Shown: piece after piece, positions 1 through 64,000 of the stretch | How the letters are laid out: each line of letters begins with the position of its first letter | Numbering within the stretch: position 1 is the stretch's first letter | Assembly (NCBI GenBank): GCA_003599235.1 | Contig: QZJE01000013.1 | Coordinates: 540-64,539 of the forward strand | Reading direction: 5' to 3' | Length of the DNA: 64,000 bases | Source: Actinomycetota bacterium | GTDB lineage: Bacteria; Actinomycetota; Aquicultoria; SURF-47 | Translations under genes and position numbers: made by a program | The notes under the pieces: generated by a model | Told to the model about the DNA's origin: nothing | The model's database searches: none | Seen by the model: the letters and a program-made list of their open reading frames with translations, nothing else

Positions 1-3000
1 TAAGAGTCCCTATAGCATTCGTTGGATGCATATCTGAATGGTCGGAGATTCCCCAATAAAAGCGATTTATATCATTGTTGTCTTGCTGCATTACCCAGTT
101 AGTGCCATAACGATGGTTGTTGTCGATAATATTCGCATAGGCAACTTGGCTATTGCCTGGATTGACCCACATTGAAATAGAGAATGTCTGATAGCCAAAC
201 CAATTTCCTAGTTCTATGCAATCATCGCTTCCATCAAAATTAGCCGACTTATTAAACTTAGCGTCCGTGGAGTTAGTTAGGCCGCCGACAATCGTTCCGT
301 TGTGGACTCCAGTTTCGTCTTTAACGGTATTACCGGTTTGGCTGTCTAGGGTCCAAAAGCCCTGCATGCCTTTAATATCGTATTCCTCGAATACCCTGTT
401 ACCATCGCTAGCACTAACAGCATTGGCATTACCATAATACATATAGATTGTTTTGGCTGATTTAGCTAGCAGTGACGGAACTTTCAACCAAACAGTGGCT
501 TTAGTCCCATCAGTTTTACTTTCTATCCAGTATGGAATCTCAGATATTTTATCTGTATCAGTAAAACGCAAGTCAGAGAAATCTGACTTCATTGCCTCTT
601 TATACTCAAGGACTACTTTAACTTGATAGTTATTTAGAGTTTTAGGATTAGTAGTATTGTCAATTCTTAAAGGTGCTCTTTTAGTCCAGCTGTCACTATA
701 CCAATCTCTAATAGTAGTTGGTTTGGATACCGATACTGTTGGTTCAACAGAGCTAAGCTTGCGTATAGTAATATGATCTGCAATTTTTTCCATCTGGTTT
801 TGGTAACGACTGGTGATTTGCTCTGCAGTTAGCGGCTGATTATAAATTTTAACCTCATCTAAACAACCTCTAAAATACTGATCTGTAGTTGAATTAACAC
901 CTAAGCGTCCGATTCTTACAGGACTTCCTTGCCCATGTAAACTACCTGTCTCTGAGCTTACATCAATGGGGCCGGCAATGAGCTTGCCATCAAGATAGCC
1001 ATAAGCTGTATTTTGCTCTCTGTTAACGACTAAAACAAAGTGATGCCAAGCCCCATCGCTTATTCCTTGACCTGGTGCTTGTATGTATTTGCCATCACCC
1101 ACTCCGTCGCTGACTTCTGCCCAGAAGCCGCCGTTTCTGTGTTGTAGGATAAACCCCTGAGCCCAGCCAGAGCCACCGGTAGCCATTATCGTTCCATGTT
1201 CATTGTCTACATCGCTTGCTTGCCTTTTAGACCAGGCCTCTACGGTGAAGCTGCCATATGATAAGTCCACATTTTGAGGACTTTGTGTTTCCAGATAATC
1301 ATCATAGCCGTCGAAATAAGCCGCCCGGCCAAACTTAGCGTCTGGCACAGTAGAGGCTGAGCCAAAAGAGTTGGCATTATTAATGCCTATTTGGTCAGCT
1401 ACCTCACCAGGAGTTCCATTCCACGAAGCTTCATCGAACTTATAAAAAGCACTAATATTTTGCATATCAAAGCCATCAAAAGTAGCCACACCATCGCTAG
1501 CACTCTTTGCTAGAGGATTGCAGTAGTACATATTTACGGTCTTAAGTAATGCGGCTTTTATCTCTGGAACCCTAACCCAAATGGTAGCCCTAGATGATTC
1601 AGTATAATTTTCTATCCAGTAGGCAAGCTTGGTTAAATTATCAGAATCAGTAAAACACAGGTCAGAGAAATCAGATTTCATGCCTGGTTGATAGTCAACT
1701 TCTAGCTTAACGGGATAGTCGTTTAGGGTATTTGAGTTCTCTGTATTATCAAGGGTAATTTCAGAGCGCTTTAGCCAATCTTCATTAAACCAATCGAGGT
1801 TAAGTGATACCTCGGGCTCGTTTTGTGCACTTTTGCAAACATTAAAGACATCGCCCATCTTTTGTGTTTGATTCTTAGAGACACTTGAAACCTCATCTGC
1901 ACTAAGCGCCCGGTTGTATATTTTGAGTTCATCCATGGCCCCCTTAAAATACCTGGCTGCACCACTGTCTAGCTCTCTGCCAATCATTAAATCAGTATTA
2001 TCAACAATCTGAGGAGTTGTTGGGGCACTAGCTTTTTCTATTCCATTTATATATGTTTTTGCAGTCTGTCCGTTATTGGTGAGAGTTATATGATTCCAAT
2101 TATCCCAGCTAATATTTCCTGCCGGTGTATTAATAAACTCGTTAACATTATTAGCTGTGTGGAAACAATGATGAATATAGCCTGTAAAGTTTAGCCAGGC
2201 ATTGAAGTTCCTTCCAGGCTTGCCAACTAATCCTTTAAAGTCCTCATTAGGCTGACCATAGGGCTTCAACCAGAAGTCAACAGAGTAATTACTGATACGC
2301 AAACTCTGTGAATCAGAAGCAGTGATGCTGTCATTGAGACCATCAAAATAAGCAGCGCGGCCGAACTTTGCATCCGAGGTTGTTGCTGTCCCAGAGCTGC
2401 TGGTTCCACTATTTTGCCCTGTTTGGTCAGCCACATTTCCAGAAGCTGCTCCTTCTATAAACTCGGTTGCCTTGGATCCTTGCTCTAGTTGAGCTGCATC
2501 GAAATCATAATTAACACCAGGTGTATGCATATATACCTGGGCTCTTAAAGCTCTGGTAAGGGAAGCAAAATTCCTAATCGGTAATGTTACGCTATAGCGT
2601 TGCCACTCTTTGGAGTTGGTTGAAAAATAATTTCCAGCAGCATAATTGCCACCTGTCATATCGAAAAGAGCTAGTGTGCCGCTAATATTTTGGCCACCAG
2701 GAGATTTAATATAAATCGAAAAAGTGTAGTTGTCGTTAGCGCTTGCTGATACGTTTACATCTTGAAACCATGAATCTCCATTGTTTGGCGTTATAATATT
2801 TGTTTCTAAATAATTATTGCCGTGCTGTGAGCTTGCTTGGTTTGAATAAACTGCATGATTCAAATTTCCATAATGGCCCCAATTGGTAAGACCACTCTCA
2901 AAACTAGCATTAGTTAGCAGATTTGACTTAAAAGCATCCTCGTCCATATTGTAGAAAGCTGCTAGACCGCCAACATTGTAAGCATCAAAAACCTTACTGC

Positions 3001-6000
3001 CGTCGCTGGCACTGCCGGCATTAGGATTACCATAGTACATATAGATTGTCTTATTAGAGTTAGCTTTTATCTCAGGTACCTTAATCCATACTATGGCCTC
3101 TTCTGAGCGCTTATAGCTTTCTATCCAATAGTTAAGCTCAGCTACCCCGTCTGAGTCAGTAAAACGCAAGTCCGAGAAGTTATTCTGCATTTTGCTGACA
3201 TAAGGTACTTTTACTTTAATTTGATAGTCGGTTAAGGTGCTTGAACTATCTTTATTGTCTACTTTTAAGCTAGCCCTATTGGGCCAAGCCTGGCCATACC
3301 ATTGCTTAGTGGTAGTAGGATTGCCAGAAATGACAGGAATTAAACCCAAGTCTGAACCAGAAAAACCGTTTCCATTGCTTTGACTATTTGCTTCGGGATT
3401 TCCGTAGTACATATATATGGTTTTTATCGAAGTGGCTTTAATTAACGCAACTTTTACCCATACAGTAGCTTGCTTGGAGTCTGTTTTATCTTCTATCCAA
3501 TAAGGTAGCTCAGTTTGTTTGTTGGAGTCAGTGAAACGCAAGTCGGAAAAGTCGGCCTTCATGCCGGTGTCGTAATCGATGCTTATCTTAACCTGGTAAT
3601 CAGTTAAGTCCTCGGGGTTATAAAGATTATTAATCATCAACGGAGCTCTTCTAAGCCAAGCTGAATCGTACCAGGTGTCTGGATTAGTGGGAGTGTTATT
3701 ATCGCCTTGTAGAACTAGCTGGCCGTTGGCGGGGTCGTGATAGGCGTTAGCGTTCTTGCTGTTCCATAGCACTGGGTTAAATACTGAGAAGTCGTCTGCA
3801 AATAGATCATAGAGGCCGCTAGACTCCTTAGCAACTGACTTAATGATATTGCCGTTCTTATCGTAGTAATAGCGGTAGGTTGATAGTTCATCTACCCCCT
3901 GAGCTCCGTTGTCCCTAGCATTGCTGATTGAAGTTAGCTTGGAAGCAGCATCGTAGTCATAGTTAGTAATTAAACTGCTTAATGCATTGAGGGGACTGGT
4001 TATTTGGTCGATATTATTGCTCTTGCCGCCTTTGTCGTAGGAGAAATCAGACAGAGTTTTGCCACTATTATTAGAAATATAATCAAGCTTACTACTTGAA
4101 TTATATTCGTACCTCGTTTCAACCGTTGAATCGTTAATATTCTTTATTTTGTCATCTGGATCATATTGGAAATTAATAACTTTGTTCGAAGCATCTTTAA
4201 CGCTACCAATCATGTCATCATTGTTATATCTATATTCATATGATGTTTGAGATTGACCACTTGCTGGATTCTTAGTTACAGTTTCTACTAAATTTCCCAT
4301 CCAGTCGTATGAATTTTCTACGTCAACACTAGACTGTATATTTCCTTCGGCGTTCAGCTTAGTTAGGTTGCCAGCACTATCATAGTTTAGGCTTTGATTT
4401 TTTTCATTTGGTTGAATAATGTTCTCAGTTAAACCCGAATTATTGTAGTTAGTTTCAACTGTTTTTACGTTTTGATCGGTTTCAGTAGTTACCTGATCTG
4501 AAGCGTTATAGGCGGCAGCTGTGGAGGTGTTGTCCGGAGCGATTACTTTAGTCTCGTTTTGATTATTATCATATTCATAGTTTGTTTTATTTAGACTTCC
4601 ATCTTTAACAGTAGACAAGTTGTCGTTTTGATTATAGTTATAGCTAACTACATTATTTTTACCGTCAGCCGTTGTTCTTTCGTTTCCCTCCTTATCATAA
4701 GTAGTTTTAGTAACATTGCCAGTTTGATCCCCCGTAGCTACTTCATTGCCGGCTTTATCGTACAGACTCACTGAAGTACCTTCAGGGCTTCCCTGCTTAG
4801 TAACGTTACCAAAGCTATCATAGGCATATGCGGTCCAGTTACCGTCAGAAGCAGTTTCTTTGATTAAGCGGTTTAGTTTATCGTATTCATAGGTAGTCTC
4901 ACCATTGCGAAAGTTGTTAATTTCTTTTGTTTTGTTTCCATTTTCATCATACTGATAAGAATACCTAGCCCCTTTTTTATTATTTTTCTCTAATAGCTGA
5001 CCTGCCACATTGTATGAGTAGGTATTATAGCCCTTGGTGGTCGAGCTTCCATCGGTATTGTTGTTAAAGGCCTGAACAAAAATAACATTACCTGCAGCAT
5101 CATAAGTATTTTCAGTAACTGAATAGTCTCCGTTATCATTTGCCGGCTCTTTTTTTCTAATAACTCTTCCAAGTTCATCATATTCGGTGAGACTAAAGTC
5201 CATCCCTGCTTTTTGTTCTTTAGTTTTTCTGCCAAGTGAATCGTACTCAAAGGCAGTACTTACGCCTACCGGGTCTATTGTTTCTATGATATTGCCAAGA
5301 GCATCGTAACGATTATTAGCAACTCCTCCTTCAGGAGTTGTTTGAGTTACTTGATTGCCATTGTCGTCATAGGCATAGCTAGTAGTATTGTTATCAGGGT
5401 CAGTCTCTGATAAAAGATTGCCTTTGTCGTCGTAAGTGTAGTTGGTAGTCTTACCTGTCGGCGTGGTTTCAGCCAATACCAAGTTCTGTTGATTATATGA
5501 GCGTTCAGTAACCCTATGTCTGGCACTATAGCGAGCTTGGTCAGCGAGATATATTTGCTCATCTTCATTTGCATCATGGTCATGATTGATTTCTTTTAGC
5601 ACATTACCATTTGCATCGTATTCATAACTAGTAAAAGTCTTATCCTTATTAATCTGTTTAACAAGATTGTAATCGTTATCATATTCAAAATAGCATTCGC
5701 TGCCATGCTTAAATGGCTGGCTAAGCTCGGCGGAGGGAATATTTTCTTTAGCAAAGGCCGGGCCCCAGATATCGTTCCATAGTTGCTTTTTCTCCCACTG
5801 GATTTCTTTCCTGGCTACCACTTCAGCCTCTAAGTCATCAGCATCTTCGTCAAAATCATCGTAGGATTCATCTAGCCAATCGAGGTCTTCTTCATCTAAT
5901 CCCAGCTCTTCTTCATAGAAATCTTTATAGACCGTATAGTAGACAAGATATTCATGAGCAATTTCTTGCTCAACTGAGGCTCCCGGAAAGAAAGGTTTTT

Positions 6001-8722
6001 GGGCTTCTGTAATTACTGTTGAGCCTTCAGGCTCTCCAGCTACTGTTTTTAGCCCTTCTGGGTTGAAATAATATAGATATTCATAGCCTTTTGGGTCAGC
6101 TACTTTGGTGTAGCTTACTTCTCTTTCGTTTGTAGTCCAGGGATTATCGTTAACATTCTCAGTAACATATTCAATATTAATACTGTTACCATTAGGAAGC
6201 TGGGTGGTAACTAGGCTGGTAACGGTCGAGACTCCCCCACTTAAATAGCTAACTTTCGTTTGGCCACCCAAGGGGTTAGTGATAGTTTTGAGACCGTCTA
6301 CATCATAGCTATAGCTGTATGCAACCTCTGTGCTATTTCTTGGTAAGGGGTAAGTAACTTTACTTAAGTTATCTCCGCTAAAAGTATCGTTATATTCATA
6401 TGAATAAGTGCGGCCGGTAAAGTCCACTACGCTTACAACTTTGTGCTCTAGGGCACTCTTGTAATTGAATTTAATAAACCGGCTAGGATTATTATCATCA
6501 ACAATTTTTTCAATATGCCCGTTATCATTATATGTAAAGCTGATTGAGTTACCGTTCTTATCTAGCTCTTTTGCTGCTCTGCCGAAGGAGTCGAACTCAA
6601 CAATGCTTAAGTCTTTGCGTTTTAGAACAAAAGTGTTATTTTCGTTTAATACCAGGTCGTCAGTAGTTCCTTTGGGCCTTTTAAAAGAACCGTTTGGTTC
6701 CTTAGTGTACTCAAAAATAGCTCCTGTTTCATCGGTTAAAATAGCAGTTGAGCTGCCATTGTAATCGACCCTTAGACAATCCGGATAAGAGCTTACACCC
6801 CGTCCAAAGATTCTGGTAGTTTTATCATGGCTATTGTAAGTTCTTGCGACCCTCATTGAGGGGCCTTGGGTTTTGATAGATACGTCACTAGCTTCCAGCA
6901 TCAGGTTGCCGTTTTTAAGATCTACATTTACTCCGCTGTATTCCTTGTAGGTGCGGTAGCTTTTACGTCCATAGTCATTGGCCTCGTATGTAATAACTAA
7001 CCTAGGAGCTTTAGAGCCATCTTCTGATTCTGATGAATGAAAGACCATCTTGCGGTAGGTGTAAACATCATCAAAATACACTTGGCCAGAAGGCAGAGCC
7101 GCAAAATGAAGCCCATTTATCATGCTGTTGCCAAGAGTTATTTGACTAGGTATGAAGCTTAGTTTCTGCCAGCTGCCACCAGGAGGCAATCCCCCAATAT
7201 TTACCTTGTTAGGAAAATAAATATCCTCTTCATGGCTGCCATAGGTGGCAATTGCTCCCCAATAACCGGTGTGCCACGCATCGCCATTTTGTAAACTTAT
7301 GCCCAAATGCTGAGGCGCTGATTGAACAAAACACCAAGCCTCTATTGGGCTGTCTGTTGGAATATAGTAATCATTGCTGGTATTTTTCCAGGAGTTGTAA
7401 ACACGTCCATTAACACTTGTTGATTTAGTGCCTGAATGCAGTGGGGATCCTACCCAAGACCAGCTAGGATTAGTTGGCAATGCATCGTCAATAAGATAAA
7501 CCTTACTGGTATTGTCTAACATAAAGCCGTAATTCTGTGTGGGGCTTGCCTGCCAACCTTTTACAATGTCAGTTACATTAAAAGCTTGGTTGTCAACAGT
7601 ATTATCTGAGGCATCTATTTTTGAATTAGCATCATATTTATTGCTTTTGCTATTCCAGGTTGCAGTTGAATCCCAATTCTCAGTCATTTTGTAAACCCTG
7701 CTTTTAGCTTGGCCTTTATAGTAGGGGGAGCCAGCATTGATATTTGTCTCTGAATTATTAGTGCCGTAATCAGGCATAATATTTTGCAACTTAGCTTCGG
7801 TAATATTGGCGTTACCGGGAATAGAGTTAAGAGGATATCTAATAAGTGTTTTATATTGCTCACTCTCTGACTTAGCTCCCACTCTTAAACGAGTGTCGCT
7901 TGCAAATGAAGAATCGGGTTGAGCAGATGAAACATAGGTATCGGCATCTGGGCGTTCTTGGGTAATAAAAGTTGGGTCAATTTTTACCGGATAAACTCGT
8001 TTAGGGTCTGCTAGCCATTTTCTATCGGCAACTACCCTTAATATGTAGGTAGAGCCGGCTCTTCTTCTCAATGCCATAGTCACGTTAGGAGAATAAGCTT
8101 CTGCTTGAGCTGAGTCTGTCATAAAAGGTTTTTCGATAACTATTGAAGTTTTCTTGTTCTTATCTGTCAAGTTAATAGAGCCGTCTTTTTGAGGAGATGG
8201 GATTAAGTTTCTTAAGTTAAGCTCGAAGGTAAAAACGTTGCTTCGCGGTTTCTTTTTTAGGATAATTTGCTCTTTTAGGCGCCCTTGCTCAGTTAAGTAC
8301 TCTAAATCAGTATCGGTTGTAATATTACTGTAAACTACCTTGTTTTTCGCTTTTTTGATTGGCTTAAAAGCGCGTTTTTTTTCACCTAAAAGCTTGTAAG
8401 TTAACCCAAGATTTTTATTGTCTTTTTTTGCTAGAGAAAACAAATTACTTTGATTATCGCTAAAGTCTACCGTCAGGTTGTTTTTATTTACTTCCTGGGT
8501 AATTTCAGTTGTATAAGTACCGTCTGGATTAAGATAGGTTTTGGAATTAGCTGTTCTTTTATCAGTAAGCTCTACCTTGGTTGGCTTTGGCTTAGCGTAA
8601 GTAATGTTCATTAAAGCGCCTTTAAGGCTTCCCAGGAATGAAAAGTTAACAGGAATAGTGCTAATTATTTGAAACAACAGGCAAAAACAGATGGTTAATG
8701 CTGTTAAGCGTCTAACCCTCAT
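1..8722 (-). CDS. Giant secreted surface protein, partial (start at 8722, C-terminus beyond window position 1); YD/RHS-type repeats, four DUF2341-like repeats, LamG/concanavalin-like regions
   Basis: Minus-strand frame checked at anchor points 8720, 4757, 3542, 3170, 1661 and 572, all in the same phase; the span was not scanned codon by codon, but the track lists no other long ORF across 8.7 kb. ATG at 8722..8720 overlaps the TGA of the upstream gene (ATGA). N-terminus MRVRRLTALTICFCLLFQIIS is signal-peptide-like. YD motifs (e.g. LYDKAGNE near 4757). Motif DFSDLRFTDS...YWIE...IYMYYGNP recurs four times (DNA near 575, 1665, 3170, 3545). Absent from the ORF track because no stop lies inside the window. 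Confidence 0.8.
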   Translation of the reverse strand, partial: MRVRRLTALTICFCLLFQIISTIPVNFSFLGSLKGALMNITYAKPKPTKVELTDKRTANSKTYLNPDGTYTTEITQEVNKNNLTVDFSDNQSNLFSLAKKDNKNLGLTYKLLGEKKRAFKPIKKAKNKVVYSNITTDTDLEYLTEQGRLKEQIILKKKPRSNVFTFELNLRNLIPSPQKDGSINLTDKNKKTSIVIEKPFMTDSAQAEAYSPNVTMALRRRAGSTYILRVVADRKWLADPKRVYPVKIDPTFITQERPDADTYVSSAQPDSSFASDTRLRVGAKSESEQYKTLIRYPLNSIPGNANITEAKLQNIMPDYGTNNSETNINAGSPYYKGQAKSRVYKMTENWDSTATWNSKSNKYDANSKIDASDNTVDNQAFNVTDIVKGWQASPTQNYGFMLDNTSKVYLIDDALPTNPSWSWVGSPLHSGTKSTSVNGRVYNSWKNTSNDYYIPTDSPIEAWCFVQSAPQHLGISLQNGDAWHTGYWGAIATYGSHEEDIYFPNKVNIGGLPPGGSWQKLSFIPSQITLGNSMINGLHFAALPSGQVYFDDVYTYRKMVFHSSESEDGSKAPRLVITYEANDYGRKSYRTYKEYSGVNVDLKNGNLMLEASDVSIKTQGPSMRVARTYNSHDKTTRIFGRGVSSYPDCLRVDYNGSSTAILTDETGAIFEYTKEPNGSFKRPKGTTDDLVLNENNTFVLKRKDLSIVEFDSFGRAAKELDKNGNSISFTYNDNGHIEKIVDDNNPSRFIKFNYKSALEHKVVSVVDFTGRTYSYEYNDTFSGDNLSKVTYPLPRNSTEVAYSYSYDVDGLKTITNPLGGQTKVSYLSGGVSTVTSLVTTQLPNGNSINIEYVTENVNDNPWTTNEREVSYTKVADPKGYEYLYYFNPEGLKTVAGEPEGSTVITEAQKPFFPGASVEQEIAHEYLVYYTVYKDFYEEELGLDEEDLDWLDESYDDFDEDADDLEAEVVARKEIQWEKKQLWNDIWGPAFAKENIPSAELSQPFKHGSECYFEYDNDYNLVKQINKDKTFTSYEYDANGNVLKEINHDHDANEDEQIYLADQARYSARHRVTERSYNQQNLVLAETTPTGKTTNYTYDDKGNLLSETDPDNNTTSYAYDDNGNQVTQTTPEGGVANNRYDALGNIIETIDPVGVSTAFEYDSLGRKTKEQKAGMDFSLTEYDELGRVIRKKEPANDNGDYSVTENTYDAAGNVIFVQAFNNNTDGSSTTKGYNTYSYNVAGQLLEKNNKKGARYSYQYDENGNKTKEINNFRNGETTYEYDKLNRLIKETASDGNWTAYAYDSFGNVTKQGSPEGTSVSLYDKAGNEVATGDQTGNVTKTTYDKEGNERTTADGKNNVVSYNYNQNDNLSTVKDGSLNKTNYEYDNNQNETKVIAPDNTSTAAAYNASDQVTTETDQNVKTVETNYNNSGLTENIIQPNEKNQSLNYDSAGNLTKLNAEGNIQSSVDVENSYDWMGNLVETVTKNPASGQSQTSYEYRYNNDDMIGSVKDASNKVINFQYDPDDKIKNINDSTVETRYEYNSSSKLDYISNNSGKTLSDFSYDKGGKSNNIDQITSPLNALSSLITNYDYDAASKLTSISNARDNGAQGVDELSTYRYYYDKNGNIIKSVAKESSGLYDLFADDFSVFNPVLWNSKNANAYHDPANGQLVLQGDNNTPTNPDTWYDSAWLRRAPLMINNLYNPEDLTDYQVKISIDYDTGMKADFSDLRFTDSNKQTELPYWIEDKTDSKQATVWVKVALIKATSIKTIYMYYGNPEANSQSNGNGFSGSDLGLIPVISGNPTTTKQWYGQAWPNRASLKVDNKDSSSTLTDYQIKVKVPYVSKMQNNFSDLRFTDSDGVAELNYWIESYKRSEEAIVWIKVPEIKANSNKTIYMYYGNPNAGSASDGSKVFDAYNVGGLAAFYNMDEDAFKSNLLTNASFESGLTNWGHYGNLNHAVYSNQASSQHGNNYLETNIITPNNGDSWFQDVNVSASANDNYTFSIYIKSPGGQNISGTLALFDMTGGNYAAGNYFSTNSKEWQRYSVTLPIRNFASLTRALRAQVYMHTPGVNYDFDAAQLEQGSKATEFIEGAASGNVADQTGQNSGTSSSGTATTSDAKFGRAAYFDGLNDSITASDSQSLRISNYSVDFWLKPYGQPNEDFKGLVGKPGRNFNAWLNFTGYIHHCFHTANNVNEFINTPAGNISWDNWNHITLTNNGQTAKTYINGIEKASAPTTPQIVDNTDLMIGRELDSGAARYFKGAMDELKIYNRALSADEVSSVSKNQTQKMGDVFNVCKSAQNEPEVSLNLDWFNEDWLKRSEITLDNTENSNTLNDYPVKLEVDYQPGMKSDFSDLCFTDSDNLTKLAYWIENYTESSRATIWVRVPEIKAALLKTVNMYYCNPLAKSASDGVATFDGFDMQNISAFYKFDEASWNGTPGEVADQIGINNANSFGSASTVPDAKFGRAAYFDGYDDYLETQSPQNVDLSYGSFTVEAWSKRQASDVDNEHGTIMATGGSGWAQGFILQHRNGGFWAEVSDGVGDGKYIQAPGQGISDGAWHHFVLVVNREQNTAYGYLDGKLIAGPIDVSSETGSLHGQGSPVRIGRLGVNSTTDQYFRGCLDEVKIYNQPLTAEQITSRYQNQMEKIADHITIRKLSSVEPTVSVSKPTTIRDWYSDSWTKRAPLRIDNTTNPKTLNNYQVKVVLEYKEAMKSDFSDLRFTDTDKISEIPYWIESKTDGTKATVWLKVPSLLAKSAKTIYMYYGNANAVSASDGNRVFEEYDIKGMQGFWTLDSQTGNTVKDETGVHNGTIVGGLTNSTDAKFNKSANFDGSDDCIELGNWFGYQTFSISMWVNPGNSQVAYANIIDNNHRYGTNWVMQQDNNDINRFYWGISDHSDMHPTNAIGTL

Positions 8723-11436
8723 TTTTTCACCTTTACTTTGATAGCTTTTGAGTTGCTAGCCTTAAATCTTTGTTCTCCGGCAAAGACTGCCTTGATTGTA
8801 GTTGTTTTTCTAAAACGGATTGCTTTGGCAAAAACTCCCTTGGAATTGGTTTTAGCTTTAGCAATTACCCTCCAGACCCACTCTTTAGCCCTAATTGTTC
8901 TGCCATTAACCTTCTTTTTTATAATACGTAAGGCTTTGGCTTTAAAGTTTATCCCTTTATTAGCCAGTGCTCTGCCATTGCTATTTTTTAGTTGGCCCTT
9001 AATAACGGTTTTTTGACCTGCCTTTATTACATATTTCTTGGCTGCTATTGATAACCTGGTGCCAAGAACTTTTATTGCCGGAGAAGGGTTGATTGGATTA
9101 ATGTTTGGGGCTGGAGCACTGGGAGTAGGGCTTAGAACTGGTAGGGCTATTACTACCAAGGCTTGTGTAGCCTCATCAGATGAAGCTCCTTCATCATCTA
9201 TCGCTATAAACTTAATTACATGTGGACCTATCGATAGATTATTAGCATTAAAGCTGATTGCTCTAGAAAGCTCTCCATCGACTGAAGAAGTCCAAATATA
9301 TTCATCAATATCGCCATCTTCATCATTAGCGCTGCCTATAAAACTAACACCTTGGCCCTGAATTGCAGGATTAGGAGTTACAGACTCAATTTTAGCAGTT
9401 GGTTTTTTATTGGTTTGAGCAATAACGGTTACTTCTGTTTCGGCTTCGCTTGACCATAGCCCGTCATCATCTTTAACTTTGAAATATATTGTATGCTGAC
9501 CTGGCGATAAATAATCAGTATCAAATGACTTTTCATCTGAGAGATCATCGTCTATGGAAGAACGCCAACTATACTCGGCGATGCTTCCATCTGAATCATC
9601 ACCATGGCCACTAAAATAAACTGCCTCTGCCTCATTAACAGTTTCCGGGCTTGCTAAATCAATAACAGCAGTGGGTGGCTGATTCGGGGGTTGTATCTCC
9701 AAATTGGCAGATACTTCATCAGACCAAGCACCTTTGTTGTCCTTGACCTTTAAATAAATAGTATGTAGGCCGATTAATAAATCTCCTACACTAAACATCC
9801 TTAAGCTAGGAAGTGTTTCGCCCATAGAAGAGCGCCAGCTATATTCAACGATAGATCCATCATCAATTCCTAATGCTTCAAAAAAAATTGGTGTGTCAAC
9901 GTGCGCAGTTGTTGGATTAAGATAGTTTATCAAAGCAACAGGCTTTTGATTAATATCTATTATAGCGGAAACTTCATCAGAGAAAGCACCGTCGTTATCC
10001 CTAACTTTAAAGTAAATTGTATGGAGTCCAGGAGGCAGGTTGTTAATAGCAAAATCTTTTTGATTTGATAAAGGTCCATTAATGGAAGAACGCCAGTAAT
10101 ATTCTGTTATACTCCCATCTGTATCTAGTCCGCTGCCACCAAATGAAATATTATCCCCCTGGTTAGCTGGGTTAGGACTAATGAGATTTATAGTAGCCGT
10201 TGGAGCTTGATTAATTACCTCTAGAGTGCTAGACGCTTCATCTGACCACTCACCCTCACTATCTCTTACCTTAAAATATATAGTGTGAGCACCGACCGAT
10301 AAAGTACTGGTATTAAAACTGGCTTGATTAGATAGTTGCCCATCTATCGAAGAACGCCAACTGTACTCTCTAATTATTCCGTCTATATCATTTCCCATAC
10401 CATCAAAAGCTACACCTTGCTTTTGAAATGCAGGATTTGGAGTTATCAAATTTATTATAGCGGTTGGTTTTTGGTTGTTAATAATAAAGAGTTTTGTATC
10501 ATCAGCTGTTACTACTTGAGTTGAAACGTTAATTAAATCTGCATTCTCAATTGTTTGAGATGCCTTGTAATATTTTGTTTTATATACTTGGGCATCATCA
10601 TAAAACCTTAGTTTGTAATTACCATTTCGAAGGCCATTAAGCTGATAATTACCCTGAGAATCGGTTGAAGTACTGAATAAATAAGTCGAATTGGCATCAA
10701 ATAAACCGACTTCAATATATTCAAGAGGCTGGTCAATGTTATTTGTAACTTTACCTATTATTTGAGAAGGCACCTCTAATTCAGCATTAATATTCTCTAA
10801 TTCTTGAGTAGAGTTTAAGTGAACAGAGCTAGCGCTAGTAAAATCTGATTTATCATTATAATATTCATAAGCGTAGCTATCTGCTAAAAATAAGACCTTG
10901 TAATCCCCGGAAGGTAAGGCGCTTATTTCATAGCTTCCATTGGACTCACTATATCCAGAGCTAATATAATGGCCATTTAAGTCAAAAGCAGATATCTCAA
11001 CATTTTCAACAGGCAAGCCGGCGTTGTCTGTGACAACTCCTTTTATCAAAGACGCTGGCTCTAAAATACTATTATTAATACTAAGGCTTGAACCGTTACT
11101 AAGCGAAATTGAATTAGCTTCTTCTAGACAATTGCTGTTTTGATAAAATTTTATTGCATAATAGCCAGTGTAATCGATGAATTTGATTTTATAATTACCG
11201 TCGGCTAAATCTGTAAAAGTATAGTTGCCGAAAAAGTCAGTGAATTGAGTATCGAGTGGCTCTCTATTGCTATCAAATATAGTCACTTCGATTTCTTCTA
11301 TTGCTTGGCCAGATGCATTGTTGACTTTCCCGGTAATTGAACCTGACCCTAAACCATAAGAAGGATTACTAAATAATATAAGAGATAAAGCTATTAATAT
11401 TATAACCAAGCCCAACTTCTTTAGATGCATGTACAA
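8719..11436 (-). CDS. Secreted repeat protein: signal peptide, three Cna-B / carboxypeptidase-regulatory-like domains, six ~88-aa PKD-like repeats, Lys/Arg-rich C-terminal module
   Basis: 905-aa ORF. Repeats of the form KPTA.INLI.PNPA.QG..V.F.G.G.D.DG.I.EY.WRSS..G.LS....F....L..G.HTIYFKV.D..G.WSDE occur six times. Track start is TTG at 11436; an in-frame ATG at 11430 is the more likely start. Confidence 0.8.
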   Translation of the reverse strand: MYMHLKKLGLVIILIALSLILFSNPSYGLGSGSITGKVNNASGQAIEEIEVTIFDSNREPLDTQFTDFFGNYTFTDLADGNYKIKFIDYTGYYAIKFYQNSNCLEEANSISLSNGSSLSINNSILEPASLIKGVVTDNAGLPVENVEISAFDLNGHYISSGYSESNGSYEISALPSGDYKVLFLADSYAYEYYNDKSDFTSASSVHLNSTQELENINAELEVPSQIIGKVTNNIDQPLEYIEVGLFDANSTYLFSTSTDSQGNYQLNGLRNGNYKLRFYDDAQVYKTKYYKASQTIENADLINVSTQVVTADDTKLFIINNQKPTAIINLITPNPAFQKQGVAFDGMGNDIDGIIREYSWRSSIDGQLSNQASFNTSTLSVGAHTIYFKVRDSEGEWSDEASSTLEVINQAPTATINLISPNPANQGDNISFGGSGLDTDGSITEYYWRSSINGPLSNQKDFAINNLPPGLHTIYFKVRDNDGAFSDEVSAIIDINQKPVALINYLNPTTAHVDTPIFFEALGIDDGSIVEYSWRSSMGETLPSLRMFSVGDLLIGLHTIYLKVKDNKGAWSDEVSANLEIQPPNQPPTAVIDLASPETVNEAEAVYFSGHGDDSDGSIAEYSWRSSIDDDLSDEKSFDTDYLSPGQHTIYFKVKDDDGLWSSEAETEVTVIAQTNKKPTAKIESVTPNPAIQGQGVSFIGSANDEDGDIDEYIWTSSVDGELSRAISFNANNLSIGPHVIKFIAIDDEGASSDEATQALVVIALPVLSPTPSAPAPNINPINPSPAIKVLGTRLSIAAKKYVIKAGQKTVIKGQLKNSNGRALANKGINFKAKALRIIKKKVNGRTIRAKEWVWRVIAKAKTNSKGVFAKAIRFRKTTTIKAVFAGEQRFKASNSKAIKVKVKK

Positions 11437-11586
11437 AATAACATCCTCTCAATTAGATTTACTTGGTAAGATGGCTAGTACTTCTAAGTGGTTTGACGAC
11501 TACTGATAGATAACTCAATATTATATCCTACTATCGCCATAATGCCAAGCGTATGGTTATGATACAACCGAATAATGAAGTTGACT

Positions 11587-11610
11587 ACCCTAAAAATTAG
11601 GGTATTTTTT
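11587..11610 (+). promoter_or_regulatory. Perfect palindrome ACCCTAAAAATTAGGGT followed by ATTTTTT; terminator-like on plus strand or operator
   Basis: 7-bp stem, 3-nt loop, T-run on the plus strand, yet both flanking genes are minus-strand. Embedded in the direct repeat TTGACTA..ATTAGGGT (11581-11603 and 11610-11626). Confidence 0.3.
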
Positions 11611-11667
11611 GACTAGAAATTAGGGTCTTAAGATTGCCGTGCCGGTGGGTCGCAATGACGATAATAG

Positions 11668-14097
11668 CTACTTTACTGCTCTTAGGTGTTTTTTCTCAAC
11701 ACTCTTTTTAGCAGTAGAAGAGCGGCCTTTTAGGTAGATTTTATTGGCGATTTTTACAAAGACTTTGGCGATAATTGGGTCAAATTGAGTACCGGCATTG
11801 TTTTTAATCTCTTTAAGGGCAACTGATAGCGGAAGTGCTTTGCGGTATGGCCTGTCGGAGGTCATGGCGTCGAAGGTGTCAGCCACAGCTAAAATGCGAG
11901 CTCCCAGAGGAATTACCTCACCGGCAATGCCGTTGGGATAGCCTTTGCCGTCGTATCTTTCATGGTGATGCAGCACGATTGGCATAATATCTTCTAAATC
12001 CGAATATTGCTCGATAAGCTTCTTGCCGATTTTTGGATGTTGCTCAATTAAGGCTCTTTCTTCGTCTGTTAAAAACCCCGGTTTGTTGAGGATTTTGTCG
12101 CTGATACCAATCTTGCCGATGTCATGCAGTTCACCGGCTACTTCTATCATCCGAACTTCTTCTTCTGATAAGCCCATTTCTTTAGCGATTTCTACCGAAT
12201 ACTTTGTTACTGCATCGGAGTGACCTTTGGTGTATGGGTCTCTGGCTTCAACAGCGCTGATATAGATGTTTATTACCTGCAAGTTACGCCGCTCTTCGTC
12301 CTCTCTTAGCTTAGTGTTCTCTATAATTTGGGCTACATTAGCAGCAACAGTTCTTACCAAATCTGTATCTTCATTGGTAAAACGCCTTTTGTTTTTCACT
12401 CTATTGATGCTTAAAACTCCCAAGAACTTGCCCCTGGCCTCTAGGGGTACGCAAATAGCGGAGTTAATATGGTCTCTTTTAAGAAACTTTCTTAAAGCCT
12501 CGTCTTCATTGTCAATTATCACCAGCTCTTTATCTTGAGCCACCCTGCCGGCAATGCCCTCACCCAGCTTTACTTTGTTGTAATAATACTTGTGAGGAAC
12601 TCCCCGGCAAGCGCTTATCTCCAGAGTTTCTGTTTTGTCATCATAGAGCATAATGGAGCCGCCCTCAGACTGAGTAGCTATAAAAGCGCTGTCGATAGTG
12701 CCATCCAGCACTTCACTTAAGTCTTCGTTAGAGATTATCTTCTCGGCTTGGTTATACAAAGCCGCCATTTTCTTAACTTCATTGGAACGCTCTAAGGCTA
12801 CAACCGCACGGGAAGAGAAGTCGTCGAGTAAGCGCAAATCCTGGCTGGTATACATATCGCCCGACTTCTTACTGCCCAAGGCCAGCATAGCCACCATGTC
12901 ATCTTTGGTTTTTATTGGGACAAGTACTTCTACGCCATTATCTCTTAGGTTGTTTTTAATATCGTTTTCTTCTTCTAGTTCGTCTGTTACCAGCATTTCA
13001 CTATGGTCGAAAAGATAGGTCGAAAACCCTTGCCAAAGCCTTTTGCCTGTCGGAAAACCAATAGCTTGCACCTGATTTACCTGAGAGCTAGTAGTTAGCA
13101 CAAAAGCTGCATTGTTTATTTTCATCTGGTCTGTTAGTGTGTCTAGCCAGTTCTTGATTAAGTTCTCTTCCCTAGCGTACGTTAAGCTGATATTGTCCAG
13201 CTCCCTTCTTAACTCTGCTGGTTTATACCGCCCCTTGGCAAATAGCCTGTCAGTGTGATCTTCGATAAACCGCCTGAGGGGGTTGAATGTGAACACGAGG
13301 ATAAAAAGAGCTACTATATTGAGTGCTAGCGGATTGATGATGGGTTTTAGCTTGTCCAGAAATAGATAAGTGACGGTAATATATATGCCTGCTATTACTG
13401 ATAGAGTTAGCGTATAAGCTACAGAGCGTAGAACCAATAGACGTATATCCATAAGCCGGTGTTTTACTATTGCATAAGATGCAAACCCAACAAAAAACAA
13501 AGATCCCGGGCTATCCAACATATAAAGTTTATAAATACCAAGAATCGGCAGAATAATGTCTACAAAAGTTACCCAAACAGCAAATAAGATAATTCCTAAA
13601 AAAACGAACTCGGCCTGTCTCTTTCTTGGACCAATATGTCTTTTGTTAATAAAAAATAAAGCAAAAAACCAGACTGTATTGATTAAAATATAAACAGCAA
13701 ATAAAGGAAAAAGTAAACCATATTCAACTTCTGAACCGGTTATACTGAAAGTTTTGACTTTTTCAACAACCATTGGAGTTATCCCAATAGCGCCCACCAC
13801 TAAACCGAAAGCATAAACTAGCAATGCAAGCTTTCGGTTATCATAATAGAAAATCAGCATCCAACTAAGATAACAAGAAATACAGATCGCGCCAGTTGCA
13901 TACATAAGTCTAATTAACAGGAGATTGTGCACATATAAAGCGGTGAGATTAACCCCTATCCAGGAAATTGTGGCAATTGTTAAAATAAAAAAATTGCGAT
14001 TAATCGCAGACTTCTTGTTTCTTATAAAAACAAGCAGACCTAGAAGAAAGTTAATTATAATACTAAAAGCAATTATTGACTTAAGAATACTCAGCAT
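11668..14097 (-). CDS. Membrane sensor phosphodiesterase: N-terminal 7TM region, GAF-like middle, C-terminal HD-GYP domain
   Basis: 809 aa. Multi-TM N-terminus with RLMDIRLL motif. C-terminus carries ELHDIGKIGISD and HHHERYDGKGYPNG (HD and GYP signatures). Confidence 0.8.
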   Translation of the reverse strand: MLSILKSIIAFSIIINFLLGLLVFIRNKKSAINRNFFILTIATISWIGVNLTALYVHNLLLIRLMYATGAICISCYLSWMLIFYYDNRKLALLVYAFGLVVGAIGITPMVVEKVKTFSITGSEVEYGLLFPLFAVYILINTVWFFALFFINKRHIGPRKRQAEFVFLGIILFAVWVTFVDIILPILGIYKLYMLDSPGSLFFVGFASYAIVKHRLMDIRLLVLRSVAYTLTLSVIAGIYITVTYLFLDKLKPIINPLALNIVALFILVFTFNPLRRFIEDHTDRLFAKGRYKPAELRRELDNISLTYAREENLIKNWLDTLTDQMKINNAAFVLTTSSQVNQVQAIGFPTGKRLWQGFSTYLFDHSEMLVTDELEEENDIKNNLRDNGVEVLVPIKTKDDMVAMLALGSKKSGDMYTSQDLRLLDDFSSRAVVALERSNEVKKMAALYNQAEKIISNEDLSEVLDGTIDSAFIATQSEGGSIMLYDDKTETLEISACRGVPHKYYYNKVKLGEGIAGRVAQDKELVIIDNEDEALRKFLKRDHINSAICVPLEARGKFLGVLSINRVKNKRRFTNEDTDLVRTVAANVAQIIENTKLREDEERRNLQVINIYISAVEARDPYTKGHSDAVTKYSVEIAKEMGLSEEEVRMIEVAGELHDIGKIGISDKILNKPGFLTDEERALIEQHPKIGKKLIEQYSDLEDIMPIVLHHHERYDGKGYPNGIAGEVIPLGARILAVADTFDAMTSDRPYRKALPLSVALKEIKNNAGTQFDPIIAKVFVKIANKIYLKGRSSTAKKSVEKKHLRAVK

Positions 14098-14178
14098 TTT
14101 TTTTGCCTACTTTTGTTGCTTAGAATATGTATCGGCAATTAAGCAAGAAACTTAAGTAGTTGGGACATTAAACACTGG

Positions 14179-15636
14179 TTACTTTAGTTTCCTTGCATAT
14201 TCATTAAAATTAAGAGCTAAATTAATTGCTGATGTTGAAGTCACATTTTTGTTCCATAAACATTTTATTATAAAAATGTTTTTAGCAACATTAAATCCTA
14301 GCGTCTTGATAGTAAAAATAAAGCGTCCTTTAGAAAAAACGGTTTGTTTTTCGTTTCTACCTCTAACAAAAACTTTATTTCTCCAAAGGTTAGTAAATCT
14401 GGAATGCATTGAATTGTATTTATATAGATGTTTCAAGAGCCTGTTTCTCTCAGATTGCAATATCGTTGGAGAAATCTGCTTTGTCTGAAAGCAAACTTTT
14501 TCTCCATCATACTCATGCCATAGATTAGAAGTTATTCTTCCTTGACTAGCTAAACGCTCATATAACAAAGTACCAGGCGCAGGAGTGATTAAGTTAATCA
14601 TTGAAAAAGCTAAATTTGTATCCTTTATGAAGTTACTTGTTGCTTCAATAGTTGCAATGTCGTCATTGTCATTCCCTAACATAAATGATCCAATTACAGC
14701 TATCCCATTCTTATGTATTAGGTTAACAATCTCCTTATACTGTTCTACCTTATTAACTTTGCTTTTGTTTAATTCAAAAATACTCTCTTGTTTAACTGAT
14801 TCAAATCCTATAAAAACAGCCCTACAACCAGATTCATACATTAATTTAAGAAGCTGGCTGTCATTTAAACGATTTATTGCTGCTTGGCACCACCAACTAT
14901 TAATCTTAAGAGGAATGAGGTTTTTGAAAAGGCTTTTAGCAAACTCGGGTTTAGCCAACAAATTATCGTCTGCGAAAAAAATCATTTTTTTTGGGTCAAT
15001 AGCCCTTAAATAACGAATTTCCTCAATCACTGTATGCACTGACTTGTTTCTATATTTATGTCCATTAAAAGACCAAACAGAGCAAAAATCACAACTATTT
15101 GGGCAACCTCTTCCTACTTGGACAGTAAAATAACAATATTCATGAGTTTTGAGCAGATCCCACCTAGGAATTGGTGAATTAGTTAATGATGGGGGGGTTT
15201 TCATTCGATAAATTTTTTGTAGTTTGTTTTGCTTAAAATCATTAATTAACCCAGGCCAAAGTTCATCAGCCTCACCAATAACAATGCTGTCAGCATGCTT
15301 TATTGCTTCATCGGGTAACATTGAGACATGTATACCGCCTAGAACAACCTTAACCCCTCGTTTCATAAATTCATCTGCTATCTCGTATGCTCTCGGGGCT
15401 AGGGAAGTAAGAAAAGAAATTGCTACTAAATCAACTTGCTCCTCGAAATCAATGCGCTCAACAACTTCATCATTAATAATAACTTCAACCTCTGAAGGAG
15501 TTAGTGCTGCTAAAGTTGGGAGAGATAGGATAGTACCTCCTGCTTTTCTCCCAGTTATCTCTCTGACAGTTTTAAAATCCCAAAAACTCTCGCCCCATTC
15601 AGGCTTTCTGGCTGGAGCTATCAGTTTAATTTTCAT
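14179..15636 (-). CDS. B12-binding-domain radical SAM protein
   Basis: 485 aa. N-terminal B12-binding-like region; radical SAM cysteine triad CPNSCDFCSV. 4-bp overlap with the upstream gene. Confidence 0.75.
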   Translation of the reverse strand: MKIKLIAPARKPEWGESFWDFKTVREITGRKAGGTILSLPTLAALTPSEVEVIINDEVVERIDFEEQVDLVAISFLTSLAPRAYEIADEFMKRGVKVVLGGIHVSMLPDEAIKHADSIVIGEADELWPGLINDFKQNKLQKIYRMKTPPSLTNSPIPRWDLLKTHEYCYFTVQVGRGCPNSCDFCSVWSFNGHKYRNKSVHTVIEEIRYLRAIDPKKMIFFADDNLLAKPEFAKSLFKNLIPLKINSWWCQAAINRLNDSQLLKLMYESGCRAVFIGFESVKQESIFELNKSKVNKVEQYKEIVNLIHKNGIAVIGSFMLGNDNDDIATIEATSNFIKDTNLAFSMINLITPAPGTLLYERLASQGRITSNLWHEYDGEKVCFQTKQISPTILQSERNRLLKHLYKYNSMHSRFTNLWRNKVFVRGRNEKQTVFSKGRFIFTIKTLGFNVAKNIFIIKCLWNKNVTSTSAINLALNFNEYARKLK

Positions 15637-16820
15637 TTTATTATTCCTGACAATGCCTCAATTAGCACATCAAGATGCTCTTGTTCATGAAGAGCTGTTG
15701 GCACAATTCTCATTCTTGCTGTATTTGGTGGAACAGCTGGGCTTCTAAAGCTCTCGATAAGTATTCCTTTATTAAATAGCTTTTCAGATGCTGATACAGC
15801 CTTCATATCATCGTATAGCATCAGCGGCAACACCGGGGATACACCGTTTCCTAAGATATCAAAATTCAATAATTTTATTTTGTCATAAATATAATTGTAA
15901 TTACTAAAAAGCTTTTGCCTTAATGAATTATCGTTAATGCTAAGCTCTATTGCCTTTATTAATCCACCAGCCACTGGTGCAGAAATTGGCGAAGAATAAA
16001 TGTAAGGCCTGAGCGTAATTCTTAAATAATCAATAAGTTCTTTTTTGCCAGCTAAAAATCCACCCATTCCACCAAGCGCTTTGCTAAAAGAACCCATGAT
16101 GATATCTACTTGCCCCTCAAGCCCAAAGTGCTGTACGGTGCCCCCTCCATTATCGCCAAGGATTCCAATAGAATGTGCATCATCTATTAAAACCATCGCT
16201 CCATATTTCTTAGCTAATTCAACTATTCCTGGCAAAGGAGCTAATTCTGCCTCGAGACTAAACACACCTTCTGTAACAATTAATTTAGGCTCTTCTTTAT
16301 CCACATTGGATAGTTTTTCTTCTAAATCTGTTAAATCATTATGCTTAAAAACCGCTAGCTTGGTATAACTTTGTCTGTATCCATCAGCAATTGAAGCATG
16401 GTTACTTTCGTCACTTATAAGGATTCCAGAACCTCTTTTATAGTCTGAAGTAAAAAACATAGGATCCAGCAAAGCGCTGATAATACCACTATTTGCTATG
16501 TATCCGGTAGGAATAGTTATAGCTGCCTCAGTTTGAACCAATTGGGATACTTTTAGTTCAAGCTCTTCGAGCAAAGCTAAGTTGCCTGATAGCAACCTTG
16601 ATGTTCCTGGCCCAATTCCGTGCTCTCTAGCAGCCTCGATAGAGGATTGAATAACTTCTGGATGAGTTGATAAGCCTAAATAATTGTTTGAGCAGAAATT
16701 TATGTAATCTTTATTGTCGATTGTTATTATTGGCTGAGTTGAACCTTTGGCGACTGTTTTTATTTTTGGATAAAGACCTGATCCTTTAATATGATTCAGG
16801 GTATCGTATATGTGCTTCAA
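15633..16820 (-). CDS. PLP-dependent alpha-oxoamine synthase family enzyme (BioF / Kbl / serine palmitoyltransferase / CqsA-like)
   Basis: 395 aa. Motifs LIDDAHSIGILGDNGGG and GSFSKALGGMGGF (PLP lysine). Confidence 0.8.
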   Translation of the reverse strand: MKHIYDTLNHIKGSGLYPKIKTVAKGSTQPIITIDNKDYINFCSNNYLGLSTHPEVIQSSIEAAREHGIGPGTSRLLSGNLALLEELELKVSQLVQTEAAITIPTGYIANSGIISALLDPMFFTSDYKRGSGILISDESNHASIADGYRQSYTKLAVFKHNDLTDLEEKLSNVDKEEPKLIVTEGVFSLEAELAPLPGIVELAKKYGAMVLIDDAHSIGILGDNGGGTVQHFGLEGQVDIIMGSFSKALGGMGGFLAGKKELIDYLRITLRPYIYSSPISAPVAGGLIKAIELSINDNSLRQKLFSNYNYIYDKIKLLNFDILGNGVSPVLPLMLYDDMKAVSASEKLFNKGILIESFRSPAVPPNTARMRIVPTALHEQEHLDVLIEALSGIIK

Positions 16821-16837
16821 TCCTTATTCCCTTGTAA

Positions 16838-18592
16838 TCAGCAATTAATGTCTGAATATAATTTATCTATTGCTTCTCTGTAAACGTTGCCGATTTTGTC
16901 TCTGTTTATACTACTGTCGTCGTTTAGAAAACGGTTGTCTTTTGTAAATTCATTCCTTAGTAGTTCGAACTTCTTAATTTGCTCATGTCTGGAAAAACCT
17001 TTTAGCTGCTTATTAATCTCAGCTTGGATAAACTTCCTAATCTCTTTATTCTTTACAATCTCTCTCTTTCTATTCAACCCGAATTTTCGGCTAATCTGCT
17101 TATAATCTGGAACAATTAAGGCAGCAATGTGTTTTTTATCATCCCCAACAACTGCTGCCTGCTTAATATATTTACTAAGTGTAACTTCTGCCTCTATAGT
17201 CCTGGGAGAGACATTCTTGCCGGTAGAAAGCACAATTACTTCTTTTTTCCTTCCAATAATCTTTAAGTAGCCTTCTTCGTCCATCTCGCCTAGATCGCCC
17301 GTCTTAAACCAGCCATCATCCAGTATCAATTGAGGCCCACAGCCATTTCCATAATAGCCCTTCATGATTCCCGGCCCCTTAATTAGCACCTCACCATCAT
17401 CAGCAATTCGAACGCTTGTATTAGGCAACGGGTGGCCAACTGTGCCAATCTTATAATCATCCGGCTTGTTCACTGACACTATAGGCGAATACTCCGTCAG
17501 CCCGTACCCCTCTAACACAGGAACGCCACTAGCATCAAAGAACATCCCCACCTTGGGGTTAAGAGCAGCCCCACCAGATATCATAAATCGCAGGTTGCCG
17601 CCAAGTGTATTACGTATCTTTCTATAAACCAACGCATCATATACCTTGTATTGAAGCTTCTTTCTGTTCTCTTTTTTACTGCCATACTCGATAGCTTTCT
17701 TAGTTACTTTGCTCAACAACTCTTTGGAGTTAATCTGCTGCACAATGCGTTGATACGACTTCTCATAAAGTCTCGGAACACCAATAATGACTGATGGCTT
17801 ATGTTGCTTAACAACAGGAGTAAATTTCGCAATATCAGTCAAATAAGCAATACTTGCCCCTTGCATTAATGGAATGTAGTATCCTGCCATCTGCTCAAAA
17901 GCATGTGATAGGGGTAAAATTGATAAAAACTTATCGTCTGGTCTGATGTATACATTACCTAAAGTGCCTTCGGCGTTCGAAATAATGTTCTTGTGGCTAA
18001 GCTCTACTCCGCGGTATTTGCCGTTTGGGCCGATGGTAAAGATAATGCTGGCGGTATCATACTGGTCAATATCAGCTATTAAATCCCTGTACAATTCACT
18101 GTGATTATCATGTGGCATAAGCTTAAGGGCTTCAATAAAATGGCATTTATCGTTTTTGAACTCAGATAAATCCTCTTTAAGCTCCACATTATAGTAAAGA
18201 AGCATGACCTTTTTCTCAATTTCCTTCTTAATACCAATAAGCTTAGCTAGCATGCGTTTTTCTGAAACTATAATAACCTTGGGGTCAATCTCTAAAATAA
18301 TCTCTTTTATCTGATCTGCGGTTAATGTGGTGTGTATGGGGGCAAAAATAGCTCCTAAGCTGATAGCTGAGAGGTCTGATACTACCCACTCTGGCCTGTT
18401 CTCGGATAAAATAACAACCCTGTCTCCCTTCTTGACTCCTAATTTTTCCAAGGAAAGAGTAAAGTTTTCTACTAAATTAAGAAGACGCCTGTAAGTTACT
18501 TCGCCGAATGTATGGCCGTCTTTGTATATTAAGCAGGGGTTTTCCGGATTATTAGTTGCACTCTTTATAAATGCCTGGGGGATAGTATTCAT
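16838..18592 (-). CDS. Long-chain acyl-CoA (or acyl-ACP) synthetase, AMP-forming
   Basis: 584 aa. Adenylate-forming enzyme motifs (GGAALNP..., YGLTEYSP, KTGDLGEMDEEGYLKIIGRKKE). Confidence 0.8.
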   Translation of the reverse strand: MNTIPQAFIKSATNNPENPCLIYKDGHTFGEVTYRRLLNLVENFTLSLEKLGVKKGDRVVILSENRPEWVVSDLSAISLGAIFAPIHTTLTADQIKEIILEIDPKVIIVSEKRMLAKLIGIKKEIEKKVMLLYYNVELKEDLSEFKNDKCHFIEALKLMPHDNHSELYRDLIADIDQYDTASIIFTIGPNGKYRGVELSHKNIISNAEGTLGNVYIRPDDKFLSILPLSHAFEQMAGYYIPLMQGASIAYLTDIAKFTPVVKQHKPSVIIGVPRLYEKSYQRIVQQINSKELLSKVTKKAIEYGSKKENRKKLQYKVYDALVYRKIRNTLGGNLRFMISGGAALNPKVGMFFDASGVPVLEGYGLTEYSPIVSVNKPDDYKIGTVGHPLPNTSVRIADDGEVLIKGPGIMKGYYGNGCGPQLILDDGWFKTGDLGEMDEEGYLKIIGRKKEVIVLSTGKNVSPRTIEAEVTLSKYIKQAAVVGDDKKHIAALIVPDYKQISRKFGLNRKREIVKNKEIRKFIQAEINKQLKGFSRHEQIKKFELLRNEFTKDNRFLNDDSSINRDKIGNVYREAIDKLYSDINC

Positions 18593-18746
18593 TATTGCCC
18601 ACCATCTAATGAACTTACAATTAAGTTATTTATTTTCCCATTTCGAGTAAACATAACATAACCTGGCGAGGCAATTATTTACCGCTAAATTGCAGTATAG
18701 AATATTAATTGTACCAAAAAAGTAAAAATATGGCAACAAAGCAGTA

Positions 18747-18774
18747 CTTGGTGCTTGGTTCTTGGTACTTGGTG
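18747..18774. repeat. Heptanucleotide tandem repeat CTTGGTN x4
   Basis: CTTGGTG CTTGGTT CTTGGTA CTTGGTG, perfect 7-nt period, ending 1 nt before the hicA stop codon. Confidence 0.85.
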
Positions 18775-18775
18775 C

Positions 18776-18997
18776 CTAGAGGAGCTTTTTAAGAGATTCT
18801 TTTTTTACATTTGCTCTTTTTAGAATAGCTTCTAATGTGCCCTTTTTTAAGTCTTTACTATGATAAGGAACAGGAATGGCTTTCTTAAGCTCTTCATTGA
18901 CCATAATTACATGACTACCAGTTTGGCGCTTAACATAGAAGCCAGATTTCTCTAGTACTTTAATTACCTGCTTCGGCCTTAAGGAAGGAGTTTTCAT
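18776..18997 (-). CDS. hicA: HicA-family toxin (mRNA interferase)
   Basis: 73 aa. Matches the HicA pattern K.LEK.GF...RQ.GSH......VP.H..KDL.KGTL..IL. Overlaps hicB by 4 bp. Confidence 0.8.
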   Translation of the reverse strand: MKTPSLRPKQVIKVLEKSGFYVKRQTGSHVIMVNEELKKAIPVPYHSKDLKKGTLEAILKRANVKKESLKKLL

Positions 18998-19212
18998 GCA
19001 GCAGTTATCTTTACATCAACTGTCTCTTCTTCTATCTTAGGTGGTTTCCAGCCCATTTCTTCCATAGTCTCAAGATACCCCTTGATAGCATCTTTGATAT
19101 TTTCTAAAGCCTCCTTTTTAGTGTCGCCCTCAGATACAACATCTGGAAGTTTTGGTACAAATACTGTATATCCACCTTCTTCTTGCCTTTCAAGTATCAC
19201 TTTGTATGTCAT
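18994..19212 (-). CDS. hicB: HicB-family antitoxin (UPF0150 fold)
   Basis: 72 aa. MTYKVILERQEEGGYTVFVPKLPDVVSEGDTKKEALENIKDAIKGYLE matches the HicB N-terminal consensus. RBS AGGAGGG upstream. Confidence 0.8.
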   Translation of the reverse strand: MTYKVILERQEEGGYTVFVPKLPDVVSEGDTKKEALENIKDAIKGYLETMEEMGWKPPKIEEETVDVKITAA

Positions 19213-19281
19213 TACTTTTCCCTCCTATAGTTATCATACCATAGCCTAGCTGGCATAACAAAGTAAAAAGGCTTGCTTCAC

Positions 19282-19295
19282 GGTCAACGGTCAAC
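19282..19295. repeat. Heptanucleotide tandem repeat GGTCAAC x2 (TTGACC family)
   Basis: GGTCAACGGTCAAC in the 335-bp intergenic region upstream of hicB. Confidence 0.6.
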
Positions 19296-19547
19296 TAATC
19301 CCATAGAAATTCAAGCTTTTCCAATAATTTGCCGATAGATAGTTTATATATTTTGCCGTAGGAGTGATTTAATTGTTTAAGAGAGAGCAAGTACGTACGT
19401 CCCGCCCTTTTTCTGAGACTAAACTAGAGGTTTGGCTTAAAAAAGTCGGCATGAAGATTCTAAAAGCCACTGGCTGGGATTACTACCTATTTCCGTAAAT
19501 TAGCCTTCATTATTTCAATATTTACTCTAGAACAAGCCTTAGAAGAA

Positions 19548-19772
19548 TTAATAAAACAAGTAAAGAACTACAGAAGTTATGGCGAAGATGATGGCTAAGA
19601 CTATGGTTATGCGGTTCAAGTTTCGCTCAATGATGGTGGTGCCGGAAAAACCGCTGGCCATAGCACCGCCGAAAGCGTTAGATAAGCCTGCCCCTTTGCC
19701 GGAATGAAGTAGGACGGCAAAAATCAAGCCGATGCAAACTATAACGTGAATAACAATGACTGCCTTTATCAT
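19548..19772 (-). CDS. secG: Preprotein translocase subunit SecG
   Basis: 74 aa, two TM segments, LLHSGKGAGLSNAFGG motif. Confidence 0.7.
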   Translation of the reverse strand: MIKAVIVIHVIVCIGLIFAVLLHSGKGAGLSNAFGGAMASGFSGTTIIERNLNRITIVLAIIFAITSVVLYLFY

Positions 19773-19784
19773 AACTTAGATACT

Positions 19785-21197
19785 TTACCCTACTTTTGCA
19801 GCACTTTCAATTCTTTTAATAGATTTTTGTTTTCCGAAAAGGACAAAAATATAGAAAAGTTCAGGGCCTTCTGTTTTGCCTGTTAAGGCGCACCTAACCG
19901 GCATAAAAACGTCCTTACCCTTAATCCCTTGTTCCTTCATCTCTTTGCTTAAGGATTTAAGTACTGCCCTGGCCTCATCGTTATTATCAACCCTACTGGC
20001 CCCCAAAACCTCAACTAATTTAGCTAACACAGCTTTAGAAGTATCTTTTTCCAACCACTGCTTAGCTTCCTTGGTTATCTTTAAGGGTTTAAAAAATAAC
20101 TCAGACTGCACTTTAGCATCGGCTAAAGTAATATAGTCGTCCCTGGTAGCCTCAACCATCTTAATTAACCATTCTCTGCTAACTTTCTTAACCTCATCCT
20201 TGGCAAGAAAGGGAATTGCCATCTGCGTTAACTCTTCTAAGGGATAACTTCTTATATGCTGACCGTTTATCCAGTTGAGTTTGCCTATATCGAAAATAGC
20301 AGGACTTTTTGATAATTTTTCTAAGCTAAAATACTGCATAAGTTCTTCCGGCTTAAATATTTCTTGTTCTCCAGCGGGAGTCCAGCTAAGCAATGCCAGG
20401 TAGTTAATAACAGCTTCATGCAGATAACCGGCTTCCCTATACTGAAAAACAGCGGTTGCTCCATGGCGCTTAGAGAGCTTACCACCATCACTGCCCATAA
20501 TAAGCGAGTGATGGGCAAACTTAGGAATATCGTATCCTAGAGCTTTAAATAAAAGGATGTGTTTAGGAGTATTAGGCAAATGATCATTTCCCCTGATAAC
20601 ATGGCTAATCTTCATTTCTGCGTCATCAACTACCACTGATAAATGAAAGGTGGGCATACCGTTGCCGCGCAAAATGATAAAGTCTTTTATATTTGCCGTA
20701 TCAAACTCAGTAGGGCCATAGACGATATCGTCAATGACTATTTTTTCTTTAGGAACCCTAAATCGTATGGCCGGATTTACTCCTTTAGCTGAAGCATCAA
20801 GTTGATCCCTGCCATCTAAACCCAAACAATTGCAAGTTTTTTTATTTACAGAATCGACTTTGGACTGCTCTCCACAATAACAATAATACGCCTTGCCGTC
20901 AGCAACTAGTTGTTTAGCTTTGCTTTTATAAAGTGATAACCTGCGGCTTTGACGGTAGGGGCCAAAGCCCCCTTTTCCCGGACCTTCGTCGTAGTTTAGG
21001 CCAAGCCAGCTAAGATCTTCTAAAATAGATTGCTCAAACTCCGGAGCCGACCTTAGAAAATCGGTATCTTCAATCCTAACTATAAAGTCGCCCCCATGAT
21101 GCTTAGCAAAAAGCCAATTGTACAAAGCAGTACGGGCTGAGCCTAAATGCAGGTTGCCAGTAGGAGAAGGAGCGAAGCGTACTCTTATATTACCCAT
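19785..21197 (-). CDS. gltX: Glutamyl-tRNA synthetase
   Basis: 470 aa. HIGH-type motif PSPTGNLHLGSARTA and KMSKS-type KLSKRHG. Confidence 0.9.
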   Translation of the reverse strand: MGNIRVRFAPSPTGNLHLGSARTALYNWLFAKHHGGDFIVRIEDTDFLRSAPEFEQSILEDLSWLGLNYDEGPGKGGFGPYRQSRRLSLYKSKAKQLVADGKAYYCYCGEQSKVDSVNKKTCNCLGLDGRDQLDASAKGVNPAIRFRVPKEKIVIDDIVYGPTEFDTANIKDFIILRGNGMPTFHLSVVVDDAEMKISHVIRGNDHLPNTPKHILLFKALGYDIPKFAHHSLIMGSDGGKLSKRHGATAVFQYREAGYLHEAVINYLALLSWTPAGEQEIFKPEELMQYFSLEKLSKSPAIFDIGKLNWINGQHIRSYPLEELTQMAIPFLAKDEVKKVSREWLIKMVEATRDDYITLADAKVQSELFFKPLKITKEAKQWLEKDTSKAVLAKLVEVLGASRVDNNDEARAVLKSLSKEMKEQGIKGKDVFMPVRCALTGKTEGPELFYIFVLFGKQKSIKRIESAAKVG

Positions 21198-21217
21198 TGA
21201 CCATTGACCTTTTACCC
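21197..21217. repeat. Heptanucleotide tandem repeat TTGACCA TTGACCT TTTACCC (TTGACC family)
   Basis: Fills the ispF-gltX intercistronic spacer and abuts the gltX ATG. Confidence 0.6.
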
Positions 21218-21682
21218 TTCATCTAATAGAACAGTAGCCATGGCAGCAATTCCTTCGCCTCTGCCGGTAAAGCCCATTTTCTCGGTAGTTTTTGCCTTAA
21301 TGCTAATTAGGCTTTCGTCTAAGCTTAAAACATTACCAATAGCTTTTTTCATATCCTGCCAATGATTCTCTAACCTGGGAAGTTCAAGAATTATTACAGA
21401 ATCGATGTTTACGATCTTATACCCAGCCCTAGATATCATCTGGGCTGTCTTTTCTAATAATTTCAAACTGGAAACATCCTTATACTCATCAGTTGATGGA
21501 AAAAAGTGACCGATATTGCCTAAAACAGAAGCTCCCAAAAGAGCATCGATGATAGCATGAACCAGTACATCGGCATCAGAGTGACCGGCTAGCCCTTTTT
21601 CGAAATCAATATTTACTCCGCCTAATACTAACGGCCGGCCTTTTACAAAAGGATGGGCATCATAGCCTATTCCGACTCTCAA
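21212..21682 (-). CDS. ispF: 2-C-methyl-D-erythritol 2,4-cyclodiphosphate synthase
   Basis: 156 aa. MRVGIGYDAHPF...HSDADVLVHA..DALLGA. Confidence 0.9.
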   Translation of the reverse strand: MRVGIGYDAHPFVKGRPLVLGGVNIDFEKGLAGHSDADVLVHAIIDALLGASVLGNIGHFFPSTDEYKDVSSLKLLEKTAQMISRAGYKIVNIDSVIILELPRLENHWQDMKKAIGNVLSLDESLISIKAKTTEKMGFTGRGEGIAAMATVLLDEG

Positions 21683-22364
21683 CTTTTCTCCTTTTTAAAA
21701 TCTCCTCAGCCACGTTTAGGTCTTCGGGGGTAGTTATCTTGATATTATCGTAGGAACCCATATACATCTTTACCCTGTACCCTTGCCGTTCCAGCAAAGA
21801 AGCGTCGTCGGTAGCATAGTAGCCTTGCTGCATTGCCTTTTCGTAAGATATTTTCAAAGGGCCAGCTTTGAAAACCTGAGGAGTTTGGGCAACCCAGAGG
21901 AAAGCACGTTCGGCTGTTTTTTTAATTAGCTGGTTTCCGGTAACCCTTTTGATGGTATCGATTACGGGAACACCGGCGATTATACCATCATCGGAACCGA
22001 TTGCGGCAATAAGTTCGTCAATTAGTTTTGGACCAATTAGCGCCCGGGCCGCATCATGAATTGCCACGATATCGGCAGCATCATTTAGCACCTTTACCGC
22101 CTGATAACACGAATCTTGCCTTTCTTTGCCGCCAGCCAAAACCTTAGCTACTTTGGTATATTCATTCTGTCTTACAAGCTCCTCAGCCTTTTGTACTTGT
22201 TCTGCTTTTACGACCAAAATTACAGCATCGACTAAATTAGCTTTTTCAAAAGCATCCAGGGAATATGAAAGTAAGGGTTTATCAGCCAAATTAATAAATT
22301 GCTTGGCACCAAATTGCTTCATCCGCTGGCCGGCGCCGGCGGCCAAAACTATAGCTATATTCAT
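21660..22364 (-). CDS. ispD: 2-C-methyl-D-erythritol 4-phosphate cytidylyltransferase
   Basis: 234 aa. N-terminal IVLAAGAGQRM motif. 23-nt overlap with ispF. Confidence 0.85.
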   Translation of the reverse strand: MNIAIVLAAGAGQRMKQFGAKQFINLADKPLLSYSLDAFEKANLVDAVILVVKAEQVQKAEELVRQNEYTKVAKVLAGGKERQDSCYQAVKVLNDAADIVAIHDAARALIGPKLIDELIAAIGSDDGIIAGVPVIDTIKRVTGNQLIKKTAERAFLWVAQTPQVFKAGPLKISYEKAMQQGYYATDDASLLERQGYRVKMYMGSYDNIKITTPEDLNVAEEILKRRKVESRNRL

Positions 22365-23410
22365 TTCGCTCCCTTCACAAGCTTGGCAAACATCATTTTA
22401 CCGGCTGAGGTTTGCAATATAGAAGTCACTGTTGCTTCTACCTCAGAGCCAATATGACTCTGAGCTGATTCTACAACCAGCATGGTTCCGTCTTCAAGAT
22501 AGCCTACCGCCTGGCCTTTTTCTTTACCTTTTTTAACTAATAAAATCTTTAAAGTTTCGCCGGGTAATACAACCGGCCTTAATTTTATCGCTAACTCATT
22601 GATGTTTAGTACCTTAATTTTCTCTAAAGCGGCTACTTTCGATAAATTATAATCATTAGTAGCTAGTGTTGCTCCTAAGTCTGATGATAACTGAATTAAT
22701 TTATCATCAGGCTCAATGAGCTCTGGATAGTCTTTTTCTAATAGTTCTGCCGGGCCAACTTTGGTCAATACCTGCAGTACATCCAGTCCCCTTCGGCCGC
22801 GAGCCCTCTTTAGTTCATCATCTGAGTCAGCAATGCCCTGCAGTTCATTAATAATAAACCGGGGAATTACAATGTTTGCAGAAATAAAACCCATTTTTAC
22901 CAGTTCAGCGATACGGCCATCAATGGCTACACTGCTATCGATGACTAAAGTATTATTTTTGCTTTTACTTGCAGACCCAGCGCTTATTCCGCTAAAAAAA
23001 TCCAGGCTTGCTTTCTTTCTGGCAAAAATATTTAAACCTAGATATCCGAAGATGAAATAAACAAGTACGATAGCATAAGGAACCGCAACCGGAGTAATAG
23101 GGCTAAGGGCTTCCTTTATTGGTTGGGACACTAAGGAAGAGACAACCAGTCCGAGTATTAAGCCGCCTGAGCCCATAACCAGCTCGGAAGGCGATACTTT
23201 TTGGGTTTTTTCCTCAATCCACTTAACGGTGCGGTCTAATTTGCGGCCTATCACTCCGCCAAGAACATAGCCTATCCCTGTGCCTATAACAATAAATAAA
23301 ATGAGTGCTAAATTTTTTGACACAAAGGATATCTGCCAAATCTTGCCCAGATAAGCACTTCCTACCGCTACCGCTAGCATAAAAATGAGGCGAATTGCTT
23401 CTGCTAGCAT
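22361..23410 (-). CDS. Membrane-anchored PIN-domain and TRAM-domain protein (YacL-like)
   Basis: 349 aa. N-terminal TM helices, central PIN-like region, C-terminal TRAM-like region. Synteny with disA and ispDF as in Firmicutes. Confidence 0.65.
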   Translation of the reverse strand: MLAEAIRLIFMLAVAVGSAYLGKIWQISFVSKNLALILFIVIGTGIGYVLGGVIGRKLDRTVKWIEEKTQKVSPSELVMGSGGLILGLVVSSLVSQPIKEALSPITPVAVPYAIVLVYFIFGYLGLNIFARKKASLDFFSGISAGSASKSKNNTLVIDSSVAIDGRIAELVKMGFISANIVIPRFIINELQGIADSDDELKRARGRRGLDVLQVLTKVGPAELLEKDYPELIEPDDKLIQLSSDLGATLATNDYNLSKVAALEKIKVLNINELAIKLRPVVLPGETLKILLVKKGKEKGQAVGYLEDGTMLVVESAQSHIGSEVEATVTSILQTSAGKMMFAKLVKGAK

Positions 23411-23438
23411 ATTTTGTTGTCACCGTTCCTAGATTAAA

Positions 23439-23906
23439 TTAATTAACGAACGTATCTACTTTTTTAACTACATCTTTTTCTGGCTTGTCCAATGAATGCA
23501 TTAATTCGCTAACTAATATCTGCTTAGCTTTGTTTAGCATTCTTTTTTCTCTGGTTGTAAGCCCATCGCGACCTGAGAGATCTCTTACAACTTCAGCAAC
23601 TTGAAAGGGTGAGCCGCTACCTATCTTTTCATTATTTATCTTAAAACGCTCATTCCAATCATCGGGCATGGTGCATTTTTTATCTTTTAGTATATTGAAC
23701 ACTTTTCTAGCCTGGGAAGAACTGATTACTGTCCTTAACCCCAGGTCTTGGGTGTTAGAGACAGGTACCGTTATTTTAAGCTCTCCCAATGAAAGCTTAA
23801 AGATATAGTACTTGTGCTTCTCGTTAAGTACTACTTTTTCCTGGAGGCCTTCGATTGTGCCCGCTCCGTGATGAGGGTATACAACCTTGTCGCCTACCTT
23901 AAACAT
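23439..23906 (-). CDS. CarD/CdnL-family RNA-polymerase-binding regulator
   Basis: 155 aa. MFKVGDKVVYPHHGAGTIEGL N-terminal Tudor-like motif. Confidence 0.8.
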   Translation of the reverse strand: MFKVGDKVVYPHHGAGTIEGLQEKVVLNEKHKYYIFKLSLGELKITVPVSNTQDLGLRTVISSSQARKVFNILKDKKCTMPDDWNERFKINNEKIGSGSPFQVAEVVRDLSGRDGLTTREKRMLNKAKQILVSELMHSLDKPEKDVVKKVDTFVN

Positions 23907-24000
23907 ACTTACACCTCAAATTAAAGGCTATATTTGTTTAGTTATTACCAAACAGCCTAGTACATTAATTATACCACTTAAGCAGCTTTTTTGTAAATCT

Positions 24001-24022
24001 AGGCACGGGGACCTGCCCCTAC
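24001..24022 (-). repeat. REP-like GC-rich element (GTAGGGGCAGGTCCCCGTGCCT on minus strand)
   Basis: Same GTAGGGGCAGG head as the REPs flanking the RAYT gene at 61.4-62.0 kb. Sits in the carD-divergent intergenic region. Confidence 0.6.
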
Positions 24023-24113
24023 ATAATTGCACCACCCCTCGTATATTCATCTTTATCTAATTCCTGTTTCCTGTTGCCTGTATCCTGATATATAATTGCA
24101 ACCAGGAGGTAAT

Positions 24114-24509
24114 ATGAAGAAGAAGGAAGCTCAAGAACTACAAGAAGCCGTATCTCATTTCTTGGTTAGAAACCGCAGTATTCTTGATGTAATGGCAAAA
24201 TTCGCCGAGTCTAATGCAAAGGTAAACAGCGCTATTGTTAAGTCGGTAACTCACTGCGGCTGCTTAGAAATCGATGCCTCAAAGCAACCGATTCCCGAAG
24301 GAACTAGTATCGCCGAGATGCTTTCTTATGTCCAAAGCCATATTAAAGGGAAGTTGTGTGATAACTGCCGTCAAATATTAGAAGAAGATATCGGCAACAG
24401 CCTTTTTTACTTAACCGGTATTTGTGCCTTATTAGACCTTGACTTAGAAGAGATCATGAAAAGTGAAAACTCTGCCATTTCTACTTTGGGAGTTTATTCA
24501 CTGACTTAG
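24114..24509 (+). CDS. Hypothetical small protein with two Cys pairs (HCGC...CDNC)
   Basis: Track start is TTG at 24096; AGGAGG at 24104-24109 followed by ATG at 24114 suggests the shorter form. Converges on disA with 4-bp overlap. Confidence 0.5.
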   Translation: MKKKEAQELQEAVSHFLVRNRSILDVMAKFAESNAKVNSAIVKSVTHCGCLEIDASKQPIPEGTSIAEMLSYVQSHIKGKLCDNCRQILEEDIGNSLFYLTGICALLDLDLEEIMKSENSAISTLGVYSLT

Positions 24510-25579
24510 ACGTATCTTTCCATCAAAGATGCTTCTCTGAAACGCCTAAGCGAATCATGTATTTCTTTGGCCCTGGATTTAGCAACCCCGGGCACTTCTT
24601 CTAAGTCCGTTGCCTTAGCTAATAAAACAGCTTGCAGGGAGCCGAATTTATTAACTATTTTATCAATAACAACTAAAGGCAAACGGGGCACTTTCTTCAA
24701 AACCCGGTATCCGCGGGGATGAATGTTTGTATCTAAAATGCTGATGTCGCCATCATAGCCCAGAGCCTTGGCAATATTTAGCAGATCAAGCATTTCCTCG
24801 GAAGTAAGCCTTTTTAATTGAAGTTTAATTTCTTCGATATCATGTTTAGGCTTAGCATAGTCCTTAATAATAGCTAAACTATGCTCTGGAATATTTGCCA
24901 GTAGCTCCTCAGACTGAACCTTGATTAATTTTCCTTCACTTCCTAATTCATAGACATAACGGTTAATCTGGTCTGCCACCCGCTCTACCATAAGCGAGCG
25001 CTGTAAAACGATAACAACATCTAATAAAGTTACTAAGTCCTCATATTCGAGAGCACCTAAATTAGCATCAACCTGTTCTAGGCGCGTTTTGTATTTTTCA
25101 AACGCTTGTAGGGCTTGATTGGCTTTTGCCAGAATACTTCTGGTATCTCTTAAAATATACTTAATGTTGTCCACATATAGCGTCACAGATTGCCGCTTTT
25201 GAGAAACAGAAATTACCAAAGCTTTGGTTTGTTTGGCTACCCTCTCTGCTGTTCTGTGCCTCATTCCGCTCTCACTTGTATATATTGAGGAATCAGGAAC
25301 CAGATGAACATTGGAACGCAGTATTTGGTTAAGCTCGCTGTCCATGATGATTGCGCCATCCATTTTCGTAAGTTCATATAAGCGTTGGGGGGTAAATTGA
25401 CAATACAGCTCAAAGCCTCCGTTACTCATTTTAAGCACGTTTTCGGTATCGCCAATGACAATTAAACCACCTGTTTTGGCACTAATAATATATTCGATTG
25501 CCTCGCGCAAATCAGTCCCCGGTGCGATTTTTTTAAGCGCATCAGCTAACATTTGCTGTTTTTGAGTTCTTGTTGTCAC
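24506..25579 (-). CDS. disA: DNA integrity scanning protein DisA (diadenylate cyclase)
   Basis: 357 aa. DGAIIMD and SGMRHRTAER motifs, C-terminal HhH region. GTG start with AGGAG upstream. Confidence 0.85.
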   Translation of the reverse strand: MTTRTQKQQMLADALKKIAPGTDLREAIEYIISAKTGGLIVIGDTENVLKMSNGGFELYCQFTPQRLYELTKMDGAIIMDSELNQILRSNVHLVPDSSIYTSESGMRHRTAERVAKQTKALVISVSQKRQSVTLYVDNIKYILRDTRSILAKANQALQAFEKYKTRLEQVDANLGALEYEDLVTLLDVVIVLQRSLMVERVADQINRYVYELGSEGKLIKVQSEELLANIPEHSLAIIKDYAKPKHDIEEIKLQLKRLTSEEMLDLLNIAKALGYDGDISILDTNIHPRGYRVLKKVPRLPLVVIDKIVNKFGSLQAVLLAKATDLEEVPGVAKSRAKEIHDSLRRFREASLMERYV

Positions 25580-25598
25580 CTTACTCCTAAAATCTAAA

Positions 25599-25620
25599 CC
25601 TTCAGCTCTTCAGTCTTCAG
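25599..25620. repeat. Short tandem repeat CTTCAG x3 (periods 8 and 7)
   Basis: CCTTCAG CTCTTCAG TCTTCAG, 20-40 nt upstream of the disA start. Confidence 0.5.
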
Positions 25621-25629
25621 TCTCTATCC

Positions 25630-26970
25630 TTACGTCAGGTACTCCATTGCTTGTTCTAACTTACTAACCCTGCATAACTTGATTTTCTCTGAGGTTTTTA
25701 CCTTCAGTTCTGGCATAATAATATTTTTAAAACCTAACTTGGAGGCTTCAATTACCCTTTGCTCAGTTGATGATACCTGGCGCAATTCCCCTGAGAGACC
25801 GATTTCTCCAAATGCTATTGTATCGGCAGAAAGCTTCTTATTCTTTAATGAAGAAGCAACAGCTAAGGCAATGCCGATATCAGCCCCAGCTTCACCAACC
25901 TTTAATCCGCCTGCTACATTAGCATAAACATCTTTGTTAGCCAGAGATAGCCCAACCCGTTTTTCTAGTACTGCAATTATAATAGCCAAGCGGTTATAAT
26001 CCAAGCCAGACACCTGTCTTCTGGGGTTAGAAAAATATGATGGAGTCACCAGAGCTTGCACTTCTACCAAGAGTGGCCTAGTTCCCTCGATGGTGGCTAC
26101 TACCACGGAACCGGGCTCACTTTGGCGCTGTGACAAAAATAACTGAGAAGGATTAGCTACCTCTACAAGCCCTGAATCCCGCATTTCAAAAACGCCCACT
26201 TCATTGGTTGAGCCAAAACGGTTTTTGTGCGCCCTGATTATCCGATAACTATGGCAGCTATCCCCTTCAAAATATAAAACGGTGTCGACTATATGCTCTA
26301 GCAGCCTGGGGCCGGCAATAGCACCCTCCTTTGTCACATGCCCTACTATAAAAACCGGTTTATTTAAATCCTTGGCGATTTTTAGCAGACGGGCTGTACA
26401 TTCCCTTATCTGGCTTACACTGCCGGGAGCAGAACTGACTTCGGGCAAAGACATCGTCTGAATCGAATCGATTATTATTATCTGAGGATTAACCGCTTTA
26501 ACCTGCTTGTCTATATATTCTAAGTTAGTTTCAGAAAGTACTAAGGTATTGTCGGATAGTGAGCCTACTCTTTGGGCTCGCATTTTAACTTGGTTGACTG
26601 ATTCCTCTCCGGATACTAAAAGAACCTTTTGGCCTTGATTAGAGACCTGTGATGCTAATTGCAAAAGAAGAGTGGATTTGCCGATTCCTGGTTGGCCGCC
26701 TAATAGTACAAGACTACCTGGGACAATGCCTCCGCCTAGTACCCGGTCGAGTTCGCTGATACCGGTTTTAGTCCGCTTGAAATTAACACTGTTTACTTCG
26801 GTAATTTTTTCAGGCTTAGAATAGTCTTTTTTATCATCGCTTGCACCTTTATAGAAGGTAAGTTCTTCAGCGAAGGTATTGTATTGCTCACAATCTGGAC
26901 AACGCCCCAACCACTGAGGCGAGATATAGCCGCATTGCCCGCATACAAAACCAGTAGCTACTTTACTCAT
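25630..26970 (-). CDS. radA: DNA repair protein RadA/Sms
   Basis: 446 aa. N-terminal zinc ribbon (CGQCGY...CPDC), Walker A GQPGIGKST, Lon-like C-terminus. Confidence 0.9.
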   Translation of the reverse strand: MSKVATGFVCGQCGYISPQWLGRCPDCEQYNTFAEELTFYKGASDDKKDYSKPEKITEVNSVNFKRTKTGISELDRVLGGGIVPGSLVLLGGQPGIGKSTLLLQLASQVSNQGQKVLLVSGEESVNQVKMRAQRVGSLSDNTLVLSETNLEYIDKQVKAVNPQIIIIDSIQTMSLPEVSSAPGSVSQIRECTARLLKIAKDLNKPVFIVGHVTKEGAIAGPRLLEHIVDTVLYFEGDSCHSYRIIRAHKNRFGSTNEVGVFEMRDSGLVEVANPSQLFLSQRQSEPGSVVVATIEGTRPLLVEVQALVTPSYFSNPRRQVSGLDYNRLAIIIAVLEKRVGLSLANKDVYANVAGGLKVGEAGADIGIALAVASSLKNKKLSADTIAFGEIGLSGELRQVSSTEQRVIEASKLGFKNIIMPELKVKTSEKIKLCRVSKLEQAMEYLT

Positions 26971-26998
26971 AAGTTAATAATAGCATAATGAGCAGGGG

Positions 26999-27023
26999 GT
27001 AGGTGGTAGGAAGTAGGGAGTAG
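26999..27023. repeat. Heptanucleotide tandem repeat GTAGGNN x4
   Basis: GTAG at 26999, 27006, 27013 and 27020, exactly 7 nt apart, ending at the clpC stop codon. GTAG is also the head tetranucleotide of the REP elements in this window. Confidence 0.7.
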
Positions 27024-29516
27024 TTACGACTTAGACTTACTTTTGGCTTTTTCTTTAGGGGCTTCAGTCTTTTTTTCGATAAAAACGATAGCCTTGTCTT
27101 TTACTTCACAGATTATCGTCTGGCCTGGCTTGTATTTGCCCTTTAAAAGCTCTTCAGATAAGGGATCTTCTACATAGCGCTGAATAGCCCGTCTCAATGG
27201 CCTAGCCCCGTAAGCTGGAGTATAGCCTTCTTTGGCTAAAAAGTTTTTAGCTTTAGGGCTTAACTCGACCTCAACTCCGCGCTCTTGTAATTGTCCCTGC
27301 ACCCTAGAAAACATCAATTCTACTATCCTTTTGATATTATCCTCGCTTAATTCTGAAAAGACGATAACGTCATCGATGCGGTTTAAAAACTCAGGGCGAA
27401 ATGTCTTCTTTAATTCTGCCGTAACTTTTTCCTTCATATCTTTATAAGAAACCGCCTTCGACTGTTTGCCAAAACCAAGTGATTGTCCTTTTTGAATATC
27501 CCTGGCCCCGACATTAGATGTCATGATGATGATGACATTTTTAAAATTAACCGTTCTACCCTGGGCATCTGTTAAGTGTCCATCTTCTAGAATCTGCAAA
27601 AGAATATTAAAAACATCCGGGTGGGCTTTTTCTATTTCATCGAATAAAATGACAGCGTATGGCCTTCTTCTAACTTGCTCGGTAAGCTGGCCGCCTTCTT
27701 CGTGGCCAACATAACCCGGAGGAGAGCCAATTAACCGGGAGACAGTATGCTTTTCCATATACTCACTCATATCAATTTGAATAAGCGAGCTTTCATCTCC
27801 AAACATATATTCTGCCAAGGCTTTGGCAAGCTCTGTTTTGCCAACCCCAGAGGGTCCTAAGAAAATAAAACTGCCAGATGGGCGCTTGGGATCATGCAAC
27901 CCTGCCCTTGATCGCCTAATGGCCCTAGAGACAGCAACAACAGCTTCATTCTGATCGATAATACGTTCATGTAAGCCGTCTTCCATTTTCAGCAACTTGC
28001 TAGTTTCTTCCTCAGTTAACTTAAACACCGGAATACCAGTCCAGGAGGAGACGATTTGAGCAATTTCTTCTTCAGTAACCTTGGTATCTTCTGCGTTTTT
28101 AGGAATCTTCCATTCTTTTTCCTTTTCCTTTTTATCTACCGTTAGTCTTTTTTCTTTATCCCTTAAAGCGGCTGCTTTTTCGAACTCTTGAGCCTCGATG
28201 GCTGCTTCTTTTTCGGTTCTTACATGTTTAATATTTTTTTCTAAAGCCTTAAAATCAGGTGGAGCCGTCATTAACTTAATACGCAACCTGGAAGCTGCTT
28301 CATCTACTAAATCAATGGCTTTATCAGGCAAAAAGCGGTCTGAGATATAGCGATCCGACATATTTGCCGCTGCAATTAAAGCCTCGTCAGTAATAGCTAT
28401 GCCGTGATGAGCCTCATAGCGATCACGCAAGCCCATTAATATATCTACCGTCTCAGCCACTGAAGGCTGGCCAACTTGAACCGGCTGAAAACGCCGCTCC
28501 AAAGCAGCATCTTTTTCGACATGTTTGCGGTATTCGTCTAAGGTAGTAGCCCCGATGGTTTGTAATTCTCCACGGGCTAAAGCCGGTTTTAGAATACTGG
28601 CGGCATCTATTGCTCCTTCAGCTGCTCCTGCCCCTACCAGATTATGCATCTCATCAATGAATAAGATGACATCCCCGCGGCTAGTTATCTCTTTGATAAC
28701 TTTTTTAAGCCGCTCCTCGAACTCCCCGCGGTATTTTGAGCCGGCAACTAAAGCTCCAAGGTCAAGAGTAAAAATACTTTTGTTTTTTAAGATTTCCGGC
28801 ACTTCGTTTCTGGCAATAGCTTGAGCTAGTCCTTCGACGATAGCGGTTTTTCCTACTCCTGGCTCACCGATTAATACCGGATTGTTCTTAGAGCGCCTGG
28901 ATAGTATCTGCATTACCCGCTCAATTTCTTTTTCCCTGCCGATTACAGGATCGAGCTTACTCTCGGTTGCCAGGCGGGTTAAGTTTCTTCCGTATTCATC
29001 AAGCATACCGCCTTTAGAAGCAAAAGTTTTTTTAGATGCCGGGCTGGTTGCAGAGCCACTTTCGGCAGCTGAGCCGGTATAGTATCCGCTTAACAGCTCG
29101 ATTACCTGGCTTCTTACTTTTTCTAAATCTGCTCCCAGATTAGTCAGCACCCGGGCAGCGATGCCTTCGCCTTCGCGAATAAGCCCTAATAAGATATGTT
29201 CGGTTCCAATATAGTTGTGCCCAAGCTGCAAAGATTCCCGTAATGACAGCTCGAGGACTTTTTTAGCTCTAGGAGTAAAAGGAATGTGGGCCGAAGGGGT
29301 AGAAGTACCTTTGCCGATGATATCTTCGACCTGGGTACGAACATCTTCTAAATTAATGCCTATATTTTTTATGGCCCGAGCGGCGATGCCTTCTTCTTCG
29401 CGAATAAGCCCCAGTAAAAGATGCTCGGTGCCGATATAGTTCTGGTTAAGCATCCTGGCTTCTTCTTGAGCATATACAACCACTCTTCTGGCTTTTTCGG
29501 TAAACCGCTCAAACAT
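27024..29516 (-). CDS. clpC: ATP-dependent Clp protease ATP-binding subunit ClpC
   Basis: 830 aa. Duplicated Clp_N repeats, two AAA+ modules ([16 protein letters not shown]), UVR-like linker. Confidence 0.9.
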
Positions 29517-29526
29517 TTAAACCCCC

Positions 29527-29556
29527 GTTGTTCGAACTTTGAACTTCGTTGTTCGT
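29527..29556. promoter_or_regulatory. Direct repeat CGTTGTTCG (n12) CGTTGTTCG with internal GTTCGAAC palindrome, 11-40 nt upstream of clpC
   Basis: Two identical 9-mers 21 bp apart in the 49-bp mcsB-clpC spacer. Confidence 0.35.
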
Positions 29557-29565
29557 TATCTAATT

Positions 29566-30555
29566 TTACAGCTTTAACTTCATCCTTACCAATTCTGCCC
29601 GGTTAACTTCTTCTTGACTTTCGTTTAAGGCTTTTCTGGCTCTTGTCTGCAAATGCCCAGACCTTATTGTTGTCGACAAATTATCGATTTTCTTTAAGGT
29701 TTTCCTTTGACCATACAATCCGAGATCTATTCCCATACGCAAGATAGATAGATAATCTATAGCCTCATCATATGAAAGTAGTTTGGCATAACGCAGCACA
29801 GCTATTGCCCGCTCTACCTTATCAGTAAGCCACAGTTTATCTTTTGATATCATCTTTTCCCGATTTTGTATCTCTTTAGCCTCCAGGTAATTTATCTCAT
29901 TTTTGATATTGTTAATTATCTGCTGCTCAGAAGAACCAGTGCTGACGTTAGTTTCGAAAAAGAAATAATGACCGCAAGCCAAGGTGCCAACGCCAAAAAC
30001 AGGGCGAGTAAATATTCTCTTTTCCACTAAAGCCCTAATTATCTCCGGCATTTGTTTAGACATAGTTAAAGCTGGTAGATGAAGCACTGAAGCTACTTTG
30101 AGTCCTGTTCCGGCTTTAGTGGGACAGGCTGTTAGAAAACCAATTTCTGTATCAAAAGCAAACTCTAACTTTTTACCAAGTTTGTCATCGAGTGTTGATG
30201 TCATTTTCCAAACACTGTCTAAATCCTTGCCTGGCCGGATAACCTGGATAACTAAATGGTCATCTTCATTGATTAAAAAAGATATGTCTTTTGTACAAGC
30301 CAGAGCGCTTCCCTCATAGTTGTTTGCATAAAAAGCCTCAGTGATAAGCCCCTTTTCTAAAAACACTCTTTTCTTAAGAGCTGTTAATTTATCCCACTTA
30401 AAAATCTTTAAATCCAACCCCAAATCATTTAAGGCATTATTAATATGTTTAAAGATAACCAGACTTTCCTTTTTATCTAACGAATTAGAAAAAGGATAAT
30501 TGGAAAGATTGCGATGCAGGCGGACACGGCTTTTTAAAACAATAGAAGGTTTCAA
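29566..30555 (-). CDS. mcsB: Protein arginine kinase McsB (ATP:guanido phosphotransferase family)
   Basis: 329 aa. Phosphagen-kinase-like CPTKAGTGLK motif. Positioned between mcsA and clpC. Confidence 0.75.
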   Translation of the reverse strand: MKPSIVLKSRVRLHRNLSNYPFSNSLDKKESLVIFKHINNALNDLGLDLKIFKWDKLTALKKRVFLEKGLITEAFYANNYEGSALACTKDISFLINEDDHLVIQVIRPGKDLDSVWKMTSTLDDKLGKKLEFAFDTEIGFLTACPTKAGTGLKVASVLHLPALTMSKQMPEIIRALVEKRIFTRPVFGVGTLACGHYFFFETNVSTGSSEQQIINNIKNEINYLEAKEIQNREKMISKDKLWLTDKVERAIAVLRYAKLLSYDEAIDYLSILRMGIDLGLYGQRKTLKKIDNLSTTIRSGHLQTRARKALNESQEEVNRAELVRMKLKL

Positions 30556-30563
30556 GGGTAATT

Positions 30564-31082
30564 TTAGGCTTTAGTTAGCTTTTCCTTTACAGTGTTAATT
30601 TTGTCTCTGATAAGAGCTGCTGCTTCGTAATTTTCTTGGGAAATAAGCGAGAAAAGCTCATTTTTAAGAGCTTTTAACTCAGTATTTAAGACATACGTTA
30701 CCGGCGCCCAGACAGGAATCTTGCCCTTATATTCCAGACTACCGTGCATTTCTTCCAGTAAAGGGCGAAGTTGCTGACCAAAAAACTGATAACAGTTTGG
30801 ACATCCCAGTAAGCCTGTTTGCATAAAATCAGCAAAAGAAAGCTGGCATTTAGGACACATTTTAAAATTGCTTAAGCGCTCGGGGTAGAACTCCTTATCG
30901 TTTAAGCAATTGAAATAGCTGTCTAAAGGCAGATTCTGGCTATTAATGGAGATTTTAAGGGAGAACGCTTTAAGACAATCTTCACACAAAGAGAACTTAG
31001 TTACCTCACTACCCTCGATTTTAGTAACCCAAGCGCTTGCTACCTTTTTATGACATTGCTCACACATTACCTGTTTATTCAT
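30564..31082 (-). CDS. mcsA: McsA-like protein (zinc-finger N-terminus plus UvrB/UvrC motif)
   Basis: 172 aa. Four CxxC pairs and C-terminal LKALKNELFSLISQENYEAAALIRDKI UVR motif. Confidence 0.7.
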   Translation of the reverse strand: MNKQVMCEQCHKKVASAWVTKIEGSEVTKFSLCEDCLKAFSLKISINSQNLPLDSYFNCLNDKEFYPERLSNFKMCPKCQLSFADFMQTGLLGCPNCYQFFGQQLRPLLEEMHGSLEYKGKIPVWAPVTYVLNTELKALKNELFSLISQENYEAAALIRDKINTVKEKLTKA

Positions 31083-31103
31083 TGCTACTATTATACTACA
31101 AAG

Positions 31104-32585
31104 TTATTTTTCGGGCCTAAGATGAGGAAATAAAATAACGTCCCTTATCGAATAAGAATCTGTTAGGAGCATTATCAGACGGTCGACGCCAATTCCTAAA
31201 CCACCGGCCGGTGGCATACCGTATTCTAGTGCCCGCAAAAAATCCTCGTCTAGCTGACGGTCGACTACTTCCTTGCTTTCTATCTTTAACTGCTGTTCAA
31301 AACGCTTTCTCTGCTCGATAGGATCAGTTAGCTCTGAGAAAGCATTAGCAATTTCCCTTTGAGCAATAATTAACTCAAAACGTTCTGTAACATTAGGATC
31401 ATTCCTATCTCTTCTGGCTAAAGGCGAGACTTCCACCGGAAACTCCGTTATAAAAGTAGGTTGGAATAAATGGTGTTCGACATTTTTTTCAAAAATAGCG
31501 TTGATTATCTTGCCTTTCCCCCACTCTTTATCTGCCGGGGCACCGGCTTGCTTAGCCGCTTTTCTTAAATCGTTAAGGCTATCTTCGTAAGTTAAGTCTA
31601 ACTTAGAGTATTTCTTGATAGCTTCAAGCATAGTTAAGCGCTCAAACTTCTTTCCAAAATCCAGCTCTTGCTCCTGATAAGTAACCTTAGTATCTCCGGT
31701 AGCTTCAAGAGCCATAGTTTTAATAAGTTCTTCTGTCAAAGCCATCATATCTTCGTAATCGCCGTAAGCCTGATAGGCTTCCAGCATAGTAAACTCCGGG
31801 TTATGGCGAACTGACAAACCTTCGTTACGAAAATTACGTCCTAACTCAAAAACCTTCTCATAGCCGCCTACCAATAAGCGCTTAAGATAAAGCTCAGGAG
31901 CGATGCGTAGATATAAATTAGTATCGAGTGCATTATGAAAAGTCTTAAAAGGCCTAGCAGTTGCCCCACCATATATTTGTTGCAAAACAGGGGTATCCAC
32001 TTCTATAAAATCCCGGTTAATAAAGAAATCACGCAATGACTTAATAGCTTTTTCGCGAATAGCAAAGACCTGTTTAACATCAGGATTCATAATGAGATCC
32101 GTGTAGCGTTGGCGATACCTTATCTCCACATCCTTTAAACCATGCCATTTCTCCGGCAGAGGACGCAAAGACTTGGTAAGTAAAGTAAAGCTTTTGGCTT
32201 TTATCGAAAGCTCACCGCGCCTAGTCTTAAAAACTTCTCCATTAACACCAACAATGTCGCCAATATCTAAGTGAGAAAAAAGGTTGTATTGTTCCTCCCC
32301 CAGCACATCTAGGGCAAGATACAGCTGGATAGAGATATTGTTTTCAGCTAAATCAGCAAAGGAAGCTTTGCCATGACGTCTTAAAGCCATTAGACGGCCG
32401 GCTACAGAAAAGTACTTGTTAGATGACTCTTCGGGTTCTAGTTTTTCGTATTGGTTAATTAAATCAGCAATTTGAGCAGTGCGCTTAAAATTGTAAGCAA
32501 AAACAGGTATCCCCTGATTGGTAAGGGTTTCAAGCTTTTTTCTGCGTTGCTGCATTAATTGATTTAGCGGTATATCAGCCATCAT
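31104..32585 (-). CDS. lysS: Lysyl-tRNA synthetase, class II
   Basis: 493 aa. Class II motifs ([15 protein letters not shown]). Confidence 0.9.
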
Positions 32586-32621
32586 TCTCCTAATAAATTA
32601 AGACAATGATAGCATAATATA

Positions 32622-35600
32622 CTATTTCACTATCAGCCAATTACTAGCCACTCTAGCCTGAGTATTACCAGCCCTGTCTGTAGCTAACACGTAATATCTG
32701 TACTTGCCTCTTTTAAGTCTTATCCTTATTCTCTTGACTTTCAGCTTATTGATTGCCGTTAAACCCAGTCTAATTGTTTTATAAGTTTTTAAGTAGACTC
32801 TCTTTTTGCCCCTTATTTTCTTAACTGCCTTTTTCTTTATTACTAAAGATACTTTAGCTTTACTCGATAGCGAGTCAGCTACTTTCCAATAGAGTTTAGC
32901 TATTTTTCCTCTTCTAACAACAGATTTTTTAGGAGCATAGGTCTTTGGTTTAGTGTTATCTACCGTAACCATCTGAGTTATTTGGTTTTCGTTTCCTAAG
33001 ATGTCTCTTACAACATATATTAGCTGATGAGGACCATCATTAATGCCTCTAGTGTCCCAGGTAACCGATTTTGCCCCGCTACCTACAGCTGAAGTTGCCG
33101 GATCATCAATGTAGACCGTAAAGGAGCCTATACCACTAGCATCAACAAATGACGGGGACAATACTACTTTGCCTTTTACTAACTGACCTTCTGATAAGGT
33201 ACTCATAGCTAGAGTTGGAGGAGTAGTATCATAGTTATAAACAAATGTTTGCCAAGGACTTACGTTTCCTACATTATCTGTCGCCCTTACTTTAAAGTAG
33301 AAAGTGCCGTCTGAAGGTACTGATACTTCAGGATAAGTGTTAGACTCTGCGCTATCGGTAGGAACATCTCCATTGATATTATTGCCGAAGTAAATATCAT
33401 AGCGGCTAAAACCGCTGCCTTTGTTGCCGTCTTTAGAAGCTTCCCAATAAAAGCTTGGAGCTTGATTATTTGTCCAGCTCCCACTAGCTATTCCGTGAGT
33501 CTCGATAATTGTGCCTGGAGTACTTGGAGCTGACGGATCACATTTATAGGTAAAAACCGTTTCAGCAGCAGTTTCATTGCCAGCCTTGTCTTTTACCTTA
33601 ACTCTTAGATAATATGTTCCCTCAGCTGTTATCTTGCCCGGCTCTAATAGATTAGAAGTTAAATAACCGGTGGTTGCTGTTTGAGTAGCTGAAGGTGTCC
33701 CATTTGGGTTAGTGCCGAAATAATAAGTATATCCTTCAATTCCGCTAGAGGTATCTTGCCAGTTCAGTTCAAACGAAGGGTTGCTTTCAGCAGTAAAAAC
33801 ATCACTTTCTACATTATTGTTTTCTATTACAGCAACATCTTGTTTTTCCGGTGCAGTTATGTCAGCACGATAGATAAATTCCCTCCAACCACTGGTCTTG
33901 CCAGCTAAGTCTTTAGATCTAACCTTTAAGTGATAGATGCCATCTTCGCTGATTGATGGAGGAGTAAAACTACGGTTGTTTATAGCCGTCGACTCAAAAG
34001 GAGGAGTGGGAATCTCATCGGTATCCCAAGATATTTCATACTCAGCTAAGCCGGATGTTCCACCAGCTGGCTCATCCCAGATAAAGCTGGGGTTGGTTCT
34101 CTTTGTCCAAGGATCATTGTTAGCTATTCCATGGATTTCAGTAATTGCTCCTGGCTCAGAAGGAAGAACTGAAGAAAACCTATAGATAAAAATCTCTGCC
34201 GGAGAGCTTACATTGCCGGCATTATCAATAGCTACTACTTTTAGAAAATAAGTGTTATCAGCCGTTATTATAGGCGGCTGAAAAGTGTTGCCGCTGATTG
34301 GAGTGCTTGGAACCTGAGAAGGATCTGTGCCCCAGTAAACTCTATAACCAGCAACAGAACTTGTTTCATCAATCCAGTTAAACCTAAAAGAAGGATTGAT
34401 AAGTGAGGTATAGCTGCCGCTTTCTGTGCCATGAGTTTCTTCAATAGCAGCCATCCCTTCCATAGGTTTAGGTGTTTCAACATCTGCATTATAACGATAT
34501 GTTTTTGGATCTGATATATTCCCGGCTGTATCTTTTACCCATACCTTAAGATAATATGAACCATCTTCATCTATGGTGGGGTTAAAAGTTTGCTCGATTT
34601 GATCAGGCTGATTAGGTATTAAAGCAGTTGGATTTGTTCCCCAATATATTCTATAAGTATCTAGTCCGCTAATATTGCAATCAGAGCTTAAGTAGAAATT
34701 AGGGCTTATGTTATTTGACCATGGACCATTATCGGGTACATCTGCCGTTATATTATTCATGATTGGCTTGGAGGCGTCATACTTAAAGACAAATACAGTT
34801 TCGGTAGCTGCTTGGTTACCGGCATTGTCTTTAGCTCTAACTCGCAGGTAGTAAGTACCTTCAGTTGTCAGGGCAGCCGGGTCAATGGTGGTTCCGGTTA
34901 CATAAGTTGCAGGAGTGCCAGATGAGCTAGGGCCGAAATAATAGGTGTAGCCGGCAAGGCCGCTCTCATCATCGTCACCGTTTAACTCAAAGCATGGATC
35001 AGCGTTGTTAGTCCACTCATTATCTACTACTGCGTGGGTCTCCATTGCAGTTCCGTTTGTTGGAGAGCTAACATCGGCTCTATATGTAAAAATATCTGAC
35101 CAAGCACTTACTCTTCCAACATTATCTATCGCCCTTATCCTTAAATAATAAACACCGCTTTCAGATAAGGTAGCCGGTGTAAACGTAGAGTTATTTACAT
35201 TATCATACGGAGGAGGACACAAAGAATCAGTTCCAAAATAAACGTCGTAGCTCTCGATTCCGCTACCACTATCAGTTGAGTTAGCCCATGAAAAACTAGG
35301 ATTGTTGATATTGGTTACAGGGTCATTGCTATTATAGCCATGAATCTCTGTAATAGAGATAGGCTTTGTGGGAGCATTTCCATCGTATTTATATATATAC
35401 TGTTCAACGGCACTTTCTTTGCCGGTATTATCTCTTGCTTTTACTTTTAAGTAATAAGTGCCCTCAGCTGTAAGCGGGCTAGGTGTAAAATTATTACTGG
35501 TTGTTTCAGCAGCTGGAGTCCCGGCACTGTCAGGACCAAAGTAATAGATATATTTCTGAATACCGCTTTCATTATCTTCCCAATTAAATCTAAAACTAGG

Positions 35601-36674
35601 ATTATTTTTACTTGTCCAGGTTTCGCTCTCAATACCGCTTGTCTCTTCAATGGCATCTTTTCCCGTTATGACATCAGGTGGCAGAGTATCTACAATATAG
35701 GTTCGATTAACTGTAGCCACATTATTAGCCCTGTCATAAGCAGTATATGTAACCGTATGAGCTCCGTTGCTGGCAGCATCAGTAGGCACAACCCAGGAAT
35801 GGTTAAAAGGATACCCTGTAATCTCGATATTATCATCATCAATAACAAAAGCAGTTCTATCATAATCCAAGCCTGAATCCTCTTCATGAGGCTGGATTGT
35901 AAAATTTACCGAGCCGCTAACCAAGCTGTTATCTGCGGGGCCGGTAAAGTCAACTGTGGGAGCAGTTGTATCGTTTGCAAAATTATCACTGCCTTTAAAA
36001 ATAGCATTGCCAAATGTGCTGGGACTATATAATGAAGAGCCACTTGGCCATACCCCAGCATAACTAGGAGTTTGTACAGTTTCACCTACAGACAAGCCAA
36101 ATGTTTTACTTGTAGTAGATGTAAGGCCTAATTTAGAAAAATATATCTTAAACTCGGCTTCCCAATAAGTTGAACCAACAATTCTCTTGGCGCTCCATTT
36201 GTTGGTTGTCTCACTCGAGTAAGTAACACTGGTATTGTAGCCATACCCATTTCCTTTAGCTTCAATATTTTCTCCATCAGATTTTCTGATAGTAAGCATG
36301 TAATCGCTACTGTCAGCTGAATTGCCATTATGGTTTAGATCTAAGCCAATCCTGGCAAAGTTGTTAGAAGAATTGCCGCCGTCAGGGATATAGAATCCAA
36401 CGTACAAATAACTTCCGTTTGTTTTAAAATAAGCACATCCCTGTTGGCCGGTAACAGTAGTAAAATATGCTCTTTTTTCCCCGCTAGCAGTATCTGTCCA
36501 TTCGTTTACACTAGGGTCTATATTTCCATCATAGGTAACAGTTGTTCCACTACTAATATTTGCTCTACTTAAAGCATCGTCGTGAGCAAAAGAAATTGAG
36601 GGAAACATGGCAGCGGGAATTAAATTTAAGACTAAAACCAAAGATATTAACGAAGCTATTGTCTTCCTTATCAT
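32622..36674 (-). CDS. Large secreted surface protein with about nine FN3/Ig-like repeats and a Lys/Arg-rich C-terminal module
   Basis: 1350 aa. Signal peptide. Repeated motif YYFG.....TP......T...P..L..EGTYYL.V.A.DNAGN. C-terminal ~110 aa alignable with the C-terminus of the 8719..11436 protein. Confidence 0.8.
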   Translation of the reverse strand: MIRKTIASLISLVLVLNLIPAAMFPSISFAHDDALSRANISSGTTVTYDGNIDPSVNEWTDTASGEKRAYFTTVTGQQGCAYFKTNGSYLYVGFYIPDGGNSSNNFARIGLDLNHNGNSADSSDYMLTIRKSDGENIEAKGNGYGYNTSVTYSSETTNKWSAKRIVGSTYWEAEFKIYFSKLGLTSTTSKTFGLSVGETVQTPSYAGVWPSGSSLYSPSTFGNAIFKGSDNFANDTTAPTVDFTGPADNSLVSGSVNFTIQPHEEDSGLDYDRTAFVIDDDNIEITGYPFNHSWVVPTDAASNGAHTVTYTAYDRANNVATVNRTYIVDTLPPDVITGKDAIEETSGIESETWTSKNNPSFRFNWEDNESGIQKYIYYFGPDSAGTPAAETTSNNFTPSPLTAEGTYYLKVKARDNTGKESAVEQYIYKYDGNAPTKPISITEIHGYNSNDPVTNINNPSFSWANSTDSGSGIESYDVYFGTDSLCPPPYDNVNNSTFTPATLSESGVYYLRIRAIDNVGRVSAWSDIFTYRADVSSPTNGTAMETHAVVDNEWTNNADPCFELNGDDDESGLAGYTYYFGPSSSGTPATYVTGTTIDPAALTTEGTYYLRVRAKDNAGNQAATETVFVFKYDASKPIMNNITADVPDNGPWSNNISPNFYLSSDCNISGLDTYRIYWGTNPTALIPNQPDQIEQTFNPTIDEDGSYYLKVWVKDTAGNISDPKTYRYNADVETPKPMEGMAAIEETHGTESGSYTSLINPSFRFNWIDETSSVAGYRVYWGTDPSQVPSTPISGNTFQPPIITADNTYFLKVVAIDNAGNVSSPAEIFIYRFSSVLPSEPGAITEIHGIANNDPWTKRTNPSFIWDEPAGGTSGLAEYEISWDTDEIPTPPFESTAINNRSFTPPSISEDGIYHLKVRSKDLAGKTSGWREFIYRADITAPEKQDVAVIENNNVESDVFTAESNPSFELNWQDTSSGIEGYTYYFGTNPNGTPSATQTATTGYLTSNLLEPGKITAEGTYYLRVKVKDKAGNETAAETVFTYKCDPSAPSTPGTIIETHGIASGSWTNNQAPSFYWEASKDGNKGSGFSRYDIYFGNNINGDVPTDSAESNTYPEVSVPSDGTFYFKVRATDNVGNVSPWQTFVYNYDTTPPTLAMSTLSEGQLVKGKVVLSPSFVDASGIGSFTVYIDDPATSAVGSGAKSVTWDTRGINDGPHQLIYVVRDILGNENQITQMVTVDNTKPKTYAPKKSVVRRGKIAKLYWKVADSLSSKAKVSLVIKKKAVKKIRGKKRVYLKTYKTIRLGLTAINKLKVKRIRIRLKRGKYRYYVLATDRAGNTQARVASNWLIVK

Positions 36675-36834
36675 ATATCCTCCGATAGATAATCTTGCCA
36701 GCTAATGGTAGTAGTGTAGAGTAGGGCTAAGAATAATAGTATTAGGTAATGATAACATCACTGTAAGTGGTTTGTCAATAGTTTAACAATCTTTTGAAAA
36801 GGGTTAAAAGGATAGAACGAATAGATACCGTAGA

Positions 36835-37323
36835 TTATTTTTTGTGGTTGCGGCTAATCTTTAAGATACGGTATTGCAGCTGGCCTTGGGGTGTTTCTAC
36901 GGTAACGGTTTCTCCGGCTTTTTTATCCATAATAGCTTGTCCAACTGGAGATTCATTCGATATCTTATGGTTTGTCGGGTCTGCTTCGGCAAAACCTACC
37001 ACTAAATAATCCATTTTTTCTTTAGTTTCTAAATCCTTTAATGTCACCAAAGAGCCTAAAGAAACTTTGCTGGTAGTAGCCCGGCGGTCATCAATAACTT
37101 TAACGTTAGATAGCATATCTCTTAGCTGAGAAATACGGCCTTCTACAAAAGCTTGCTCATTTTTGGCATCGTCGTATTCAGAGTTTTCGCTTAGGTCGCC
37201 AAACTCAATTGACTGCTTTATTCTATCAGCCACTTCTTTTCTCTTGGTAGTGGTTAGGTGATTAAGTTCTTCTTCTAGCTTTTTATACCCTTCCGGGGTT
37301 AACACTACTTCTTTTTGCGACAT
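36835..37323 (-). CDS. greA: Transcription elongation factor GreA
   Basis: 162 aa. Coiled-coil N-terminus, FKBP-like C-terminus. Confidence 0.9.
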   Translation of the reverse strand: MSQKEVVLTPEGYKKLEEELNHLTTTKRKEVADRIKQSIEFGDLSENSEYDDAKNEQAFVEGRISQLRDMLSNVKVIDDRRATTSKVSLGSLVTLKDLETKEKMDYLVVGFAEADPTNHKISNESPVGQAIMDKKAGETVTVETPQGQLQYRILKISRNHKK

Positions 37324-37538
37324 AAATTACCTTTCTGTACTGCACTCAAGCGTTCACTGTGCAATGCTAGCAATGAAGTAAACTCCTGTATTATAAGAAA
37401 ATTATTTACTCTTGTAAAGCAAAAAATACTCTATATTATGTAGTATTGATAGCACTATAAGTGATTGACTAATTAGCGATAATACGTTAGCATTTAAACT
37501 AACTGATTTCTATCATATTAGAAAGGAGGTGAACTGTA

Positions 37539-38120
37539 ATGAAAAAATTTATTACCCTTTTAGTTCTTTTTTGCTTAGCAGCTATGATGATAACCAATTT
37601 AGTTTATGCTGGCAGTCAATCACCTCAATGGGCTAAACCATGCCGTATACAAAAAAACACTTATTGGACAAAGCTTATTTTTTATACTGGTAAACTATCC
37701 ATGTGTTATATGCCGGTTCCAATGAGTAAAGCATTTAAAAATTCCTATTTTTTCTTAAGTGCTACTACTCATGCCACAACCGTAAAAAATGAAAACACCA
37801 GAGATTACACAAAACAGTACGACTGTTACTGGATTTATGCAAAAGCTACCGCCAGTATTAAAGGTTACTGGAAATACGGCAGTAGAGCTAAAAAGTATTT
37901 TAAGCACACTATGAAACCCAGAGCAGACAGTAACTACTCATCTAAAGTAAGCTACCGTAATTCGATAGCCCATTCTCTTGGTTACTGGCAAGCTCCAAAA
38001 GGCTATAAGTTCCAATCCTTTTATGCTTCTGCTAAAGGCTCGCATGCCTTAAAAATACGCAGAACTGGACTAAAGTACACAGTTTATACTAAGACTGCTA
38101 TGAGAAGATCCAGACCTTAG
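37539..38120 (+). CDS. Secreted Tyr/Lys-rich protein; possible lactococcin-972-like bacteriocin domain
   Basis: 193 aa. RBS AAAGGAGGTG. Signal peptide. Segment THATTVKNENT...YWIYAKATASIKG resembles, from memory, the Lcn972 core THSATVVNNNTG...VWAKATVG. Confidence 0.6.
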   Translation: MKKFITLLVLFCLAAMMITNLVYAGSQSPQWAKPCRIQKNTYWTKLIFYTGKLSMCYMPVPMSKAFKNSYFFLSATTHATTVKNENTRDYTKQYDCYWIYAKATASIKGYWKYGSRAKKYFKHTMKPRADSNYSSKVSYRNSIAHSLGYWQAPKGYKFQSFYASAKGSHALKIRRTGLKYTVYTKTAMRRSRP

Positions 38121-38128
38121 AGTATCAA

Positions 38129-38166
38129 AAACAGCTAGTCTTTAGATGTCTAGGGGCTAGCTGTTT
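38129..38166 (+). terminator. Stem-loop AAACAGCTAG ... CTAGCTGTTT followed by a T-rich tract
   Basis: 10-bp perfect inverted repeat 9 nt after the stop of the 37539..38120 gene. Loop is 18 nt, so the call is tentative. Confidence 0.35.
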
Positions 38167-38205
38167 GCTTATTATTAAGTGCCCGCTCTATGATAAGATA
38201 GCGTT

Positions 38206-39147
38206 GTGAATAAAAAAAAATTATCCCTTAGATTTATTATTATTTTTACCTTAATTATTTTTATTCTCATAGCTAGCTGCAAACAAAAAGATGTTAGCGA
38301 CCAGTCAAGCCAAGAAACAGAAGCCGTTGGAACTAGATTTTCAATTTCTAATCCACCCTTAAAAGAAGACGACCCAGGTACTAAACTTGTTTATACACTA
38401 AATCCCAATGCCGCCTTTAAGGCCACTTATGAATTAGAAAACTTAAGAAATAACCGAAATTATCTGCTACTTTGTTTTTTAGACTACAACCAAGAACCGT
38501 TAATCATCGATAACAAAAAAAACTCTCTTTTTAAAATCAATGTTAAGCCTGGACAAAAAAAGTACTGGCGGTTTAAAACAAATACGATAAAAAACGGCTT
38601 TCATGATTTTGCTACCCTGTTGATTTGGGACCCTGAGATTCATAGGCTCGACAAAGATTACAGAATAGAAAGTGACTTTAATCTAATAGCAACCAACCGA
38701 GCCAATATCATTGCTGATGGTTCAAACCCACCTGCATTTTCATTTATCACTGCCCCAAGCAAGCAATCCCAAAGCAAAGAGCCATATGATGGAATAAGAA
38801 TAAATAAGCAAGCTAATAACCTTGATTACTGGTTAATAGAAAAGGCTTTATCCGGTAAGAAAATCAATTACTATATTCATGTAGCCAGCAGTGAAAAACA
38901 ACCAGTAACTTACGCCTTAATTGCTTTACTTGATTATAAGCAAATACCGTTAAATAAATCCAAAGTGTTGTTTGCAAAAGTAAACCCTAATCAAGTAGTT
39001 ACTTTTCCGGCAAGCTTTACGGCTCCTATGCAAAAAGGAACTCATGAGCTAATGCTTATCAGGATTAAAAACCCTTATAAAAGGTTAACAAGCGATGATG
39101 ATACATTAATAGAACCAAGTATCCGAGTTCCTATCGTTGTTAAGTAG
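38206..39147 (+). CDS. Hypothetical lipoprotein with internal two-domain duplication
   Basis: 313 aa. Lipobox LIASC. Duplicated motif YLLLCFLDYNQEPL / YALIALLDYKQIPL. Confidence 0.6.
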   Translation: MNKKKLSLRFIIIFTLIIFILIASCKQKDVSDQSSQETEAVGTRFSISNPPLKEDDPGTKLVYTLNPNAAFKATYELENLRNNRNYLLLCFLDYNQEPLIIDNKKNSLFKINVKPGQKKYWRFKTNTIKNGFHDFATLLIWDPEIHRLDKDYRIESDFNLIATNRANIIADGSNPPAFSFITAPSKQSQSKEPYDGIRINKQANNLDYWLIEKALSGKKINYYIHVASSEKQPVTYALIALLDYKQIPLNKSKVLFAKVNPNQVVTFPASFTAPMQKGTHELMLIRIKNPYKRLTSDDDTLIEPSIRVPIVVK

Positions 39148-39215
39148 ACAGTATTTCAAAAATTATTTATAAATTATCAGATAATTACTTGTTACGTTCT
39201 TTTGAGTGTTGCCGG

Positions 39216-39503
39216 CTATGGTCTTCTTGTCGAGCCTCGAAGTCTTTTGTGAAATTTCCTGACTTCTTCTTCAGCTTCTTTTTTACTTAAGCCTTTGGCC
39301 ATAAACTCATCTTTTAGCTCCTGATGTATTTGCTCTTCTAAGGAAGGGCGACTTTGGCCAAATCTCTTATGGATACCAATATCATCAGGACGATAACTGC
39401 CACCCCGAACACGTTTTGTTTTTATGCAATGCAAGCATAGATCATCACTATCAATTATTGGCGTACCACAGTTTTTGCATTTCATAGGAATGTTTATACC
39501 CAA
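39216..39503 (-). CDS. Small zinc-ribbon protein with basic C-terminal tail
   Basis: 95 aa. CKNCG...CLHC. Confidence 0.45.
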   Translation of the reverse strand: MGINIPMKCKNCGTPIIDSDDLCLHCIKTKRVRGGSYRPDDIGIHKRFGQSRPSLEEQIHQELKDEFMAKGLSKKEAEEEVRKFHKRLRGSTRRP

Positions 39504-39797
39504 AGCCTCAAGCAGTAAGCTGTAAGCTTATGGCTCATAGCTTCAACCACTTACCCCTCTTAACCAGGCATTTAAATCGTTTATTTTTAAAAAAACATCA
39601 TATTTTCTAATTTTATGGGTAAAAACAATAACCGTAGCTATTGATAATTAACGGAGGTTGCAATTTCTCATATTGATTTTCCTGATGGGGTAATACCTTT
39701 TACTTATTGCATAATCGGCTTTGTTTTAGCCGGCATTGTACTAGCTGTTTGCACGCGTAACACTGAAAGCAAATTAGTTAGAAAAAAGGTTCCTTTA

Positions 39798-40517
39798 ATG
39801 GGAGTGCTTTTTGCCGCGATGTTGTGTGCAATGTCAATACCGCTTGGCATTATCCCATTTCATTTAAGCCTGGCTGTCTTAACCGGGATTTTAATAGGGC
39901 CTTGGCTAGGGTTTTCTGCTGTTTTTGTCATTGTTTTTTTTCTGGCTTTGCTTGGACATGGAGGCTTAACGGTAGTAGGAATTAACGCCTTAGTAGTAGG
40001 CTCAGAAGCCATCTTTGGTTACTATTTCTTCAAATTATTCAGTAGTTTAATTAAAAACAAGGTGGCAGGCAGTGCTATTAGCACTGTTTTATCTTTAGCA
40101 ATCTCAATCACTTTGCTTATTAGCATTATTTCAATTGCCCAAATCAACCCGGATAAAATAATCCCTGAAAAAAAAGCCCCGTTTTTGCAAAAAGAAGGCA
40201 AACTTGCAGTGATTGTTCAAACAACAAAATACCAGCCCCGGGTAGAAACGCTAAAGCCTTTTGAGCTGCAAAAAAGCGCCCCTATTGAACAGTCATCTAC
40301 AGTTACCCGTTTTGCAGGTATTGTCTTGCCTATTGCTTTGCTTTGCATAATTATCGAATCTGCCATAACTAGCTTGACCATCCTTACCATAAAAATAATT
40401 AAACCCGCACTGCTAGATGATGACGCTGTATTAAAAATAGCAGATAGGATAGAAGAACAAGTAGCTGAGATTAGCTACATAGTAGTAAACGGAAATGACA
40501 ATAAAGAAGCTGCCTAG
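39798..40517 (+). CDS. Polytopic membrane protein, CbiM / ECF-transporter-like; N-terminus probably extends upstream
   Basis: 239 aa from the ATG. Upstream the same frame is open from the stop at 39645 and encodes ISHIDFPDGVIPFTYCIIGFVLAGIVLAV (a TM helix). GGAGG at 39653-39657 lies 5 nt before an in-frame ATT at 39663. Confidence 0.55.
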   Translation: MGVLFAAMLCAMSIPLGIIPFHLSLAVLTGILIGPWLGFSAVFVIVFFLALLGHGGLTVVGINALVVGSEAIFGYYFFKLFSSLIKNKVAGSAISTVLSLAISITLLISIISIAQINPDKIIPEKKAPFLQKEGKLAVIVQTTKYQPRVETLKPFELQKSAPIEQSSTVTRFAGIVLPIALLCIIIESAITSLTILTIKIIKPALLDDDAVLKIADRIEEQVAEISYIVVNGNDNKEAA

Positions 40518-40569
40518 CCCAAGCTTGTGTCTTGAAATCGCTTTGCATTCTTAATAAAGTGTCAGCGAT

Positions 40570-41709
40570 ATGCAAAAAAGATATCAGTTAGCAAATATCG
40601 CTTTTATTTTAATATTACTCGTTCTTTTTGGTTGTAGCTCTAAGATAGCCACAAAAACAAAGCCTATCGAAGTAAAAAAAGCCAAAAAAACAATGCCAAA
40701 AAAACAAGTTACATTTGATAAGCCCTACTATAAGGGAATATCTTATCCGGCCTATAATGCAAAGGTTTATCTTAAAGCCGAATCAGACAGAGAAATTAGG
40801 CGCATCGCCTCAACCGGAGCCAATACTATTGCCTTGGTGCCATTATGGTATACCACCAACTTAACACAGAGCGATATCCATCCCGAGCCAGAAGATACCG
40901 CCACTGACGCCTCATTAATTCACGCTATAAAACTTTCTCATAGCTTGGGAATAAAAGTTAATCTCAAACCTTTTGTCGACCCAAAAACAGGTGGCACCTG
41001 GCGGGCAAAATACCATCCTAAAAACTGGCAAGAGTGGTTTAACAACTATAATGTTTTTATAAAACATTATGCCACCATAGCTCAGCAAAATGGTGTTGAG
41101 CTTTTAACTATTGGCACCGAATATACCAGCAGTGACGGCGTTAGAGAAGCTAATTGGCGAGAAGTTATCAAAAATGTCCGTAATATCTATAAAGGAAAAA
41201 TAACCTATGCCGCTGATTACCAAGACATTAAAAGCGACGGCCCACCATACAGAGGCGGCTACCGCAATATAAGGTTTTGGGATGCACTAGATTATATTGG
41301 CATTGATGGCTACTTTCCCTTGGCCAAAAAGCCCGGTGAAAGTAAACCCCAATTAGTAGCTCGTTGGCAAAAGTGGATTTTTGAACTCGAAAATTGGGGC
41401 TGGGTTAAGGAACAAAAGAAACAAATTATTTTTACCGAAATAGGATATGGAAGCTACCCTGGAACTACTGTTGACACCGGCCACTGGGATAGAAAAACAA
41501 CTACCGTCAGTTTATCTGAACAAGCCAATGCCTACGAAGCTGTCTTTGTTGCTTTTGAGAAAAAACCCTGGTTTGCCGGCATGTATTGGTGGGCCTGGGA
41601 TAACCCGTCTACTTTTGATTGGAAACCTCATATCAGAAAATTCTTCTTTACGCCCAAAGGTAAACCAGCTGAGCGAGTACTGCATCAGTGGTTTAAGAAA
41701 ACAAACTAA
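40570..41709 (+). CDS. Lipoprotein, putative TIM-barrel glycoside hydrolase
   Basis: 379 aa. Lipobox LFGCSS. Candidate catalytic Glu in TIGTEYTS and IIFTEIGYG. Trp-rich pattern typical of clan GH-A enzymes. Confidence 0.5.
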   Translation: MQKRYQLANIAFILILLVLFGCSSKIATKTKPIEVKKAKKTMPKKQVTFDKPYYKGISYPAYNAKVYLKAESDREIRRIASTGANTIALVPLWYTTNLTQSDIHPEPEDTATDASLIHAIKLSHSLGIKVNLKPFVDPKTGGTWRAKYHPKNWQEWFNNYNVFIKHYATIAQQNGVELLTIGTEYTSSDGVREANWREVIKNVRNIYKGKITYAADYQDIKSDGPPYRGGYRNIRFWDALDYIGIDGYFPLAKKPGESKPQLVARWQKWIFELENWGWVKEQKKQIIFTEIGYGSYPGTTVDTGHWDRKTTTVSLSEQANAYEAVFVAFEKKPWFAGMYWWAWDNPSTFDWKPHIRKFFFTPKGKPAERVLHQWFKKTN

Positions 41710-41772
41710 TGTTTTCTCTAGATAAGCCGATATTATAAAAGCAGGCATTAAGCTCTAGACCAAGGGAGAAAT

Positions 41773-43731
41773 ATGGAGTGGTACCCGGCTTCAACATTAA
41801 TAACAGTTATAATAAGTGCGGTTATTGCTTGCTTTACCATGTTTAGAAGCCGAAATCATAGGGCTACAAAAGTATTTTCTTTTCTATTATTAGGAACAAC
41901 CCTCTGGTGTTTAGGCGCTTTCTTGGTTAATATCTCAACACAGGCCAAACAAGCACTTTACTGGACAAGATTTATGCATCTGGCAATCGTCTTTGTGCCT
42001 TCCTTTTTCATCCATTTTGTTATAGCCATGCTTTCAGAAGAAAATAATTGGATTCTAAAGACTTGTTACGGTATCTCTATATTTTTTGCCTTTACCATCT
42101 TAAGCCCTTTGTTGATAACCAAAGTTACCCCTGCTGATTATATTGGCTGGTCATTTTCAACCGGAATACTATATTACCCTTTAGCAGCCTTTTATGTTTT
42201 AGGGTCAACTTACGGTTTTATCAAGCTATACAAATCTTATAACCAGACTTCTACCGGTTACAGAAAAAAACAGCTTCAGTACTTTATCTTTGCTAATCTT
42301 ATCGCCGTTACAGGAATAATAATCTTTTATTTTCTTTCGATTAGCAATCTACCTTTTAAAGTTCCGCCGATGGATAATTTATTTCTTTTAACTTTTATTT
42401 TAATTGTTACCTACGCCATGATATCTTACCGGTTAATTGATATTAGGCTAGCGATAATAAAATTCTTCTTTTTTAGCTTATTTGGTACTTCAGTACTTAT
42501 TTTATTTATTGGATTATTAACCCCAGTCAGCTATCTTGTGTATCAGAAAATAGAATATCCATTTATAGTTGTAGCAGCAGGCGCCTTTGTTCTAACCGTT
42601 GGCATAAGCAAGCCACTGAGAGAAGGACTAATGGGCTATGTTAACCAAATAGTTTACGGCGAAAATCACAAACATGCCAAAGTAATAAAAGATGCCGCTT
42701 CTGCAGTGGTAACAATGCTAGATATCAGAGAATTACTAGGATATGTTATGGAAACAATCGTAAAAGACATAGGCGTAAAAAAAGTGTCTCTGCTGATAAA
42801 AGAAGGTAGTGTCTATAAAGTTAAAGCATCACAAGGGTCGCAAGCTAGAAATTATCTACTAAAAGAAGACTCACCTCTTATTGTCAAGCTTAGCCAAAAT
42901 AAAGATAAAGCCTACATTAGATACGAATTAGAGCGAGAGAATAATCAAACTAATAAGGGGGTAATCCAGGAATTAGATAAAATTGGAGCCGAGCTTATTA
43001 TCCCTTTGGCTTACAAAGAAGAGTTAATTGGGGTGCTTAACTTAGGACTCAAATCATCTGGAAAAATATATTCCCCAACTGATATCGATACCTTAACAAC
43101 GTTAGGCACTAACTTAGGTATTGCCCTGGTAAATGCCAAGCTTTACGCCGAAGCAATATCAGATGCCTTAACCGGGCTGTATCATCACAAATATTTCAAA
43201 TCCCGGCTTGCTGATGAACTATTGCAAGCCAAAACTCTTAAGTATCCATTCTCCGTGATGATGCTTGACCTTGATCATTTTAAGAAGGTAAATGATACCT
43301 ATGGCCATCCTGTTGGAGACGAAGTATTAAAAGAAGTCGCTGACTTGATGAAAGAAAATACTAGATTATTTGATGTAGTAGCCCGCTATGGTGGCGAAGA
43401 GTTTGCCATCATTCTGCCCGGAGTTGGCAAAAACGGACGTAAAAACCATATTCAAACGGTTACCAAAATTGCCGAACGCCTAAGAAAGAAAATCGAAGAA
43501 CATCAATTTTCTTCTTCGAAAATTAAACTGACCATTAGTATCGGTTTAGCCATATATGATGGCAAGGGTAAAAACGTAACTGACAAAAATCTTCTAAAAA
43601 AAGCAGATGATGAGCTTTATATGGCTAAACGGCAAGGACGAAACAGAGTTTGTATCAGTTCCTTTAGTGATCTTCCTGGCAAGCTTGCAGTCGTGTCTAA
43701 CAACGCTGCTCCAAAAGCAAGCGCCAGTTAG
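41773..43731 (+). CDS. Membrane sensor diguanylate cyclase: N-terminal 7TM region, GAF-like middle, C-terminal GGDEF domain
   Basis: 652 aa. RLIDIRL motif in the TM region (paralogous to the 11668..14097 N-terminus). Active-site RYGGEEF. Confidence 0.85.
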   Translation: MEWYPASTLITVIISAVIACFTMFRSRNHRATKVFSFLLLGTTLWCLGAFLVNISTQAKQALYWTRFMHLAIVFVPSFFIHFVIAMLSEENNWILKTCYGISIFFAFTILSPLLITKVTPADYIGWSFSTGILYYPLAAFYVLGSTYGFIKLYKSYNQTSTGYRKKQLQYFIFANLIAVTGIIIFYFLSISNLPFKVPPMDNLFLLTFILIVTYAMISYRLIDIRLAIIKFFFFSLFGTSVLILFIGLLTPVSYLVYQKIEYPFIVVAAGAFVLTVGISKPLREGLMGYVNQIVYGENHKHAKVIKDAASAVVTMLDIRELLGYVMETIVKDIGVKKVSLLIKEGSVYKVKASQGSQARNYLLKEDSPLIVKLSQNKDKAYIRYELERENNQTNKGVIQELDKIGAELIIPLAYKEELIGVLNLGLKSSGKIYSPTDIDTLTTLGTNLGIALVNAKLYAEAISDALTGLYHHKYFKSRLADELLQAKTLKYPFSVMMLDLDHFKKVNDTYGHPVGDEVLKEVADLMKENTRLFDVVARYGGEEFAIILPGVGKNGRKNHIQTVTKIAERLRKKIEEHQFSSSKIKLTISIGLAIYDGKGKNVTDKNLLKKADDELYMAKRQGRNRVCISSFSDLPGKLAVVSNNAAPKASAS

Positions 43732-43810
43732 CCAGCCATAAGCTTTAAGACGCAAACCTTAAGCAAAAAATATTCCATCGTTTACTTAGAGCTAGCTTAC
43801 GGCATACTGC

Positions 43811-43993
43811 TTACGCAGTGGCGCTATATGCATCAAGAAGTGGGCGAAACATCGCTTGGTCTGCTCCACATTCCGGACAAATCCAGTCTTCGGGCAAATC
43901 ATAGAATGAGGTGCCAGATAAAACTTCAGCAGCAGGATCCCCTTTTCTGGGATCGTAGGTATATCCACAATCACTGCAAACATACAAACGCAT
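43811..43993 (-). CDS. Rubredoxin
   Basis: YVCSDCGYTYDP ... WICPECGA. Start chosen at the internal ATG (43993), which is preceded by AAAGGAG; the track's longer form from 44026 adds 11 unlikely residues. Confidence 0.8.
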   Translation of the reverse strand: MRLYVCSDCGYTYDPRKGDPAAEVLSGTSFYDLPEDWICPECGADQAMFRPLLDAYSATA

Positions 43994-44149
43994 TTTGACT
44001 CCTTTAGGCGGGCCCTTAAAGGGCATAAGGCTATTTTAGAAAACTTAAGTTTAAGTTAGCGCTTTTTTGATAAGAATTGCAATAGTTTTTTTATATATTT
44101 TTAGCTTTTTTAAGCCATACTCTTGCTCTCTTTGCATTTATCTACAGAC

Positions 44150-44758
44150 TTATTGCCATAACTTATTGCCGGAGGTAGGTAAGGGCAATGTTAGTAAAAC
44201 GATAGCTGTAAAAAAGAAAAGAGCGCTAAGAAAGAAGGACAATTTTATGGTCAGATTAGACGAGGAAGAAATCGCTGATGCCGGATGAAAGGCCCTGCCG
44301 ACTAAAATAATCATACTCCAATATAGACCCGCTATTATCGAATACATCACAGCAGATAATTTATCGACATCGATAAGATAGGTAAATGATAAAATAAGGC
44401 TCGAAAATAAAAGTATTAATACATTGTATTTAAATCGCGGCTCGGTGAACAAAACAGCATTCCAAATGATCTTCATAGTAACCGATGATAGCGCTAGATT
44501 AATAGCAAGTAGAATAACTGCAATTAGCTCACTTTTCTTAGCCCAGTTAAATATAAACAATTTGTTAGTAACTAAAAAAATAATCCCCAGAATCCCGCTT
44601 AAACTAAAGACTAAGATAGTTGACCAAATAAGTGCCCCATGAAAGTAGACTAGTTTTACCCATTGACCCAATGTCTGCTCGGCCGGAGCACAAATAATTA
44701 TTATTATCCCAATTGCAAAAAATAGAATTGCGCTAAATATCCTGGTAGATAGCTTCAT
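44150..44758 (-). CDS. Hypothetical polytopic membrane protein
   Basis: 202 aa, five or six hydrophobic segments. Confidence 0.5.
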   Translation of the reverse strand: MKLSTRIFSAILFFAIGIIIIICAPAEQTLGQWVKLVYFHGALIWSTILVFSLSGILGIIFLVTNKLFIFNWAKKSELIAVILLAINLALSSVTMKIIWNAVLFTEPRFKYNVLILLFSSLILSFTYLIDVDKLSAVMYSIIAGLYWSMIILVGRAFHPASAISSSSNLTIKLSFFLSALFFFTAIVLLTLPLPTSGNKLWQ

Positions 44759-44771
44759 AATTTAATTATAA

Positions 44772-45086
44772 CTACTTAGTAGCAAAATTAAAGAACAAGG
44801 TTAAAAAAATAATCATCATTGCAGCGTTGGTTACTATCCTGGAAGGTTGCCTAAAGGGAACGTTGATAATGGTCCAAGAGAATAAAAAGGATAACGGCAA
44901 GCCTAGAATAATATAGTCAAAGCCGGGGCCTGAATAATCATGCCAGGTAGTAGGCCCACTGGGAATAGCTGATATTAACTTAAACCCCTTATAGGACAAA
45001 CTAAAGCAAAAAAAGGCAGCCACTATTATCACTATTGCCGAAAAGATTCTATTGTATATCAAGCGTTTAATAAGGCCCAAGAACAT
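44772..45086 (-). CDS. Hypothetical small membrane protein
   Basis: 104 aa, three hydrophobic segments, 13 nt upstream of the previous membrane protein. Confidence 0.45.
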   Translation of the reverse strand: MFLGLIKRLIYNRIFSAIVIIVAAFFCFSLSYKGFKLISAIPSGPTTWHDYSGPGFDYIILGLPLSFLFSWTIINVPFRQPSRIVTNAAMMIIFLTLFFNFATK

Positions 45087-45165
45087 AGGATAATTATAAC
45101 ATCCGTTGACCGCTAACTAAGATGTTTATATAATAATTAAAAAGAAATTAGAAAGAAGGCTTGTT

Positions 45166-45489
45166 ATGCTTTCTGAGCGAGCCGGCTCACTGAAAATTAG
45201 AGAAGGGTCTTATGAAGGGCATCCACTTCTGATTCTGGATGGAGACTGCGGCCAAGATCAGGGGGAAGTTCTTCAAAGCAAAATTAGCAAACTAGTCAGT
45301 GGCGGCGATAAAACAATAGCAATTGACGTTCGCAATCTACACTTTAACGGCGTGTGCTGTTATAGCATAATAGCTAAAGCTCACCGGGAAATCTTAAAAC
45401 TTGGTGGCAACTTAATCCTTATTAAAGAAACCCAAAATGCAACATCTAAAGCTCATCGAGTAAGAAGAGCTCACGGAGACCATTACTAA
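45166..45489 (+). CDS. STAS-domain protein (anti-sigma-factor-antagonist-like), probably non-phosphorylatable
   Basis: 107 aa. LILDGD...IAIDVRNLHF...LGGNLILI pattern. Lacks the usual DSSG serine (has NGVCCY). Confidence 0.5.
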   Translation: MLSERAGSLKIREGSYEGHPLLILDGDCGQDQGEVLQSKISKLVSGGDKTIAIDVRNLHFNGVCCYSIIAKAHREILKLGGNLILIKETQNATSKAHRVRRAHGDHY

Positions 45490-47555
45490 GCCAATTCGAA
45501 ATCCATTTGGCGCTGCCCCACTACTACATTTATCAGCCTAACTTTTACTTTTTGGCCAATAAGGAAAACTTTGCCGGTACGTCTGCCTCTAAGTAGAAAA
45601 CGCTGCGGCTCATAATCATAATAATCATCTCGTAATAACCTTGCAGGGACGAGCCCTTCGGCTGAGTTAGGAATCTGAACAAAAAAACCGTAGGATTGGA
45701 CACCGGTAATTATGCCTTCGTATGTTTCTCCAATATAGTCTTTCATTAATTGACACATCATTACATCCACCGCCTCGCGCTGCGCTGACTCCACTTCTCT
45801 TTCTTTTACAGAAGCGTGTTCGCTGATTTGGGATAACTTGGCTAATGTTTCTTCATCTACCTTTATCTTTTGACTACCTATGACTTGCTTAACTAAACGG
45901 TGAACAACTAAATCAGGATATCTCCTTATCGGTGAAGTAAAGTGACAGTACCGAGCAGAAGCCAAACCAAAATGCGGGCTGAGGGTAGCTGCATAACGTG
46001 CTTTTTTCATTAAACGCAAAAGGACCATATTAATAAGAAGACGCTCCGGCCGGCTATGAGCAAACTTAATAATCTGTTGAAAGGTTTTTGGATTAGCTCC
46101 TTTTAGAGATTTAACCGGATAGTTTAATTGTTTTAGTAGCTCTTGCACTTGAGCAATAGCATCTTCGGCCGGATCTTCGTGGATGCGATATATTAAAGGT
46201 TGTTGCTGCCAATACATATAATCAGCCACTACTTCGTTAGTTAAAATCATTGTCTCTTCAATGAGCTTAGTAGCAGGAGTTTTCTCTCTAATTTTTACAT
46301 CTATTGGTTGCTTGTTATCATCTAGAATTACTTTGGGCTCGATTGTCTCAAAGTTGACAGCACCGCGTTTATTTCTTTTTTCTTCTAAGATATCGCTTAA
46401 TTCTCTTAAAAGCCTAAGCGTAGTTTCTTGCTGTTTATTGTCAAAACTATTCTTTTTAAAACATTCATCGACTTGTTCATAGGTAAGCCTGGCCTTGCTA
46501 TTGATGATGCCTTTAAAAACCTTAGAATCTATGACATCTCCTGCATTGTTAATTACCATCTCTACCGATAAAGTAAGCCGGTCGACTTTCGGATTTAAGC
46601 TACAAATGCCGTTAGATAACTCTTTTGGAATCATTGGATAAACCCTGTCTGGGAGATAGTTACTAAAAGCCCTCAGGTAGGCTTCTTCATCAATAGCTGA
46701 CTCTTCAGTAACATAATGAGAAACATCGGCAATATGGACATTTAGATGATAGTACCCGTGCCTTTGTTCGATACAGACAGCATCATCAAAATCCTTAGCG
46801 TCTAGCCCATCGATGGTTACTACGCAGTCCCTTCGATAATCTTTTCTTCTATCAATATCTTTTAACGATATTTCGCTTGGGATTTTTTTAAGCTCTTTTT
46901 TGACCTCCTCTGAAAATTCTTTTCTTAAATCATGCTCTCTTACTATTATTTCAATCTCTACTTCTGCTACGCCTTCTTGACCGATTATTTCCTTAACCTC
47001 AACTAGAGGTTTACCCTCTCCTGGAAAAACTTTGATTTTGCCTAAAACTATATCACCATCTTTTACCTGGTTAGAGATGCACTCAAAATCATAAGGAATC
47101 CGCCGGTCAGAAGGAACAAGTATGGTCTTACCAGGTATTTTCTCGATTCTACCTATCACCTTATCCGTTGCCCTCTGAATTACTTCTACAATTTTCCCTT
47201 CCCGGCTTAGTCCTTTTTTTCTGCGGCGCAAAACGACTGCTACCCTGTCTTTTGGCATAGCACCCAATGTATTATGGCGCTTAATATAAATGTCAAAATC
47301 GGGGGTCACAACAAATCCAAACCCTTTTTTATTTGCCTCAAATATTCCAGTTAGGTTGTCAAGTTTTTCAGGAACAGCAAAACAGCCGTTTTTGGTCTGG
47401 ATAATTTTTCCTTCTGAAGCTAATACATCCAAAGCTTTTTCTAATGACTCGATAGTAACAGTTGGATCTTTTAATTTTTTGAGAAGTTGCTTAAAAGAGG
47501 AAGGGTGATAACTTTTTTTTCTCATTAACTTTAGAACCTTATTGGCGATTCGCAT
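45486..47555 (-). CDS. rnr: Ribonuclease R (RNase II family 3'-5' exoribonuclease)
   Basis: 689 aa. RNB catalytic region and C-terminal S1 domain (YEGIITGVQSYGFFVQI). Confidence 0.85.
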   Translation of the reverse strand: MRIANKVLKLMRKKSYHPSSFKQLLKKLKDPTVTIESLEKALDVLASEGKIIQTKNGCFAVPEKLDNLTGIFEANKKGFGFVVTPDFDIYIKRHNTLGAMPKDRVAVVLRRRKKGLSREGKIVEVIQRATDKVIGRIEKIPGKTILVPSDRRIPYDFECISNQVKDGDIVLGKIKVFPGEGKPLVEVKEIIGQEGVAEVEIEIIVREHDLRKEFSEEVKKELKKIPSEISLKDIDRRKDYRRDCVVTIDGLDAKDFDDAVCIEQRHGYYHLNVHIADVSHYVTEESAIDEEAYLRAFSNYLPDRVYPMIPKELSNGICSLNPKVDRLTLSVEMVINNAGDVIDSKVFKGIINSKARLTYEQVDECFKKNSFDNKQQETTLRLLRELSDILEEKRNKRGAVNFETIEPKVILDDNKQPIDVKIREKTPATKLIEETMILTNEVVADYMYWQQQPLIYRIHEDPAEDAIAQVQELLKQLNYPVKSLKGANPKTFQQIIKFAHSRPERLLINMVLLRLMKKARYAATLSPHFGLASARYCHFTSPIRRYPDLVVHRLVKQVIGSQKIKVDEETLAKLSQISEHASVKEREVESAQREAVDVMMCQLMKDYIGETYEGIITGVQSYGFFVQIPNSAEGLVPARLLRDDYYDYEPQRFLLRGRRTGKVFLIGQKVKVRLINVVVGQRQMDFELA

Positions 47556-47590
47556 ATAATAGTGTCTCGTGGCTAGTGACTCACTCGTGA

Positions 47591-48742
47591 CTAGTTAAGT
47601 ATGCTCAAGGCTTTTTGCAACTGGTTATCAGTATCACCATTTTTGCGATACTTTACTACTATATCAGGAGTTATACCCTTTTTATCAATGGAGCGCCAAC
47701 TAGGAGTAAACCATTTCTGGCTAGGGATAATAAGCGCCCCTTTGTTGGAAAGAGTAATTACATTCTGGACGCAACCTTTACCAAAAGTCTGCTCTCCGAT
47801 AATAGTCGCTCTTTTATGATCTTGTAAGGCACCGGCCACAATCTCAGATGCAGAAGCACTTCCTTTATCAACTAAAACTACCAACTTGCCCTTATATATA
47901 GCTGTTTGGCCACTTGAATAACTTTTCTCTTCCCCCTGCTTTGATTTAGTGCGAACAACCACAACATTATTAACATACAGACCCACTAAATCAATAGCTT
48001 GGTCTAGTTCGCCACCTGGATTTCCCCTTAAGTCTAAAATTAATCCTTTTGGCTTTTTGCTAAGAACTAGTGACATTTTCTTCTTTACTTGCTCGCTTAA
48101 GTCCCTGGTAAACTGGTGTACTTTAACATATCCGATTTTGCCTATCATTTTTGACGATACATTAGGCAACTCAATCTTTCTTCTAGTTAATTCAAACGGT
48201 ATCTCTTTACCTTTGCGCTTAAGAAGCAACTTAACTTTAGTACCCTCAGGGCCTTTGATGTGTTCAGCTACCGTATTGATACCAATCTCTTTTACCGTTC
48301 TGTTGTCTACCTTTACGATATAATCGCCTTCTTTAATGCCGGAAGCCTCAGCCGGAGAACCCTCAAAGAGCGAAACAACATAGACTTGCTCCTTATCAAA
48401 CCCTAAAATCATTCCCACCCCGGAATAATTACCGGCCATATGTTGATTAAAACTTTTATAGTTTTTAGGACTTAGATACTCGGCGAAAGGATTGTTTAAT
48501 GATTTTGTTATTCCCTCCAGAGCACCTTGAATTAGTTTTTCCTTATTTGTTTTAGCGTAGTAATTATCCTTGATTTGCCCTAAAGCCTCGTTGATCAATT
48601 CAAGATCGGAAGAACCAGATACACTGTAATTTTTTAAAAGATAGTTGTTGTAGCCGAAATGATACCCGACCACGAAAGCACCCGAGATAAGCAAGCAAAA
48701 AATAATTGTTAAAACAAAGGTGATAAGAAACTTTTTCGACAT
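47591..48742 (-). CDS. Carboxy-terminal processing peptidase (S41 family) with PDZ domain
   Basis: 383 aa. N-terminal TM anchor, PDZ segment, S41 motifs (GALIIPSQKWFTPS, ATIIGEQTFGKG). Confidence 0.85.
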   Translation of the reverse strand: MSKKFLITFVLTIIFCLLISGAFVVGYHFGYNNYLLKNYSVSGSSDLELINEALGQIKDNYYAKTNKEKLIQGALEGITKSLNNPFAEYLSPKNYKSFNQHMAGNYSGVGMILGFDKEQVYVVSLFEGSPAEASGIKEGDYIVKVDNRTVKEIGINTVAEHIKGPEGTKVKLLLKRKGKEIPFELTRRKIELPNVSSKMIGKIGYVKVHQFTRDLSEQVKKKMSLVLSKKPKGLILDLRGNPGGELDQAIDLVGLYVNNVVVVRTKSKQGEEKSYSSGQTAIYKGKLVVLVDKGSASASEIVAGALQDHKRATIIGEQTFGKGCVQNVITLSNKGALIIPSQKWFTPSWRSIDKKGITPDIVVKYRKNGDTDNQLQKALSILN

Positions 48743-48753
48743 TAACTTTGCCC

Positions 48754-49656
48754 TTAAGTTGTTAGATACCTTCTTAAAGCAATCGTACTTCCAGCAGCGC
48801 CGATAGCGATACCGGCTAACATCAACCAGAATACCAAAAGGTTATAAAAAGAAGAATTAATATCTATCGGTAGCCAGGGTACACTTGATTGGAACTGGGC
48901 TAACACAAAAGCTTTGATAGCTAATAGCAATAACACCGCTAAGATTGCACCTATTAGGCCCTGCAAGATTCCTTCTAGCAAAAAAGGCCAGCGAATAAAC
49001 CAATTCGAAGCCCCGACCAAGCGCATTACCGCCACTTCTTTTCTTCTGGAATAAATCGCCAATCTAATTGTATTTGATATTAGAGCCAAGGAGGCAAAAC
49101 ATAAAAAGGTAATTAAAACCAAAAAAATCACCCTTATCCAACCGGTTACCTTAAATAATTTCTGGATAGTCTCCCTAGCATAGTTTATTTTTTCGACTAC
49201 TGTTTTTCTCTCCGGCAAGTTTTCCAGTTTGCCTGCCACTTTATTTGCATCACGCGGATTCTTGAGACTAAGCTCATAAGATGCCGGTAGGGGGTTTCCG
49301 CTTATTTGCTCAATTAATTCCGGCTGATTTTTATGGCGCTCCTTAAAATCAACTAAGGCCTGGTCTTTTGTAATATAGACAACGGTTTTGACTTCTTTAA
49401 GCTCTTTTATCTTGGCTTCAAAAGATTGTACTTGTTCTTTGGTAGCTGAATCTTTTAAGAAAATTTTTATTTCTACCTTGTTTTCCAAGTCGCTAGTGAT
49501 TTTACCAACTATATGACCCAGAAAAGTAATACTTCCTACCAACAAAACGGAAATAAAAACTACCATTACCGCTGCAAAACTCATCACCCAATTACGGCGA
49601 AAACTATCATAGGCCTCAGCTAGAAAATAATAAACCCTAATCCTCACCGTATACAC
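48754..49656 (-). CDS. ftsX: Cell-division ABC transporter permease FtsX
   Basis: 300 aa, four TM segments, adjacent to and overlapping ftsE. Confidence 0.8.
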
Positions 49657-50338
49657 CCCGCATTTGGTCTCTCATTACTTTTCCGTCAGCTAAAGCAACT
49701 ACCCTTTTTCTCATCGAATCAACCATTTCCCTGTCGTGAGTAGCGATAACCACTGTGGTACCGGTCTTATTAATCCTATTTAAGATAGACATGATACCCA
49801 TTGAAGTATTGGGATCGAGGTTACCGGTTGGCTCATCAGCTAACAACAAGGGCGGACGGTTAACAAAAGCCCGGGCAATAGATACCCTTTGTTGTTCTCC
49901 ACCTGATAGTTCATCGGGATAGCTCTCAAACTTGTCACCTAAACCCACTAACTTTAACACCTCAGGAACCTGGGTTGCAATAACATGTTTTGATTTATTT
50001 ATTACTTCGAGAGCATAAGCAACATTCTCATAAGCGGTTTTATTGGGAAGCAGTTTAAAATCTTGAAAGACAGTACCGATATTTCGCCTAAGATAGGGAA
50101 CTTTCCAATTTCTTAGATGAATAATATCTTGGCCGGCTATTGTTACCTGGCCTTTTGTGGGAACTAGCTCTCTTAATAGTAAGCGAATGAAGGTAGATTT
50201 ACCAGAACCGCTAGGCCCTACAATAAAGACAAACTCACCTTTATCAATACTTAGATTTACATCTATTAATGCCGGCTTCGGACTTTCCTTATAAGTAACT
50301 GATACGTCCTTTGCTTCAATCATCATGGCTACAAACAA
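49637..50338 (-). CDS. ftsE: Cell-division ABC transporter ATP-binding protein FtsE
   Basis: 233 aa. Walker [10 protein letters not shown], signature LSGGEQQR. Confidence 0.85.
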
Positions 50339-50373
50339 CCCCCTAAGGCTGAAATCTTAACAAAAAACAGTCG

Positions 50374-51294
50374 TTAAAGCAATTGTTTCACTTTAGCTTC
50401 AATGTCTTTGGCAGTAAGACCGTAGTGTTCAAGCAATTCATCCGGACTGCCAGATTGGCCAAAGCGGTCTCTAATGCCAACCATAGCTACCGGTAGAGGA
50501 ATATTCTCAGCCAGTAACTCACAAATAGCACTGCCCACTCCGCCGACAACAGTATGGCACTCTGCAGTTACAACGCGTTTGGTTTTGGCTACCGAATCCA
50601 AGATTGCCGCTTTATCTAAAGGTTTAACTGTTCTTAAATTAATAACCTCACAATCAATTCCCTCTTTAGCTAAATTATCTGCAGCTTCTAGGGCGGCTGC
50701 TACCATTATGCCTACAGCAAAGATGGTTGCGTCTTTTCCTTGCCTAAGCATCAACGCTTTGCCAAACTCAAACTTGTAATCATCGGCATTGATCTGGGGA
50801 AGAGCAGCGCGTCCTAATCTTATATAGATCGGGCCTTCGATGTAGGCTGCGGCTTTAACAGCCGTCTTGGCTTCTATATAGTCTGAGGGCACTATTATTT
50901 TCATATTAGGAATCGCCCTCATCAGGCTAATATCCTCAATAGCTTGATGAGAGCTACCATCGGCACCAACAGTTACTCCTGCATGCGAAGGACACAACTT
51001 CACATTTAAATTAGAGTAAGCAATAATGTTGCGGACTTGCTCGAAAGCACGGCCGGTAGCAAAAATAGCAAAGGAGCCAGTGTAGGCAATTTTCCCCGAA
51101 GCCGCCAGCCCAGCTGCTACTCCCATCATCAACTGCTCTGCAACGCCGCAATCGATAAAACGTTTGGGAAATTTTTCTGCAAATGTATAGCTCGTAGTAG
51201 ATTTGGCTAAGTCGGCATCAAGAACCACCACGTTGGGATTTTCTTGGCCCAGCTCAACTAACGCATCTCCGTAACCTTGCCTGGTAGCTTTCAT
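50374..51294 (-). CDS. Transketolase, C-terminal (pyrimidine-binding) subunit
   Basis: 306 aa, split-transketolase small subunit. Confidence 0.85.
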   Translation of the reverse strand: MKATRQGYGDALVELGQENPNVVVLDADLAKSTTSYTFAEKFPKRFIDCGVAEQLMMGVAAGLAASGKIAYTGSFAIFATGRAFEQVRNIIAYSNLNVKLCPSHAGVTVGADGSSHQAIEDISLMRAIPNMKIIVPSDYIEAKTAVKAAAYIEGPIYIRLGRAALPQINADDYKFEFGKALMLRQGKDATIFAVGIMVAAALEAADNLAKEGIDCEVINLRTVKPLDKAAILDSVAKTKRVVTAECHTVVGGVGSAICELLAENIPLPVAMVGIRDRFGQSGSPDELLEHYGLTAKDIEAKVKQLL

Positions 51295-51312
51295 TTATCT
51301 GTTATTCCTATA

Positions 51313-51372
51313 AAATTACAAATCGTAAATTCCAAATTACAAATAATATCGAAATTCAAAATTCCAAACATT
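51313..51372. repeat. AT-rich heptanucleotide tandem repeat AAATTNC, about 8 units
   Basis: AAATTAC AAATCGT AAATTCC AAATTAC AAATAAT (atcg) AAATTCA AAATTCC AAACATT in the 135-bp spacer between the two transketolase subunit genes. Confidence 0.7.
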
Positions 51373-51429
51373 TTAATTGGGATTTGATACTTGTAATTTA
51401 TTTGCTTTTTGGTGCTTGGTTTTTGAGAT

Positions 51430-52260
51430 TTATTCATCTAGTTCATCCTCACTTACACCAAGTTCCAATAAGGCCTGCCTGACTTGTTCTTTATTTGGAG
51501 CTACTCCATGCCAATCTACTTTGTTTTCCATAAATGAGACCCCTTTGCCTTTTACCGTATGGGCCACAATCATCGAAGGTTTTTCTTTAACCTTTTTGGC
51601 TTTATCTGCCGCCTCTATTATTTGGTTAAAATCATGGCCGTCGACCTCAAAGGTTTGCCAGCCAAAAGCTTCCCATTTTTGAGCTATTGGTTCCAGAGAA
51701 CTAATATCGCAGGTCTTGCCATCAATTTGCAATCCATTGTTATCCAGAAAAACGATTAGATTATCAAGCTTGTGATGAGCAGCAAAAATAGCAGACTCCC
51801 ATATTATTCCTTCTTGGCTTTCGCCATCCCCGATTATGGAATAGACATGATGATCTTCTCCATCCATCTTACCTGCCATCGCCATACCCACAGCAGTAGA
51901 GATACCTAGTCCAAGTGAGCCAGAACTCATATCAATTCCTACCGTGCGCCTTAAATCAGGATGGCCTTGTAAGCTGCTTCCCAGCTTACGCAAAGTCCAA
52001 AGTTTCTCTCTTGGAAAAAAAGAGGCCTCAGCTAAGACCGCATATAAAGCAGGACAAGCATGGCCCTTAGAAAGCACAAAGCGGTCTCTATTTTTCATTT
52101 TAGGGTTTTTAGGGTCAACATATAAAATCTTGAAATATAAAGCACAGAGAATATCAGCGCATGATAGCGAGCCACCGGGATGCCCCGAACCAGCTAGGCC
52201 TATCATTTTAATAATATCTTGTCTTATCTTAGTAGCTTTTTCTACAAGCTCGCTGTGCAT
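51430..52260 (-). CDS. Transketolase, N-terminal (thiamine-diphosphate-binding) subunit
   Basis: 276 aa. TPP-binding GDGESQEG motif. Confidence 0.85.
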   Translation of the reverse strand: MHSELVEKATKIRQDIIKMIGLAGSGHPGGSLSCADILCALYFKILYVDPKNPKMKNRDRFVLSKGHACPALYAVLAEASFFPREKLWTLRKLGSSLQGHPDLRRTVGIDMSSGSLGLGISTAVGMAMAGKMDGEDHHVYSIIGDGESQEGIIWESAIFAAHHKLDNLIVFLDNNGLQIDGKTCDISSLEPIAQKWEAFGWQTFEVDGHDFNQIIEAADKAKKVKEKPSMIVAHTVKGKGVSFMENKVDWHGVAPNKEQVRQALLELGVSEDELDE

Positions 52261-52351
52261 TAATGTTGGCAGTTCTTATTCCTTAAATAGTAGCAAAAAT
52301 CATTAACTTATATGGTTAATATACGGGTATAGGGGGATGTTTGTCAAAACT

Positions 52352-52377
52352 GTAGGGGCACACCCCTGTGTGTGCCC
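52352..52377 (+). repeat. REP-like palindromic element GTAGGGGCACAC-CCCTGT-GTGTGCCC
   Basis: GTAGGGG head plus 8-bp stem GGGCACAC/GTGTGCCC. A related GC-rich segment (GGGCAGGCACGCGACAGGCCCCC) follows at 52401-52425. Confidence 0.65.
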
Positions 52378-52428
52378 TCTGTTCTCAAAAACAAACGAAA
52401 GGGCAGGCACGCGACAGGCCCCCGAGGC

Positions 52429-53142
52429 TTAAGAACCTAAGAAACTAGTGAGTCTATCAAGGCTAATATTAATTATTTTTTCTTTATCTATGCCAACCTT
52501 ATCAATTAAGGCCAGGGCAGCTTCAAAGCTACCTACCCCGCTAGCTAGATGAGCATCGCTATTTACAACAATTTCATTGCCCACTTCCAAGACTGCCTCT
52601 GCCAGTTTTAAATCGAGATCATAAGCTCCATGCCGGCTAGTTGAGGGCAAATATGAGCTGTTATTAAACTCAATAGCTACCCCTAAATCTTTAGCTGCTT
52701 TAGCCAGTTCCATATAATCAATAGGGAAAAGAGGGTTGCCGGGGTGACCCACAATATTTACCGATTTATGGCTAATAGTTTTTATCATTACTTCAGTATT
52801 TTCTTTGGCACTTCTGCTTTCATAACCACAATGTGAATGAAATGTAGCCAGTACCACATCCAAAATATCGAGCAACTCATCTTCTAAATCCAGCTCTGCC
52901 TTTGAATTAATTATATTTGCTTCTGCCCCTTTAAGAATCCTTACCCCTTGTATTTCCTGAGGTAATATACGCAGGTTCCAAAAATGATAGGGGTGGGCTC
53001 CCCCGGGCAAAGCCGGCCCATGGTCAGTTATAGCCACCATTTTTAGCTTACGTATAAAAGCCGCTTTAGCTATCTCATTAACAGTTGAGAAAGCATGCCC
53101 CGAAGCTACTGTATGAACGTGTAAGTCAGCAATTATCTTCAT
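52429..53142 (-). CDS. PHP-domain metal-dependent phosphoesterase
   Basis: 237 aa. N-terminal DLHVHT motif. Confidence 0.75.
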   Translation of the reverse strand: MKIIADLHVHTVASGHAFSTVNEIAKAAFIRKLKMVAITDHGPALPGGAHPYHFWNLRILPQEIQGVRILKGAEANIINSKAELDLEDELLDILDVVLATFHSHCGYESRSAKENTEVMIKTISHKSVNIVGHPGNPLFPIDYMELAKAAKDLGVAIEFNNSSYLPSTSRHGAYDLDLKLAEAVLEVGNEIVVNSDAHLASGVGSFEAALALIDKVGIDKEKIINISLDRLTSFLGS

Positions 53143-53158
53143 CTGTCATCCTTAATTT

Positions 53159-53224
53159 GGTCAACGGTCAATGGTCAACGGAAGTAATATTTTACTTTGA
53201 CCTTTAACCTTTACCCTTTGCCCT
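53159..53224. repeat. Inverted pair of heptamer arrays: GGTCAAC GGTCAAT GGTCAAC (53159-53181) and TTGACCT TTAACCT TTACCCT TTGCCCT (53197-53224)
   Basis: Strict 7-nt period. The second array overlaps the last codons and stop of prfB; the first lies 17-40 nt upstream of the PHP gene start. Confidence 0.8.
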
Positions 53225-54311
53225 GCTCTGATGGTACCTCACAATAAAATCCTGTATTTCGCCATCTAAAACCGCATCCACTTTTCCAGTCTCAAGACCG
53301 GTTCGGTGATCTTTAATCATACGGTAAGGATGAAGCACATAGGAGCGAATTTGGCTGCCCCAAGCAATTTCCTTTTTCTCTCCCTTTATTCTGGCAATTT
53401 CTTCGGCTTTTTTTTCTAGCTCTAGCTCATAGAGCTTAGCTTTTAGTATTTTCATAGCCGTATTACGGTTCATAAGCTGGCTTCGCTCATTCTGACACGA
53501 AACCGTAGTTTTTGTGGGAGTATGAGTTATACGAACTGCAGAATCAGTCACATTAACATGCTGGCCTCCGGCCCCCGAAGAACGGTAAGTCTCTATTCTT
53601 AAATCCTTAGGGTCGATATTTACTTCAACTTCTTCATCAACAACCGGAGTTACGTCAACTGAAGCAAAAGAGGTATGGCGCCGCTTAGAAGCATCAAAAG
53701 GCGATATGCGTACCAGGCGATGAACCCCTTTTTCTGCTTTTAGCAAGCCATATGCATTTTTGCCAGATATTGTAAGAGTAGCACTTTTTATTCCTGCTGC
53801 TTCTCCGGGAGAAACCTCATTTAGGATAGCATTGAAACTTTCAATTTCAGCATATCTTAAATACATCCGAAGCAGCATATTAGCCCAATCCTGGGATTCG
53901 GTTCCTCCTGCCCCCGGATGAATCTCTACAATAGCATCGTGGCGATCGAGGTCGGAAGTAAACCAGGCTGATATTTCCAGGTGATTTAATTCGTTGGTGA
54001 TTTTACTTACTTGCTGCTCTACTTCTTGGGCAGTTTTTTCGTCTTCTTCGCTTATAGCCAGCTCATTTAGCACTTTTAGATCTTCAATTTTTAAAGACAG
54101 CCCGTTGTACATATCGATATCGTCTTTAATATCTTTGATTTTAGAGGTTATCTTGGTAGCTTTTTCTTGATCTTCCCAAAAACCAGACTCTGTGGTTTTT
54201 GCCTCTAGTTCTTTTAGGGATTCTTCTTTTGCATCAGGGTCAAAGATAGTCCTTTATCTGGACTAAGCGTTTATGTAATTCGTTAATTTTCTCAGAACAA
54301 TCAATTATCAT
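53204..54311 (-). CDS. prfB: Peptide chain release factor 2, expressed through a +1 programmed ribosomal frameshift
   Basis: ATG at 54311..54309, 23 codons (MIIDCSEKINELHKRLVQIKDYL), then CTT TGA C (rc of 54245..54239). The +1 frame continues DPDAKEESLKELEAK... with no stop into the track ORF 53204..54112, which contains SGAGGQHVN (GGQ motif). AAGGA lies 3 nt upstream of CTT. Confidence 0.85.
54239..54245 (-). other. prfB: prfB +1 frameshift site CTT TGA C
   Basis: Plus-strand GTCAAAG at 54239..54245. In-frame UGA after 23 codons with the canonical shifty CUU codon. Confidence 0.8.
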
Positions 54312-56884
54312 TGACCGCAACACTTCTTATACTTCTTGCCACTGCCACAAGGACAGGGTTCGTTACGTCCTACTTTATCACTTTTTGCCTGGTATGTTTG
54401 GGTGGTGGTTTCAGCAGCTTGGGCTGTCATATTCATAGAAGCCCCGGGAGCAGTAGTTAAATCCGTAAATACCGGAGTAGCTTGCTCTAATTGTGACACC
54501 GGAGCTTCAGCAATTTCTACATGGAAAATATACTCGGCAAAATCCTCCTTGATAGCTCCCATGAGCTGCTGGAACATATCATAAGCTTCTGCTTTAAACT
54601 CAACTAAGGGGTCGCGCTGCCCCATTGCCCGCAGACCGATTCCCTCTTGCAAGTCATGTATTACATCTAAGTAATCCTTCCAATGATGGTCTATGACCTG
54701 CAACATTATTACCTTAATCAACTCAGCTAAGCCATCTTCGCCTAGCTGAGCCTTTCTTTGCTCTAAACCCTGATTGGCAATGTCGTTAAATTTGTCTTTT
54801 AGGGTTAGAGGAGTTAATTCCTCATCCTTAAAATCTTTAGCTGATAACTCGTGGGGGATAAATTGTTTGATATGGCGAAGCAAGCCATCGATATCCCAGT
54901 CTTCTGCGTAGACTTCCTCATTTATATGACGATCAACAGTTGCTAAGATTATTTCTTCTAAAAAACTTATGGCTAACTCAATGAGCCCGGATCCGCCCGC
55001 TAGCACCTTATCGCGTTCCTCGTAGATAATTTCGCGCTGTTTATTGACAATGTCGTCGTATTCCAGAAGATGTTTTCTGGCAGAAAAGTTAATCGATTCT
55101 ACCTGCTTTTGAGCATTCTCAATAATTTTAGACAGCATTGCCGCTTCAATCGGCTGGTCATCAGGTAAATTAAACCTCTCCATTACCGCTTTAATACGGT
55201 CAGCAGCAAAAAGCCGCATTAAATCGTCTTCTGTAGACAAATAAAATAACGACGAACCAGGGTCCCCTTGACGTCCGGAGCGCCCTCTTAATTGATTGTC
55301 AATCCGTCTGGATTCATGACGCTCTGTGCCTATAATATGAAGCCCGCCTTGAGCTAAAACTTTTTGCTGCTCGGCTTTATCAGCAGGATTCCCGCCTAAA
55401 ACGATGTCGACACCTCGGCCGGCCATATTGGTAGCTACTGTTACCGCTCCTTTTTTGCCTGCTTGAGCAATAATATCGGCTTCTCTTTCATGATACTTGG
55501 CATTTAAAACCTCGTGTCTTATGCCCCGTTGCTTTAGCAGCCTTGAGAGCCGCTCACTTTTTTCAATAGATACTGTTCCTACCAAAACCGGCTGTCCCCG
55601 TCTTGAGCGCTCAGCAATATCATCAGCTACCGCCTTGAATTTGATTTCCTCCGTCTTATATATAACATCGGAGAAATCCTTTCTTACCATCGGTTTATTA
55701 GTAGGGATCTCCATACACTCCAATTTATAAATATGCATAAACTCGTCTGCTTCGGTGATGGCAGTACCTGTCATACCAGCTAGTTTTTTATACATCCTAA
55801 AATAATTCTGCAAAGTGATAGTAGCAATAGTTTGGTTTTCTTCACGAACAGCTACTTGTTCTTTTGCCTCTATAGCTTGATGCAATCCTTCGGAGTAGCG
55901 CCTTCCTTCCATCAGGCGGCCGGTAAACTCATCAACAATTATTACTTCTCCGTCTTTTACCACATAATCGACATCTTTTTTAAATAAAGCCTTAGCCTTT
56001 AGAGCTTGCTGCAGATGATTAACATAATTAGTATGCAAATGATCGTATAAGTTTTTAATATTTAAGGCGCTTTCCACTTTAGCAATGCCGGATTCGGTAA
56101 TAGAAACCGCCCTGTCTTTTTCATCTACTTCGTAGTCCTCATTTTCCTTTAAGCGGGGAACAATGCGGGCAAATTGGCGATAAGTCTTAGCAGCTTGTTC
56201 TGCCGGCCCTGAGATTATCAAAGGAGTTCTGGCTTCGTCTATTAAAATGGAGTCTACTTCGTCGACAATGGCAAAGTGATGCCCTGTTTGGACTTTTTCC
56301 TCCAAGCTGATAGCCATATTATCGCGCAAATAATCAAAGCCAAACTCCGAGTTGGTGCCATAGACAATGTCACACTGATAAGCTTTTCTTCGTTCATCAG
56401 GCATCATATCGGCCTGAATTAGCCCTACTGTTACTCCTAAAAAATTATAAACCGGTGCCATCCACGCTCTATCGCGCTTTGCCAAATAATCATTTACCGT
56501 TACTAAATGAGATGTTTTTCCGGTAATGGAGTTTAGAACAAGGGGCAAAGTGGCAACCAAAGTTTTTCCTTCTCCTGTCTTCATCTCAGAGATTTTGCCT
56601 TCAAATAAAACAATGCCTCCCATAATCTGGACGTCAAAATGACGCATTTTCATCGATCTTTTGGAAGCCTCTCGTACAACAGCAAAAACCTCGGGTAATA
56701 ATTCCTCTAAAGTTTGACCATCCTGATAGCGCTTTTTAAACTCGCCCATTTTAGCTTTAAGCTCATCGTCATTTAAAGCTGCAACCTGCGGTTCAAACTC
56801 AGTGACTAAGGCGGCTTTATTTTCTAGTTCTTTGATTTTTTTGCCTTCTCCGTAGCGAAGAACTTTTGAAAGAGTTTTAAACAT
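54308..56884 (-). CDS. secA: Preprotein translocase ATPase SecA
   Basis: 858 aa. DEAD-like motor motifs and C-terminal zinc-binding tail CPCGSGKKYKKCCG. Stop overlaps the prfB start (ATGA). Confidence 0.9.
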   Translation of the reverse strand: MFKTLSKVLRYGEGKKIKELENKAALVTEFEPQVAALNDDELKAKMGEFKKRYQDGQTLEELLPEVFAVVREASKRSMKMRHFDVQIMGGIVLFEGKISEMKTGEGKTLVATLPLVLNSITGKTSHLVTVNDYLAKRDRAWMAPVYNFLGVTVGLIQADMMPDERRKAYQCDIVYGTNSEFGFDYLRDNMAISLEEKVQTGHHFAIVDEVDSILIDEARTPLIISGPAEQAAKTYRQFARIVPRLKENEDYEVDEKDRAVSITESGIAKVESALNIKNLYDHLHTNYVNHLQQALKAKALFKKDVDYVVKDGEVIIVDEFTGRLMEGRRYSEGLHQAIEAKEQVAVREENQTIATITLQNYFRMYKKLAGMTGTAITEADEFMHIYKLECMEIPTNKPMVRKDFSDVIYKTEEIKFKAVADDIAERSRRGQPVLVGTVSIEKSERLSRLLKQRGIRHEVLNAKYHEREADIIAQAGKKGAVTVATNMAGRGVDIVLGGNPADKAEQQKVLAQGGLHIIGTERHESRRIDNQLRGRSGRQGDPGSSLFYLSTEDDLMRLFAADRIKAVMERFNLPDDQPIEAAMLSKIIENAQKQVESINFSARKHLLEYDDIVNKQREIIYEERDKVLAGGSGLIELAISFLEEIILATVDRHINEEVYAEDWDIDGLLRHIKQFIPHELSAKDFKDEELTPLTLKDKFNDIANQGLEQRKAQLGEDGLAELIKVIMLQVIDHHWKDYLDVIHDLQEGIGLRAMGQRDPLVEFKAEAYDMFQQLMGAIKEDFAEYIFHVEIAEAPVSQLEQATPVFTDLTTAPGASMNMTAQAAETTTQTYQAKSDKVGRNEPCPCGSGKKYKKCCGQ

Positions 56885-57059
56885 TGCATGTTATTTTAGC
56901 ACAATTTTAGGCAATAGATTTCTTTACTCCACTCGCATCCTATGGCTTCGACCTCATCACGCAAGGCGAAATTGGAACTTACAATTGGCTAATACAACCA
57001 ATTTGCCGCCGCTGCTTAATTTCGGTCTCTGCTCATGGGTGCTCAAGTCGCCAATAAAT

Positions 57060-57641
57060 CTATTGCCTAAATGACCCATTGACCGTTGACCGTCTTTTTC
57101 CTCTATATACCATGCAATTTTGCAGATAAAGAAAAGCACCGATGGTAATAAATACATCCCCGGCACTAATAAGGCTAGGCAGAGGATAGGGTTTGGGAAT
57201 TGGGATTATGTCAGCTAAAAAGGGAAGACGCGTTTTAGCAGTTAGAATAACGTGCTTGTAGTCAGTTAGAAAAGATTTTTTAAAGGCGCTTAGGTCTTCG
57301 CCAATAAAAGCTGCTGATTTAGCAGATACCGGCATGCCCCCGTTTAGGGCAATTACGACAAAATTTAAAGTAGCTCCGATAGCTATCAGCAACAAAAAAT
57401 TATTCTCTTTTCCGTTTATAAAACTAGCAAATATCAACAGAGCGTATGTTGCCAAAAGAAGTGCAAAATTACTAACGGCAGGCATTGGCAAGCTGGCCCC
57501 AAAAAAAACCAATCCAACCTGGATAAATAAAGCGATGATAATAAGATAGTCGAAGCGGATTCTTATGGTATCAAGCCTGGATAGCGAGCCTCCCCTAAGA
57601 TAGCCCACCACAATCGCTAGCACCACCCCTAGCTCAATCAT
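57060..57641 (-). CDS. Hypothetical polytopic membrane protein
   Basis: 193 aa, about five TM segments. The 3' end of the ORF contains a TTGACC heptamer array. Confidence 0.5.
   Translation of the reverse strand: MIELGVVLAIVVGYLRGGSLSRLDTIRIRFDYLIIIALFIQVGLVFFGASLPMPAVSNFALLLATYALLIFASFINGKENNFLLLIAIGATLNFVVIALNGGMPVSAKSAAFIGEDLSAFKKSFLTDYKHVILTAKTRLPFLADIIPIPKPYPLPSLISAGDVFITIGAFLYLQNCMVYRGKRRSTVNGSFRQ
57072..57092. repeat. Heptanucleotide tandem repeat TGACCCA TTGACCG TTGACCG (TTGACC family)
   Basis: Within the last codons of the 57060..57641 ORF, about 190 nt upstream of secA. Confidence 0.6.
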
Positions 57642-57645
57642 AATC

Positions 57646-58887
57646 CTAAACCAGTTTTCCTTGACGCTTAAGTACGTTGGTAAAAGCCCGCATTATCCGG
57701 GGATCATATATCAAGCCCTGGTCTTTCTGCAATGCTGAGACTGCCTGCTTGGTATCTAGACGTTCCTCTAATTCTTCAGCATGAGTCATCTCGTCAAAGC
57801 GGCTGACAATGGAAATAATGCGAGAACCAAAAGGAAGCGGCTTGCTTACCCCCAACCCCACAAAAGGCTCATGGTGATACTTTACCAATTCCGCTGAGTC
57901 TTTAAGGTAATCCACATTGCTAATAATTTCGGCTCCAACTTTAGCATGCAGAGGCAAGCCTTCCTCAGATGGCAAATCCTCGGTGTCAAATAAAGTTTCT
58001 TTAGCGCTGTCATCAAAACCCAGCTGGCCAATATCGTGCAAGGACGCAGCATATCCTAACCTTTCTAAGTCCTTTCCAAACATGCCTAGTTCGCGGCCAA
58101 CATCGATGCTTAAGTTGGTAACCCTTTGAGCATGACCCTTTTTGCTTGGATCCCCCGCCTCGATTACCGAAGATAAAGCTGAGATAGTATCCTTATAAGT
58201 CCGTCTGATATTTAGCAGCAATTTAAAAGAGTGCCCGGCAACGAGCAGGGGAAGAGCAAATAAAAGATAACTCCATACATGCAGCTTGGAATACATTATA
58301 GCCATCAATAAACTGATAATAGCAAAGGTAGAATACATCGGGAAAAGCAGCCTTATAGTTCCGATATAGACCGGCAGAAAAGACACTCCTTTCTCCATCG
58401 AGAAAAAAAACTGGTTGAGCCCAATATCAAGAAGGAAAAAGACAGAAGAGCTGGCAACCGTTAAAGGCAAAATATACCAAAAAGAAATAGGTGCGTTTAC
58501 CTGACCGCCTAAGAAAGTAAATACCAACCAGGCAGCCGACATCGATAAAACAAATCGGCTCACAGTAAGCATGGGTTTAATAAAGTTTAATTTTTTTTCG
58601 AAAAAAAGCCTTTGCGCTAAAGCACCTACAAAAACTCCCAGTACCGCAAAGGAGTATGGCAAGATAAAAATTGAAGCTAATACAACAGCCGGGGCAATGG
58701 TAAGGCGTCCGCCTTGGGGAAAATCAATACTTAAGAAGCCGCATAAGAAGATTGCTACGGCTAGAGCTAGTGATTGAAAAATCAAAGCGTCTGAGCTTAA
58801 GCCCAACAGAGAGAAAACTAAAACAAATAATCCTAAACCAACTACCAGCACCCGGCTGATAGCTAATTTAGATCTGATTGCTAACAA
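57646..58887 (-). CDS. Membrane protein with C-terminal HD-type (degenerate HD-GYP-like) domain
   Basis: 413 aa. About eight TM segments, then GHAQRV...SLHDIGQLG...YHHEPFVGLG. Confidence 0.55.
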   Translation of the reverse strand: MLAIRSKLAISRVLVVGLGLFVLVFSLLGLSSDALIFQSLALAVAIFLCGFLSIDFPQGGRLTIAPAVVLASIFILPYSFAVLGVFVGALAQRLFFEKKLNFIKPMLTVSRFVLSMSAAWLVFTFLGGQVNAPISFWYILPLTVASSSVFFLLDIGLNQFFFSMEKGVSFLPVYIGTIRLLFPMYSTFAIISLLMAIMYSKLHVWSYLLFALPLLVAGHSFKLLLNIRRTYKDTISALSSVIEAGDPSKKGHAQRVTNLSIDVGRELGMFGKDLERLGYAASLHDIGQLGFDDSAKETLFDTEDLPSEEGLPLHAKVGAEIISNVDYLKDSAELVKYHHEPFVGLGVSKPLPFGSRIISIVSRFDEMTHAEELEERLDTKQAVSALQKDQGLIYDPRIMRAFTNVLKRQGKLV

Positions 58888-58888
58888 A

Positions 58889-59542
58889 TTACACCCCTAA
58901 AGAAAACTCAAGCTTTCTATTTAGAGCAGCCAGAACCGCTTTGACCACTGCTTGATTTTCATTATTAAGGACGATACAGCTTCCGCTGAAGTTAAGCTCT
59001 TTTTCTATGGTTAGGAGATTAAGACATACGGTGACTATTTTACGGTCGCCGGTAGATACTAAGCGAACATCCTCCAGGCTAATCCCTCCCGGTAAAGACC
59101 CAAGTTTATCAACAGCGTTGATGGTGGCTTGCCCCACCAAACGCAGCTTTGAACTGCTGGAAGCTACCCCTTGGCATAATCCTTCGTATTCTTTGGTCCC
59201 TGACTCTAATATTACATTGACTGTGGAGTGAATACCGGAGGTCTCAACATTTACAGATTTCAGTTTAGGACGGGGAAGAGGCTCATTTGCCTGCTCATCA
59301 CTGGTAATCTGGGCTATGCTGATTTTTCTGTAATCAACCCCTAGACCGTGTTTTACCATAACAGCCGACTCAATATCTCTGGCTAGGCTTTTAAGATTTT
59401 TTGGCGAGCTTGAGACAACATGAACTTCTGAGATATCATCAGATTCAGTTACAATGCGAGCAGCTTCTACACCATCTATCTGGCAAATCGTCGTTTCTAT
59501 CTCGTTAACCGGATGTCCTTTTACAATAAGTTCCATAACCAC
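58889..59542 (-). CDS. Hypothetical cytoplasmic protein
   Basis: 217 aa, no recognised motifs. Confidence 0.45.
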   Translation of the reverse strand: MVMELIVKGHPVNEIETTICQIDGVEAARIVTESDDISEVHVVSSSPKNLKSLARDIESAVMVKHGLGVDYRKISIAQITSDEQANEPLPRPKLKSVNVETSGIHSTVNVILESGTKEYEGLCQGVASSSSKLRLVGQATINAVDKLGSLPGGISLEDVRLVSTGDRKIVTVCLNLLTIEKELNFSGSCIVLNNENQAVVKAVLAALNRKLEFSLGV

Positions 59543-59595
59543 TCTAAGAAGTACTTAGTTACTTAGATGGTAAAGGATAAAGGGGTAGTAGTCAA

Positions 59596-60108
59596 CTACG
59601 GTTCTATCCAGCCGATGTCTTTATCTTTACGGTAATAGACAACGTTAATCTGGTCGGTATCAGCATTTTTGAAGATATAGAAATTGTGGCCCAATAGCTC
59701 CATATTAGTCACCGCTTCATTGGGAGTCATTGGTTCCATCTCATGATCGGTCTTAATTATCTGCCTTTGTAAAGTCTGAGAGTATTTATCAACATGGTTA
59801 CCATGGTGATTATGATGAACTTTCCCTTTATACTTTTCAATTTGCTTTTCTAGCTTACCTAAAACAATGTCTAAGGAAGCATGGATATCAATTGAAGAAG
59901 CGCTGGCTTTCATTACCGGACCATTGCTTATTACCCTTACATCAACCACTTGGTTGTCAGAAATACTAGGATTTTTCTCAACTGAACATTCCACTTCTAC
60001 GATGTCGGCTTGAGCAAAATGACGATGAATTTTTTGGGTTTTCTCTTCAATAAAAGTTCTAAGCTCGTCTGAGATTTCAATGTTTTTACCTTTGATTACT
60101 GTTTGCAT
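59596..60108 (-). CDS. hpf: Ribosome hibernation promoting factor (long HPF / RaiA family)
   Basis: 170 aa. N-terminal MQTVIKGKNIEISDELRTFIEEK..., C-terminal dimerisation extension. Located upstream of secA as in Firmicutes. Confidence 0.85.
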   Translation of the reverse strand: MQTVIKGKNIEISDELRTFIEEKTQKIHRHFAQADIVEVECSVEKNPSISDNQVVDVRVISNGPVMKASASSIDIHASLDIVLGKLEKQIEKYKGKVHHNHHGNHVDKYSQTLQRQIIKTDHEMEPMTPNEAVTNMELLGHNFYIFKNADTDQINVVYYRKDKDIGWIEP

Positions 60109-60192
60109 AAGAATTGTCCTTTCATAAATATATATTCCCTTTAAGCAGATTCATAAAATAATATCGGTAGATATGCTTGTTAACTAAAACTT

Positions 60193-61218
60193 TTATTTTC
60201 CGTGACAATTTTGACAAACTCCGCGATTATCTAATCTAAGTAGGGCGGAAAAACCAGGCCCTGAGCTAGGACTGCTTTTTGTGGGTTCAACTTGGGCCAT
60301 CACCGTCATATCAACCGAGGTCCCGTGAGCATAATGGCATGTTAAACACTGTATTTGATTATCGGGATCGCTGTTAGGGGTGGTGCCCGTAGCTTTATCT
60401 AACGGCAAAACAGTATCGTTATTTAGAGGATTTTGAAGCTTCCCGGTTTCATCAGTCATGTCTACGCCAACTCCGTGATGAAAGTTCTCGCCTTGAGTTG
60501 GCTCATTGTAGGTGGTATGGCATGATGCACACCAGCCCGACATTCCTTGACCGGCAGTAGTGGGTGTTTTATAAGGCTGGACACCGGTGTTGCCGGCAGC
60601 ATAAGCCGTATAGTTAGGCTGATAAGTGATAAAGGGCGGTTTTCCCTCGCGTGGCATAGTAATACTTTCAGAGCTAAATCCAGCTTCATTTGAGCTTACA
60701 AAACCAGCAACGTTCACCCCGTTAACTGAGTCTCTAAGAAGGCGGTAGTTTGAACTACCATCAGGATTGTGACAGGTAGAGCAGTTTATAACCATAGTTG
60801 TAGAGCCGCCAAACGGAACTGTGCTGGTTGCGCCATCAATAAGATGAGTTGAGGTTACCGCTTTGCCGCCTACCTGGATAAATCCGCCACCGTTTAAACT
60901 ACCACCAGAAATACCATTAAGAGTGCCGCGATAGACACCGCTTTCCACATCGCAATCAGCGCCTTCGACACTTACACCATGGCAAGTTACTAAACAAGTT
61001 TCATACTCGGCAATAGCATTGGTTTGCATAGAATAAACTGACGGAGCAGTTTCTACTCCTAGCTGCTGCTGTATGGGAACGTGCTGACGGTGGCATCCGG
61101 TGCAGGTATCGGCATTTTTCTCGAATGATTTATGTATACCAAAACCAGCCTGGGCAACAGGCACACAGGCACAAAACACAATAACTGCTGCCAGAATGAT
61201 AATTAAGCGTTTTGTCAT
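60193..61218 (-). CDS. Secreted multihaem c-type cytochrome (five CxxCH plus one CxxxCH)
   Basis: 341 aa. Signal peptide. Haem motifs CTGCH, CLVTCH, CSTCH, CASCH, CLTCH, CQNCH. Confidence 0.85.
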   Translation of the reverse strand: MTKRLIIILAAVIVFCACVPVAQAGFGIHKSFEKNADTCTGCHRQHVPIQQQLGVETAPSVYSMQTNAIAEYETCLVTCHGVSVEGADCDVESGVYRGTLNGISGGSLNGGGFIQVGGKAVTSTHLIDGATSTVPFGGSTTMVINCSTCHNPDGSSNYRLLRDSVNGVNVAGFVSSNEAGFSSESITMPREGKPPFITYQPNYTAYAAGNTGVQPYKTPTTAGQGMSGWCASCHTTYNEPTQGENFHHGVGVDMTDETGKLQNPLNNDTVLPLDKATGTTPNSDPDNQIQCLTCHYAHGTSVDMTVMAQVEPTKSSPSSGPGFSALLRLDNRGVCQNCHGK

Positions 61219-61278
61219 TTTAACACCTACTACTAACTATTATCTCACAAAATACAGTGTCTAACAAGACCACTGTGA

Positions 61279-61326
61279 GTAGGGGCACACGCAGGATAAT
61301 GGGCAACCACGGGGGGTTGCCCCTAC
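61279..61326 (+). repeat. REP element: GTAGGGGCACAC...GGGCAACCACGGGGGGTTGCCCCTAC
   Basis: GTAGGGG head and CCCCTAC tail form an outer inverted repeat; inner palindrome GGGCAACC/GGTTGCCC. About 110 nt upstream of the RAYT gene. Confidence 0.75.
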
Positions 61327-61391
61327 GACAATTGGTCAAAAATACCCCAATAATTAGGGTTATGTTGTTATCAAAATGTATTTATATTGTC

Positions 61392-61421
61392 GTAGGGGGC
61401 GTATTGCAATACGCCCCCTAC
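61392..61421 (+). repeat. REP element: perfect 30-bp palindrome GTAGGGGGCGTATTGCAATACGCCCCCTAC
   Basis: Reverse complement is identical to the sequence. Ends 14 nt before the RAYT ATG and immediately precedes its RBS AAGGGAG. Confidence 0.8.
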
Positions 61422-61434
61422 CTAAGGGAGATAA

Positions 61435-61992
61435 ATGTTACATAACAGACAATCGATTAGATTAAAAAAATACGATTATTCATTACCAGGAGCGTATTTT
61501 GTGACCGTTTGTACGCATCGTAGACAATTTACATTGGGACAAATTGTTAATGTAGGGGCAGGCCCCCGTGGTTGCCCACAAATGATATTAAATAATATTG
61601 GGCAAATGGTTGATAAAACATGGAATGAAATCCCCAATTATTATCATGATATAAATATTGATGTCTTTCAAATAATGCCCAACCATATTCATGGCATATT
61701 AATAATTGATAAATTAAATGTCCAGACATTATTTAATGGGCAACCACGGGGGGTTGCCCCTACAACAAGGAATTTGTCGTTATCCGATATTGTCCACAGA
61801 TTCAAATCAAAGACAACCAATGATTATTTTAAACAAACAAAACAAAATATTTTGTTGCCAATCAAATTGTGGCAACGTAATTATTACGAGCACATAATAA
61901 GAAGCGAAAAGGAATTACAGGAGACCAGAAAATACATTGCCGATAACCCAATTAATTGGAATATGGATAGGAATAATCCGAAAAATATGTAG
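61435..61992 (+). CDS. REP-associated tyrosine transposase (RAYT; IS200/IS605-like HuH Y1 transposase)
   Basis: 185 aa. YDYSLPGAYFVTVCTHRR N-terminus, HuH motif MPNHIHGIL, catalytic-Tyr region WQRNYYEHIIR. Flanked on both sides by GTAG-headed palindromes. TAG stop lies inside the head of the downstream REP. Confidence 0.8.
   Translation: MLHNRQSIRLKKYDYSLPGAYFVTVCTHRRQFTLGQIVNVGAGPRGCPQMILNNIGQMVDKTWNEIPNYYHDINIDVFQIMPNHIHGILIIDKLNVQTLFNGQPRGVAPTTRNLSLSDIVHRFKSKTTNDYFKQTKQNILLPIKLWQRNYYEHIIRSEKELQETRKYIADNPINWNMDRNNPKNM
61552..61577 (+). repeat. REP-like segment inside the RAYT coding sequence (GTAGGGGCAGGCCCCCGTGGTTGCCC)
   Basis: Shares GTAGGGGCAGGCCCC with the downstream REP at 61989. Encodes VGAGPRGCP in frame. 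Confidence 0.6.
61738..61763 (+). repeat. REP-like segment inside the RAYT coding sequence (GGGCAACCACGGGGGGTTGCCCCTAC)
   Basis: Identical 26-mer to the extragenic copy at 61301-61326; identity extends to 29 nt with the AAT prefix. Encodes GQPRGVAPT in frame. Confidence 0.7.
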
Positions 61993-62055
61993 GGGCAGGC
62001 CCCTGTGCCTGCCCAATATCATAAACATAGGGCAACCGCAGGGGGTTGCCCCTAC
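61989..62055 (+). repeat. Composite REP element: GTAGGGGCAGGCCCCTGTGCCTGCCC - 15 nt - GGGCAACCGCAGGGGGTTGCCCCTAC
   Basis: Two GC-rich arms with GTAG head and CTAC tail. Supplies the RAYT stop codon and ends 1 nt before the stop of the convergent 62057..62338 ORF. Confidence 0.75.
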
Positions 62056-62056
62056 A

Positions 62057-62338
62057 TTACGATTGTTGATCCTCGGCGGTTTCGGAGAGCTCGGAGGTTG
62101 TTTCTACTCCTCCTTCTGTTTCCCAGAGTTGCAGCACTTCCTGGACAGCGGTGGTATCCACCAGCGGATCTTCGCTGACTTTAAACCATTCATCGCCAGA
62201 GTAATTATCAAGGTCAAAGTTACTCATATCGATATAGTTTTCGTCGTCAACTATCATGATAACCTCATTAACAGGATTAAAAAAAGTTCCTCGCATCTGA
62301 GCAATATCATCGGTTGTAAAACTTCTGTCCTTAGCCAT
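62057..62338 (-). CDS. Hypothetical small acidic protein
   Basis: 93 aa, strongly acidic, no recognised motifs. Confidence 0.4.
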   Translation of the reverse strand: MAKDRSFTTDDIAQMRGTFFNPVNEVIMIVDDENYIDMSNFDLDNYSGDEWFKVSEDPLVDTTAVQEVLQLWETEGGVETTSELSETAEDQQS

Positions 62339-62425
62339 AACTCTCCTTCGTCTTGTAGTCTATATTCCCATTTACAGATGTTTAAACTGGCAAGCGGGTG
62401 AAATAATTCAATTGACACAAATAAC

Positions 62426-62449
62426 GTAGGGGAGGGTTTTAACCCTCCC
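62426..62449 (+). repeat. REP-like palindrome GTAGGGGAGGGTTTTAACCCTCCC
   Basis: GTAGGGG head; 9-bp stem GGGAGGGTT/AACCCTCCC. About 20 nt upstream of the RBS of the 62469 gene. Confidence 0.6.
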
Positions 62450-62468
62450 GCGTTGCCGACAAGGAGGC

Positions 62469-62876
62469 ATGATGGATACCAGACAATTTCTTAATAGGGT
62501 TAAAGATGAGGCGTCCCTTCCAGATGACCGGCAGGCTAAAAACATAACCGAAGCCGTCCTTACAACTCTACACTCACGCATTAAGGAAGGTGAGGCTGAT
62601 GATGTGGAAGCTACATTGCCCACTGAGATAAAAGAGTTATGGGAGGGCGACATCGGTCAAAAAATCACCAAACATTTAGGAGCGGTGGACAAGCTTAACA
62701 AAGGTCAATTTATTGCCAGGGTGCAAGACAAAGCCAGGATAGCCACCACGGAGGAAGCTGAGCAAAAGACTAAAGCGGTAATTAAAGTACTTAAGGAAGC
62801 AATCCCTGATGGAGAAGTAAAAGACTTAAGCGCCCAGTTGCCCGAGGACTTGAGGGATTTTGTTAAAGCAGCATAA
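62469..62876 (+). CDS. DUF2267-like conserved hypothetical protein
   Basis: 135 aa. RBS AAGGAGG. Pattern FLNRVKDEASLPDDRQAKNITEAVLTTLHSRI...AQLPEDLRDF recalled as typical of DUF2267. Confidence 0.6.
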   Translation: MMDTRQFLNRVKDEASLPDDRQAKNITEAVLTTLHSRIKEGEADDVEATLPTEIKELWEGDIGQKITKHLGAVDKLNKGQFIARVQDKARIATTEEAEQKTKAVIKVLKEAIPDGEVKDLSAQLPEDLRDFVKAA

Positions 62877-62910
62877 AAAAAGAGACGCCCGAAGGCGCCT
62901 CTTTTTTTTA
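62877..62910. terminator. Bidirectional rho-independent terminator
   Basis: A-run, then stem AGAGACGCC/GGCGCCTCT with one mismatch and a CGAA loop, then a T-run. Sits between convergent genes ending at 62876 (+) and 62928 (-). Confidence 0.65.
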
Positions 62911-62927
62911 TATTAACTAGCCTTGTA

Positions 62928-64000
62928 CTACTTTTCGTGACAGTCTTGACAAACGCCACGGTTAGGCTTACGCAGTATGGCTGTTGGTCCGTTAGCACCT
63001 GCAGTTTTAACATACTCTGCAGTTGTAGCAGGAACAGCAGTACTGGTACCGTGAGCATAGTGGCATGTTAAACAAACCATCCACTGATCTTTTTCAAGCT
63101 CTGTACCAGAATTAGCAGCCAGTGGTAAGTCATCACCATCGACGCTTAACTGAGCAGTGGTTGAAGTACCAGTCCGCTTATCCGTATATATTGTCCTCCA
63201 TTCAGAAAGAGCAATATTAACCGGATGACGGAAACGCTCAGCAGTTTCCCAAGCTTTGTCTGTGCCTGTCCTGGTCTTGTAACTACCTTGGCCAATAGAA
63301 CCACCGCCAGTATAAGGATCATCAGTTGTACCAGATCCTGTCTTAGCGGTTACGTTCTTGTATTTAACGTGGCAACGTTTTCCAGCGTCACCGCCTTTCC
63401 AACAAGAAGCAGAAATACCGGCGTTTACATCTGAATCGGTATGACCAGGAGTCGTACCATCATCAGGAATCCACTTACCTTTACCATACCTGTATTCAGT
63501 ATAGTTTGGTAGGTAGTTTGCTGTACCATAGCTGGCCTCACCAGAACCGATTTGAGGACCGGAGTCGTCATTATCGGTCTTTAACAGACGGTAGTTAGGC
63601 GTGCCATGCGGGTCGTGACAATCACCGCAAGTAAGCTTCCTAAGCTCCCTCAGGTCTGGATCGCCAGTAGCAGGTGGAGCATCAACGCTAGCAGAACTAC
63701 CACCCCAAGCGACATCAGAAGTAGTTTCCCCATCGATATCATGCTTAGAAGTAACAGCTACTCCAGCAAAGTTGGCAAAACCGCCGCCGTTTAAGTTCCC
63801 GTTATGGGTACCTAAAGGTGGGTTTGTTCCACCAGTTTGGGCAGTTTTACGCTTTTCGTTACGGCCGGAAAGATATTTACCGTCAGTAACGTTAGTGTCA
63901 GCCAGAGTGTTAGTATTGCCGTGGCAAGCTAAACAAAGAGCTGAATCACTGTTAGCAGCGCTAACGCCTGTTACGCCACCGTCAATAGGAGTAATAACAA
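62928..64000 (-). CDS. Multihaem c-type cytochrome, partial (N-terminus beyond window end); paralogue of 60193..61218
   Basis: Stop at 62928-62930 (rc TAG). C-terminus ...WMVCLTCHYAHGT...NRGVCQDCHEK parallels ...CLTCHYAHGT...NRGVCQNCHGK in the other cytochrome. Further CxxCH motifs (CGDCH, CLACH) upstream. Not in the ORF track because the start lies outside the window. Confidence 0.8.
   Translation of the reverse strand, partial: VITPIDGGVTGVSAANSDSALCLACHGNTNTLADTNVTDGKYLSGRNEKRKTAQTGGTNPPLGTHNGNLNGGGFANFAGVAVTSKHDIDGETTSDVAWGGSSASVDAPPATGDPDLRELRKLTCGDCHDPHGTPNYRLLKTDNDDSGPQIGSGEASYGTANYLPNYTEYRYGKGKWIPDDGTTPGHTDSDVNAGISASCWKGGDAGKRCHVKYKNVTAKTGSGTTDDPYTGGGSIGQGSYKTRTGTDKAWETAERFRHPVNIALSEWRTIYTDKRTGTSTTAQLSVDGDDLPLAANSGTELEKDQWMVCLTCHYAHGTSTAVPATTAEYVKTAGANGPTAILRKPNRGVCQDCHEK

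Follow-up and report, generated by a model that had tools for sequence, protein, structure and literature searches.

We provide evidence that a giant bacterial gene probably encodes an Rhs/YD polymorphic toxin of the WapA-like kind, exported through Sec from a monoderm cell, and that a lectin-like array in this protein would act as its targeting arm. Toxins of this kind serve bacteria as weapons against adjacent cells. The gene lies at the left edge of the stretch of DNA that we analyzed (64,000 nucleotides, hereafter the window; all features below are on its minus strand). Its product comprises, in order, a leader, a DNRLRE domain, DUF6531, a YD shell of ~1,000 residues, two DUF2341 modules, a CBM_4_9 module, and then LamG, DUF2341, LamG, DUF2341, and LamG. 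Alignment with complete relatives identifies the DUF2341/CBM/LamG array, eight modules and ~1,400 residues long, as an insertion inside the YD shell.

The giant gene is real but truncated. Translation of the minus strand from ATG 8722 to position 1 yields 2,907 codons without a stop (1..8722, amino acids [aa] 1 to 2907), as the original prediction of a single open phase had anticipated, and the in-frame stops or frame changes that would speak against such a gene are nowhere in the translation. The chance of a stop-free run of this length is ~1e-131; stop codons make up 9.9% of the other two minus-strand frames, and the frame adjoining the giant open reading frame (ORF) is stop-rich. The frame had been missing from the ORF list solely since that list leaves out any ORF extending past the end of the source sequence. 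An identical public protein, GenBank RJQ32079.1, is 3,087 aa long and flagged "partial," which confirms that the gene is longer than the window. The proposed extension of the contig to the left succeeded only in part: the public record adds 540 nt of coding sequence and is then cut by the contig end of the metagenome-assembled genome (MAG), still inside the gene. The full-length protein is estimated at about 3,500 to 3,800 aa. Attempts to extend the gene by other routes returned no match for an exact 50-nt probe in genome contigs and no record when the PKD and GAF-HD proteins, P0001, and P0270 were looked up as exact proteins. A search of metagenome contigs with the C-terminal 310 aa of P0001 found nothing above 36% identity over the bulk of the query, and a search of genome contigs with a shell alignment found only generic Rhs genes at no more than 30% identity. 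The source MAG is labelled Actinomycetota.

The N-terminal half of the protein follows the plan of WapA-type toxins. Hydropathy is compatible with a putative Sec signal peptide or anchor at aa 1 to about 30 (8633..8722), consisting of MRVRR and a hydrophobic stretch of ~20 residues (aa 5 to 25) that is the protein's sole transmembrane-like segment by the same measure; similar leaders occur in the relatives P0002, P0003, and P0004. The DNRLRE domain (aa 252 to 408; 7499..7969) was delimited with NF033679 and a custom hidden Markov model (HMM), the former matching aa 260 to 406 at 1.6e-18 and 67.3 bits against an NCBIfam cutoff of 34. DUF6531 (aa 595 to 674; 6701..6940) precedes the shell and was likewise found with PF20148 (aa 599 to 669; 2.3e-7, 31.5 bits against a Pfam cutoff of 24.1) and a custom HMM. 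The first stretch of the YD/Rhs shell, which is the larger one, spans about aa 675 to 1660 (3743..6700); it is matched by RHS_repeat (PF05593; 5e-52, 173.8 bits against a Pfam cutoff of 22) and by TIGR01643 of NCBIfam (3.2e-44), and contains 11 strict YD motifs at aa 729 to 1625. An acidic loop lies within the shell at about aa 925 to 990. Neither the Pfam nor the NCBIfam output for the giant protein contains PAAR, VgrG, or type VI secretion system adaptor domains, and wall-binding repeats of the kind found in Bacillus subtilis WapA are not among the families matched. These results are compatible with the signal peptide and uphold the YD-type motifs that had been read from the letters, and the suggested HMM searches gave significant Pfam matches to RHS_repeat, to Laminin_G_3, and to DUF2341 in all four predicted copies.

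The array begins with two DUF2341 copies, at aa 1681 to 1797 (3332..3682; Pfam, a custom HMM, and the junction alignment) and aa 1805 to 1922 (2957..3310; Pfam and a custom HMM), followed by a CBM_4_9-type carbohydrate-binding module at aa 1930 to 2095 (2438..2935; PF02018 matches aa 1925 to 2095 at 5.6e-13). LamG/concanavalin A-like lectin domain 1 (aa 2110 to 2293; 1844..2395) has its best Laminin_G_3 stretch at aa 2128 to 2279 and was also found with a custom HMM, as was LamG domain 2 (aa 2454 to 2650; 773..1363), which Laminin_G_2 matches at aa 2508 to 2627. Between them lies DUF2341 copy 3 (aa 2308 to 2425; 1448..1801), and beyond them copy 4 (aa 2671 to 2788; 359..712), each supported by Pfam and a custom HMM. 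LamG domain 3 (aa 2813 to 2999; 1..286), recognized by a custom HMM on P0001, crosses the window edge at aa 2907. Across the protein, DUF2341 (PF10102) reaches 3e-81 and 268.4 bits in four stretches against a Pfam cutoff of 23.4, and Laminin_G_3 reaches 2.5e-43, Laminin_G_2 being matched as well. The assignment to the LamG/concanavalin A-like class (PF13385, PF02210) rests on matches above the gathering score together with a jelly-roll fold. The original prediction described the DUF2341 copies as nearly identical in their DNA, which they are not: positions 3150 to 3185 and their in-register partner, at an offset of 372 and not 375, agree at 27 of 36 nucleotides. Two whole modules compared at full length share 56% of their DNA. 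A recent internal duplication or recombination hot repeat is rejected, given identities among the copies of 46 to 59% in protein and about 56 to 79% in DNA.

By sequence, the LamG profile matches the ligand-binding domain of the arabinanase AbnA, the Hc domains of tetanus toxin and PMP1, and CBM40 sialidase domains; with identities of 9 to 21% to clostridial neurotoxin Hc and CBM40 sialic-acid modules, this is a likeness of fold class and not family membership. DUF2341 matched no solved structure by sequence. A model spanning DUF2341 copy 3 and LamG domain 2 reached a pLDDT of 68, a moderate confidence.

A crucial source of evidence for the placement of the array is a set of complete relatives, P0002 (4,070 aa), P0003 (3,337 aa), and P0004 (2,339 aa), which share the plan of Sec-type leader, DNRLRE, DUF6531, YD shell, Rhs-associated core, and an unrelated C-terminal domain. 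P0004 has no array and a similar neighborhood. Residues 1 to 1651 of P0002 align with 1 to 1719 of P0004 and residues 3476 to 3956 with 1726 to 2174, leaving 1,825 extra residues in P0002 where P0004 has about six unaligned, at a YD turn (...NTV-ETDGS-TIYDYD). The shell is continuous across the insertion point in this alignment, which rules out the array as a C-terminal appendage. Because YD motifs flank the arrays on both sides in P0002, P0003, and P0122, we interpret the array as an insertion at one of the hairpin turns that the shell forms. The entry junction alone is visible in the window (aa about 1660 to 1681, positions about 3680 to 3745), and the return from array to YD repeats is seen in P0002, P0003, P0122, P0267, and P0269. 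Since residues 2209 to 3087 of P0001 align with 2549 to 3395 of P0002, the truncation falls inside the bridge from the array back to the shell.

The number and sites of arrays differ within this group: there is no array in P0004, a single large one in the window protein and in P0002, and arrays at three sites in P0003 and P0122. We tentatively suggest that the array may be a receptor-binding cassette open to swapping, which could be acquired or lost, grow in number, and shift from one hairpin turn to another, and which would thereby redirect a toxin container exported by Sec to other cell-surface glycans. Such a cassette may be likened to phage tail-fiber modules. Less probable than a target-binding arm is that the array is a stalk or self-anchor, a string of beta-sandwiches that holds or pushes the cocoon in the producer's own envelope by way of self cell-wall glycans. 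How WapA proteins of more than 300 kDa cross the wall is an unresolved question (PMC12704120), the LamG_3 profile also matches the S-layer-domain protein 4qvs (1.8e-20), and the matched families include no B. subtilis-type wall-binding repeats as another anchor, all of which would suit a stalk. A stalk would be expected at a terminus, however, whereas the array sits in a late shell hairpin; variation in its position and number, from three sites in P0003 to none in P0004, looks more like diversification of specificity than a fixed structural need, and in fold the array comes closest to CBM40 lectins and the receptor-binding domains of toxins.

The C-terminal end of this copy can be predicted from its relatives. 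The Rhs-associated core (TIGR03696) is absent from the available 3,087 aa, the contig ending before its expected place, and is present in P0002 (Rhs_assc_core, 2.1e-18). P0002, P0003, and P0004 all end with the core followed by a short C-terminal domain unrelated from one protein to the next. The core of the relatives ends in NNPxxxxDPxG[HYF]; in a comparison of six, it is shared up to DPxG[HYF] (the motifs being DPTGH, DPTGY, DSTGY, DPSGY, DPDGH, and DPSGF) and gives way to full divergence in C-terminal domains of 119 to 243 aa. The C-terminal domain of P0002 resembles PBECR2 RNases (1.9e-5), and small ORFs without a Pfam family come after the genes of P0002, P0003, and P0004. The same MAG encodes RJQ32680.1, a 432-aa module of YD repeats, core, and Peptidase_C92. 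These comparisons strongly support membership of the WapA-like polymorphic toxin class and, with it, the original prediction of a toxin domain and an immunity gene beyond position 1, which for this copy we infer from the complete relatives.

A nontoxic giant adhesin or scaffold, in which the YD shell plays a structural part like that of teneurin or SGS1 and there is no deliverable toxin, strikes us as quite unlikely. The C-terminus of this copy does lie beyond the contig end, DUF2341 is mostly found in large surface proteins that resemble adhesins and have no YD repeats (PMC4858521; PMC11809585), and 143 of the 146 best new DUF2341 representatives lack both YD repeats and the core. Against this, all complete relatives that share the N-terminal 1,650 residues close with an Rhs core followed by a hypervariable C-terminal domain, and the succession of DNRLRE, DUF6531, and YD repeats is the architecture of toxin-bearing proteins named WapA or DNRLRE. 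An assembly chimera between an Rhs gene and a DUF2341 surface-protein gene with no relation to it, conceivable for a gene in a repetitive region at the contig end of a MAG, is rejected as highly improbable since other, independent assemblies carry the YD-to-DUF2341 junction in frame as well (P0002, query 6 to 247 in one stretch; P0122, 1 to 247), the return junction recurs in the five relatives named above, and 8.7 kb pass without a frame break.

For the toxin that we favor, the relatives suggest how the missing part of the protein and its mode of action might look. The absent 430 to 715 residues would resume the YD shell and lead into an Rhs-associated core, RYYxxDVGRW...NNPxxxxDPxG[HYF], which holds the autoproteolysis motif; a variable toxin of 120 to 250 residues would follow inside the cocoon, and a small immunity gene would follow the toxin. 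Judging from its size and from SGS1, the lectin-like array would project from the cocoon to the outside, where it may form a multivalent glycan- or receptor-binding arm that docks the toxin container on the surface of a target cell. After docking, the C-terminal toxin would be released and delivered. The PKD/CarboxypepD_reg surface protein encoded upstream would be co-expressed by way of an ATGA overlap.

That upstream gene (8719..11436) encodes a secreted surface protein whose length is 905 aa if TTG 11436 is the start and 903 aa if it is ATG 11430. It has a leader, three CarboxypepD_reg/SdrD_B-like beta-sandwiches, five PKD-like repeats (three CarboxypepD_reg matches and PKD are found by Pfam, and the five repeats are visible on inspection of the sequence), and a basic, Big_3_5-like C-terminal domain at aa about 787 to 905. 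The predicted start/stop coupling is there to be read: the ATG of the giant gene (8722-8720) overlaps the TGA of the upstream gene (8721-8719) as ATGA (8719..8722; junction sequence AAAAAATGAGGG), and the ATG is preceded, at a distance of 5 nt, by a Shine-Dalgarno sequence, AAGGTG at 8733-8728. At L001, 54 nt separate the two genes, and the upstream one has only the C-terminal Big_3_5-like domain in common with that of the window; L002 and L083 have different upstream genes. None of these three related loci keeps the coupling, which leaves a functional partnership with the PKD gene hypothetical, and they lend no support to a conserved operon partnership. A candidate promoter of a two-gene operon, TTGGCA-17-TATAAT (11520..11548), agrees with the consensus at 11 of 12 positions; it is the best promoter-like site in the 231 nt that precede the PKD gene, a region where the number of such sites is not above shuffled expectation. 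PADLOC gave no defense-system match; scans of the window gave no Rfam or tRNA matches and no second Rhs core, and the annotated ORFs include no SrtB or SecF-like neighbors.

Signal peptides are a feature of WapA-type Rhs proteins, and Sec is their presumed route of export (PMC12704120). Like those of B. subtilis and Streptococcus suis (Koskiniemi et al. 2013; PMC12704120), the window protein has a putative signal peptide in place of PAAR- or VgrG-linked domains, a DNRLRE-type N-terminal domain, DUF6531, and a long YD shell, and its complete relatives have the Rhs core, a variable putative toxin at the C-terminus, and small downstream ORFs. It departs from them in the ~1,400 residues (1,825 in P0002) of DUF2341, CBM, and LamG modules inside the shell and, compared with B. 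subtilis WapA, in having no detected wall-binding repeats. In the cryo-electron microscopy structure of the mosquito salivary protein SGS1, CBM and lectin segments inserted in the Rhs/YD repeats decorate the exterior of the shell and are interpreted as receptor domains (PMC9935623). Both proteins have non-YD domains as insertions within the YD-repeat sequence, the hallmark of decorated YD shells of the SGS1, TcB, and teneurin type; SGS1, however, has single small domains and beta-propellers and a payload of transmembrane helices, whereas the window protein is bacterial, has a WapA-like N-terminus, and carries a tandem array of eight modules that includes DUF2341. Actinobacterial proteins from Streptomyces, Actinomadura, and Micromonospora, annotated as "LamG-like jellyroll fold domain-containing protein," also combine DUF6531, LamG, YD shell, core, and toxin, and in a few of them (P0034, P0060, P0069, and L082) a LamG also lies between YD runs. 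They differ in that DUF6531 is usually followed at once by one to three LamG domains, in lacking DUF2341, and in being only 22 to 28% identical to the query. The tandem unit of DUF2341 and LamG seen here recurs many times in giant surface proteins known from archaea and Patescibacteria (P0009, for example, comes from an Aenigmarchaeota MAG), which, unlike the relatives of the window protein, have no YD repeats, Rhs core, or toxin. Some DUF2341 proteins are associated with type IV pili, and DUF2341-LamG units have been inferred to be adhesive (PMC4858521; PMC11809585).

Receptor domains inserted in a YD shell, as in SGS1, and the logic of Rhs/WapA toxins are already established, and our findings extend this known biology. 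Little is understood of how Gram-positive WapA-type Rhs toxins recognize and gain access to their targets. With related genes that occupy similar neighborhoods yet have no array, or have arrays elsewhere, this lineage offers a natural experiment for target recognition. DUF2341, widespread and uncharacterized, would acquire a role that can be tested, that of a toxin's binding module. If the array is indeed a swappable cassette, Rhs toxins would have a second polymorphic axis, that of targeting, besides their C-terminal toxin.

The giant Rhs/YD gene is real and correctly read, and the original prediction is essentially supported. Translated codon by codon on the minus strand, from the ATG at 8722 to position 1, it gives 2,907 sense codons and zero stops, the single open phase that had been proposed from anchor points. 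A shifted frame meets stops throughout, and because stop codons make up 9.9% of the other two minus-strand frames of the span, an open run of this length has a chance probability of ~1e-131. The gene was missing from the ORF listing solely because that listing leaves out any ORF still open at the end of the source. The proposed overlap with the upstream gene is present at the junction (...AAGGTGAAAAAATGAGGG...), where the ATG occupies 8722-8720 and the upstream TGA 8721-8719, with a Shine-Dalgarno-like AAGGTG 5 nt 5' of the ATG. GenBank already lists an identical protein, RJQ32079.1 (3,087 aa), whose 212,622-bp contig also holds the nearby window genes RJQ32081.1 and RJQ32088.1; the giant gene is therefore the first CDS and runs off the contig end. 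It exceeds the window, as expected, and the public record goes 540 nt left of position 1 before the contig ends; neither this contig nor a near-identical one was present in the DNA collections searched. In the relatives P0267 and P0269 a bridge domain stands just before the YD repeats resume, and the last 80 residues of the 3,087-aa protein match it. Judged by such alignments, about 430-715 residues would be missing, varying with the relative taken as yardstick, for a predicted full length of about 3,500-3,800 aa.

Searches with Pfam, NCBIfam and custom HMMs placed the domains and matched all of the predicted YD/RHS repeats, four DUF2341 copies and LamG domains. The leader, MRVRR plus a hydrophobic stretch (aa 1 to about 30), is the sole TM-like segment and is followed by a DNRLRE domain (aa 252-408; NF033679, 67 bits versus a cutoff of 34), DUF6531 (aa 595-674) and YD repeats (aa about 729-1625; RHS_repeat, 5e-52; TIGR01643, 3e-44). 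The array then runs through DUF2341 copies 1 (aa 1681-1797) and 2 (aa 1805-1922), a CBM_4_9 domain (aa 1930-2095; 5.6e-13), LamG 1 (aa 2110-2293), DUF2341 copy 3 (aa 2308-2425), LamG 2 (aa 2454-2650), DUF2341 copy 4 (aa 2671-2788) and LamG 3 (aa 2813-2999), which the window edge cuts at aa 2907. Within the first shell part lies a highly acidic loop, EEELGLDEEDLDWLDESYDDFDEDADDLEAE (window 5750-5950, aa about 925-990); after it comes the motif W..W.P.FA.ENI..PE[IL]SQP, which the relatives P0002 and P0004 conserve.

Three singleton relatives from a protein search, their genes complete on the respective contigs, have their first 1,650-1,790 residues in common with the giant protein: P0002 (4,070 aa, 48% identity), P0003 (3,337 aa) and P0004 (2,339 aa, 38% identity). 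P0002 1-1651 aligns with P0004 1-1719, and P0002 3476-3956 with P0004 1726-2174; P0002 therefore has 1,825 DUF2341/LamG residues where P0004 has about six unaligned. The insertion point in P0004 is an ordinary YD hairpin turn (...GNVTNTV-ETDGS-TIYDYD), and the arrays of P0002, P0003 and a further relative, P0122, are flanked by YD motifs on both sides. In P0003 and P0122 the insertions fall at three separate places, with a CBM at one, a single DUF2341-LamG unit at another and two further units at the third. Residues 2209-3087 of the giant protein match P0002 2549-3395 at 44% identity. The domain order and the entry junction are seen in the giant gene itself and both junctions in its relatives. 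The locus carrying P0004 (L083 1-15020) and window 1-18592 have a common order of AMP-binding enzyme (64% identity), GAF-HD (41%) and Rhs; the surroundings are thus similar in related genomes whether or not the gene there carries the array.

An AlphaFold2 model of DUF2341 copy 3 plus LamG 2 (aa 2300-2662, 11-sequence alignment) is all-beta at moderate confidence (pLDDT 68, pTM 0.63). In fold comparison it scores 22.0 with BoNT/X, 20.7 with domain 4 of the arabinanase AbnA, 20.3 with tetanus toxin Hc in the presence of a ganglioside analogue, 16-17.5 with CBM40 sialic-acid modules, about 12.6-16 with pentraxins and 13.8 with the lectin module of PilC, a minor pilin of type IV pili. Searched against solved structures, a sequence profile of the DUF2341-LamG unit found matches via its LamG half only (4qvs, 1.8e-20; 5ho0; tetanus Hc; PMP1 Hc) and zero via its DUF2341 half. 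The LamG units have a lectin-type fold; published work regards DUF2341, which occurs in pilus-associated proteins and in giant surface proteins, as probably an adhesin domain (PMC4858521, PMC11809585, PMC12505986). We infer that the array points outward from the shell, since a folded array of >150 kDa cannot be encapsulated cargo, and that it would bind glycans of the target surface, docking the toxin container there. A self-wall anchor or stalk is the main competing reading of the array. In mosquito SGS1, whose cryo-EM structure has a CBM and a lectin-CRD inserted in the YD-repeat sequence and lying on the shell exterior, it is already established that YD repeats can carry inserted receptor domains and display them outside the shell (PMC9935623); the giant protein and its relatives differ from SGS1 in scale, with eight modules and about 1,400-1,800 residues.

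The toxin end is visible in the relatives. P0002 carries the Rhs-associated core (TIGR03696, 2.1e-18), and an alignment of six relatives conserves it as ...YYDTETGLYKMGVRYYQxDVGRWLTRD...QNRYVYxxNNPxxxxDPxG[HYF], past whose DPxG motif stand mutually unrelated C-terminal domains of 119-243 aa. A conserved core followed by unrelated C-terminal domains is the hallmark of polymorphic toxins. In P0002 the C-terminal domain opens with a hydrophobic stretch of ~33 residues and continues into a PBECR2-like RNase region (1.9e-5, slightly below the Pfam cutoff). Small ORFs without a Pfam family follow each relative's gene; at L001 21848-22800, the P0002 C-terminal domain is followed by a stop-overlapping 196-aa ORF without a known family, a candidate immunity gene. 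WapA-type Rhs toxins of Gram-positive bacteria, thought to exit via Sec (PMC12704120), resemble the giant protein in their N-terminus of signal peptide, DNRLRE, DUF6531 and YD repeats, and resemble its relatives in their core and variable C-terminal domain. The giant protein itself would probably end in a core and a toxin, with an immunity gene after it; that it is a non-toxic adhesin is unlikely, given that all complete relatives with its N-terminal 1,650 residues finish in an Rhs core and a hypervariable C-terminal domain. A 67.7-kb contig of the window's MAG encodes RJQ32680.1, a stand-alone 432-aa protein of YD repeats, core (DPQGF) and Peptidase_C92 (28 bits versus a cutoff of 27) that starts about 35-40 residues past the shell-resumption point in P0003. 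Two readings fit this protein: an orphan C-terminal module of Rhs, a kind described in the literature (PMC12704120), or part of the giant gene's missing 3' end. An orphan that shares core sequence could also account for the assembly break inside the giant gene.

A 261-aa junction query spanning YD to DUF2341, searched against 1.84 billion representatives, found 11,284 DUF2341 proteins, among which only the giant protein (P0001), P0002 and P0122 gave matches spanning the junction; an assembly chimera is an unlikely origin for an architecture found in all three. Among the 146 best new matches, YD repeats plus core occur in P0121, P0122 and P0222 only, and LamG or DUF2341 occurs in 4 of 93 Rhs-type ORFs (82 loci fetched). 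A single LamG between DUF6531 and YD is common in Rhs proteins of Streptomyces, Actinomadura and Micromonospora.

The claim of near-identical DUF2341 DNA fell: the stretch compared matches at 27 of 36 nt in register, and the best 75-nt cores of the repeats reach 72-79% DNA identity. With protein identities of 46-59% among the four DUF2341 copies and 33-35% among the LamG copies as well, these are old duplications, and a recent repeat expansion is unlikely.

The upstream ORF (8719-11436) encodes 905 aa, which open with a leader and include three sandwiches of CarboxypepD_reg/SdrD_B type, five PKD-like repeats and, at the C-terminus, a basic Big_3_5-like domain. The top promoter-like site, TTGGCA-17-TATAAT (11548-11520), lies in the 231-nt gap 5' of this gene and suggests a two-gene operon with the giant gene. 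The pairing is not kept: at L001, which carries P0002, the upstream gene is 54 nt away with only the 110-aa C-terminal domain in common, and the genes 5' of Rhs at L002 and L083 differ from the PKD gene. This ~110-aa basic domain (window 8722-9096, aa about 787-905) recurs at L001 9642-9905 and at L002 20691-21017 and 1591-1938 (37-41% identity), both loci of another MAG, in otherwise unrelated proteins adjoining Rhs genes; it is possibly a surface-anchoring domain specific to the lineage. The gap separating the GAF-HD and PKD genes, both on the minus strand, contains a perfect 8-bp palindromic hairpin, TACCCTAAAAATTAGGGTA (11586-11604), with a T-run after it on the plus strand only. Two cyclic-di-GMP-type signalling proteins are encoded, a GAF plus HD-GYP protein directly 5' of the operon (11668-14097) and, farther off, a 7TM-GAF-GGDEF protein (41773-43731); at L083, the GAF-HD and Rhs genes are separated by the gene for a HisKA_7TM kinase, which resembles the GAF-HD protein in its N-terminal region (32% identity). 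A second large surface protein (32622-36674; 1,350 aa) carries Big_13, Big_3_3, Ig_Rha78A_N and Big_7 Ig-like repeats. The other window genes have housekeeping roles (rSAM/B12, aminotransferase, GltX, IspDF, RadA, McsA/McsB/ClpC, LysS, SecA, RNase R), and no T6SS or T7SS machinery is encoded in the window. McsA-like (UVR motif), McsB (ATP:guanido phosphotransferase) and ClpC are consecutive at 27024-31082. A McsA-McsB-ClpC operon is typical of Bacillota, and given its presence the label of this MAG (Actinobacteria/Actinomycetota, about 40% GC) may deserve a check.

The typical home of DUF2341-LamG units is the giant adhesins of Archaea and Patescibacteria; here they sit in an Rhs shell. What is new is the scale of the array, its use of DUF2341-LamG units and the fact that close relatives differ in the number and sites of such insertions. 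The giant protein, deposited before under a generic annotation only, adds a new architecture to a known class of toxins and is of moderate interest.

Follow-up and report, generated by a model that had tools for sequence, protein, structure and literature searches.

Proteins A and B, two predicted surface proteins encoded in the window (the whole stretch of 64,000 nucleotides of DNA that was analysed), each ended in an extremely cationic domain of predicted Ig-like fold, and the two domains belonged to different families. It is somewhat better than an even chance that these two convergent domains anchor the secreted proteins non-covalently to anionic wall polymers, where the ligand and the anchoring are what we infer from the evidence below.

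Protein A (8719..11436, minus strand; RJQ32080.1, C4562_03370) was a secreted protein of 903/905 aa, with the deposited 903-aa product starting at the ATG at 11430. Its order was a signal peptide, three CarboxypepD_reg domains, five PKD domains, a linker and tail A. The Pro-rich linker LPVLSPTPSAPAPNINPINPSPAIKV (9067..9150, minus strand) was read from the translation, and the match of the last PKD domain stopped upstream of it. Tail A (8722..9066, minus strand) comprised the C-terminal 115 aa (residues 791-905) with a net charge of +32. The stop codon of protein A overlapped the start codon of a downstream giant gene in an ATGA read from the sequence (8719..8722, minus strand), and this giant ORF carried RHS/DUF2341/LamG domains. 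Protein B (32622..36674, minus strand; RJQ32099.1, C4562_03470; 1350 aa) was encoded between greA and lysS, and its order was a signal peptide, approximately 10 acidic Big_13-type Ig repeats, a Big_7-like domain and tail B. Tail B (32625..32954, minus strand) comprised the C-terminal 110 aa (residues 1241-1350). The sequence-only reading had placed a Lys/Arg-rich C-terminal module at 8719-9060 and at the end of the protein at 32622..36674. Both sets of coordinates were correct, and 8719..9060 on the minus strand held the final 113 aa and the stop codon of protein A.

The Lys/Arg richness of both C-termini was confirmed. Lys and Arg made up a fraction of 0.30 (A) and 0.33 (B) in the last 110 aa compared to 0.09 and 0.08 in the whole proteins, and this fraction did not exceed 0.23 in any other ORF of the window. 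The last 110 aa had a net charge of +31 (A) and +34 (B) with pI of 12.0 and 11.5, while the remainder of the proteins was acidic (net -61 and -74, pI approximately 4.3) and every earlier 100-aa block of A and B had a net charge of -12 to 0. The last 60 aa of each protein contained no LPXTG-like motif, and neither A (ending in ...KAIKVKVKK) nor B (ending in ...ASNWLIVK) had a C-terminal hydrophobic stretch or helix. In addition, no Pfam match to SLH, CWB2, LysM, GW or other known wall-binding modules was present anywhere in A or B, for which only Ig-like, PKD and CarboxypepD_reg families were listed at E ≤ 1. The window had a GC content of approximately 40% and encoded multihaem cytochromes; a scan of it returned no tRNA genes and no Rfam matches.

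Tail B was found to belong to a large family of Ig-like domains that are basic, C-terminal and as yet unnamed. An exhaustive search with tail B gave 449 matches at E ≤ 1e-3. Among the best 150 of these 449 matches, 83 were full-length and 77 of the 83 ended no more than 6 aa from the protein C-terminus. A family HMM of approximately 100 positions was built from these 77 relatives, and tail B matched it across HMM positions 1-100 with a domain E of 3e-35. The conserved columns of the family were P3, D93, G96, N97 and Q99, with P3, D93 and N97 invariant. The family had no Pfam or NCBIfam model. The Pfam families nearest to tail B were Big_13, FlgD_ig and PKD; tail B scored 15.3-15.4 bits with Big_13 (PF19077) over profile positions 70-93 of 102 only, below the gathering threshold of 27 bits. 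The AlphaFold model of tail B (pLDDT 97) predicted a PKD/Ig-like sandwich with a long Lys/Arg-rich beta-hairpin (32754..32861, minus strand; model residues 32-67, strands 32-47 and 50-67). This hairpin region held an insertion present in 9 of the 77 family members and was a hotspot of Lys/Arg-rich expansion, which reached approximately 150 aa in locus L085.

The charge of the family was a general property. Net charge ranged from +5 to +34 with a median of +19, and was at least +10 in 74 of the 77 members, while the rest of the member proteins was acidic (median -3.9 per 100 aa). The C-terminal residue was Lys or Arg in 68/77. The charge was kept in both Lys-rich and Arg-rich members (R/(K+R) of 0.03 to 0.91) at loci with a GC of 0.35-0.69, which argues for selection on charge and not for nucleotide bias. 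The proteins carrying the domain were diverse and extracytoplasmic and included S8 subtilases with fervidolysin prodomains, an M36 metalloprotease, CARDB, CBM96/DNRLRE, FN3, BNR and DUF1565 proteins and a SpoIID peptidoglycan-acting domain. All members bearing a taxon name came from Actinomycetota MAGs. At least five other tail-B proteins appeared to belong to the same MAG as A and B; the sequence-only reading had named such a recurrence within the genome as a test of its proposal. RJQ32186.1 was encoded on a contig with the recorded length of that of A and B (212,622 bp); RJQ31878.1 and RJQ31832.1 carried C4562 locus tags as did A and B, and RJQ32564.1 and RJQ32608.1 were assigned to the MAG only by their neighbouring accession numbers and organism label. 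For the alignment-based metagenome scan, an alignment of six close sequences was used.

Tail A was classified as a Big_3_5-like Ig domain, with the fold based on matches below the family threshold. The match of tail A to Big_3_5 (PF16640) covered only profile positions 49-87 of 88 (E 0.006) and extended to 8-87 of 88 (E 0.0011) when a 13-aa Lys/Arg-rich insertion, LRIIKKKVNGRTI (8893..8931, minus strand), was removed. The insertion was delimited by alignment A3 and by this effect of its deletion. Tail A scored 16.9-17.6 bits (19.9 bits once the insertion was deleted), and the C-terminal domain of a protein at locus L086 (L086:311-1084) scored 19.2 bits (profile 3-87 of 88); neither tail reached the gathering threshold of 35.5 bits, and with E values of 0.001-0.01 the kinship to this family would be no more than distant. 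The L086 domain was the only relative of tail A found. It aligned end to end with tail A (z = 6.3, with 0/3000 shuffles reaching the score) and did not have the 13-aa insertion. At this locus, one gene ended in a basic domain resembling tail A and its neighbour in a tail-B domain. Genome and metagenome scans with tail A recovered no relative, and likewise did not recover the source contig itself. Word-index homologue searches produced nothing useful for either tail, and a query of tail A joined to the last PKD domain gave a PKD-only match. By sequence, neither tail A nor the A3 profile had a match in the PDB. AlphaFold, run on the single sequence of tail A, gave an all-helical artefact (pLDDT 54).

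These results suggest a cationic surface anchor. A and B would be acidic surface proteins with many Ig domains, secreted through Sec and encoded by an uncultivated, deep-branching MAG of the Actinomycetota, and each would end in a compact, extremely cationic beta-sandwich domain. Tail B would act as one of many domains of approximately 100 aa placed at the extreme C-terminus of secreted proteins, and the Big_3_5-like tail A would have gained the same traits independently, namely the extreme C-terminal place, a charge of approximately +30 and a Lys-rich internal insertion. The cationic domain may then be held by electrostatic attraction to polyanionic polymers of the wall, either teichoic-acid-like ones or other acidic glycopolymers, and the cargo would be retained non-covalently on the surface. 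Binding to the envelope is what we infer from charge, position and cargo. The anchor reading draws on the contrast in charge between tail and body in both A and B, on the C-terminal position, charge, diverse cargo and same-MAG recurrence of the tail-B family, on the hairpin expansion, on the adjacent A-like and B tails at L086, on the lack of an LPXTG motif or hydrophobic helix, and on the functional precedent of the SlpA/SLAP domains. The proposal of the sequence-only reading that the C-termini sort secreted proteins or anchor them at the surface was borne out in part: for tail B it is well supported by the C-terminal position in 77/83, the diverse secreted cargo and the at least five further proteins that appear to be of the same MAG, while for tail A an anchor role is suggested by analogy and by a single relative.

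DNA, minerals or foreign cells could be bound by such cationic domains just as well. In this reading the tails would be adhesins that attach to anionic material outside the cell, be it extracellular DNA or the matrix of a biofilm, acidic polysaccharides, mineral surfaces or other cells, and not to the cell's own wall. This was considered unlikely, although adhesin-like Ig arrays, carbohydrate-binding modules and proteases among the cargo agree with it and the multihaem cytochromes in the window suggest a surface-associated lifestyle. Cargo of the SpoIID type acts on the cell's own peptidoglycan, and C-terminal binding of external material alone would not hold the cargo on the cell. A and B have no other anchor.

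Somewhat less probable still was recognition of the tails by a dedicated export or attachment machinery, much as type IX secretion substrates are recognised by an Ig-like domain at their C-terminus, with cleavage or covalent processing after transport. The tail domain could be cleaved off after export, and the folded, Ig-like, strictly C-terminal tail B on diverse cargo follows the logic of the type IX domain; the terminal Lys or Arg of 68/77 members also speaks for this reading. However, neither tail matched Por_Secre_tail (PF18962) or TIGR04183 (Pfam E ≤ 10, NCBIfam E ≤ 1), the taxon-named members were all of Actinomycetota origin, and no conserved candidate partner gene was seen beside the tail-B genes in the window or in loci L081-L086. 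Moreover, a charge so extreme, variable and expandable is not needed by a specific recognition signal.

That both tails are copies of one homologous module, as the sequence-only reading had held in stating that the two C-termini align, was refuted at the level of detectable sequence homology and is now very improbable. Both tails are approximately 110 aa, C-terminal and Lys/Arg-rich with a KAK...IKKK...-type stretch, and the hhalign alignment of the two profiles was co-linear. However, BLASTP of tail A with tail B gave an E of 6.7, the Smith-Waterman score (BLOSUM62) was 46 compared to 40.3 ± 6.9 for shuffles (p = 0.21), and phmmer --max produced no cross-match between the tails. A score no better than that of shuffled sequences was what the sequence-only reading had itself named as refuting its claim. 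The family-B HMM of 77 relatives had no match in tail A (protein A E 1.1, with weak stretches outside the tail), the sub-family HMM scored -4.9 bits with tail A, and hhalign gave a probability of 0.15% (profile-profile 0.9%). Comparison of tail A with the nine insertion-bearing tail-B paralogues gave a lowest p of 0.021, which was not significant after multiple testing, and the sole relative of tail A at L086 gave z = -0.7 with tail B. Between the two coding stretches, blastn returned short A-rich words only and no DNA similarity. That the Lys-rich insertions of A and B form a shared cassette was also rejected, on the sub-family HMM, on blastn and on the shuffles of sequence pairs. Overall, by these comparisons tails A and B are not detectably homologous; they are of different families and nearest to different Pfam Ig families, tail A to Big_3_5 and tail B to Big_13/FlgD_ig/PKD, so that the description as a shared module was wrong.

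Finally, there is hardly any likelihood that the tails have no special role and are ordinary terminal Ig domains or C-terminal propeptides, as are known from secreted proteases, with a Lys richness from low-complexity drift in an AT-rich genome. The GC content of the window agrees with this, as does the fact that the final codons of tail A also contain the ribosome-binding site of the gene that follows and overlap its start codon. However, Lys+Arg amounts to no more than 8-9% in the bodies of A and B, relatives at 67-69% GC keep the charge through Arg, the tail-B domain is well conserved, with its invariant positions, and confidently folded in the model, and many of the cargos are non-proteases.

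If the anchor reading holds, the tails represent a new anchoring module without a Pfam or NCBIfam model. Annotators could then recognise the surface proteome (proteases, wall-remodelling enzymes and adhesins) of a poorly known uncultivated actinobacterial lineage, and a compact tag of approximately 100 aa would be available for testing in non-covalent surface display. The pair of tails would also be a clear example of convergence driven by the chemistry of the envelope, in that two unrelated Ig families agree in charge, in position and in their habit of taking up insertions. A broader and more doubtful possibility is that deep-branching uncultivated Actinomycetota have an undescribed surface-display system, in which dozens of secreted enzymes and adhesins are tethered to the envelope by folded, super-cationic Ig-like domains at their extreme C-terminus. 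The domains would come from two or more convergent families, each with a tendency to Lys/Arg-rich expansion of a hairpin, and a partner dedicated to them, or an anionic wall polymer specific to the lineage, may take part. No principle would be overturned, as cationic anchors that hold non-covalently are already known, and so are C-terminal sorting domains of Ig-like fold.

Several known systems resemble the tails in part. The GW modules of Listeria InlB and Ami are C-terminal, basic and non-covalently attached and bind anionic lipoteichoic acid; they have an SH3-like fold, tandem repeats and a Gly-Trp signature. The tails are also C-terminal and basic, but A and B had no GW match in Pfam. GW domains are mentioned in PMC10714868. 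The T9SS C-terminal domain (Por_Secre_tail, TIGR04183) is likewise an Ig-like beta-sandwich, of approximately 80-100 aa, and forms the very end of secreted proteins of many kinds, proteases among them. The T9SS domain is not known to be notably cationic and is found in Bacteroidota-type diderms with dedicated machinery, whereas the named tail-B members are from Actinomycetota MAGs. Tail B differs from the Big_13 (PF19077), FlgD_ig (PF13860) and PKD-type repeats in being terminal and not tandem, and highly cationic. Big_3_5 was the nearest family of both tail A and the L086 tail, but tail A differs from it in being much more basic and in its insertion. For the SLAP/SlpA domain (PF03217), which holds Lactobacillus S-layer proteins and cell-envelope proteases non-covalently on the wall, PMC10535647 describes a C-terminal, Lys-rich domain poor in acidic residues on subtilases and surface proteins, and for those of PrtB, PrtL and PrtH 17-32% Lys, a pI above 10 and a mainly electrostatic attachment (PMC10535647). 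Tails A and B had no PF03217 match in whole-protein and tail scans, and tail B differs in its predicted PKD/Ig-like fold class and in its host, an uncultivated Actinomycetota and not a member of Lactobacillaceae. Like SLAP, tail B is also carried by S8 subtilases.

The basic C-terminal tails of the PKD-repeat protein (tail A, protein A) and of the FN3-like protein (tail B, protein B) had been taken in the sequence-only reading as one shared, mutually alignable module. Their charge and terminal position were real but the alignment was not, and the two tails are not one module. Positions 8719..9060 (minus strand) covered the final 113 residues of protein A plus its stop codon, within the ORF 8719..11436; NCBI lists this protein as RJQ32080.1 (C4562_03370), a 903-aa hypothetical protein on a 212,622-bp contig of an Actinomycetota MAG. 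Protein A began with a signal-peptide-like N-terminus, followed by three CarboxypepD_reg and five PKD domains, and a Pro-rich linker led into the basic tail. In protein B (RJQ32099.1, C4562_03470; 1350 aa, 32622..36674, minus strand), a signal peptide was followed by approximately 10 Ig repeats of Big_13 type, and a Big_7-like domain preceded the basic tail. By inspection, both proteins carried N-terminal signal peptides, while no other recognisable anchor was found in either: no LPXTG motif, terminal hydrophobic helix or match to SLH, CWB2, LysM, GW or SLAP. Lys and Arg together made up a fraction of 0.30 (A) and 0.33 (B) of the last 110 aa, compared to 0.09 and 0.08 of the whole proteins, and by the same measure ≤0.23 in every other ORF of the window. 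The last 110 aa had a net charge of +31 with pI 12.0 (A) and +34 with pI 11.5 (B), against -61 (A) and -74 (B) with pI ~4.3 for the remainders, and net charge stayed within -12 to 0 in all preceding 100-aa blocks of both proteins.

With tail B as query, phmmer run exhaustively against 1.84 billion representative proteins returned 449 matches at E ≤ 1e-3. Among the best 150 of these, 83 covered the whole 110-aa query and 77 of the 83 ended ≤6 residues from the C-terminus; in the remaining 67, similarity was confined to a strand motif of Big_13-type repeats, ...Y.YATD.AGN.... The 77 domains (98-115 aa) had the consensus ..P.T.AP..A.V.RG..AKLY.KV.D....KA.V.I.IKK...K.VKT..LG....N.L.......L.KG.YRFYVYA.D.AGN.Q.N.A.N.L.V with P3, D93 and N97 invariant. 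Their net charge was +5 to +34 (median +19, at least +10 in 74/77) on proteins that were otherwise acidic (median -3.9 per 100 aa). This charge did not depend on Lys or Arg as its source (R/(K+R) 0.03 to 0.91) and was maintained at loci of 35% to 69% GC, a pattern indicating selection on charge and not nucleotide bias. No Pfam or NCBIfam model matched the family at threshold; below threshold, members were grazed by Big_13 (36/45) and by Y_Y_Y and FlgD_ig (12/45). The tail-B family is a genuine domain family and apparently an undescribed one.

Cargo of the tail-B domain included S8 subtilases with fervidolysin-type prodomains, an M36 metalloprotease, CARDB, CBM96/DNRLRE, FN3, BNR/Ycf48-like and DUF1565 proteins and one SpoIID-domain protein. 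Every family member with a taxon name came from an Actinomycetota MAG. Proteins A and B apparently share their MAG with five further tail-B proteins: RJQ32186.1, with a contig also recorded as 212,622 bp; RJQ31878.1 and RJQ31832.1, with C4562 locus tags; and RJQ32564.1 and RJQ32608.1, placed there solely because their accession numbers are neighbouring and their organism label is identical. A Lys-rich hairpin insertion was present in tail B and in four of these five, and in only 9/77 across the family. In L085:410-2413, another member of the family, the central hairpin was enlarged by ~150 Lys/Arg/Tyr-rich low-complexity residues, an extreme case of charge-adding insertion. The related metagenome contig L081 carried three tail-B genes within 11 kb (8504-19226), two S8 subtilases and one SpoIID-domain protein, with gatB and the gene of a UPF0182 membrane protein interspersed among them. 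One of the L081 tail-B proteins had a 24-aa Pro-rich extension past the domain.

Smith-Waterman alignment of tails A and B returned the stretch quoted in their support (KAKALRIIKKK... against KAKVSLVIKKK...), with a score of 46 that was no better than that of shuffled sequences (40.3 ± 6.9, p = 0.21), an outcome that the sequence-only reading had itself named as refuting its claim, and BLASTP gave E = 6.7. No cross-match was produced by phmmer with all filters off, and the coding DNA of the two tails had only short A-rich words in common. The 77-member tail-B HMM scored E = 1.1 on protein A (database of ~1000 ORFs), with weak stretches outside the tail, and hhalign of tail A against the family gave a probability of 0.15%. 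An HMM from the insertion-bearing members only scored -4.9 bits on tail A, and the lowest p in pairwise shuffle tests with the nine such members was 0.021.

For tail A, no homologue was found by word index, genome scan, metagenome scan or PDB sequence. A relative came from the loci retrieved with tail B: the ORF L086:311-1084, of 258 aa and with a signal-peptide-like start, ended in a basic domain of net +19. This domain aligned with tail A end to end with a Smith-Waterman score of 65 compared to 29.8 ± 5.6 for shuffles (z = 6.3; 0/3000 as high), while its score against tail B was under the shuffle mean. In hhalign, the profile of tail A and this domain (A3) against the tail-B family profile (A1) gave a probability of 0.9% (E 0.061). 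The gene immediately after L086:311-1084 ended in a tail-B domain, and thus both kinds of basic tail stand side by side in another organism. The L086 domain matched Big_3_5 over profile positions 3-87 of 88 (E 0.0018, sub-threshold) and also touched Big_1 and CarboxypepD_reg, both sub-threshold. Unmodified tail A matched Big_3_5 only in the last strands; without a 13-residue Lys-rich insertion (LRIIKKKVNGRTI; 8893..8931, minus strand) that is missing from the L086 domain, the match grew to positions 8-87 of 88 (E 0.0011). On this lengthened match, tail A is best read as a putative Ig domain, divergent but Big_3_5-like, that carries a cationic insertion. A single-sequence model of tail A was of low confidence (pLDDT 54). 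Both tails are probably Ig-like sandwiches, and a very remote common ancestry within the superfold is therefore conceivable; judged by sequence, neither tail shows a closer tie to its counterpart than to other Ig families.

The TGA stop of protein A overlapped the ATG of a giant downstream gene (ATGA, 8719..8722, minus strand), which suggests translational coupling. A GGTG Shine-Dalgarno-like word was located in the final KVKVKK codons (AAA GTA AAG GTG AAA AAA; 8722..8740, minus strand) just upstream of this ATG, so that the ribosome-binding site of the next gene places a further constraint on the very end of tail A. The giant ORF (2..8722, minus strand; >2907 aa) ran off the left end of the window, with its C-terminus outside, and contained a signal-peptide-like start, DUF6531, RHS repeats, four DUF2341 and LamG domains; it resembles proteins of the polymorphic-toxin or wall-associated type. 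Protein B was flanked by greA and lysS (31104..37323, minus strand), beside a Bacillota-style row of mcsB (mcsB-like kinase), clpC, radA, disA, ispD, ispF and gltX, here in a MAG labelled Actinomycetota. The best LysRS identity to any GTDB r232 species representative was ≤57%, hence the lineage has no close relative among these representatives. Next to protein B, on the opposite strand, two small proteins were encoded (37539..38120 and 38206..39147, plus strand) whose N-termini are signal-peptide or lipoprotein-like and which had no Pfam match. Multihaem c-type cytochrome genes with CxxCH motifs at both C-termini were located at 60193..61218 and 62931..63998 (minus strand), one with a Paired_CXXCH_1 match; in L081 too, a CXXCH protein adjoined the tail-B genes.

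There is good support for the proposed role in anchoring or sorting in the case of tail B, and for tail A such a role is plausible. The tails would serve as a retention module for secreted cargo, binding polyanionic wall polymers electrostatically. This reading is favoured because a folded domain with conserved high positive charge stands at the very C-terminus of an otherwise acidic secreted protein, and because the cargo is highly varied (a peptidoglycan-acting SpoIID domain, many subtilases) and charge-adding expansions occur. Alternatively, the tails may adhere to external anionic material, or may be a recognition signal for some export or attachment machinery with T9SS-like logic, for which no model matched. 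That the tails have no special role is less likely, since their charge is conserved at loci of differing GC content.

In mechanism, tail B would be a variation on known kinds, cationic non-covalent anchors and Ig-like C-terminal domains, and not categorically new. The closest functional precedent for both cationic tails is the Lys-rich SlpA/SLAP domain, which keeps S-layer proteins and the proteases PrtB, PrtL and PrtH of Lactobacillus attached to the wall (PMC10535647) and, with a pI > 10, is described there as attaching mainly electrostatically (section 3.3.6).

Follow-up and report, generated by a model that had tools for sequence, protein, structure and literature searches.

What do a fatty-acid-activating ligase, a PLP-dependent alpha-oxoamine synthase (AOS) and a B12-binding-domain radical SAM enzyme (rSAM) make together in one bacterial locus, and does the sensor gene beside them belong to the same unit? 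The genes lie on the minus strand of the 64-kb stretch of DNA analyzed here, which we call the window, and a sequence-only reading had drawn the three enzymes as a cluster for an amino-lipid or a signaling molecule. The features of the locus are as follows.

18708..18736, minus strand: promoter-like site TTGCCA-17-TACAAT with TG, candidate operon promoter (consensus match only)
16838..18592, minus strand: ACSL/FadD11-like adenylate-forming fatty-acid ligase, 584 aa, ATG start (PF00501, PF23562)
15633..16820, minus strand: PLP-dependent AOS, 395 aa, TTG start (PF00155)
14179..15636, minus strand: B12-binding-domain rSAM, 485 aa (PF02310 and PF04055)
11668..14097, minus strand: multi-TM GAF HD-GYP sensor protein gene (GAF and HD_5)
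12763..14097, minus strand: sensor input module, aa 1-445, comprising a multi-TM bundle, a short extracytoplasmic beta-hairpin and the first GAF (hydropathy, AF2 model, homology)
12298..12762, minus strand: second GAF domain of the sensor, aa 446-600 (PF13185/PF01590/PF13492 at residues 458-594)
11668..12297, minus strand: HD-GYP c-di-GMP phosphodiesterase output domain of the sensor, aa 601-809 (PF13487, 1.7e-43)
11586..11604, strand not assigned: palindromic hairpin beside a T-run, possible operon terminator (consensus scan only)

The three enzyme genes are as tightly coupled as had been described, with a gap of 17 nt between ligase and AOS and an overlap of 4 bp (ATGA) between AOS and rSAM, through which rSAM is predicted to be translationally coupled to AOS. 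A Shine-Dalgarno-like stretch (AAGGG/AAGGA) lies upstream of the TTG start of AOS. The stop-side neighbor of rSAM, 81 nt away on the same strand, is the sensor gene, in which GAF and HD_5 were found, and it is the downstream HD-GYP gene named in the earlier reading. The candidate promoter is located inside the 183-nt spacer separating hicA from the ligase gene; in the consensus scan, the number of promoter-like matches in the region was not above the shuffled expectation. The possible terminator hairpin stands 64 nt beyond the sensor stop codon, and a strong promoter-like site that belongs to the next gene lies at 11548-11520 (consensus scan). No acyl carrier protein (ACP) gene is visible, as had been stated: the operon leaves no space for one, and the phosphopantetheine motif G-x-D-S-[LIVM] is absent from every frame of the 64-kb window. 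We see about an even chance that a single operon of four genes extends from 18592 to 11668 and that this operon would be a synthase set for a lipid-derived signal together with its cognate receptor, by analogy a counterpart of CqsA/CqsS with c-di-GMP output.

The domain assignments of the three enzymes were borne out by strong Pfam matches, whereas curated equivalog cutoffs (NCBIfam) were reached by none of the window's proteins. The ligase (PF00501, 4e-71, plus PF23562) has FadD11 as its best NCBIfam match, with 256 bits versus a cutoff of 950. Its phosphate-binding loop is degenerate in the P-loop comparison (TIGPNGKYRGV), and its activity is therefore uncertain.

The AOS (PF00155, 9e-48) displays the catalytic motifs NHASI, DDAHS and SFSKA in PDB alignments. 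It had been likened to serine palmitoyltransferase (SPT) and CqsA, and by curated models it is an orthologue of neither; both candidates were rejected on the cutoffs that it missed. The CqsA model NF005526 gave 163 bits versus a cutoff of 428, CqsA structures were absent among the PDB matches at E<=1e-20, and the SPT equivalogs gave 325 versus 640, 277 versus 500 and 224 versus 670. Scores against Sphingobacterium SPT, Kbl and ThAOS are alike (~248-250 bits). The top NCBIfam models are TIGR01825 (372 bits), bioF (356) and Kbl (356), all below cutoff. The clade analysis places the window AOS inside the Patescibacteria AOSs, its closest relatives (46-53% identity), and apart from BioF/Kbl; with the AOSs of sibling loci it shares only 37-39% identity. 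An insertion of 9-18 residues is common to all sensor-linked AOSs (7/7), and the BioF, Kbl, SPT and ThAOS sequences compared, solved or annotated, lack it; in the window it reads DPMFFTSDY and is placed ahead of the SDExNHAS motif. The two checks proposed earlier thus gave no grouping with BioF and no biotin genes near the AOS (bioA, bioB, bioD, bioW and tdh are all absent from the 64-kb window).

The rSAM combines PF02310 (5e-10) with PF04055 (5e-17), and its CxxxCxxC cysteines (C178/C182/C185) are kept in 49 homologues. Like class B rSAM enzymes (HpnP/HpnR/HpnJ, the ladderane rSAM, TokK, CysS, MgmA and AprD4), it has an N-terminal Rossmann/B12-type domain followed by the rSAM TIM barrel, and its homologues carry a C-terminal DUF4070 region. 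In contrast to these enzymes, it falls far under every curated equivalog (HpnJ, 124 versus 578; ladderane, 93 versus 360) and is only 12-18% identical to the nearest solved folds (AprD4, MgmA, TsrM, OxsB, CysS and TokK; AF2 model pLDDT 94). No curated housekeeping family fits it. C-methylation, the reaction suggested earlier, is a guess. The best structural match is AprD4, a dehydratase rather than a methylase.

Which genes make up the unit can be seen from a comparison of the window with 11 related loci. The eight sibling loci (the window, L001, L085, L086, L087, L088, L093 and L094) all have the same order, namely, the ligase, a variable enzyme cassette and then directly the multi-TM GAF HD-GYP gene. 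Linkage of ligase to sensor was met again in 10 further loci that carry a ligase, and AOS-to-sensor linkage was seen in the 11th related locus, which ends at a contig edge; the linkage spans 12 loci and three lineages. Among control loci with generic ACSL ligases, an AOS, rSAM, HD-GYP or input module was found within 6 kb in 0 of 80. As the arrangement is recurrent in the related loci and met in none of the controls, it is not due to chance.

The cassette between ligase and sensor varies, with AOS, rSAM, GNAT or FeeM/LuxI-like acyltransferase, SDR, thioester reductase and methyltransferase genes. AOS is present in 5/8 sibling loci, rSAM likewise in 5/8, and both together, in two gene orders, only in 3/8. 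The triad is therefore not a conserved unit; it belongs to a four-gene unit with a changeable middle, in which ligase and sensor are the constant members. Rearrangement scars occur in L094 and L087. In the window, the AOS-rSAM cassette is compositionally distinct from the flanking genes, with GC3 of 0.27-0.29 (AOS, 0.285) versus 0.41-0.42 for ligase and sensor. The L001 cassette holds an epimerase/OleD/HpnA-type extended SDR, and GNATs are found in other loci. In two Ca. Aquicultor-type loci (ligase identity, ~49%), the ligase gene is accompanied by genes for a FeeM/LuxI-like N-acyltransferase, a methyltransferase and a GGDEF+HD-GYP protein. This acyltransferase has Pfam matches to Autoind_synth, FeeM and Acetyltransf_5, and its score of 121.7 against NCBIfam TIGR03694 is above the cutoff of 111.95. 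Judging from their families, all cassette enzymes (AOS, GNAT, PigE/AAR-like thioester reductase, OleD/HpnA-like SDR, methyltransferases and rSAM) would either take an acyl thioester as substrate or modify what is made from it, and the expected products are single-chain amphiphiles.

The sensor has ~8-9 TM segments predicted by hydropathy, and its HD (LHDIGK) and GYP (HHHERYDGKGYP) motifs are intact in the translation. Its input module (AF2 model pLDDT 90.7) is marked in alignments by YAIxKHRLMDIR and LGxKxSGDMYTxQD. Two Patescibacteria loci were inspected, with the orders ligase-AOS-kinase (L097) and AOS-kinase (L098), the latter followed by a run of response-regulator and kinase genes; in both, the kinase starts <=2 nt from the AOS stop. 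The first ~430-460 residues of these histidine kinases are homologous to the window input module (30-32% identity, E of 3e-47 and 1e-56), and therefore the input module is common while the output, HD-GYP or histidine kinase, is swapped.

These results lead us to the signal synthase and receptor proposed above. The ACSL-type ligase would activate a fatty acid, and the AOS would join the acyl thioester to an amino acid, giving a long-chain alpha-amino ketone similar in kind to the products of CqsA or serine palmitoyltransferase. The rSAM may then alter an unactivated carbon; a priori, methylation would be expected, and a rearrangement or dehydration as in AprD4 is the alternative. The adjacent protein would sense the hydrophobic product through its multi-TM/GAF input module, and its HD-GYP domain would in turn shift c-di-GMP hydrolysis. 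The logic of acyl activation, PLP-dependent condensation and rSAM tailoring offered earlier is consistent with all of the findings. Of its two outcomes, comparative synteny favors the signaling branch, in a unit to which the sensor has to be added. Several observations count against a signal with its own receptor: the position of the AOS outside the CqsA clade; the uncertain activity of the ligase; rSAM homologues of similar identity that also occur outside such clusters; the small base of two inspected Patescibacteria loci; and the wide occurrence of the portable input module (189 representative clusters at E<=1e-30, for the most part on kinases). A distant input-module paralogue in the same window (41773-43731, GGDEF output) has no lipid genes beside it, and adjacency is therefore not universal for the module. 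In addition, lipid enzymes are likewise cotranscribed with membrane sensors in membrane-homeostasis systems.

In alpha-hydroxyketone quorum sensing of the CqsA/LqsA type, an acyl-CoA is condensed with an amino substrate, and the receptor's TM region is the presumed binding site of the hydrophobic product. As in CqsA/CqsS of Vibrio and LqsA/LqsS of Legionella, the gene for an AOS-family PLP enzyme in the window adjoins that for a polytopic membrane receptor. In contrast to CqsA/CqsS, the input module has no CqsS-type match, the AOS is no orthologue of CqsA, the output is an HD-GYP phosphodiesterase instead of a histidine kinase, and the operon also includes a B12-domain rSAM and a ligase of its own.

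The strongest competing explanation, which we regard as possible though rather unlikely, is a membrane amino-lipid pathway. Ligase and AOS would use scavenged fatty acids to build a long-chain base of the sphingoid type or a different structural amino-lipid, the rSAM would add a methyl branch, and the sensor would monitor the membrane state in the style of des-desK, with no diffusible signal bound. Bacterial sphingolipid clusters contain Spt, ACP, ACP-synthetase, CerR and bCerS in Caulobacter, and Spt in Sphingomonas and Bacteroidetes. The Caulobacter acyl-activating synthetase is paralleled by the pairing of an ANL enzyme with an AOS, and CerR and bCerS are paralleled by the L001 SDR and the GNATs elsewhere. 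The equal AOS scores against SPT, Kbl and ThAOS, a B12+rSAM+DUF4070 architecture that is that of hopanoid methylases, and the obligatory lipid scavenging of Patescibacteria also favor this explanation. However, the SPT cutoffs are widely missed, the window has no ACP, and an N-acyltransferase or reductase for ceramide completion is absent from the window, L087, L093 and L097; none of the loci has the full ceramide gene set, and a signaling protein is always attached. A cassette that differs radically between genomes with 60-70% identical ligases would be unusual for a core membrane lipid, and the L098 AOS inside a two-component gene block and the LuxI/FeeM-type enzyme of the Aquicultor variant also argue against it.

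Fatty-acid sensing and turnover is a distinctly less probable explanation. Here, the sensor would respond to fatty acids or lipid signals from outside or from a host, the ligase would consume or recycle them as RpfB does, and the middle genes would be accessory catabolic or detoxifying steps. It accommodates the invariant ligase and sensor with variable enzymes in between, and it has a precedent in the Xanthomonas rpf cluster for the fatty-acid-derived signal DSF (RpfB ligase, RpfF synthase, RpfC sensor, RpfG HD-GYP), where a long-chain acyl-CoA ligase gene also shares a cluster with an HD-GYP phosphodiesterase gene. Unlike that cluster, the window has AOS chemistry (GNAT in other loci) and no RpfF-type enoyl-CoA hydratase, and sensor and HD-GYP form one polypeptide instead of a kinase and a response regulator. 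AOS, FeeM/LuxI-like and thioester-reductase enzymes belong to biosynthesis and not to catabolism, beta-oxidation genes are absent nearby, and the degenerate P-loop speaks against a high-flux catabolic ligase. That ordinary housekeeping genes are neighbors by chance (a BioF or Kbl, a general FadD, an unrelated rSAM and a sensor merely downstream) is very improbable: the BioF/Kbl-type top models and an L001 AOS just over the bioF cutoff (428.8 versus 426.45) stand against a window AOS under all cutoffs, in a separate clade and with its insertion, the missing bio and tdh genes, the tight gene coupling, and a linkage found in 12 loci and no control.

A BLAST/HMM census has reported 51 "CqsA homologues" in CPR bacteria adjoining putative sensor kinases and discusses RpfB and RpfF (Bernard et al. 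2020, mSystems, PMC7567580). The Patescibacteria loci studied here, with AOSs directly before kinases, probably belong to the class counted there. AOS-kinase synteny in CPR bacteria is thus already a published prediction, and the HD-GYP locus is a further variant; that census has no description of the common 7TM-GAF input module or its HD-GYP version, of the ligase and rSAM, of the swappable cassette or of the AOS insertion. Relative to the window, identity decreases from the ligase (60-71% with the ligases of the seven other sibling loci) through HD-GYP (51-59%) and the second GAF (39-45%) to the input module (30-38%). Together with the low identity of the sibling AOSs, this gradient would fit a signal and a receptor that are diversifying together.

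The sequence-only reading had proposed an acyl-CoA ligase, an alpha-oxoamine synthase (AOS) and a B12-domain radical SAM enzyme (rSAM) as a three-gene amino-lipid or signalling-molecule pathway. All three ORFs were found on the minus strand at the positions proposed, followed by the gene for a multi-TM GAF HD-GYP protein (the sensor).

Features of the operon and its immediate surroundings
18776-19212, minus strand: HicB-like antitoxin (72 aa) and HicA toxin (73 aa), directly upstream, between secG and the ligase gene
16838-18592, minus strand: ligase, 584 aa
15633-16820, minus strand: AOS, 395 aa, TTG start
14179-15636, minus strand: rSAM, 485 aa
11668-14097, minus strand: sensor, 809 aa, about 8-9 TM segments, two GAF regions and an HD-GYP domain with intact HD and GYP motifs
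8719-11436, minus strand: large surface-type protein, 905 aa, with CarboxypepD_reg, SdrD_B and PKD domains
1-8722, minus strand: single ORF of >2,900 aa that runs off the window start, with a signal-peptide-like N terminus and internal repeats spaced at multiples of 3

The three genes are tightly coupled, as had been described: 17 nt with a purine-rich ribosome-binding stretch separate the ligase stop from the AOS start, and the AOS stop overlaps the rSAM start by 4 bp (ATGA). The sensor gene lies 81 nt past that of rSAM with no terminator-like site in the gap. Pfam matches were well above threshold for the ligase (AMP-binding and AMP-binding_C_3), the AOS (Aminotran_1_2) and rSAM (B12-binding and Radical_SAM). 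The earlier remark that no acyl carrier protein gene is visible holds as well, the operon being too tight to house one and the phosphopantetheine-attachment motif occurring in no frame of the window. Rfam returned no RNA families in the whole window, and promoter and terminator scans, which were not above chance, indicate the operon ends only weakly. Housekeeping genes flank the operon (radA, disA, carD, ispD, ispF, gltX and secG), and its neighbors are the hicAB pair upstream, which may mark the insertion point of the whole block, and surface-protein genes downstream. The ORF at 1-8722 is predicted to encode a giant secreted or surface protein, which explains the apparent ORF gap there.

Related loci were gathered through homologues of rSAM, the ligase and the AOS; the evidence base so obtained is 12 loci, of which Patescibacteria account for only two. 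Counting that of the window, eight distinct loci encode ligases that are 60-71% identical to the window protein; in each, a short cassette lies between the ligase gene and a multi-TM GAF HD-GYP gene downstream.

Gene order at the ligase-to-sensor loci (L numbers denote sibling loci)
Window: ligase, AOS, rSAM, sensor
L001: ligase, SDR, rSAM, AOS, sensor
L094: ligase, rSAM, AOS, sensor
L087 and L093: ligase, AOS, sensor, without rSAM
L085: ligase, rSAM::GNAT fusion, RaSEA-like rSAM, sensor
L086: ligase, rSAM, PigE/acyl-ACP-reductase-like thioester reductase, sensor
L088: ligase, weak GNAT, methyltransferase, sensor
Two Candidatus Aquicultor-type loci (ligase about 49% identical): ligase, FeeM/LuxI-like N-acyltransferase, methyltransferase, GGDEF and HD-GYP protein

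The genes and domains of the proposed triad are real, but the triad is not the unit: ligase, AOS and rSAM occur together in only three of the eight loci, in two gene orders, and since the flanks vary from locus to locus, only the ligase-to-sensor block is conserved. The N-acyltransferase of the Aquicultor-type loci matches Autoind_synth, FeeM and Acetyltransf_5 in Pfam and passes NCBIfam TIGR03694 (121.7 versus a cutoff of 111.95). As a control we used 80 loci with generic ACSL-type ligases (30-37% identity), obtained from an over-general ligase-alignment scan on generic AMP-binding motifs; within 6 kb, all 80 lacked an AOS and such an rSAM, and they also lacked HD-GYP domains and the sensor input module. 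The window ligase clade is rare, and a metagenome scan with a clade-specific P-loop peptide returned only four contigs, all duplicates of known loci. The 321-aa gene of L085 and the 341-aa gene of L086 were considered as homologues and rejected, as they share no mutual homology. Downstream of the first sensor, three loci harbor a second tandem module (L001, 13718-17485; L085, 16698-19824; L086, 15459-19130) in which a UbiE-like methyltransferase is joined by a PaaK-like adenylating enzyme of about 510 aa and a further HisKA_7TM sensor, echoing the pattern of an adenylating enzyme adjoining a 7TM sensor; in L002 the sensor of this module is a full 7TM-GAF-HD-GYP protein.

The ligase is a member of the ANL superfamily by its Pfam matches (PF00501, 4e-71; PF23562, 8e-12) and its GYGxTE, TGD and GRxK motifs, and its best NCBIfam match, FadD11, is far below the cutoff (256 versus 950). 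The canonical phosphate-binding loop, T-S-G-T-T-G-x-x-K-G, is not present, and the window protein reads TIGPNGKYRGV at this position (residues ~185-197). The canonical loop is lost in nearly all ligases that are at least 47% identical to that of the window (exceptions, P0254 and P0264), with the form T[IVL]GPNGKYRG in the window clade and TP(G/S)A(T/N)G(R/K)YIG in the Aquicultor clade. Patescibacteria ligases, including that of L097, which stands beside an AOS and a kinase, retain TSGTTGHLKG(V). The degenerate loop is kept throughout the HD-GYP-linked clades in proteins that are otherwise highly conserved, with the other ANL motifs intact, and a P-loop that is conserved yet degenerate is an enzymological puzzle by itself.

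Membership of the AOS in its family, defined by an aminotransferase class I/II fold, the PLP lysine and His and Asp-His motifs, is supported by PF00155 (9e-48) and by the motifs SDESNHASI, DDAHS and SFSKALGG, which line up with their equivalents in ThAOS, Kbl and SPT (NHAS, D-x-A-H and S/T-x-S-K). Its placement within the family is less defined. The protein scored 372 bits against the BioF/Kbl subfamily model (cutoff, 535), and each specific identity was rejected on NCBIfam cutoffs: BioF (TIGR00858, 356.5 versus 426.45 bits), Kbl (356 versus 460 and 304 versus 493, with no tdh in the window), SPT (325 versus 640, 277 versus 500 and 224 versus 670) and CqsA/LqsA (NF005526, 162.6 versus 428 bits). 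Among solved structures, Thermus AOS, Kbl and Sphingobacterium SPT score about equally with it (~248-250 bits); sequence and fold searches of the PDB did not place it among Kbl, ThAOS or SPT, and no CqsA chain was among the PDB matches at E<=1e-20. NCBIfam equivalog cutoffs indicate that no curated family claims the ligase, the AOS or rSAM, and bioA, bioB, bioD, bioW and tdh are absent from the annotated ORFs of the 64-kb window. Therefore, neither of the two outcomes that the sequence-only reading had set against itself, a BioF beside biotin genes or an rSAM of an unrelated housekeeping family, was found.

We define here a sensor-linked AOS subfamily by an insertion of 9-18 residues immediately before the SDExNHAS motif, which holds the PLP-stacking histidine. 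The insertion is present in all seven sensor-linked AOSs (window plus six) and in 11 near relatives, and is missing in Thermus AOS, Coxiella Kbl, Sphingobacterium SPT and six annotated Kbl/BioF proteins. In a neighbor-joining tree calculated without the insertion columns, these AOSs form a clade at a modest bootstrap value (60/100), within which the window AOS nests with Patescibacteria sequences; identity to the sibling-locus AOSs, with which it does not group, is only 37-39%. Its nearest relatives (~420 aa, 46-53% identity) are largely from Patescibacteria.

The rSAM has a class B architecture (B12-binding PF02310, 5e-10; PF04055, 5e-17; CxxxCxxC), and its cysteines C178, C182 and C185 are conserved in 49 homologues. 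An auxiliary cluster is unlikely, because the aligned sequences share only one further conserved cysteine. The predicted structure (pLDDT, 94) has the fold of cobalamin-domain rSAM enzymes, matching AprD4 (TM, 0.71), MgmA, TsrM, OxsB, CysS and TokK at 12-18% identity. AprD4, the best structural match, is a dehydratase; it shares this fold and is not known to use cobalamin. Family frequency makes methylation the prior expectation, and PDB sequence and fold searches did not decide whether rSAM is a methylase. The homologues carry DUF4070, like hopanoid methylases, and a literature search on this domain led only to papers on these enzymes; the HpnJ and ladderane-lipid equivalogs were rejected (124 versus 578 and 93 versus 360). 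Five cluster-linked rSAMs fall within a 24-of-100 subclade with Actinobacteria- and Aquicultorales-labelled proteins, and an Elusimicrobiota homologue of 52% identity, which is not in any such cluster, falls outside it.

The earlier assignment of the downstream gene as an HD-GYP sensor is borne out by PF13487 (HD_5, 1.7e-43) and by the motifs LHDIGK and HHHERYDGKGYP in its translation, and the protein is a predicted c-di-GMP phosphodiesterase. The two Patescibacteria loci carry histidine kinase genes within 2 nt after the AOS gene: L097 has the order ligase, AOS, kinase, and L098 has AOS and kinase ahead of three response regulators and further kinases, and is truncated upstream by the contig end. 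Residues 1 to 430-460 of these kinases, which span the TM bundle and the first GAF domain, align with the window sensor at 30-32% identity (E values, 3e-47 and 1e-56), and the C-terminal outputs are unrelated. At the level of sequence, then, the same input module is coupled to phosphorelay in one case and to c-di-GMP hydrolysis in the other, with an AOS adjacent in both. An alignment of ten sequences revealed the shared motifs YAIxKHRLMDIR after the TM bundle, FxFxPLRR..TD..F and, in the GAF domain, LGxKxSGDMYTxQD. The AOS gene directly precedes a polytopic-receptor gene in L087, L093, L097 and L098, and CqsA-type adjacency of synthase and receptor is seen in these loci as in the window operon.

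An exhaustive search with the input module identified 189 representative clusters at E<=1e-30 and >2,300 at E<=1e-10; outputs in the best 150 clusters were 111 kinase, 13 HD-GYP and 3 GGDEF. In its AF2 model (pLDDT, 90.7), a bundle of membrane helices is joined by a small hairpin on the extracytoplasmic side and by a GAF domain; for the TM part no solved homologue was found, only weak resemblance to generic 7TM bundles. The window input module had no relevant NCBIfam match and thus none of CqsS type. A CqsS-type sensory domain was likewise rejected for the L097 and L098 kinases, whose listed NCBIfam matches are confined to the kinase core from residue 444 onwards, with the exception of a weak HrmK match from residue 370. 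HisKA_7TM (PF16927) does not match the window sensor even at E<=1 and does match those of L085, L086, L087, L093 and L094.

Other features of the window
41773-43731, plus strand: HisKA_7TM (PF16927), GAF and GGDEF protein, 652 aa, beside a CbiM-like gene and a GH113 gene, with no lipid genes
57646-58887, minus strand: second HD-GYP (HD_5) protein, 413 aa, soluble-looking
57060-57641, minus strand: DUF5317 membrane protein adjoining the 413-aa protein
24506-25579: disA, indicating c-di-AMP signalling
27024-31082, minus strand: ClpC-like AAA+ chaperone, McsB-like ATP:guanido phosphotransferase and UVR-motif (McsA-like) protein together, resembling Firmicutes-type protein-arginine-kinase quality control
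32622-36674, minus strand: large surface-type protein, 1,350 aa, with Big_13 and other Ig-like repeats
60193-61218, minus strand: multihaem c-type cytochrome with paired CXXCH and MtrC/MtrF-like matches
61435-61992, plus strand: IS200/Y1-transposase-like ORF adjoining the cytochrome, near the GC-richer window end

The 652-aa protein is a distant paralogue of the operon input module (22% identity over 446 aa; E value, 9e-22) with a diguanylate cyclase output; it may be a synthesising partner to the HD-GYP sensor, or may show only that the input module is general purpose. With the 413-aa protein, the window encodes at least three c-di-GMP turnover proteins.

Between ligase and sensor, the AOS-rSAM cassette is compositionally foreign, with GC3 values of 0.285 (AOS) and 0.270 (rSAM) versus 0.417 (ligase) and 0.414 (sensor). 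Two sibling loci contain what look like rearrangement scars: in L094 (~3771-3839), a duplicate of rSAM residues 1-23 (87% identity) lies right after the ligase gene and before an intact rSAM gene, and in L087 (~11345-11488) a fragment resembling an AOS N terminus lies in the ligase-AOS spacer. The GC3 contrast, these fragments and the tree position of the window AOS fit a history in which the cassette was replaced while the genes on either side stayed fixed. Identity to the window proteins falls from the ligase (60-70%) through the HD-GYP domain (51-59%) and the second GAF domain (39-45%) to the input module (30-38%), a gradient that diversification of the ligand-facing parts would be expected to produce.

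The best-supported reading is an operon for a signal synthase and its receptor, for which we infer both the chemistry and the relationship of ligand to receptor. The ligase would supply an activated fatty acyl group, which the cassette would turn into a small single-chain lipid, in the window an alpha-amino ketone that rSAM would modify; the adjacent 7TM-GAF module would sense the product and adjust c-di-GMP hydrolysis. In its mode of working this resembles CqsA/CqsS and LqsA/LqsS, and like the Xanthomonas rpf cluster it pairs an acyl-CoA ligase with an HD-GYP enzyme. The operon belongs to neither family: the AOS misses the CqsA cutoff, the sensory domain has no CqsS-type match, and the RpfF-type enoyl-CoA hydratase of the DSF (Rpf) system is absent; no crotonase-family gene was found in the window or any related locus.

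The main competing explanation is a pathway for structural amino-lipids or sphingoid bases, with a sensor that reads membrane state. Although the SPT-level similarity of the AOS and the SDR and GNAT genes of sibling loci agree with such a pathway, the enzymes that would complete a ceramide are missing, cassette content turns over rapidly, a LuxI/FeeM-type variant exists, and the L098 AOS resides in a two-component neighborhood. A module for fatty-acid sensing or turnover is a weaker explanation, as is a BioF or Kbl adjacent by chance.

A census of CPR "CqsA homologues" counted 362, of which 51 stand beside putative sensor kinases (PMC7567580), and the Patescibacteria half of the story is therefore an already published prediction. 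Our literature searches turned up no account of a version with HD-GYP output, of the invariant ligase, B12-domain rSAM and swappable cassette, or of the shared input module and the insertion in the AOS; searches combining HD-GYP and Patescibacteria with the enzymes concerned (AOS, radical SAM, acyl-CoA ligase and N-acyl amino acid synthase) did not find the architecture.

The signal synthase and receptor reading raises the possibility, which we put forward tentatively and with some doubt, of a hitherto unrecognised, modular lipid-autoinducer family. An invariant ligase and a 7TM-GAF receptor would surround a swappable cassette (AOS, FeeM/LuxI-like GNAT, thioester reductase, rSAM or methyltransferase), with the receptor wired directly to c-di-GMP turnover in Actinomycetota-like bacteria or to a two-component phosphorelay in Patescibacteria, and the window would hold a Patescibacteria-type AOS cassette in a host operon of different composition. 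If so, every lineage would make and hear its own lipid signal, the signal chemistry diversifying as cassettes are exchanged, with the activating enzyme and receptor scaffold retained, and the Patescibacteria-type cassette would let episymbiotic CPR bacteria and their neighbors exchange signals or eavesdrop on each other. Cell-cell signalling in Patescibacteria/CPR has so far been approached only by homology censuses, and the AOS subfamily marker, together with the receptor input module, provides a testable handle on it, as well as a candidate ligand class for the large orphan family of 7TM-GAF sensors. In uncultured Actinomycetota-related bacteria, the operon would, if this is true, constitute a quorum-sensing-like circuit in which a lipid signal is passed directly to c-di-GMP breakdown and the phosphorelay is skipped.

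Follow-up and report, generated by a model that had tools for sequence, protein, structure and literature searches.

Immediately behind the stop codon of a hicA toxin gene in an uncultured Actinomycetota MAG (40% GC) stands a tandem array of four heptamers, and the question that this locus raises is whether such an array acts on the neighboring transcripts or promoters or is a heptanucleotide SSR with no sequence-specific role. The window analyzed here, by which we mean the whole 64-kb stretch (64,000 nt) of this genome, carries the array at 18747-18774. Read on the plus strand, its units are CTTGGTG (18747-18753), CTTGGTT (18754-18760), CTTGGTA (18761-18767) and CTTGGTG (18768-18774), and on the minus strand, which is the sense strand of the flanking genes, they read CACCAAG TACCAAG AACCAAG CACCAAG, a tract of 82% A+C. 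A preliminary description of this DNA had reported a perfect 4 × CTTGGTN array abutting the hicA stop codon, and the sequence agrees on both counts: TRF returns a period of 7 with 4.1 copies, the periodicity scan finds the same array, and a single base (C, 18775) separates it from CTA at 18776-18778, the TAG stop codon of hicA.

The array stands out clearly from the background of the window. The two-unit pattern CTTGGTNCTTGGT, allowing at most one mismatch, is expected 0.22 times per window, and has three overlapping matches within the array and one further match at 51408-51420. In a period-7 scan of the window the array takes the joint top score, and such scores are absent from shuffled sequences, so that head-to-tail 7-nt copies beyond chance, the defining feature of a heptanucleotide SSR, are present at this site. 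Of the 7 bases preceding the array (AGCAGTA), only the last GTA is in common with the unit, and we therefore read the locus as four units plus a degenerate remnant. The search for further CTTGGT arrays that had been recommended for the genome gave, in the 64-kb window, a single two-unit copy with one mismatch and no others; this copy, found by pattern search at 51408..51420, reads ACCAAGCACCAAA on the minus strand, lies 10 nt past the TAA stop of the ORF at 51430..52260, and has a chance probability of approximately 0.05-0.2. Within this scope, the lack of further copies that the preliminary description had listed among its refuting conditions is borne out in part.

The identity of the surrounding genes is well supported. 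The hicA gene (18776..18997, minus strand) encodes a 73-aa product with a match to Pfam HicA_toxin (PF07927, E 3e-21) that is 100% identical to a protein named HicA family toxin by NCBI, and it is overlapped by 4 nt by a hicB-like antitoxin gene (18994..19212, minus strand, 72 aa, Pfam PF15919, E 2e-10). A gap of 183 nt, whose first 28 nt are the array, separates this hicBA pair from an AMP-binding/acyl-CoA-ligase-type gene (16838..18592, minus strand; Pfam E 4e-71, with a matching C-terminal domain). No other gene stands between the array and the ligase gene, whose ATG lies at a distance of 154 nt, close to the 150 nt that had been given for the ligase operon. The best promoter-like match of the region, at 18708..18736 on the minus strand, consists of TTGCCA, a 17-nt spacer and TGgTACAAT with an extended -10 (10/12 positions, a consensus match only), starting 10 nt downstream of the array and approximately 110 nt upstream of the ligase ATG. 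Promoter-like matches number 5 in the region against 3.9 expected from shuffles, and hence are not enriched. If the 18708..18736 site is the ligase promoter, the array would be predicted to span about -46 to -73. On the other side of the toxin-antitoxin pair, a TTGACCG × 2.3 array (19280..19295, minus-strand reading; TRF and pattern search) precedes the hicB ATG by 68 nt and a promoter-like site by 21 nt, so that hicBA is bracketed by two different period-7 arrays.

A separate 14-nt inverted repeat with 93% complementarity joins 18706-18719 and 19150-19163 (TAATTGTACCAAAA and TTTTGGTACAAATA), with one arm over the predicted ligase -10 and the other within the hicB coding sequence; by a rough estimate, it is marginally above chance.

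We looked for the structures by which an element at this position might shape the hicA transcript, since a role in the 3′ end or stability of the toxin mRNA had been proposed for the array. No intrinsic-terminator-like site (a G+C-rich stem-loop followed by a T run) is found in 18300-19600. The minus-strand RNA fold across the hicA-ligase gap is no better than that of shuffled sequences (z = -0.56), and the same is true of the 81 nt around the array (z = -1.13), where the sole stem forms between array units and a distal UUUUUUGGUAC and encloses a loop of approximately 38 nt. Rfam gives no match at the gathering score anywhere in the window, and none at E ≤ 1 in 18500-19600. The array thus resembles the terminators and 3′-UTR hairpins that follow toxin-antitoxin operons in position alone, just past the last stop codon, and differs from them in having neither a G+C-rich hairpin nor a hairpin with a T run, and a fold energy like that of shuffles. 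The proposed 3′-end or stability element therefore found no terminator, no significant fold and no Rfam match to stand on. Nor does the array resemble a HicB operator. In the autoregulation of type II toxin-antitoxin systems such an operator is usually palindromic and overlaps the promoter upstream of the operon; the array lies downstream of the hicBA operon and is a direct rather than an inverted repeat.

Heptamer arrays are not confined to the hicBA locus. Counting arrays at one score threshold for periods 4 to 12 in turn, with shuffled sequences as a control, we found 11 period-7 arrays in the 64-kb window against 0.72 in shuffles, with 2, 3, 3, 1, 2, 0, 1 and 0 arrays at periods 4, 5, 6, 8, 9, 10, 11 and 12, respectively. 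TRF output shows the same tendency, with eleven of its 26 rows at period 7. For comparison, 467 kb of unrelated bacterial loci hold 6 period-7 arrays and 42-65 arrays at the coding-compatible periods 6, 9 and 12. Coding sequence takes up 92.5% of the window (counting a giant ORF at the left end), and 10-11 of 12 arrays fall wholly or mostly in the remaining 7.5%, where period-7 arrays account for about 5% of the intergenic bases. Such a concentration of arrays in intergenic DNA is expected if ORFs purge 7-nt indels. Within 64 kb, the window therefore shows both the period-7 excess and the non-coding concentration that mark the LSSR kind. The giant ORF itself occupies positions 1-8755 on the minus strand, comprises more than 2,918 codons and extends past the left end of the window.

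The units of these arrays vary by locus. TTGACCN is recurrent, and TTCCTGT, CTTCAGT, AGGNNGT, AAGCWGT and AAATTNC also occur; the arrays are short (2-4.6 units) and mostly imperfect. TTGACCN is found at 19282, 21197, 53159, 53197 and 57079; its pattern matches 8 times where 0.21 matches would be expected, and relative to transcription its TTGACC unit is sense in two cases and antisense in three. Both the locus-specific units and the two orientations of TTGACC argue against a single sequence-specific reader. An upstream stop codon lies within 10 nt of, or is overlapped by, 5-6 of 12 arrays. Runs of identical variant units are also seen, as in TCAGTCT × 2 followed by TCGGTCT × 2, or TCAGGAG × 3 followed by TCAGAAT ACAGAAT, and are expected when slippage copies a mutated unit. 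The preliminary description had grouped the array at 18747-18774 structurally with the TTGACC arrays, with wobble at the seventh position. Common class membership is borne out by period-7 arrays across the window and the lineage. The wobble is literally true of the four units and is not significant (p = 0.14); a permutation test of substitutions by column in 17 arrays from the window and its relatives gave no clustering beyond random (Fisher combined p = 0.54), and we rejected position-7 wobble as a structural rule or as evidence of constraint.

Unless noted otherwise, the further arrays were located by both TRF and the periodicity scan, and several of them fill much of the gap in which they lie. 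A GGTCAAT-type array (21194..21216, minus-strand reading) fills the whole 14-nt ispF-gltX gap and includes the TAA stop of ispF as well as the ATG of gltX. A CTTCAGT × 3.3 array (25600..25623), 6 nt past the upstream stop, sits in a 50-nt gap between ORFs of 446 and 357 aa (radA and disA by synteny with relatives), and an AGGNNGT × 4.3 array (26994..27023) directly abuts the upstream TAA stop in a 53-nt gap between ORFs of 830 and 446 aa (clpC and radA by synteny). A TTCCTGT × 3.9 array (24061..24087) lies upstream of a carD promoter-like site, an AAGCWGT × 2.7 array (39510..39528) is intergenic, and degenerate AAATTNC arrays (51313..51368), likewise intergenic, end 19 nt upstream of an ATG. 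A TTGACCN × 3 array (53159..53178, minus-strand reading) lies 17 nt upstream of an ATG, and the upstream gene takes its final codons and its stop from a degenerate TTGACCT-type array on the opposite strand (53195..53224). The gaps that hold the arrays at 21194, 25600, 26994 and 53159 measure 14-61 nt and are too small for a downstream promoter. The sole entirely coding array, TTGACCG × 2.1 (57079..57093; TRF and pattern search), lies in the last 11 codons of the ORF at 57060..57641.

Two of these places deserve a remark of their own. The arrays at 53159-53178 and 53195-53224 form an inverted pair, 16 nt apart, in the 61-nt gap between the ORFs at 53204..54112 and 52429..53142, and can fold as a hairpin (MFE -22.1 kcal/mol, z = -1.94). 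The gap at 23907-24505, between carD and the 357-aa ORF at 24506..25579 (disA by synteny), is unusually long at approximately 600 nt; besides the TTCCTGT array, it holds a near-consensus carD promoter (TTTACA-18-TGgTATAAT at 23997..23968, 11/12 matches) and a doubtful plus-strand ORF (24096..24509) with a weak DUF1573 match (E 9e-4) below the Pfam cut-off.

Relatives of the window were compared through GltX, encoded at 19785..21197. Named GltX relatives (at most 65% identity) are mostly Actinomycetota MAGs, with a few Firmicutes, and include Candidatus Oleimmundimicrobium of the class Candidatus Aquicultoria; the gene order clpC, radA, disA, carD, yacL, ispD, ispF, gltX in the window is as in the relatives. 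In one of these (L163, GCA_016208465.1; GltX 52% identity; 35% GC), 8 period-7 arrays occur in 14 kb, and in another (L165; GltX 49% identity; 41% GC) there are 5 in 21 kb, with 0-1 arrays at each other period. Three further related contigs (L164, L167 and L173) hold 2, 1 and 1 period-7 arrays, respectively, in approximately 20 kb each. The heptamer excess is a trait of part of the lineage, and the units change from genome to genome. Some contigs were compared with near-duplicates: the pairs L165/L166, L169/L170 and L173/L174 are 100% identical, and L171/L172 differ by indels outside the arrays.

Neither the arrays nor the hicBA insertion are conserved at the positions they hold in the window. 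In the closest relative compared (L168; GltX 65% identity, 2.5 kb), ispF and gltX overlap and no array is present between them, and secG follows gltX as in the window, with no hicBA after secG. The nearest HicA homologues (65% and 50% identity) stand in other contexts, with no ACCAAG array past their stop codons. The absence of arrays and hicBA from the closest relative, together with the other contexts of the HicA homologues, indicates that both the arrays and the hicBA insertion are evolutionarily labile. We also considered the array as part of a mobile hicBA cassette and rejected this, as the nearest HicA homologues have other downstream sequence without an ACCAAG array.

For the AMP-binding ligase and its neighboring aminotransferase, the best genome match is a contig labeled Candidatus Veblenbacteria (CPR; L001), with 61% and 40% identity, respectively, in the same order. 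No such array is found in the region upstream of the ligase orthologue in that genome. A CPR origin of the window was nevertheless rejected, since GltX and HicA are each 100% identical to a protein from an Actinobacteria bacterium MAG and the gene order is of the clpC-radA-disA-ispDF-gltX type. With the housekeeping genes thus indicating Actinomycetota, the Veblenbacteria-like affinity of the ligase and aminotransferase could reflect horizontal transfer or a mis-binned contig.

Beyond the lineage, an exact scan of metagenome contigs for CTTGGTN × 3 matched at least 120 contigs, and those listed range from 30% to 72% GC. None of the contigs listed is related to the window by DNA and protein comparison, and their seventh base is mostly uniform. 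The occurrence of CTTGGTN × 3 in many unrelated contigs indicates that the unit has arisen as a tandem repeat independently many times. Five of these contigs (L095, L114, L156, L085 and L135) are extremely rich in period-7 arrays, with 15 arrays in 11.7 kb of L095. Heptamer arrays beside hicBA also recur, with unrelated units: on an unrelated metagenome contig (L171, 2596-2680, and likewise L172), a distant hicBA, whose toxin is one of the nearest HicA homologues, is preceded by adjacent arrays of GATTTAN × 4 and then TGGTTGT × 3, which come after the stop of a histidine-kinase gene and before the promoter region of hicB. A collection of plasmids contained no similar DNA.

How do these arrays compare with heptamer systems already described? 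The STRR heptamers of heterocystous cyanobacteria, reportedly described by Mazel et al. in 1990 with the units CCCCAGT, TTGGTCA and CAACAGT, are alike in being intergenic tandem heptamers in a genome of approximately 40% GC where several families of units coexist. The GGTCAAN arrays of the window are one mismatch from two of these STRR units, and a TGGTCAT array in L165 is identical to TTGGTCA. CTTGGTN, however, is 2-3 mismatches from each of these units in all rotations on both strands and thus falls outside the STRR units, the arrays of the window have fewer copies, and the host is no cyanobacterium, its GltX being 100% identical to RJQ32088.1 from an Actinobacteria bacterium MAG. Heptamers of Calothrix are mentioned in PMC4692102. 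As summarized in PMC4679880 and PMC4692102, Mrazek, Guo and Shah (2007) found heptamers to be an over-represented long SSR class (LSSR) in many bacterial genomes, intergenic in location, and slippage was proposed as their origin. The arrays of the window share with this class, in so far as those two articles portray it, the head-to-tail 7-nt units, the predominance of period 7 among periods 4 to 12, the intergenic scatter and the presence of several units, and differ in being shorter (2-4.6 units), in being mostly imperfect and in their host, an uncultured low-GC member of the Actinomycetota. Our search of the heptamer-repeat literature, which was not worded for the lineage, returned no earlier report for this Actinomycetota lineage.

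TAACTGA repeats occur in marine Beggiatoaceae, some Cyanobacteria and some Bacteroidetes (MacGregor 2015, PMC4679880). Like them, the arrays of the window comprise 2-6 intergenic tandem heptamers, often in operon gaps directly upstream of start codons, as at 21194, 25600, 26994 and 53159. They differ in that many units coexist in the window, whereas in Beggiatoaceae TAACTGA dominates and related heptamers are rare (PMC4679880); CTTGGTN is at least 4 mismatches from TAACTGA, and the array at 18747-18774, set well back from the ligase ATG, is not adjacent to a start codon. Unit homology to STRR or TAACTGA was rejected: at most one mismatch separates the GGTCA-type units from these families (5 of 27 arrays, with 7% expected at random), and no other units, CTTGGTN included, are as close. 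G-quadruplex-forming heptamers are known as (GGGANTN)n in Xanthomonas and GGGGA(C/T)T in Nostoc (Rehm et al. 2015, PMC4692102). They are alike in having a conserved core with one or two free positions, four units as the commonest number and an intergenic location. Lacking runs of G or C, CTTGGTN/ACCAAGN can form neither a G-quadruplex nor an i-motif, and the AGGNNGT array at 26994-27023 is the only G-rich one in the window.

Taken as a whole, these observations make it probable that the array at 18747-18774 is a slippage-born heptanucleotide SSR of the LSSR/STRR kind, serving at most as an unstructured spacer and having no sequence-specific role. The period-7 excess, its confinement to non-coding DNA, the variety of units, the arrays in relatives and the lack of conservation are direct observations, whereas origin by slippage and neutrality are inferred. 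On this account, a 7-nt unit in non-coding DNA would have been expanded by tandem duplication or slipped-strand mispairing into an array, which a couple of point substitutions may later have blurred. The genome and part of its lineage would generate and tolerate 7-nt repeats specifically, and such repeats would persist where changes that are not multiples of 3 are harmless, namely in intergenic gaps and at the extreme ends of genes. Most probably, the array does no more than keep the hicA stop apart from the ligase promoter, as an unstructured stretch of DNA or RNA. Two observations go beyond what slippage alone would predict: units of 7 nt are favored, and TTGACCN comes back at no fewer than 5 loci in 64 kb. 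Three features of the array also speak against a mere spacer: its hexamer core is perfect in four of four units with three values at the seventh base, as a constrained core would produce (at p = 0.14, not a significant pattern), the array and the sole other copy of its unit both lie at most 10 nt from a stop codon, and the array is immediately upstream of the best -35-like hexamer.

A role at the RNA level, which we consider unlikely, would have the A/C-rich, nearly G/U-free tract CACCAAG-UACCAAG-AACCAAG-CACCAAG serve, unfolded, as a docking site for a protein that binds single-stranded RNA. Such a protein might be a cold-shock-domain protein (approximately 7 nt per domain), ribosomal protein S1 or Rho, whose binding on a hicBA or read-through transcript would set the 3′-end stability of the hicA mRNA or its coupling to the downstream operon. 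Consistent with this, the array begins 1 nt past the hicA stop, the A+C-rich tract has no stable fold, and several arrays lie in very short gaps of apparent operons and must therefore be transcribed. Binding of S1, Csp or CsrA has been proposed for TAACTGA arrays (MacGregor 2015, PMC4679880). The closeness of 5-6 of 12 arrays to an upstream stop codon points the same way, although in short gaps such proximity is trivial. Against an RNA-level role, the array sequences differ widely by locus, a strand-specific reader would not tolerate TTGACC in both orientations, and the array has neither a terminator or structured element nor conservation in relatives.

Less likely still is a role at the DNA level, in which the four hexamer cores would form an operator, an activator site or a spacing module for the promoter of the ligase operon, much as the preliminary description had suggested in calling the array a possible separator or operator. 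In its favor are the promoter-like match starting 10 nt downstream, the intact hexamer core, and the fact that promoter-like sites also follow two other arrays, TTGACCG at hicB and TTCCTGT at carD. The promoter-like matches, however, are hardly more numerous than in shuffles of this AT-rich region, the arrays in the smallest gaps leave no room for a downstream promoter, and the Veblenbacteria-like ligase orthologue is not preceded by such an array. A 7-bp period also sets successive sites on different faces of the helix, and contiguous 7-bp direct repeats are not known to be the target of any regulator family. An operator for the ligase operon has nothing in its favor but position, and the units, orientations and gap sizes of the other arrays disagree with it. 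For Nostoc, a preprint describes modest effects on regulation by heptamer arrays close to promoters; with arrays deleted, the recO promoter responded differently to LexA and NtcA (bioRxiv 10.1101/2022.06.06.494920). These effects, together with the 7-nt preference and the TTGACCN recurrence that go beyond slippage, lend the RNA-level and DNA-level accounts what weight they keep.

Improbable, and ranked below both of these, is a lineage-specific process of which the arrays would be the footprint or substrate: a replication or repair enzyme might duplicate stretches of exactly 7 nt, or a nucleic-acid-binding protein might recognize 7-nt registers irrespective of sequence. If true, such a process would shape nearly every intergenic spacer in low-GC, deep-branching Actinomycetota and might also underlie the cyanobacterial STRRs and the TAACTGA arrays of Beggiatoaceae; the array behind hicA would then have a function, spacing or insulating a mobile toxin-antitoxin cassette from the promoter that follows.

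Very improbable is a phase-variable contingency locus, in which gain or loss of units would shift the promoter spacing or phase between hicBA and the ligase gene and so switch expression. Promoter-adjacent phase variation by 7-bp repeats is known from some host-adapted pathogens, for instance upstream of hmw1A and hmw2A in Haemophilus influenzae. SSR-dependent phase variation in H. influenzae is the subject of PMC12721329. Interruptions strongly suppress slippage, which counts against such a mechanism in an array of only four, non-identical units. The array also lies upstream of the predicted -35, neither between -35 and -10 nor within an ORF. Chance similarity without any repeat-generating process is excluded. 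The hexamer CTTGGT is fairly common, occurring 49 times in the window where 30 would be expected, but four copies in phase greatly exceed expectation, and the array belongs to the excess of 11 period-7 arrays.

A slippage-born SSR that serves at most as a spacer thus being the probable reading, the array is a real feature of a known repeat kind and of low importance, and functional speculation about it is unsupported. On its own it matters little, and it should not be annotated as a terminator or operator. The wider pattern adds an uncultured Actinomycetota lineage to the bacteria with heptamer excess, alongside cyanobacteria, Xanthomonas, Burkholderia and Beggiatoaceae. As one more independent case, with intergenic regions that are short and densely packed, it could assist in telling mutational causes of the excess from functional ones. 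In practice, period-7 arrays are potential markers for strain typing and also a source of misplaced start and stop calls, as at gltX, whose ATG lies within an array. There, a second, out-of-frame ATG 7 nt off could mislead start calling.
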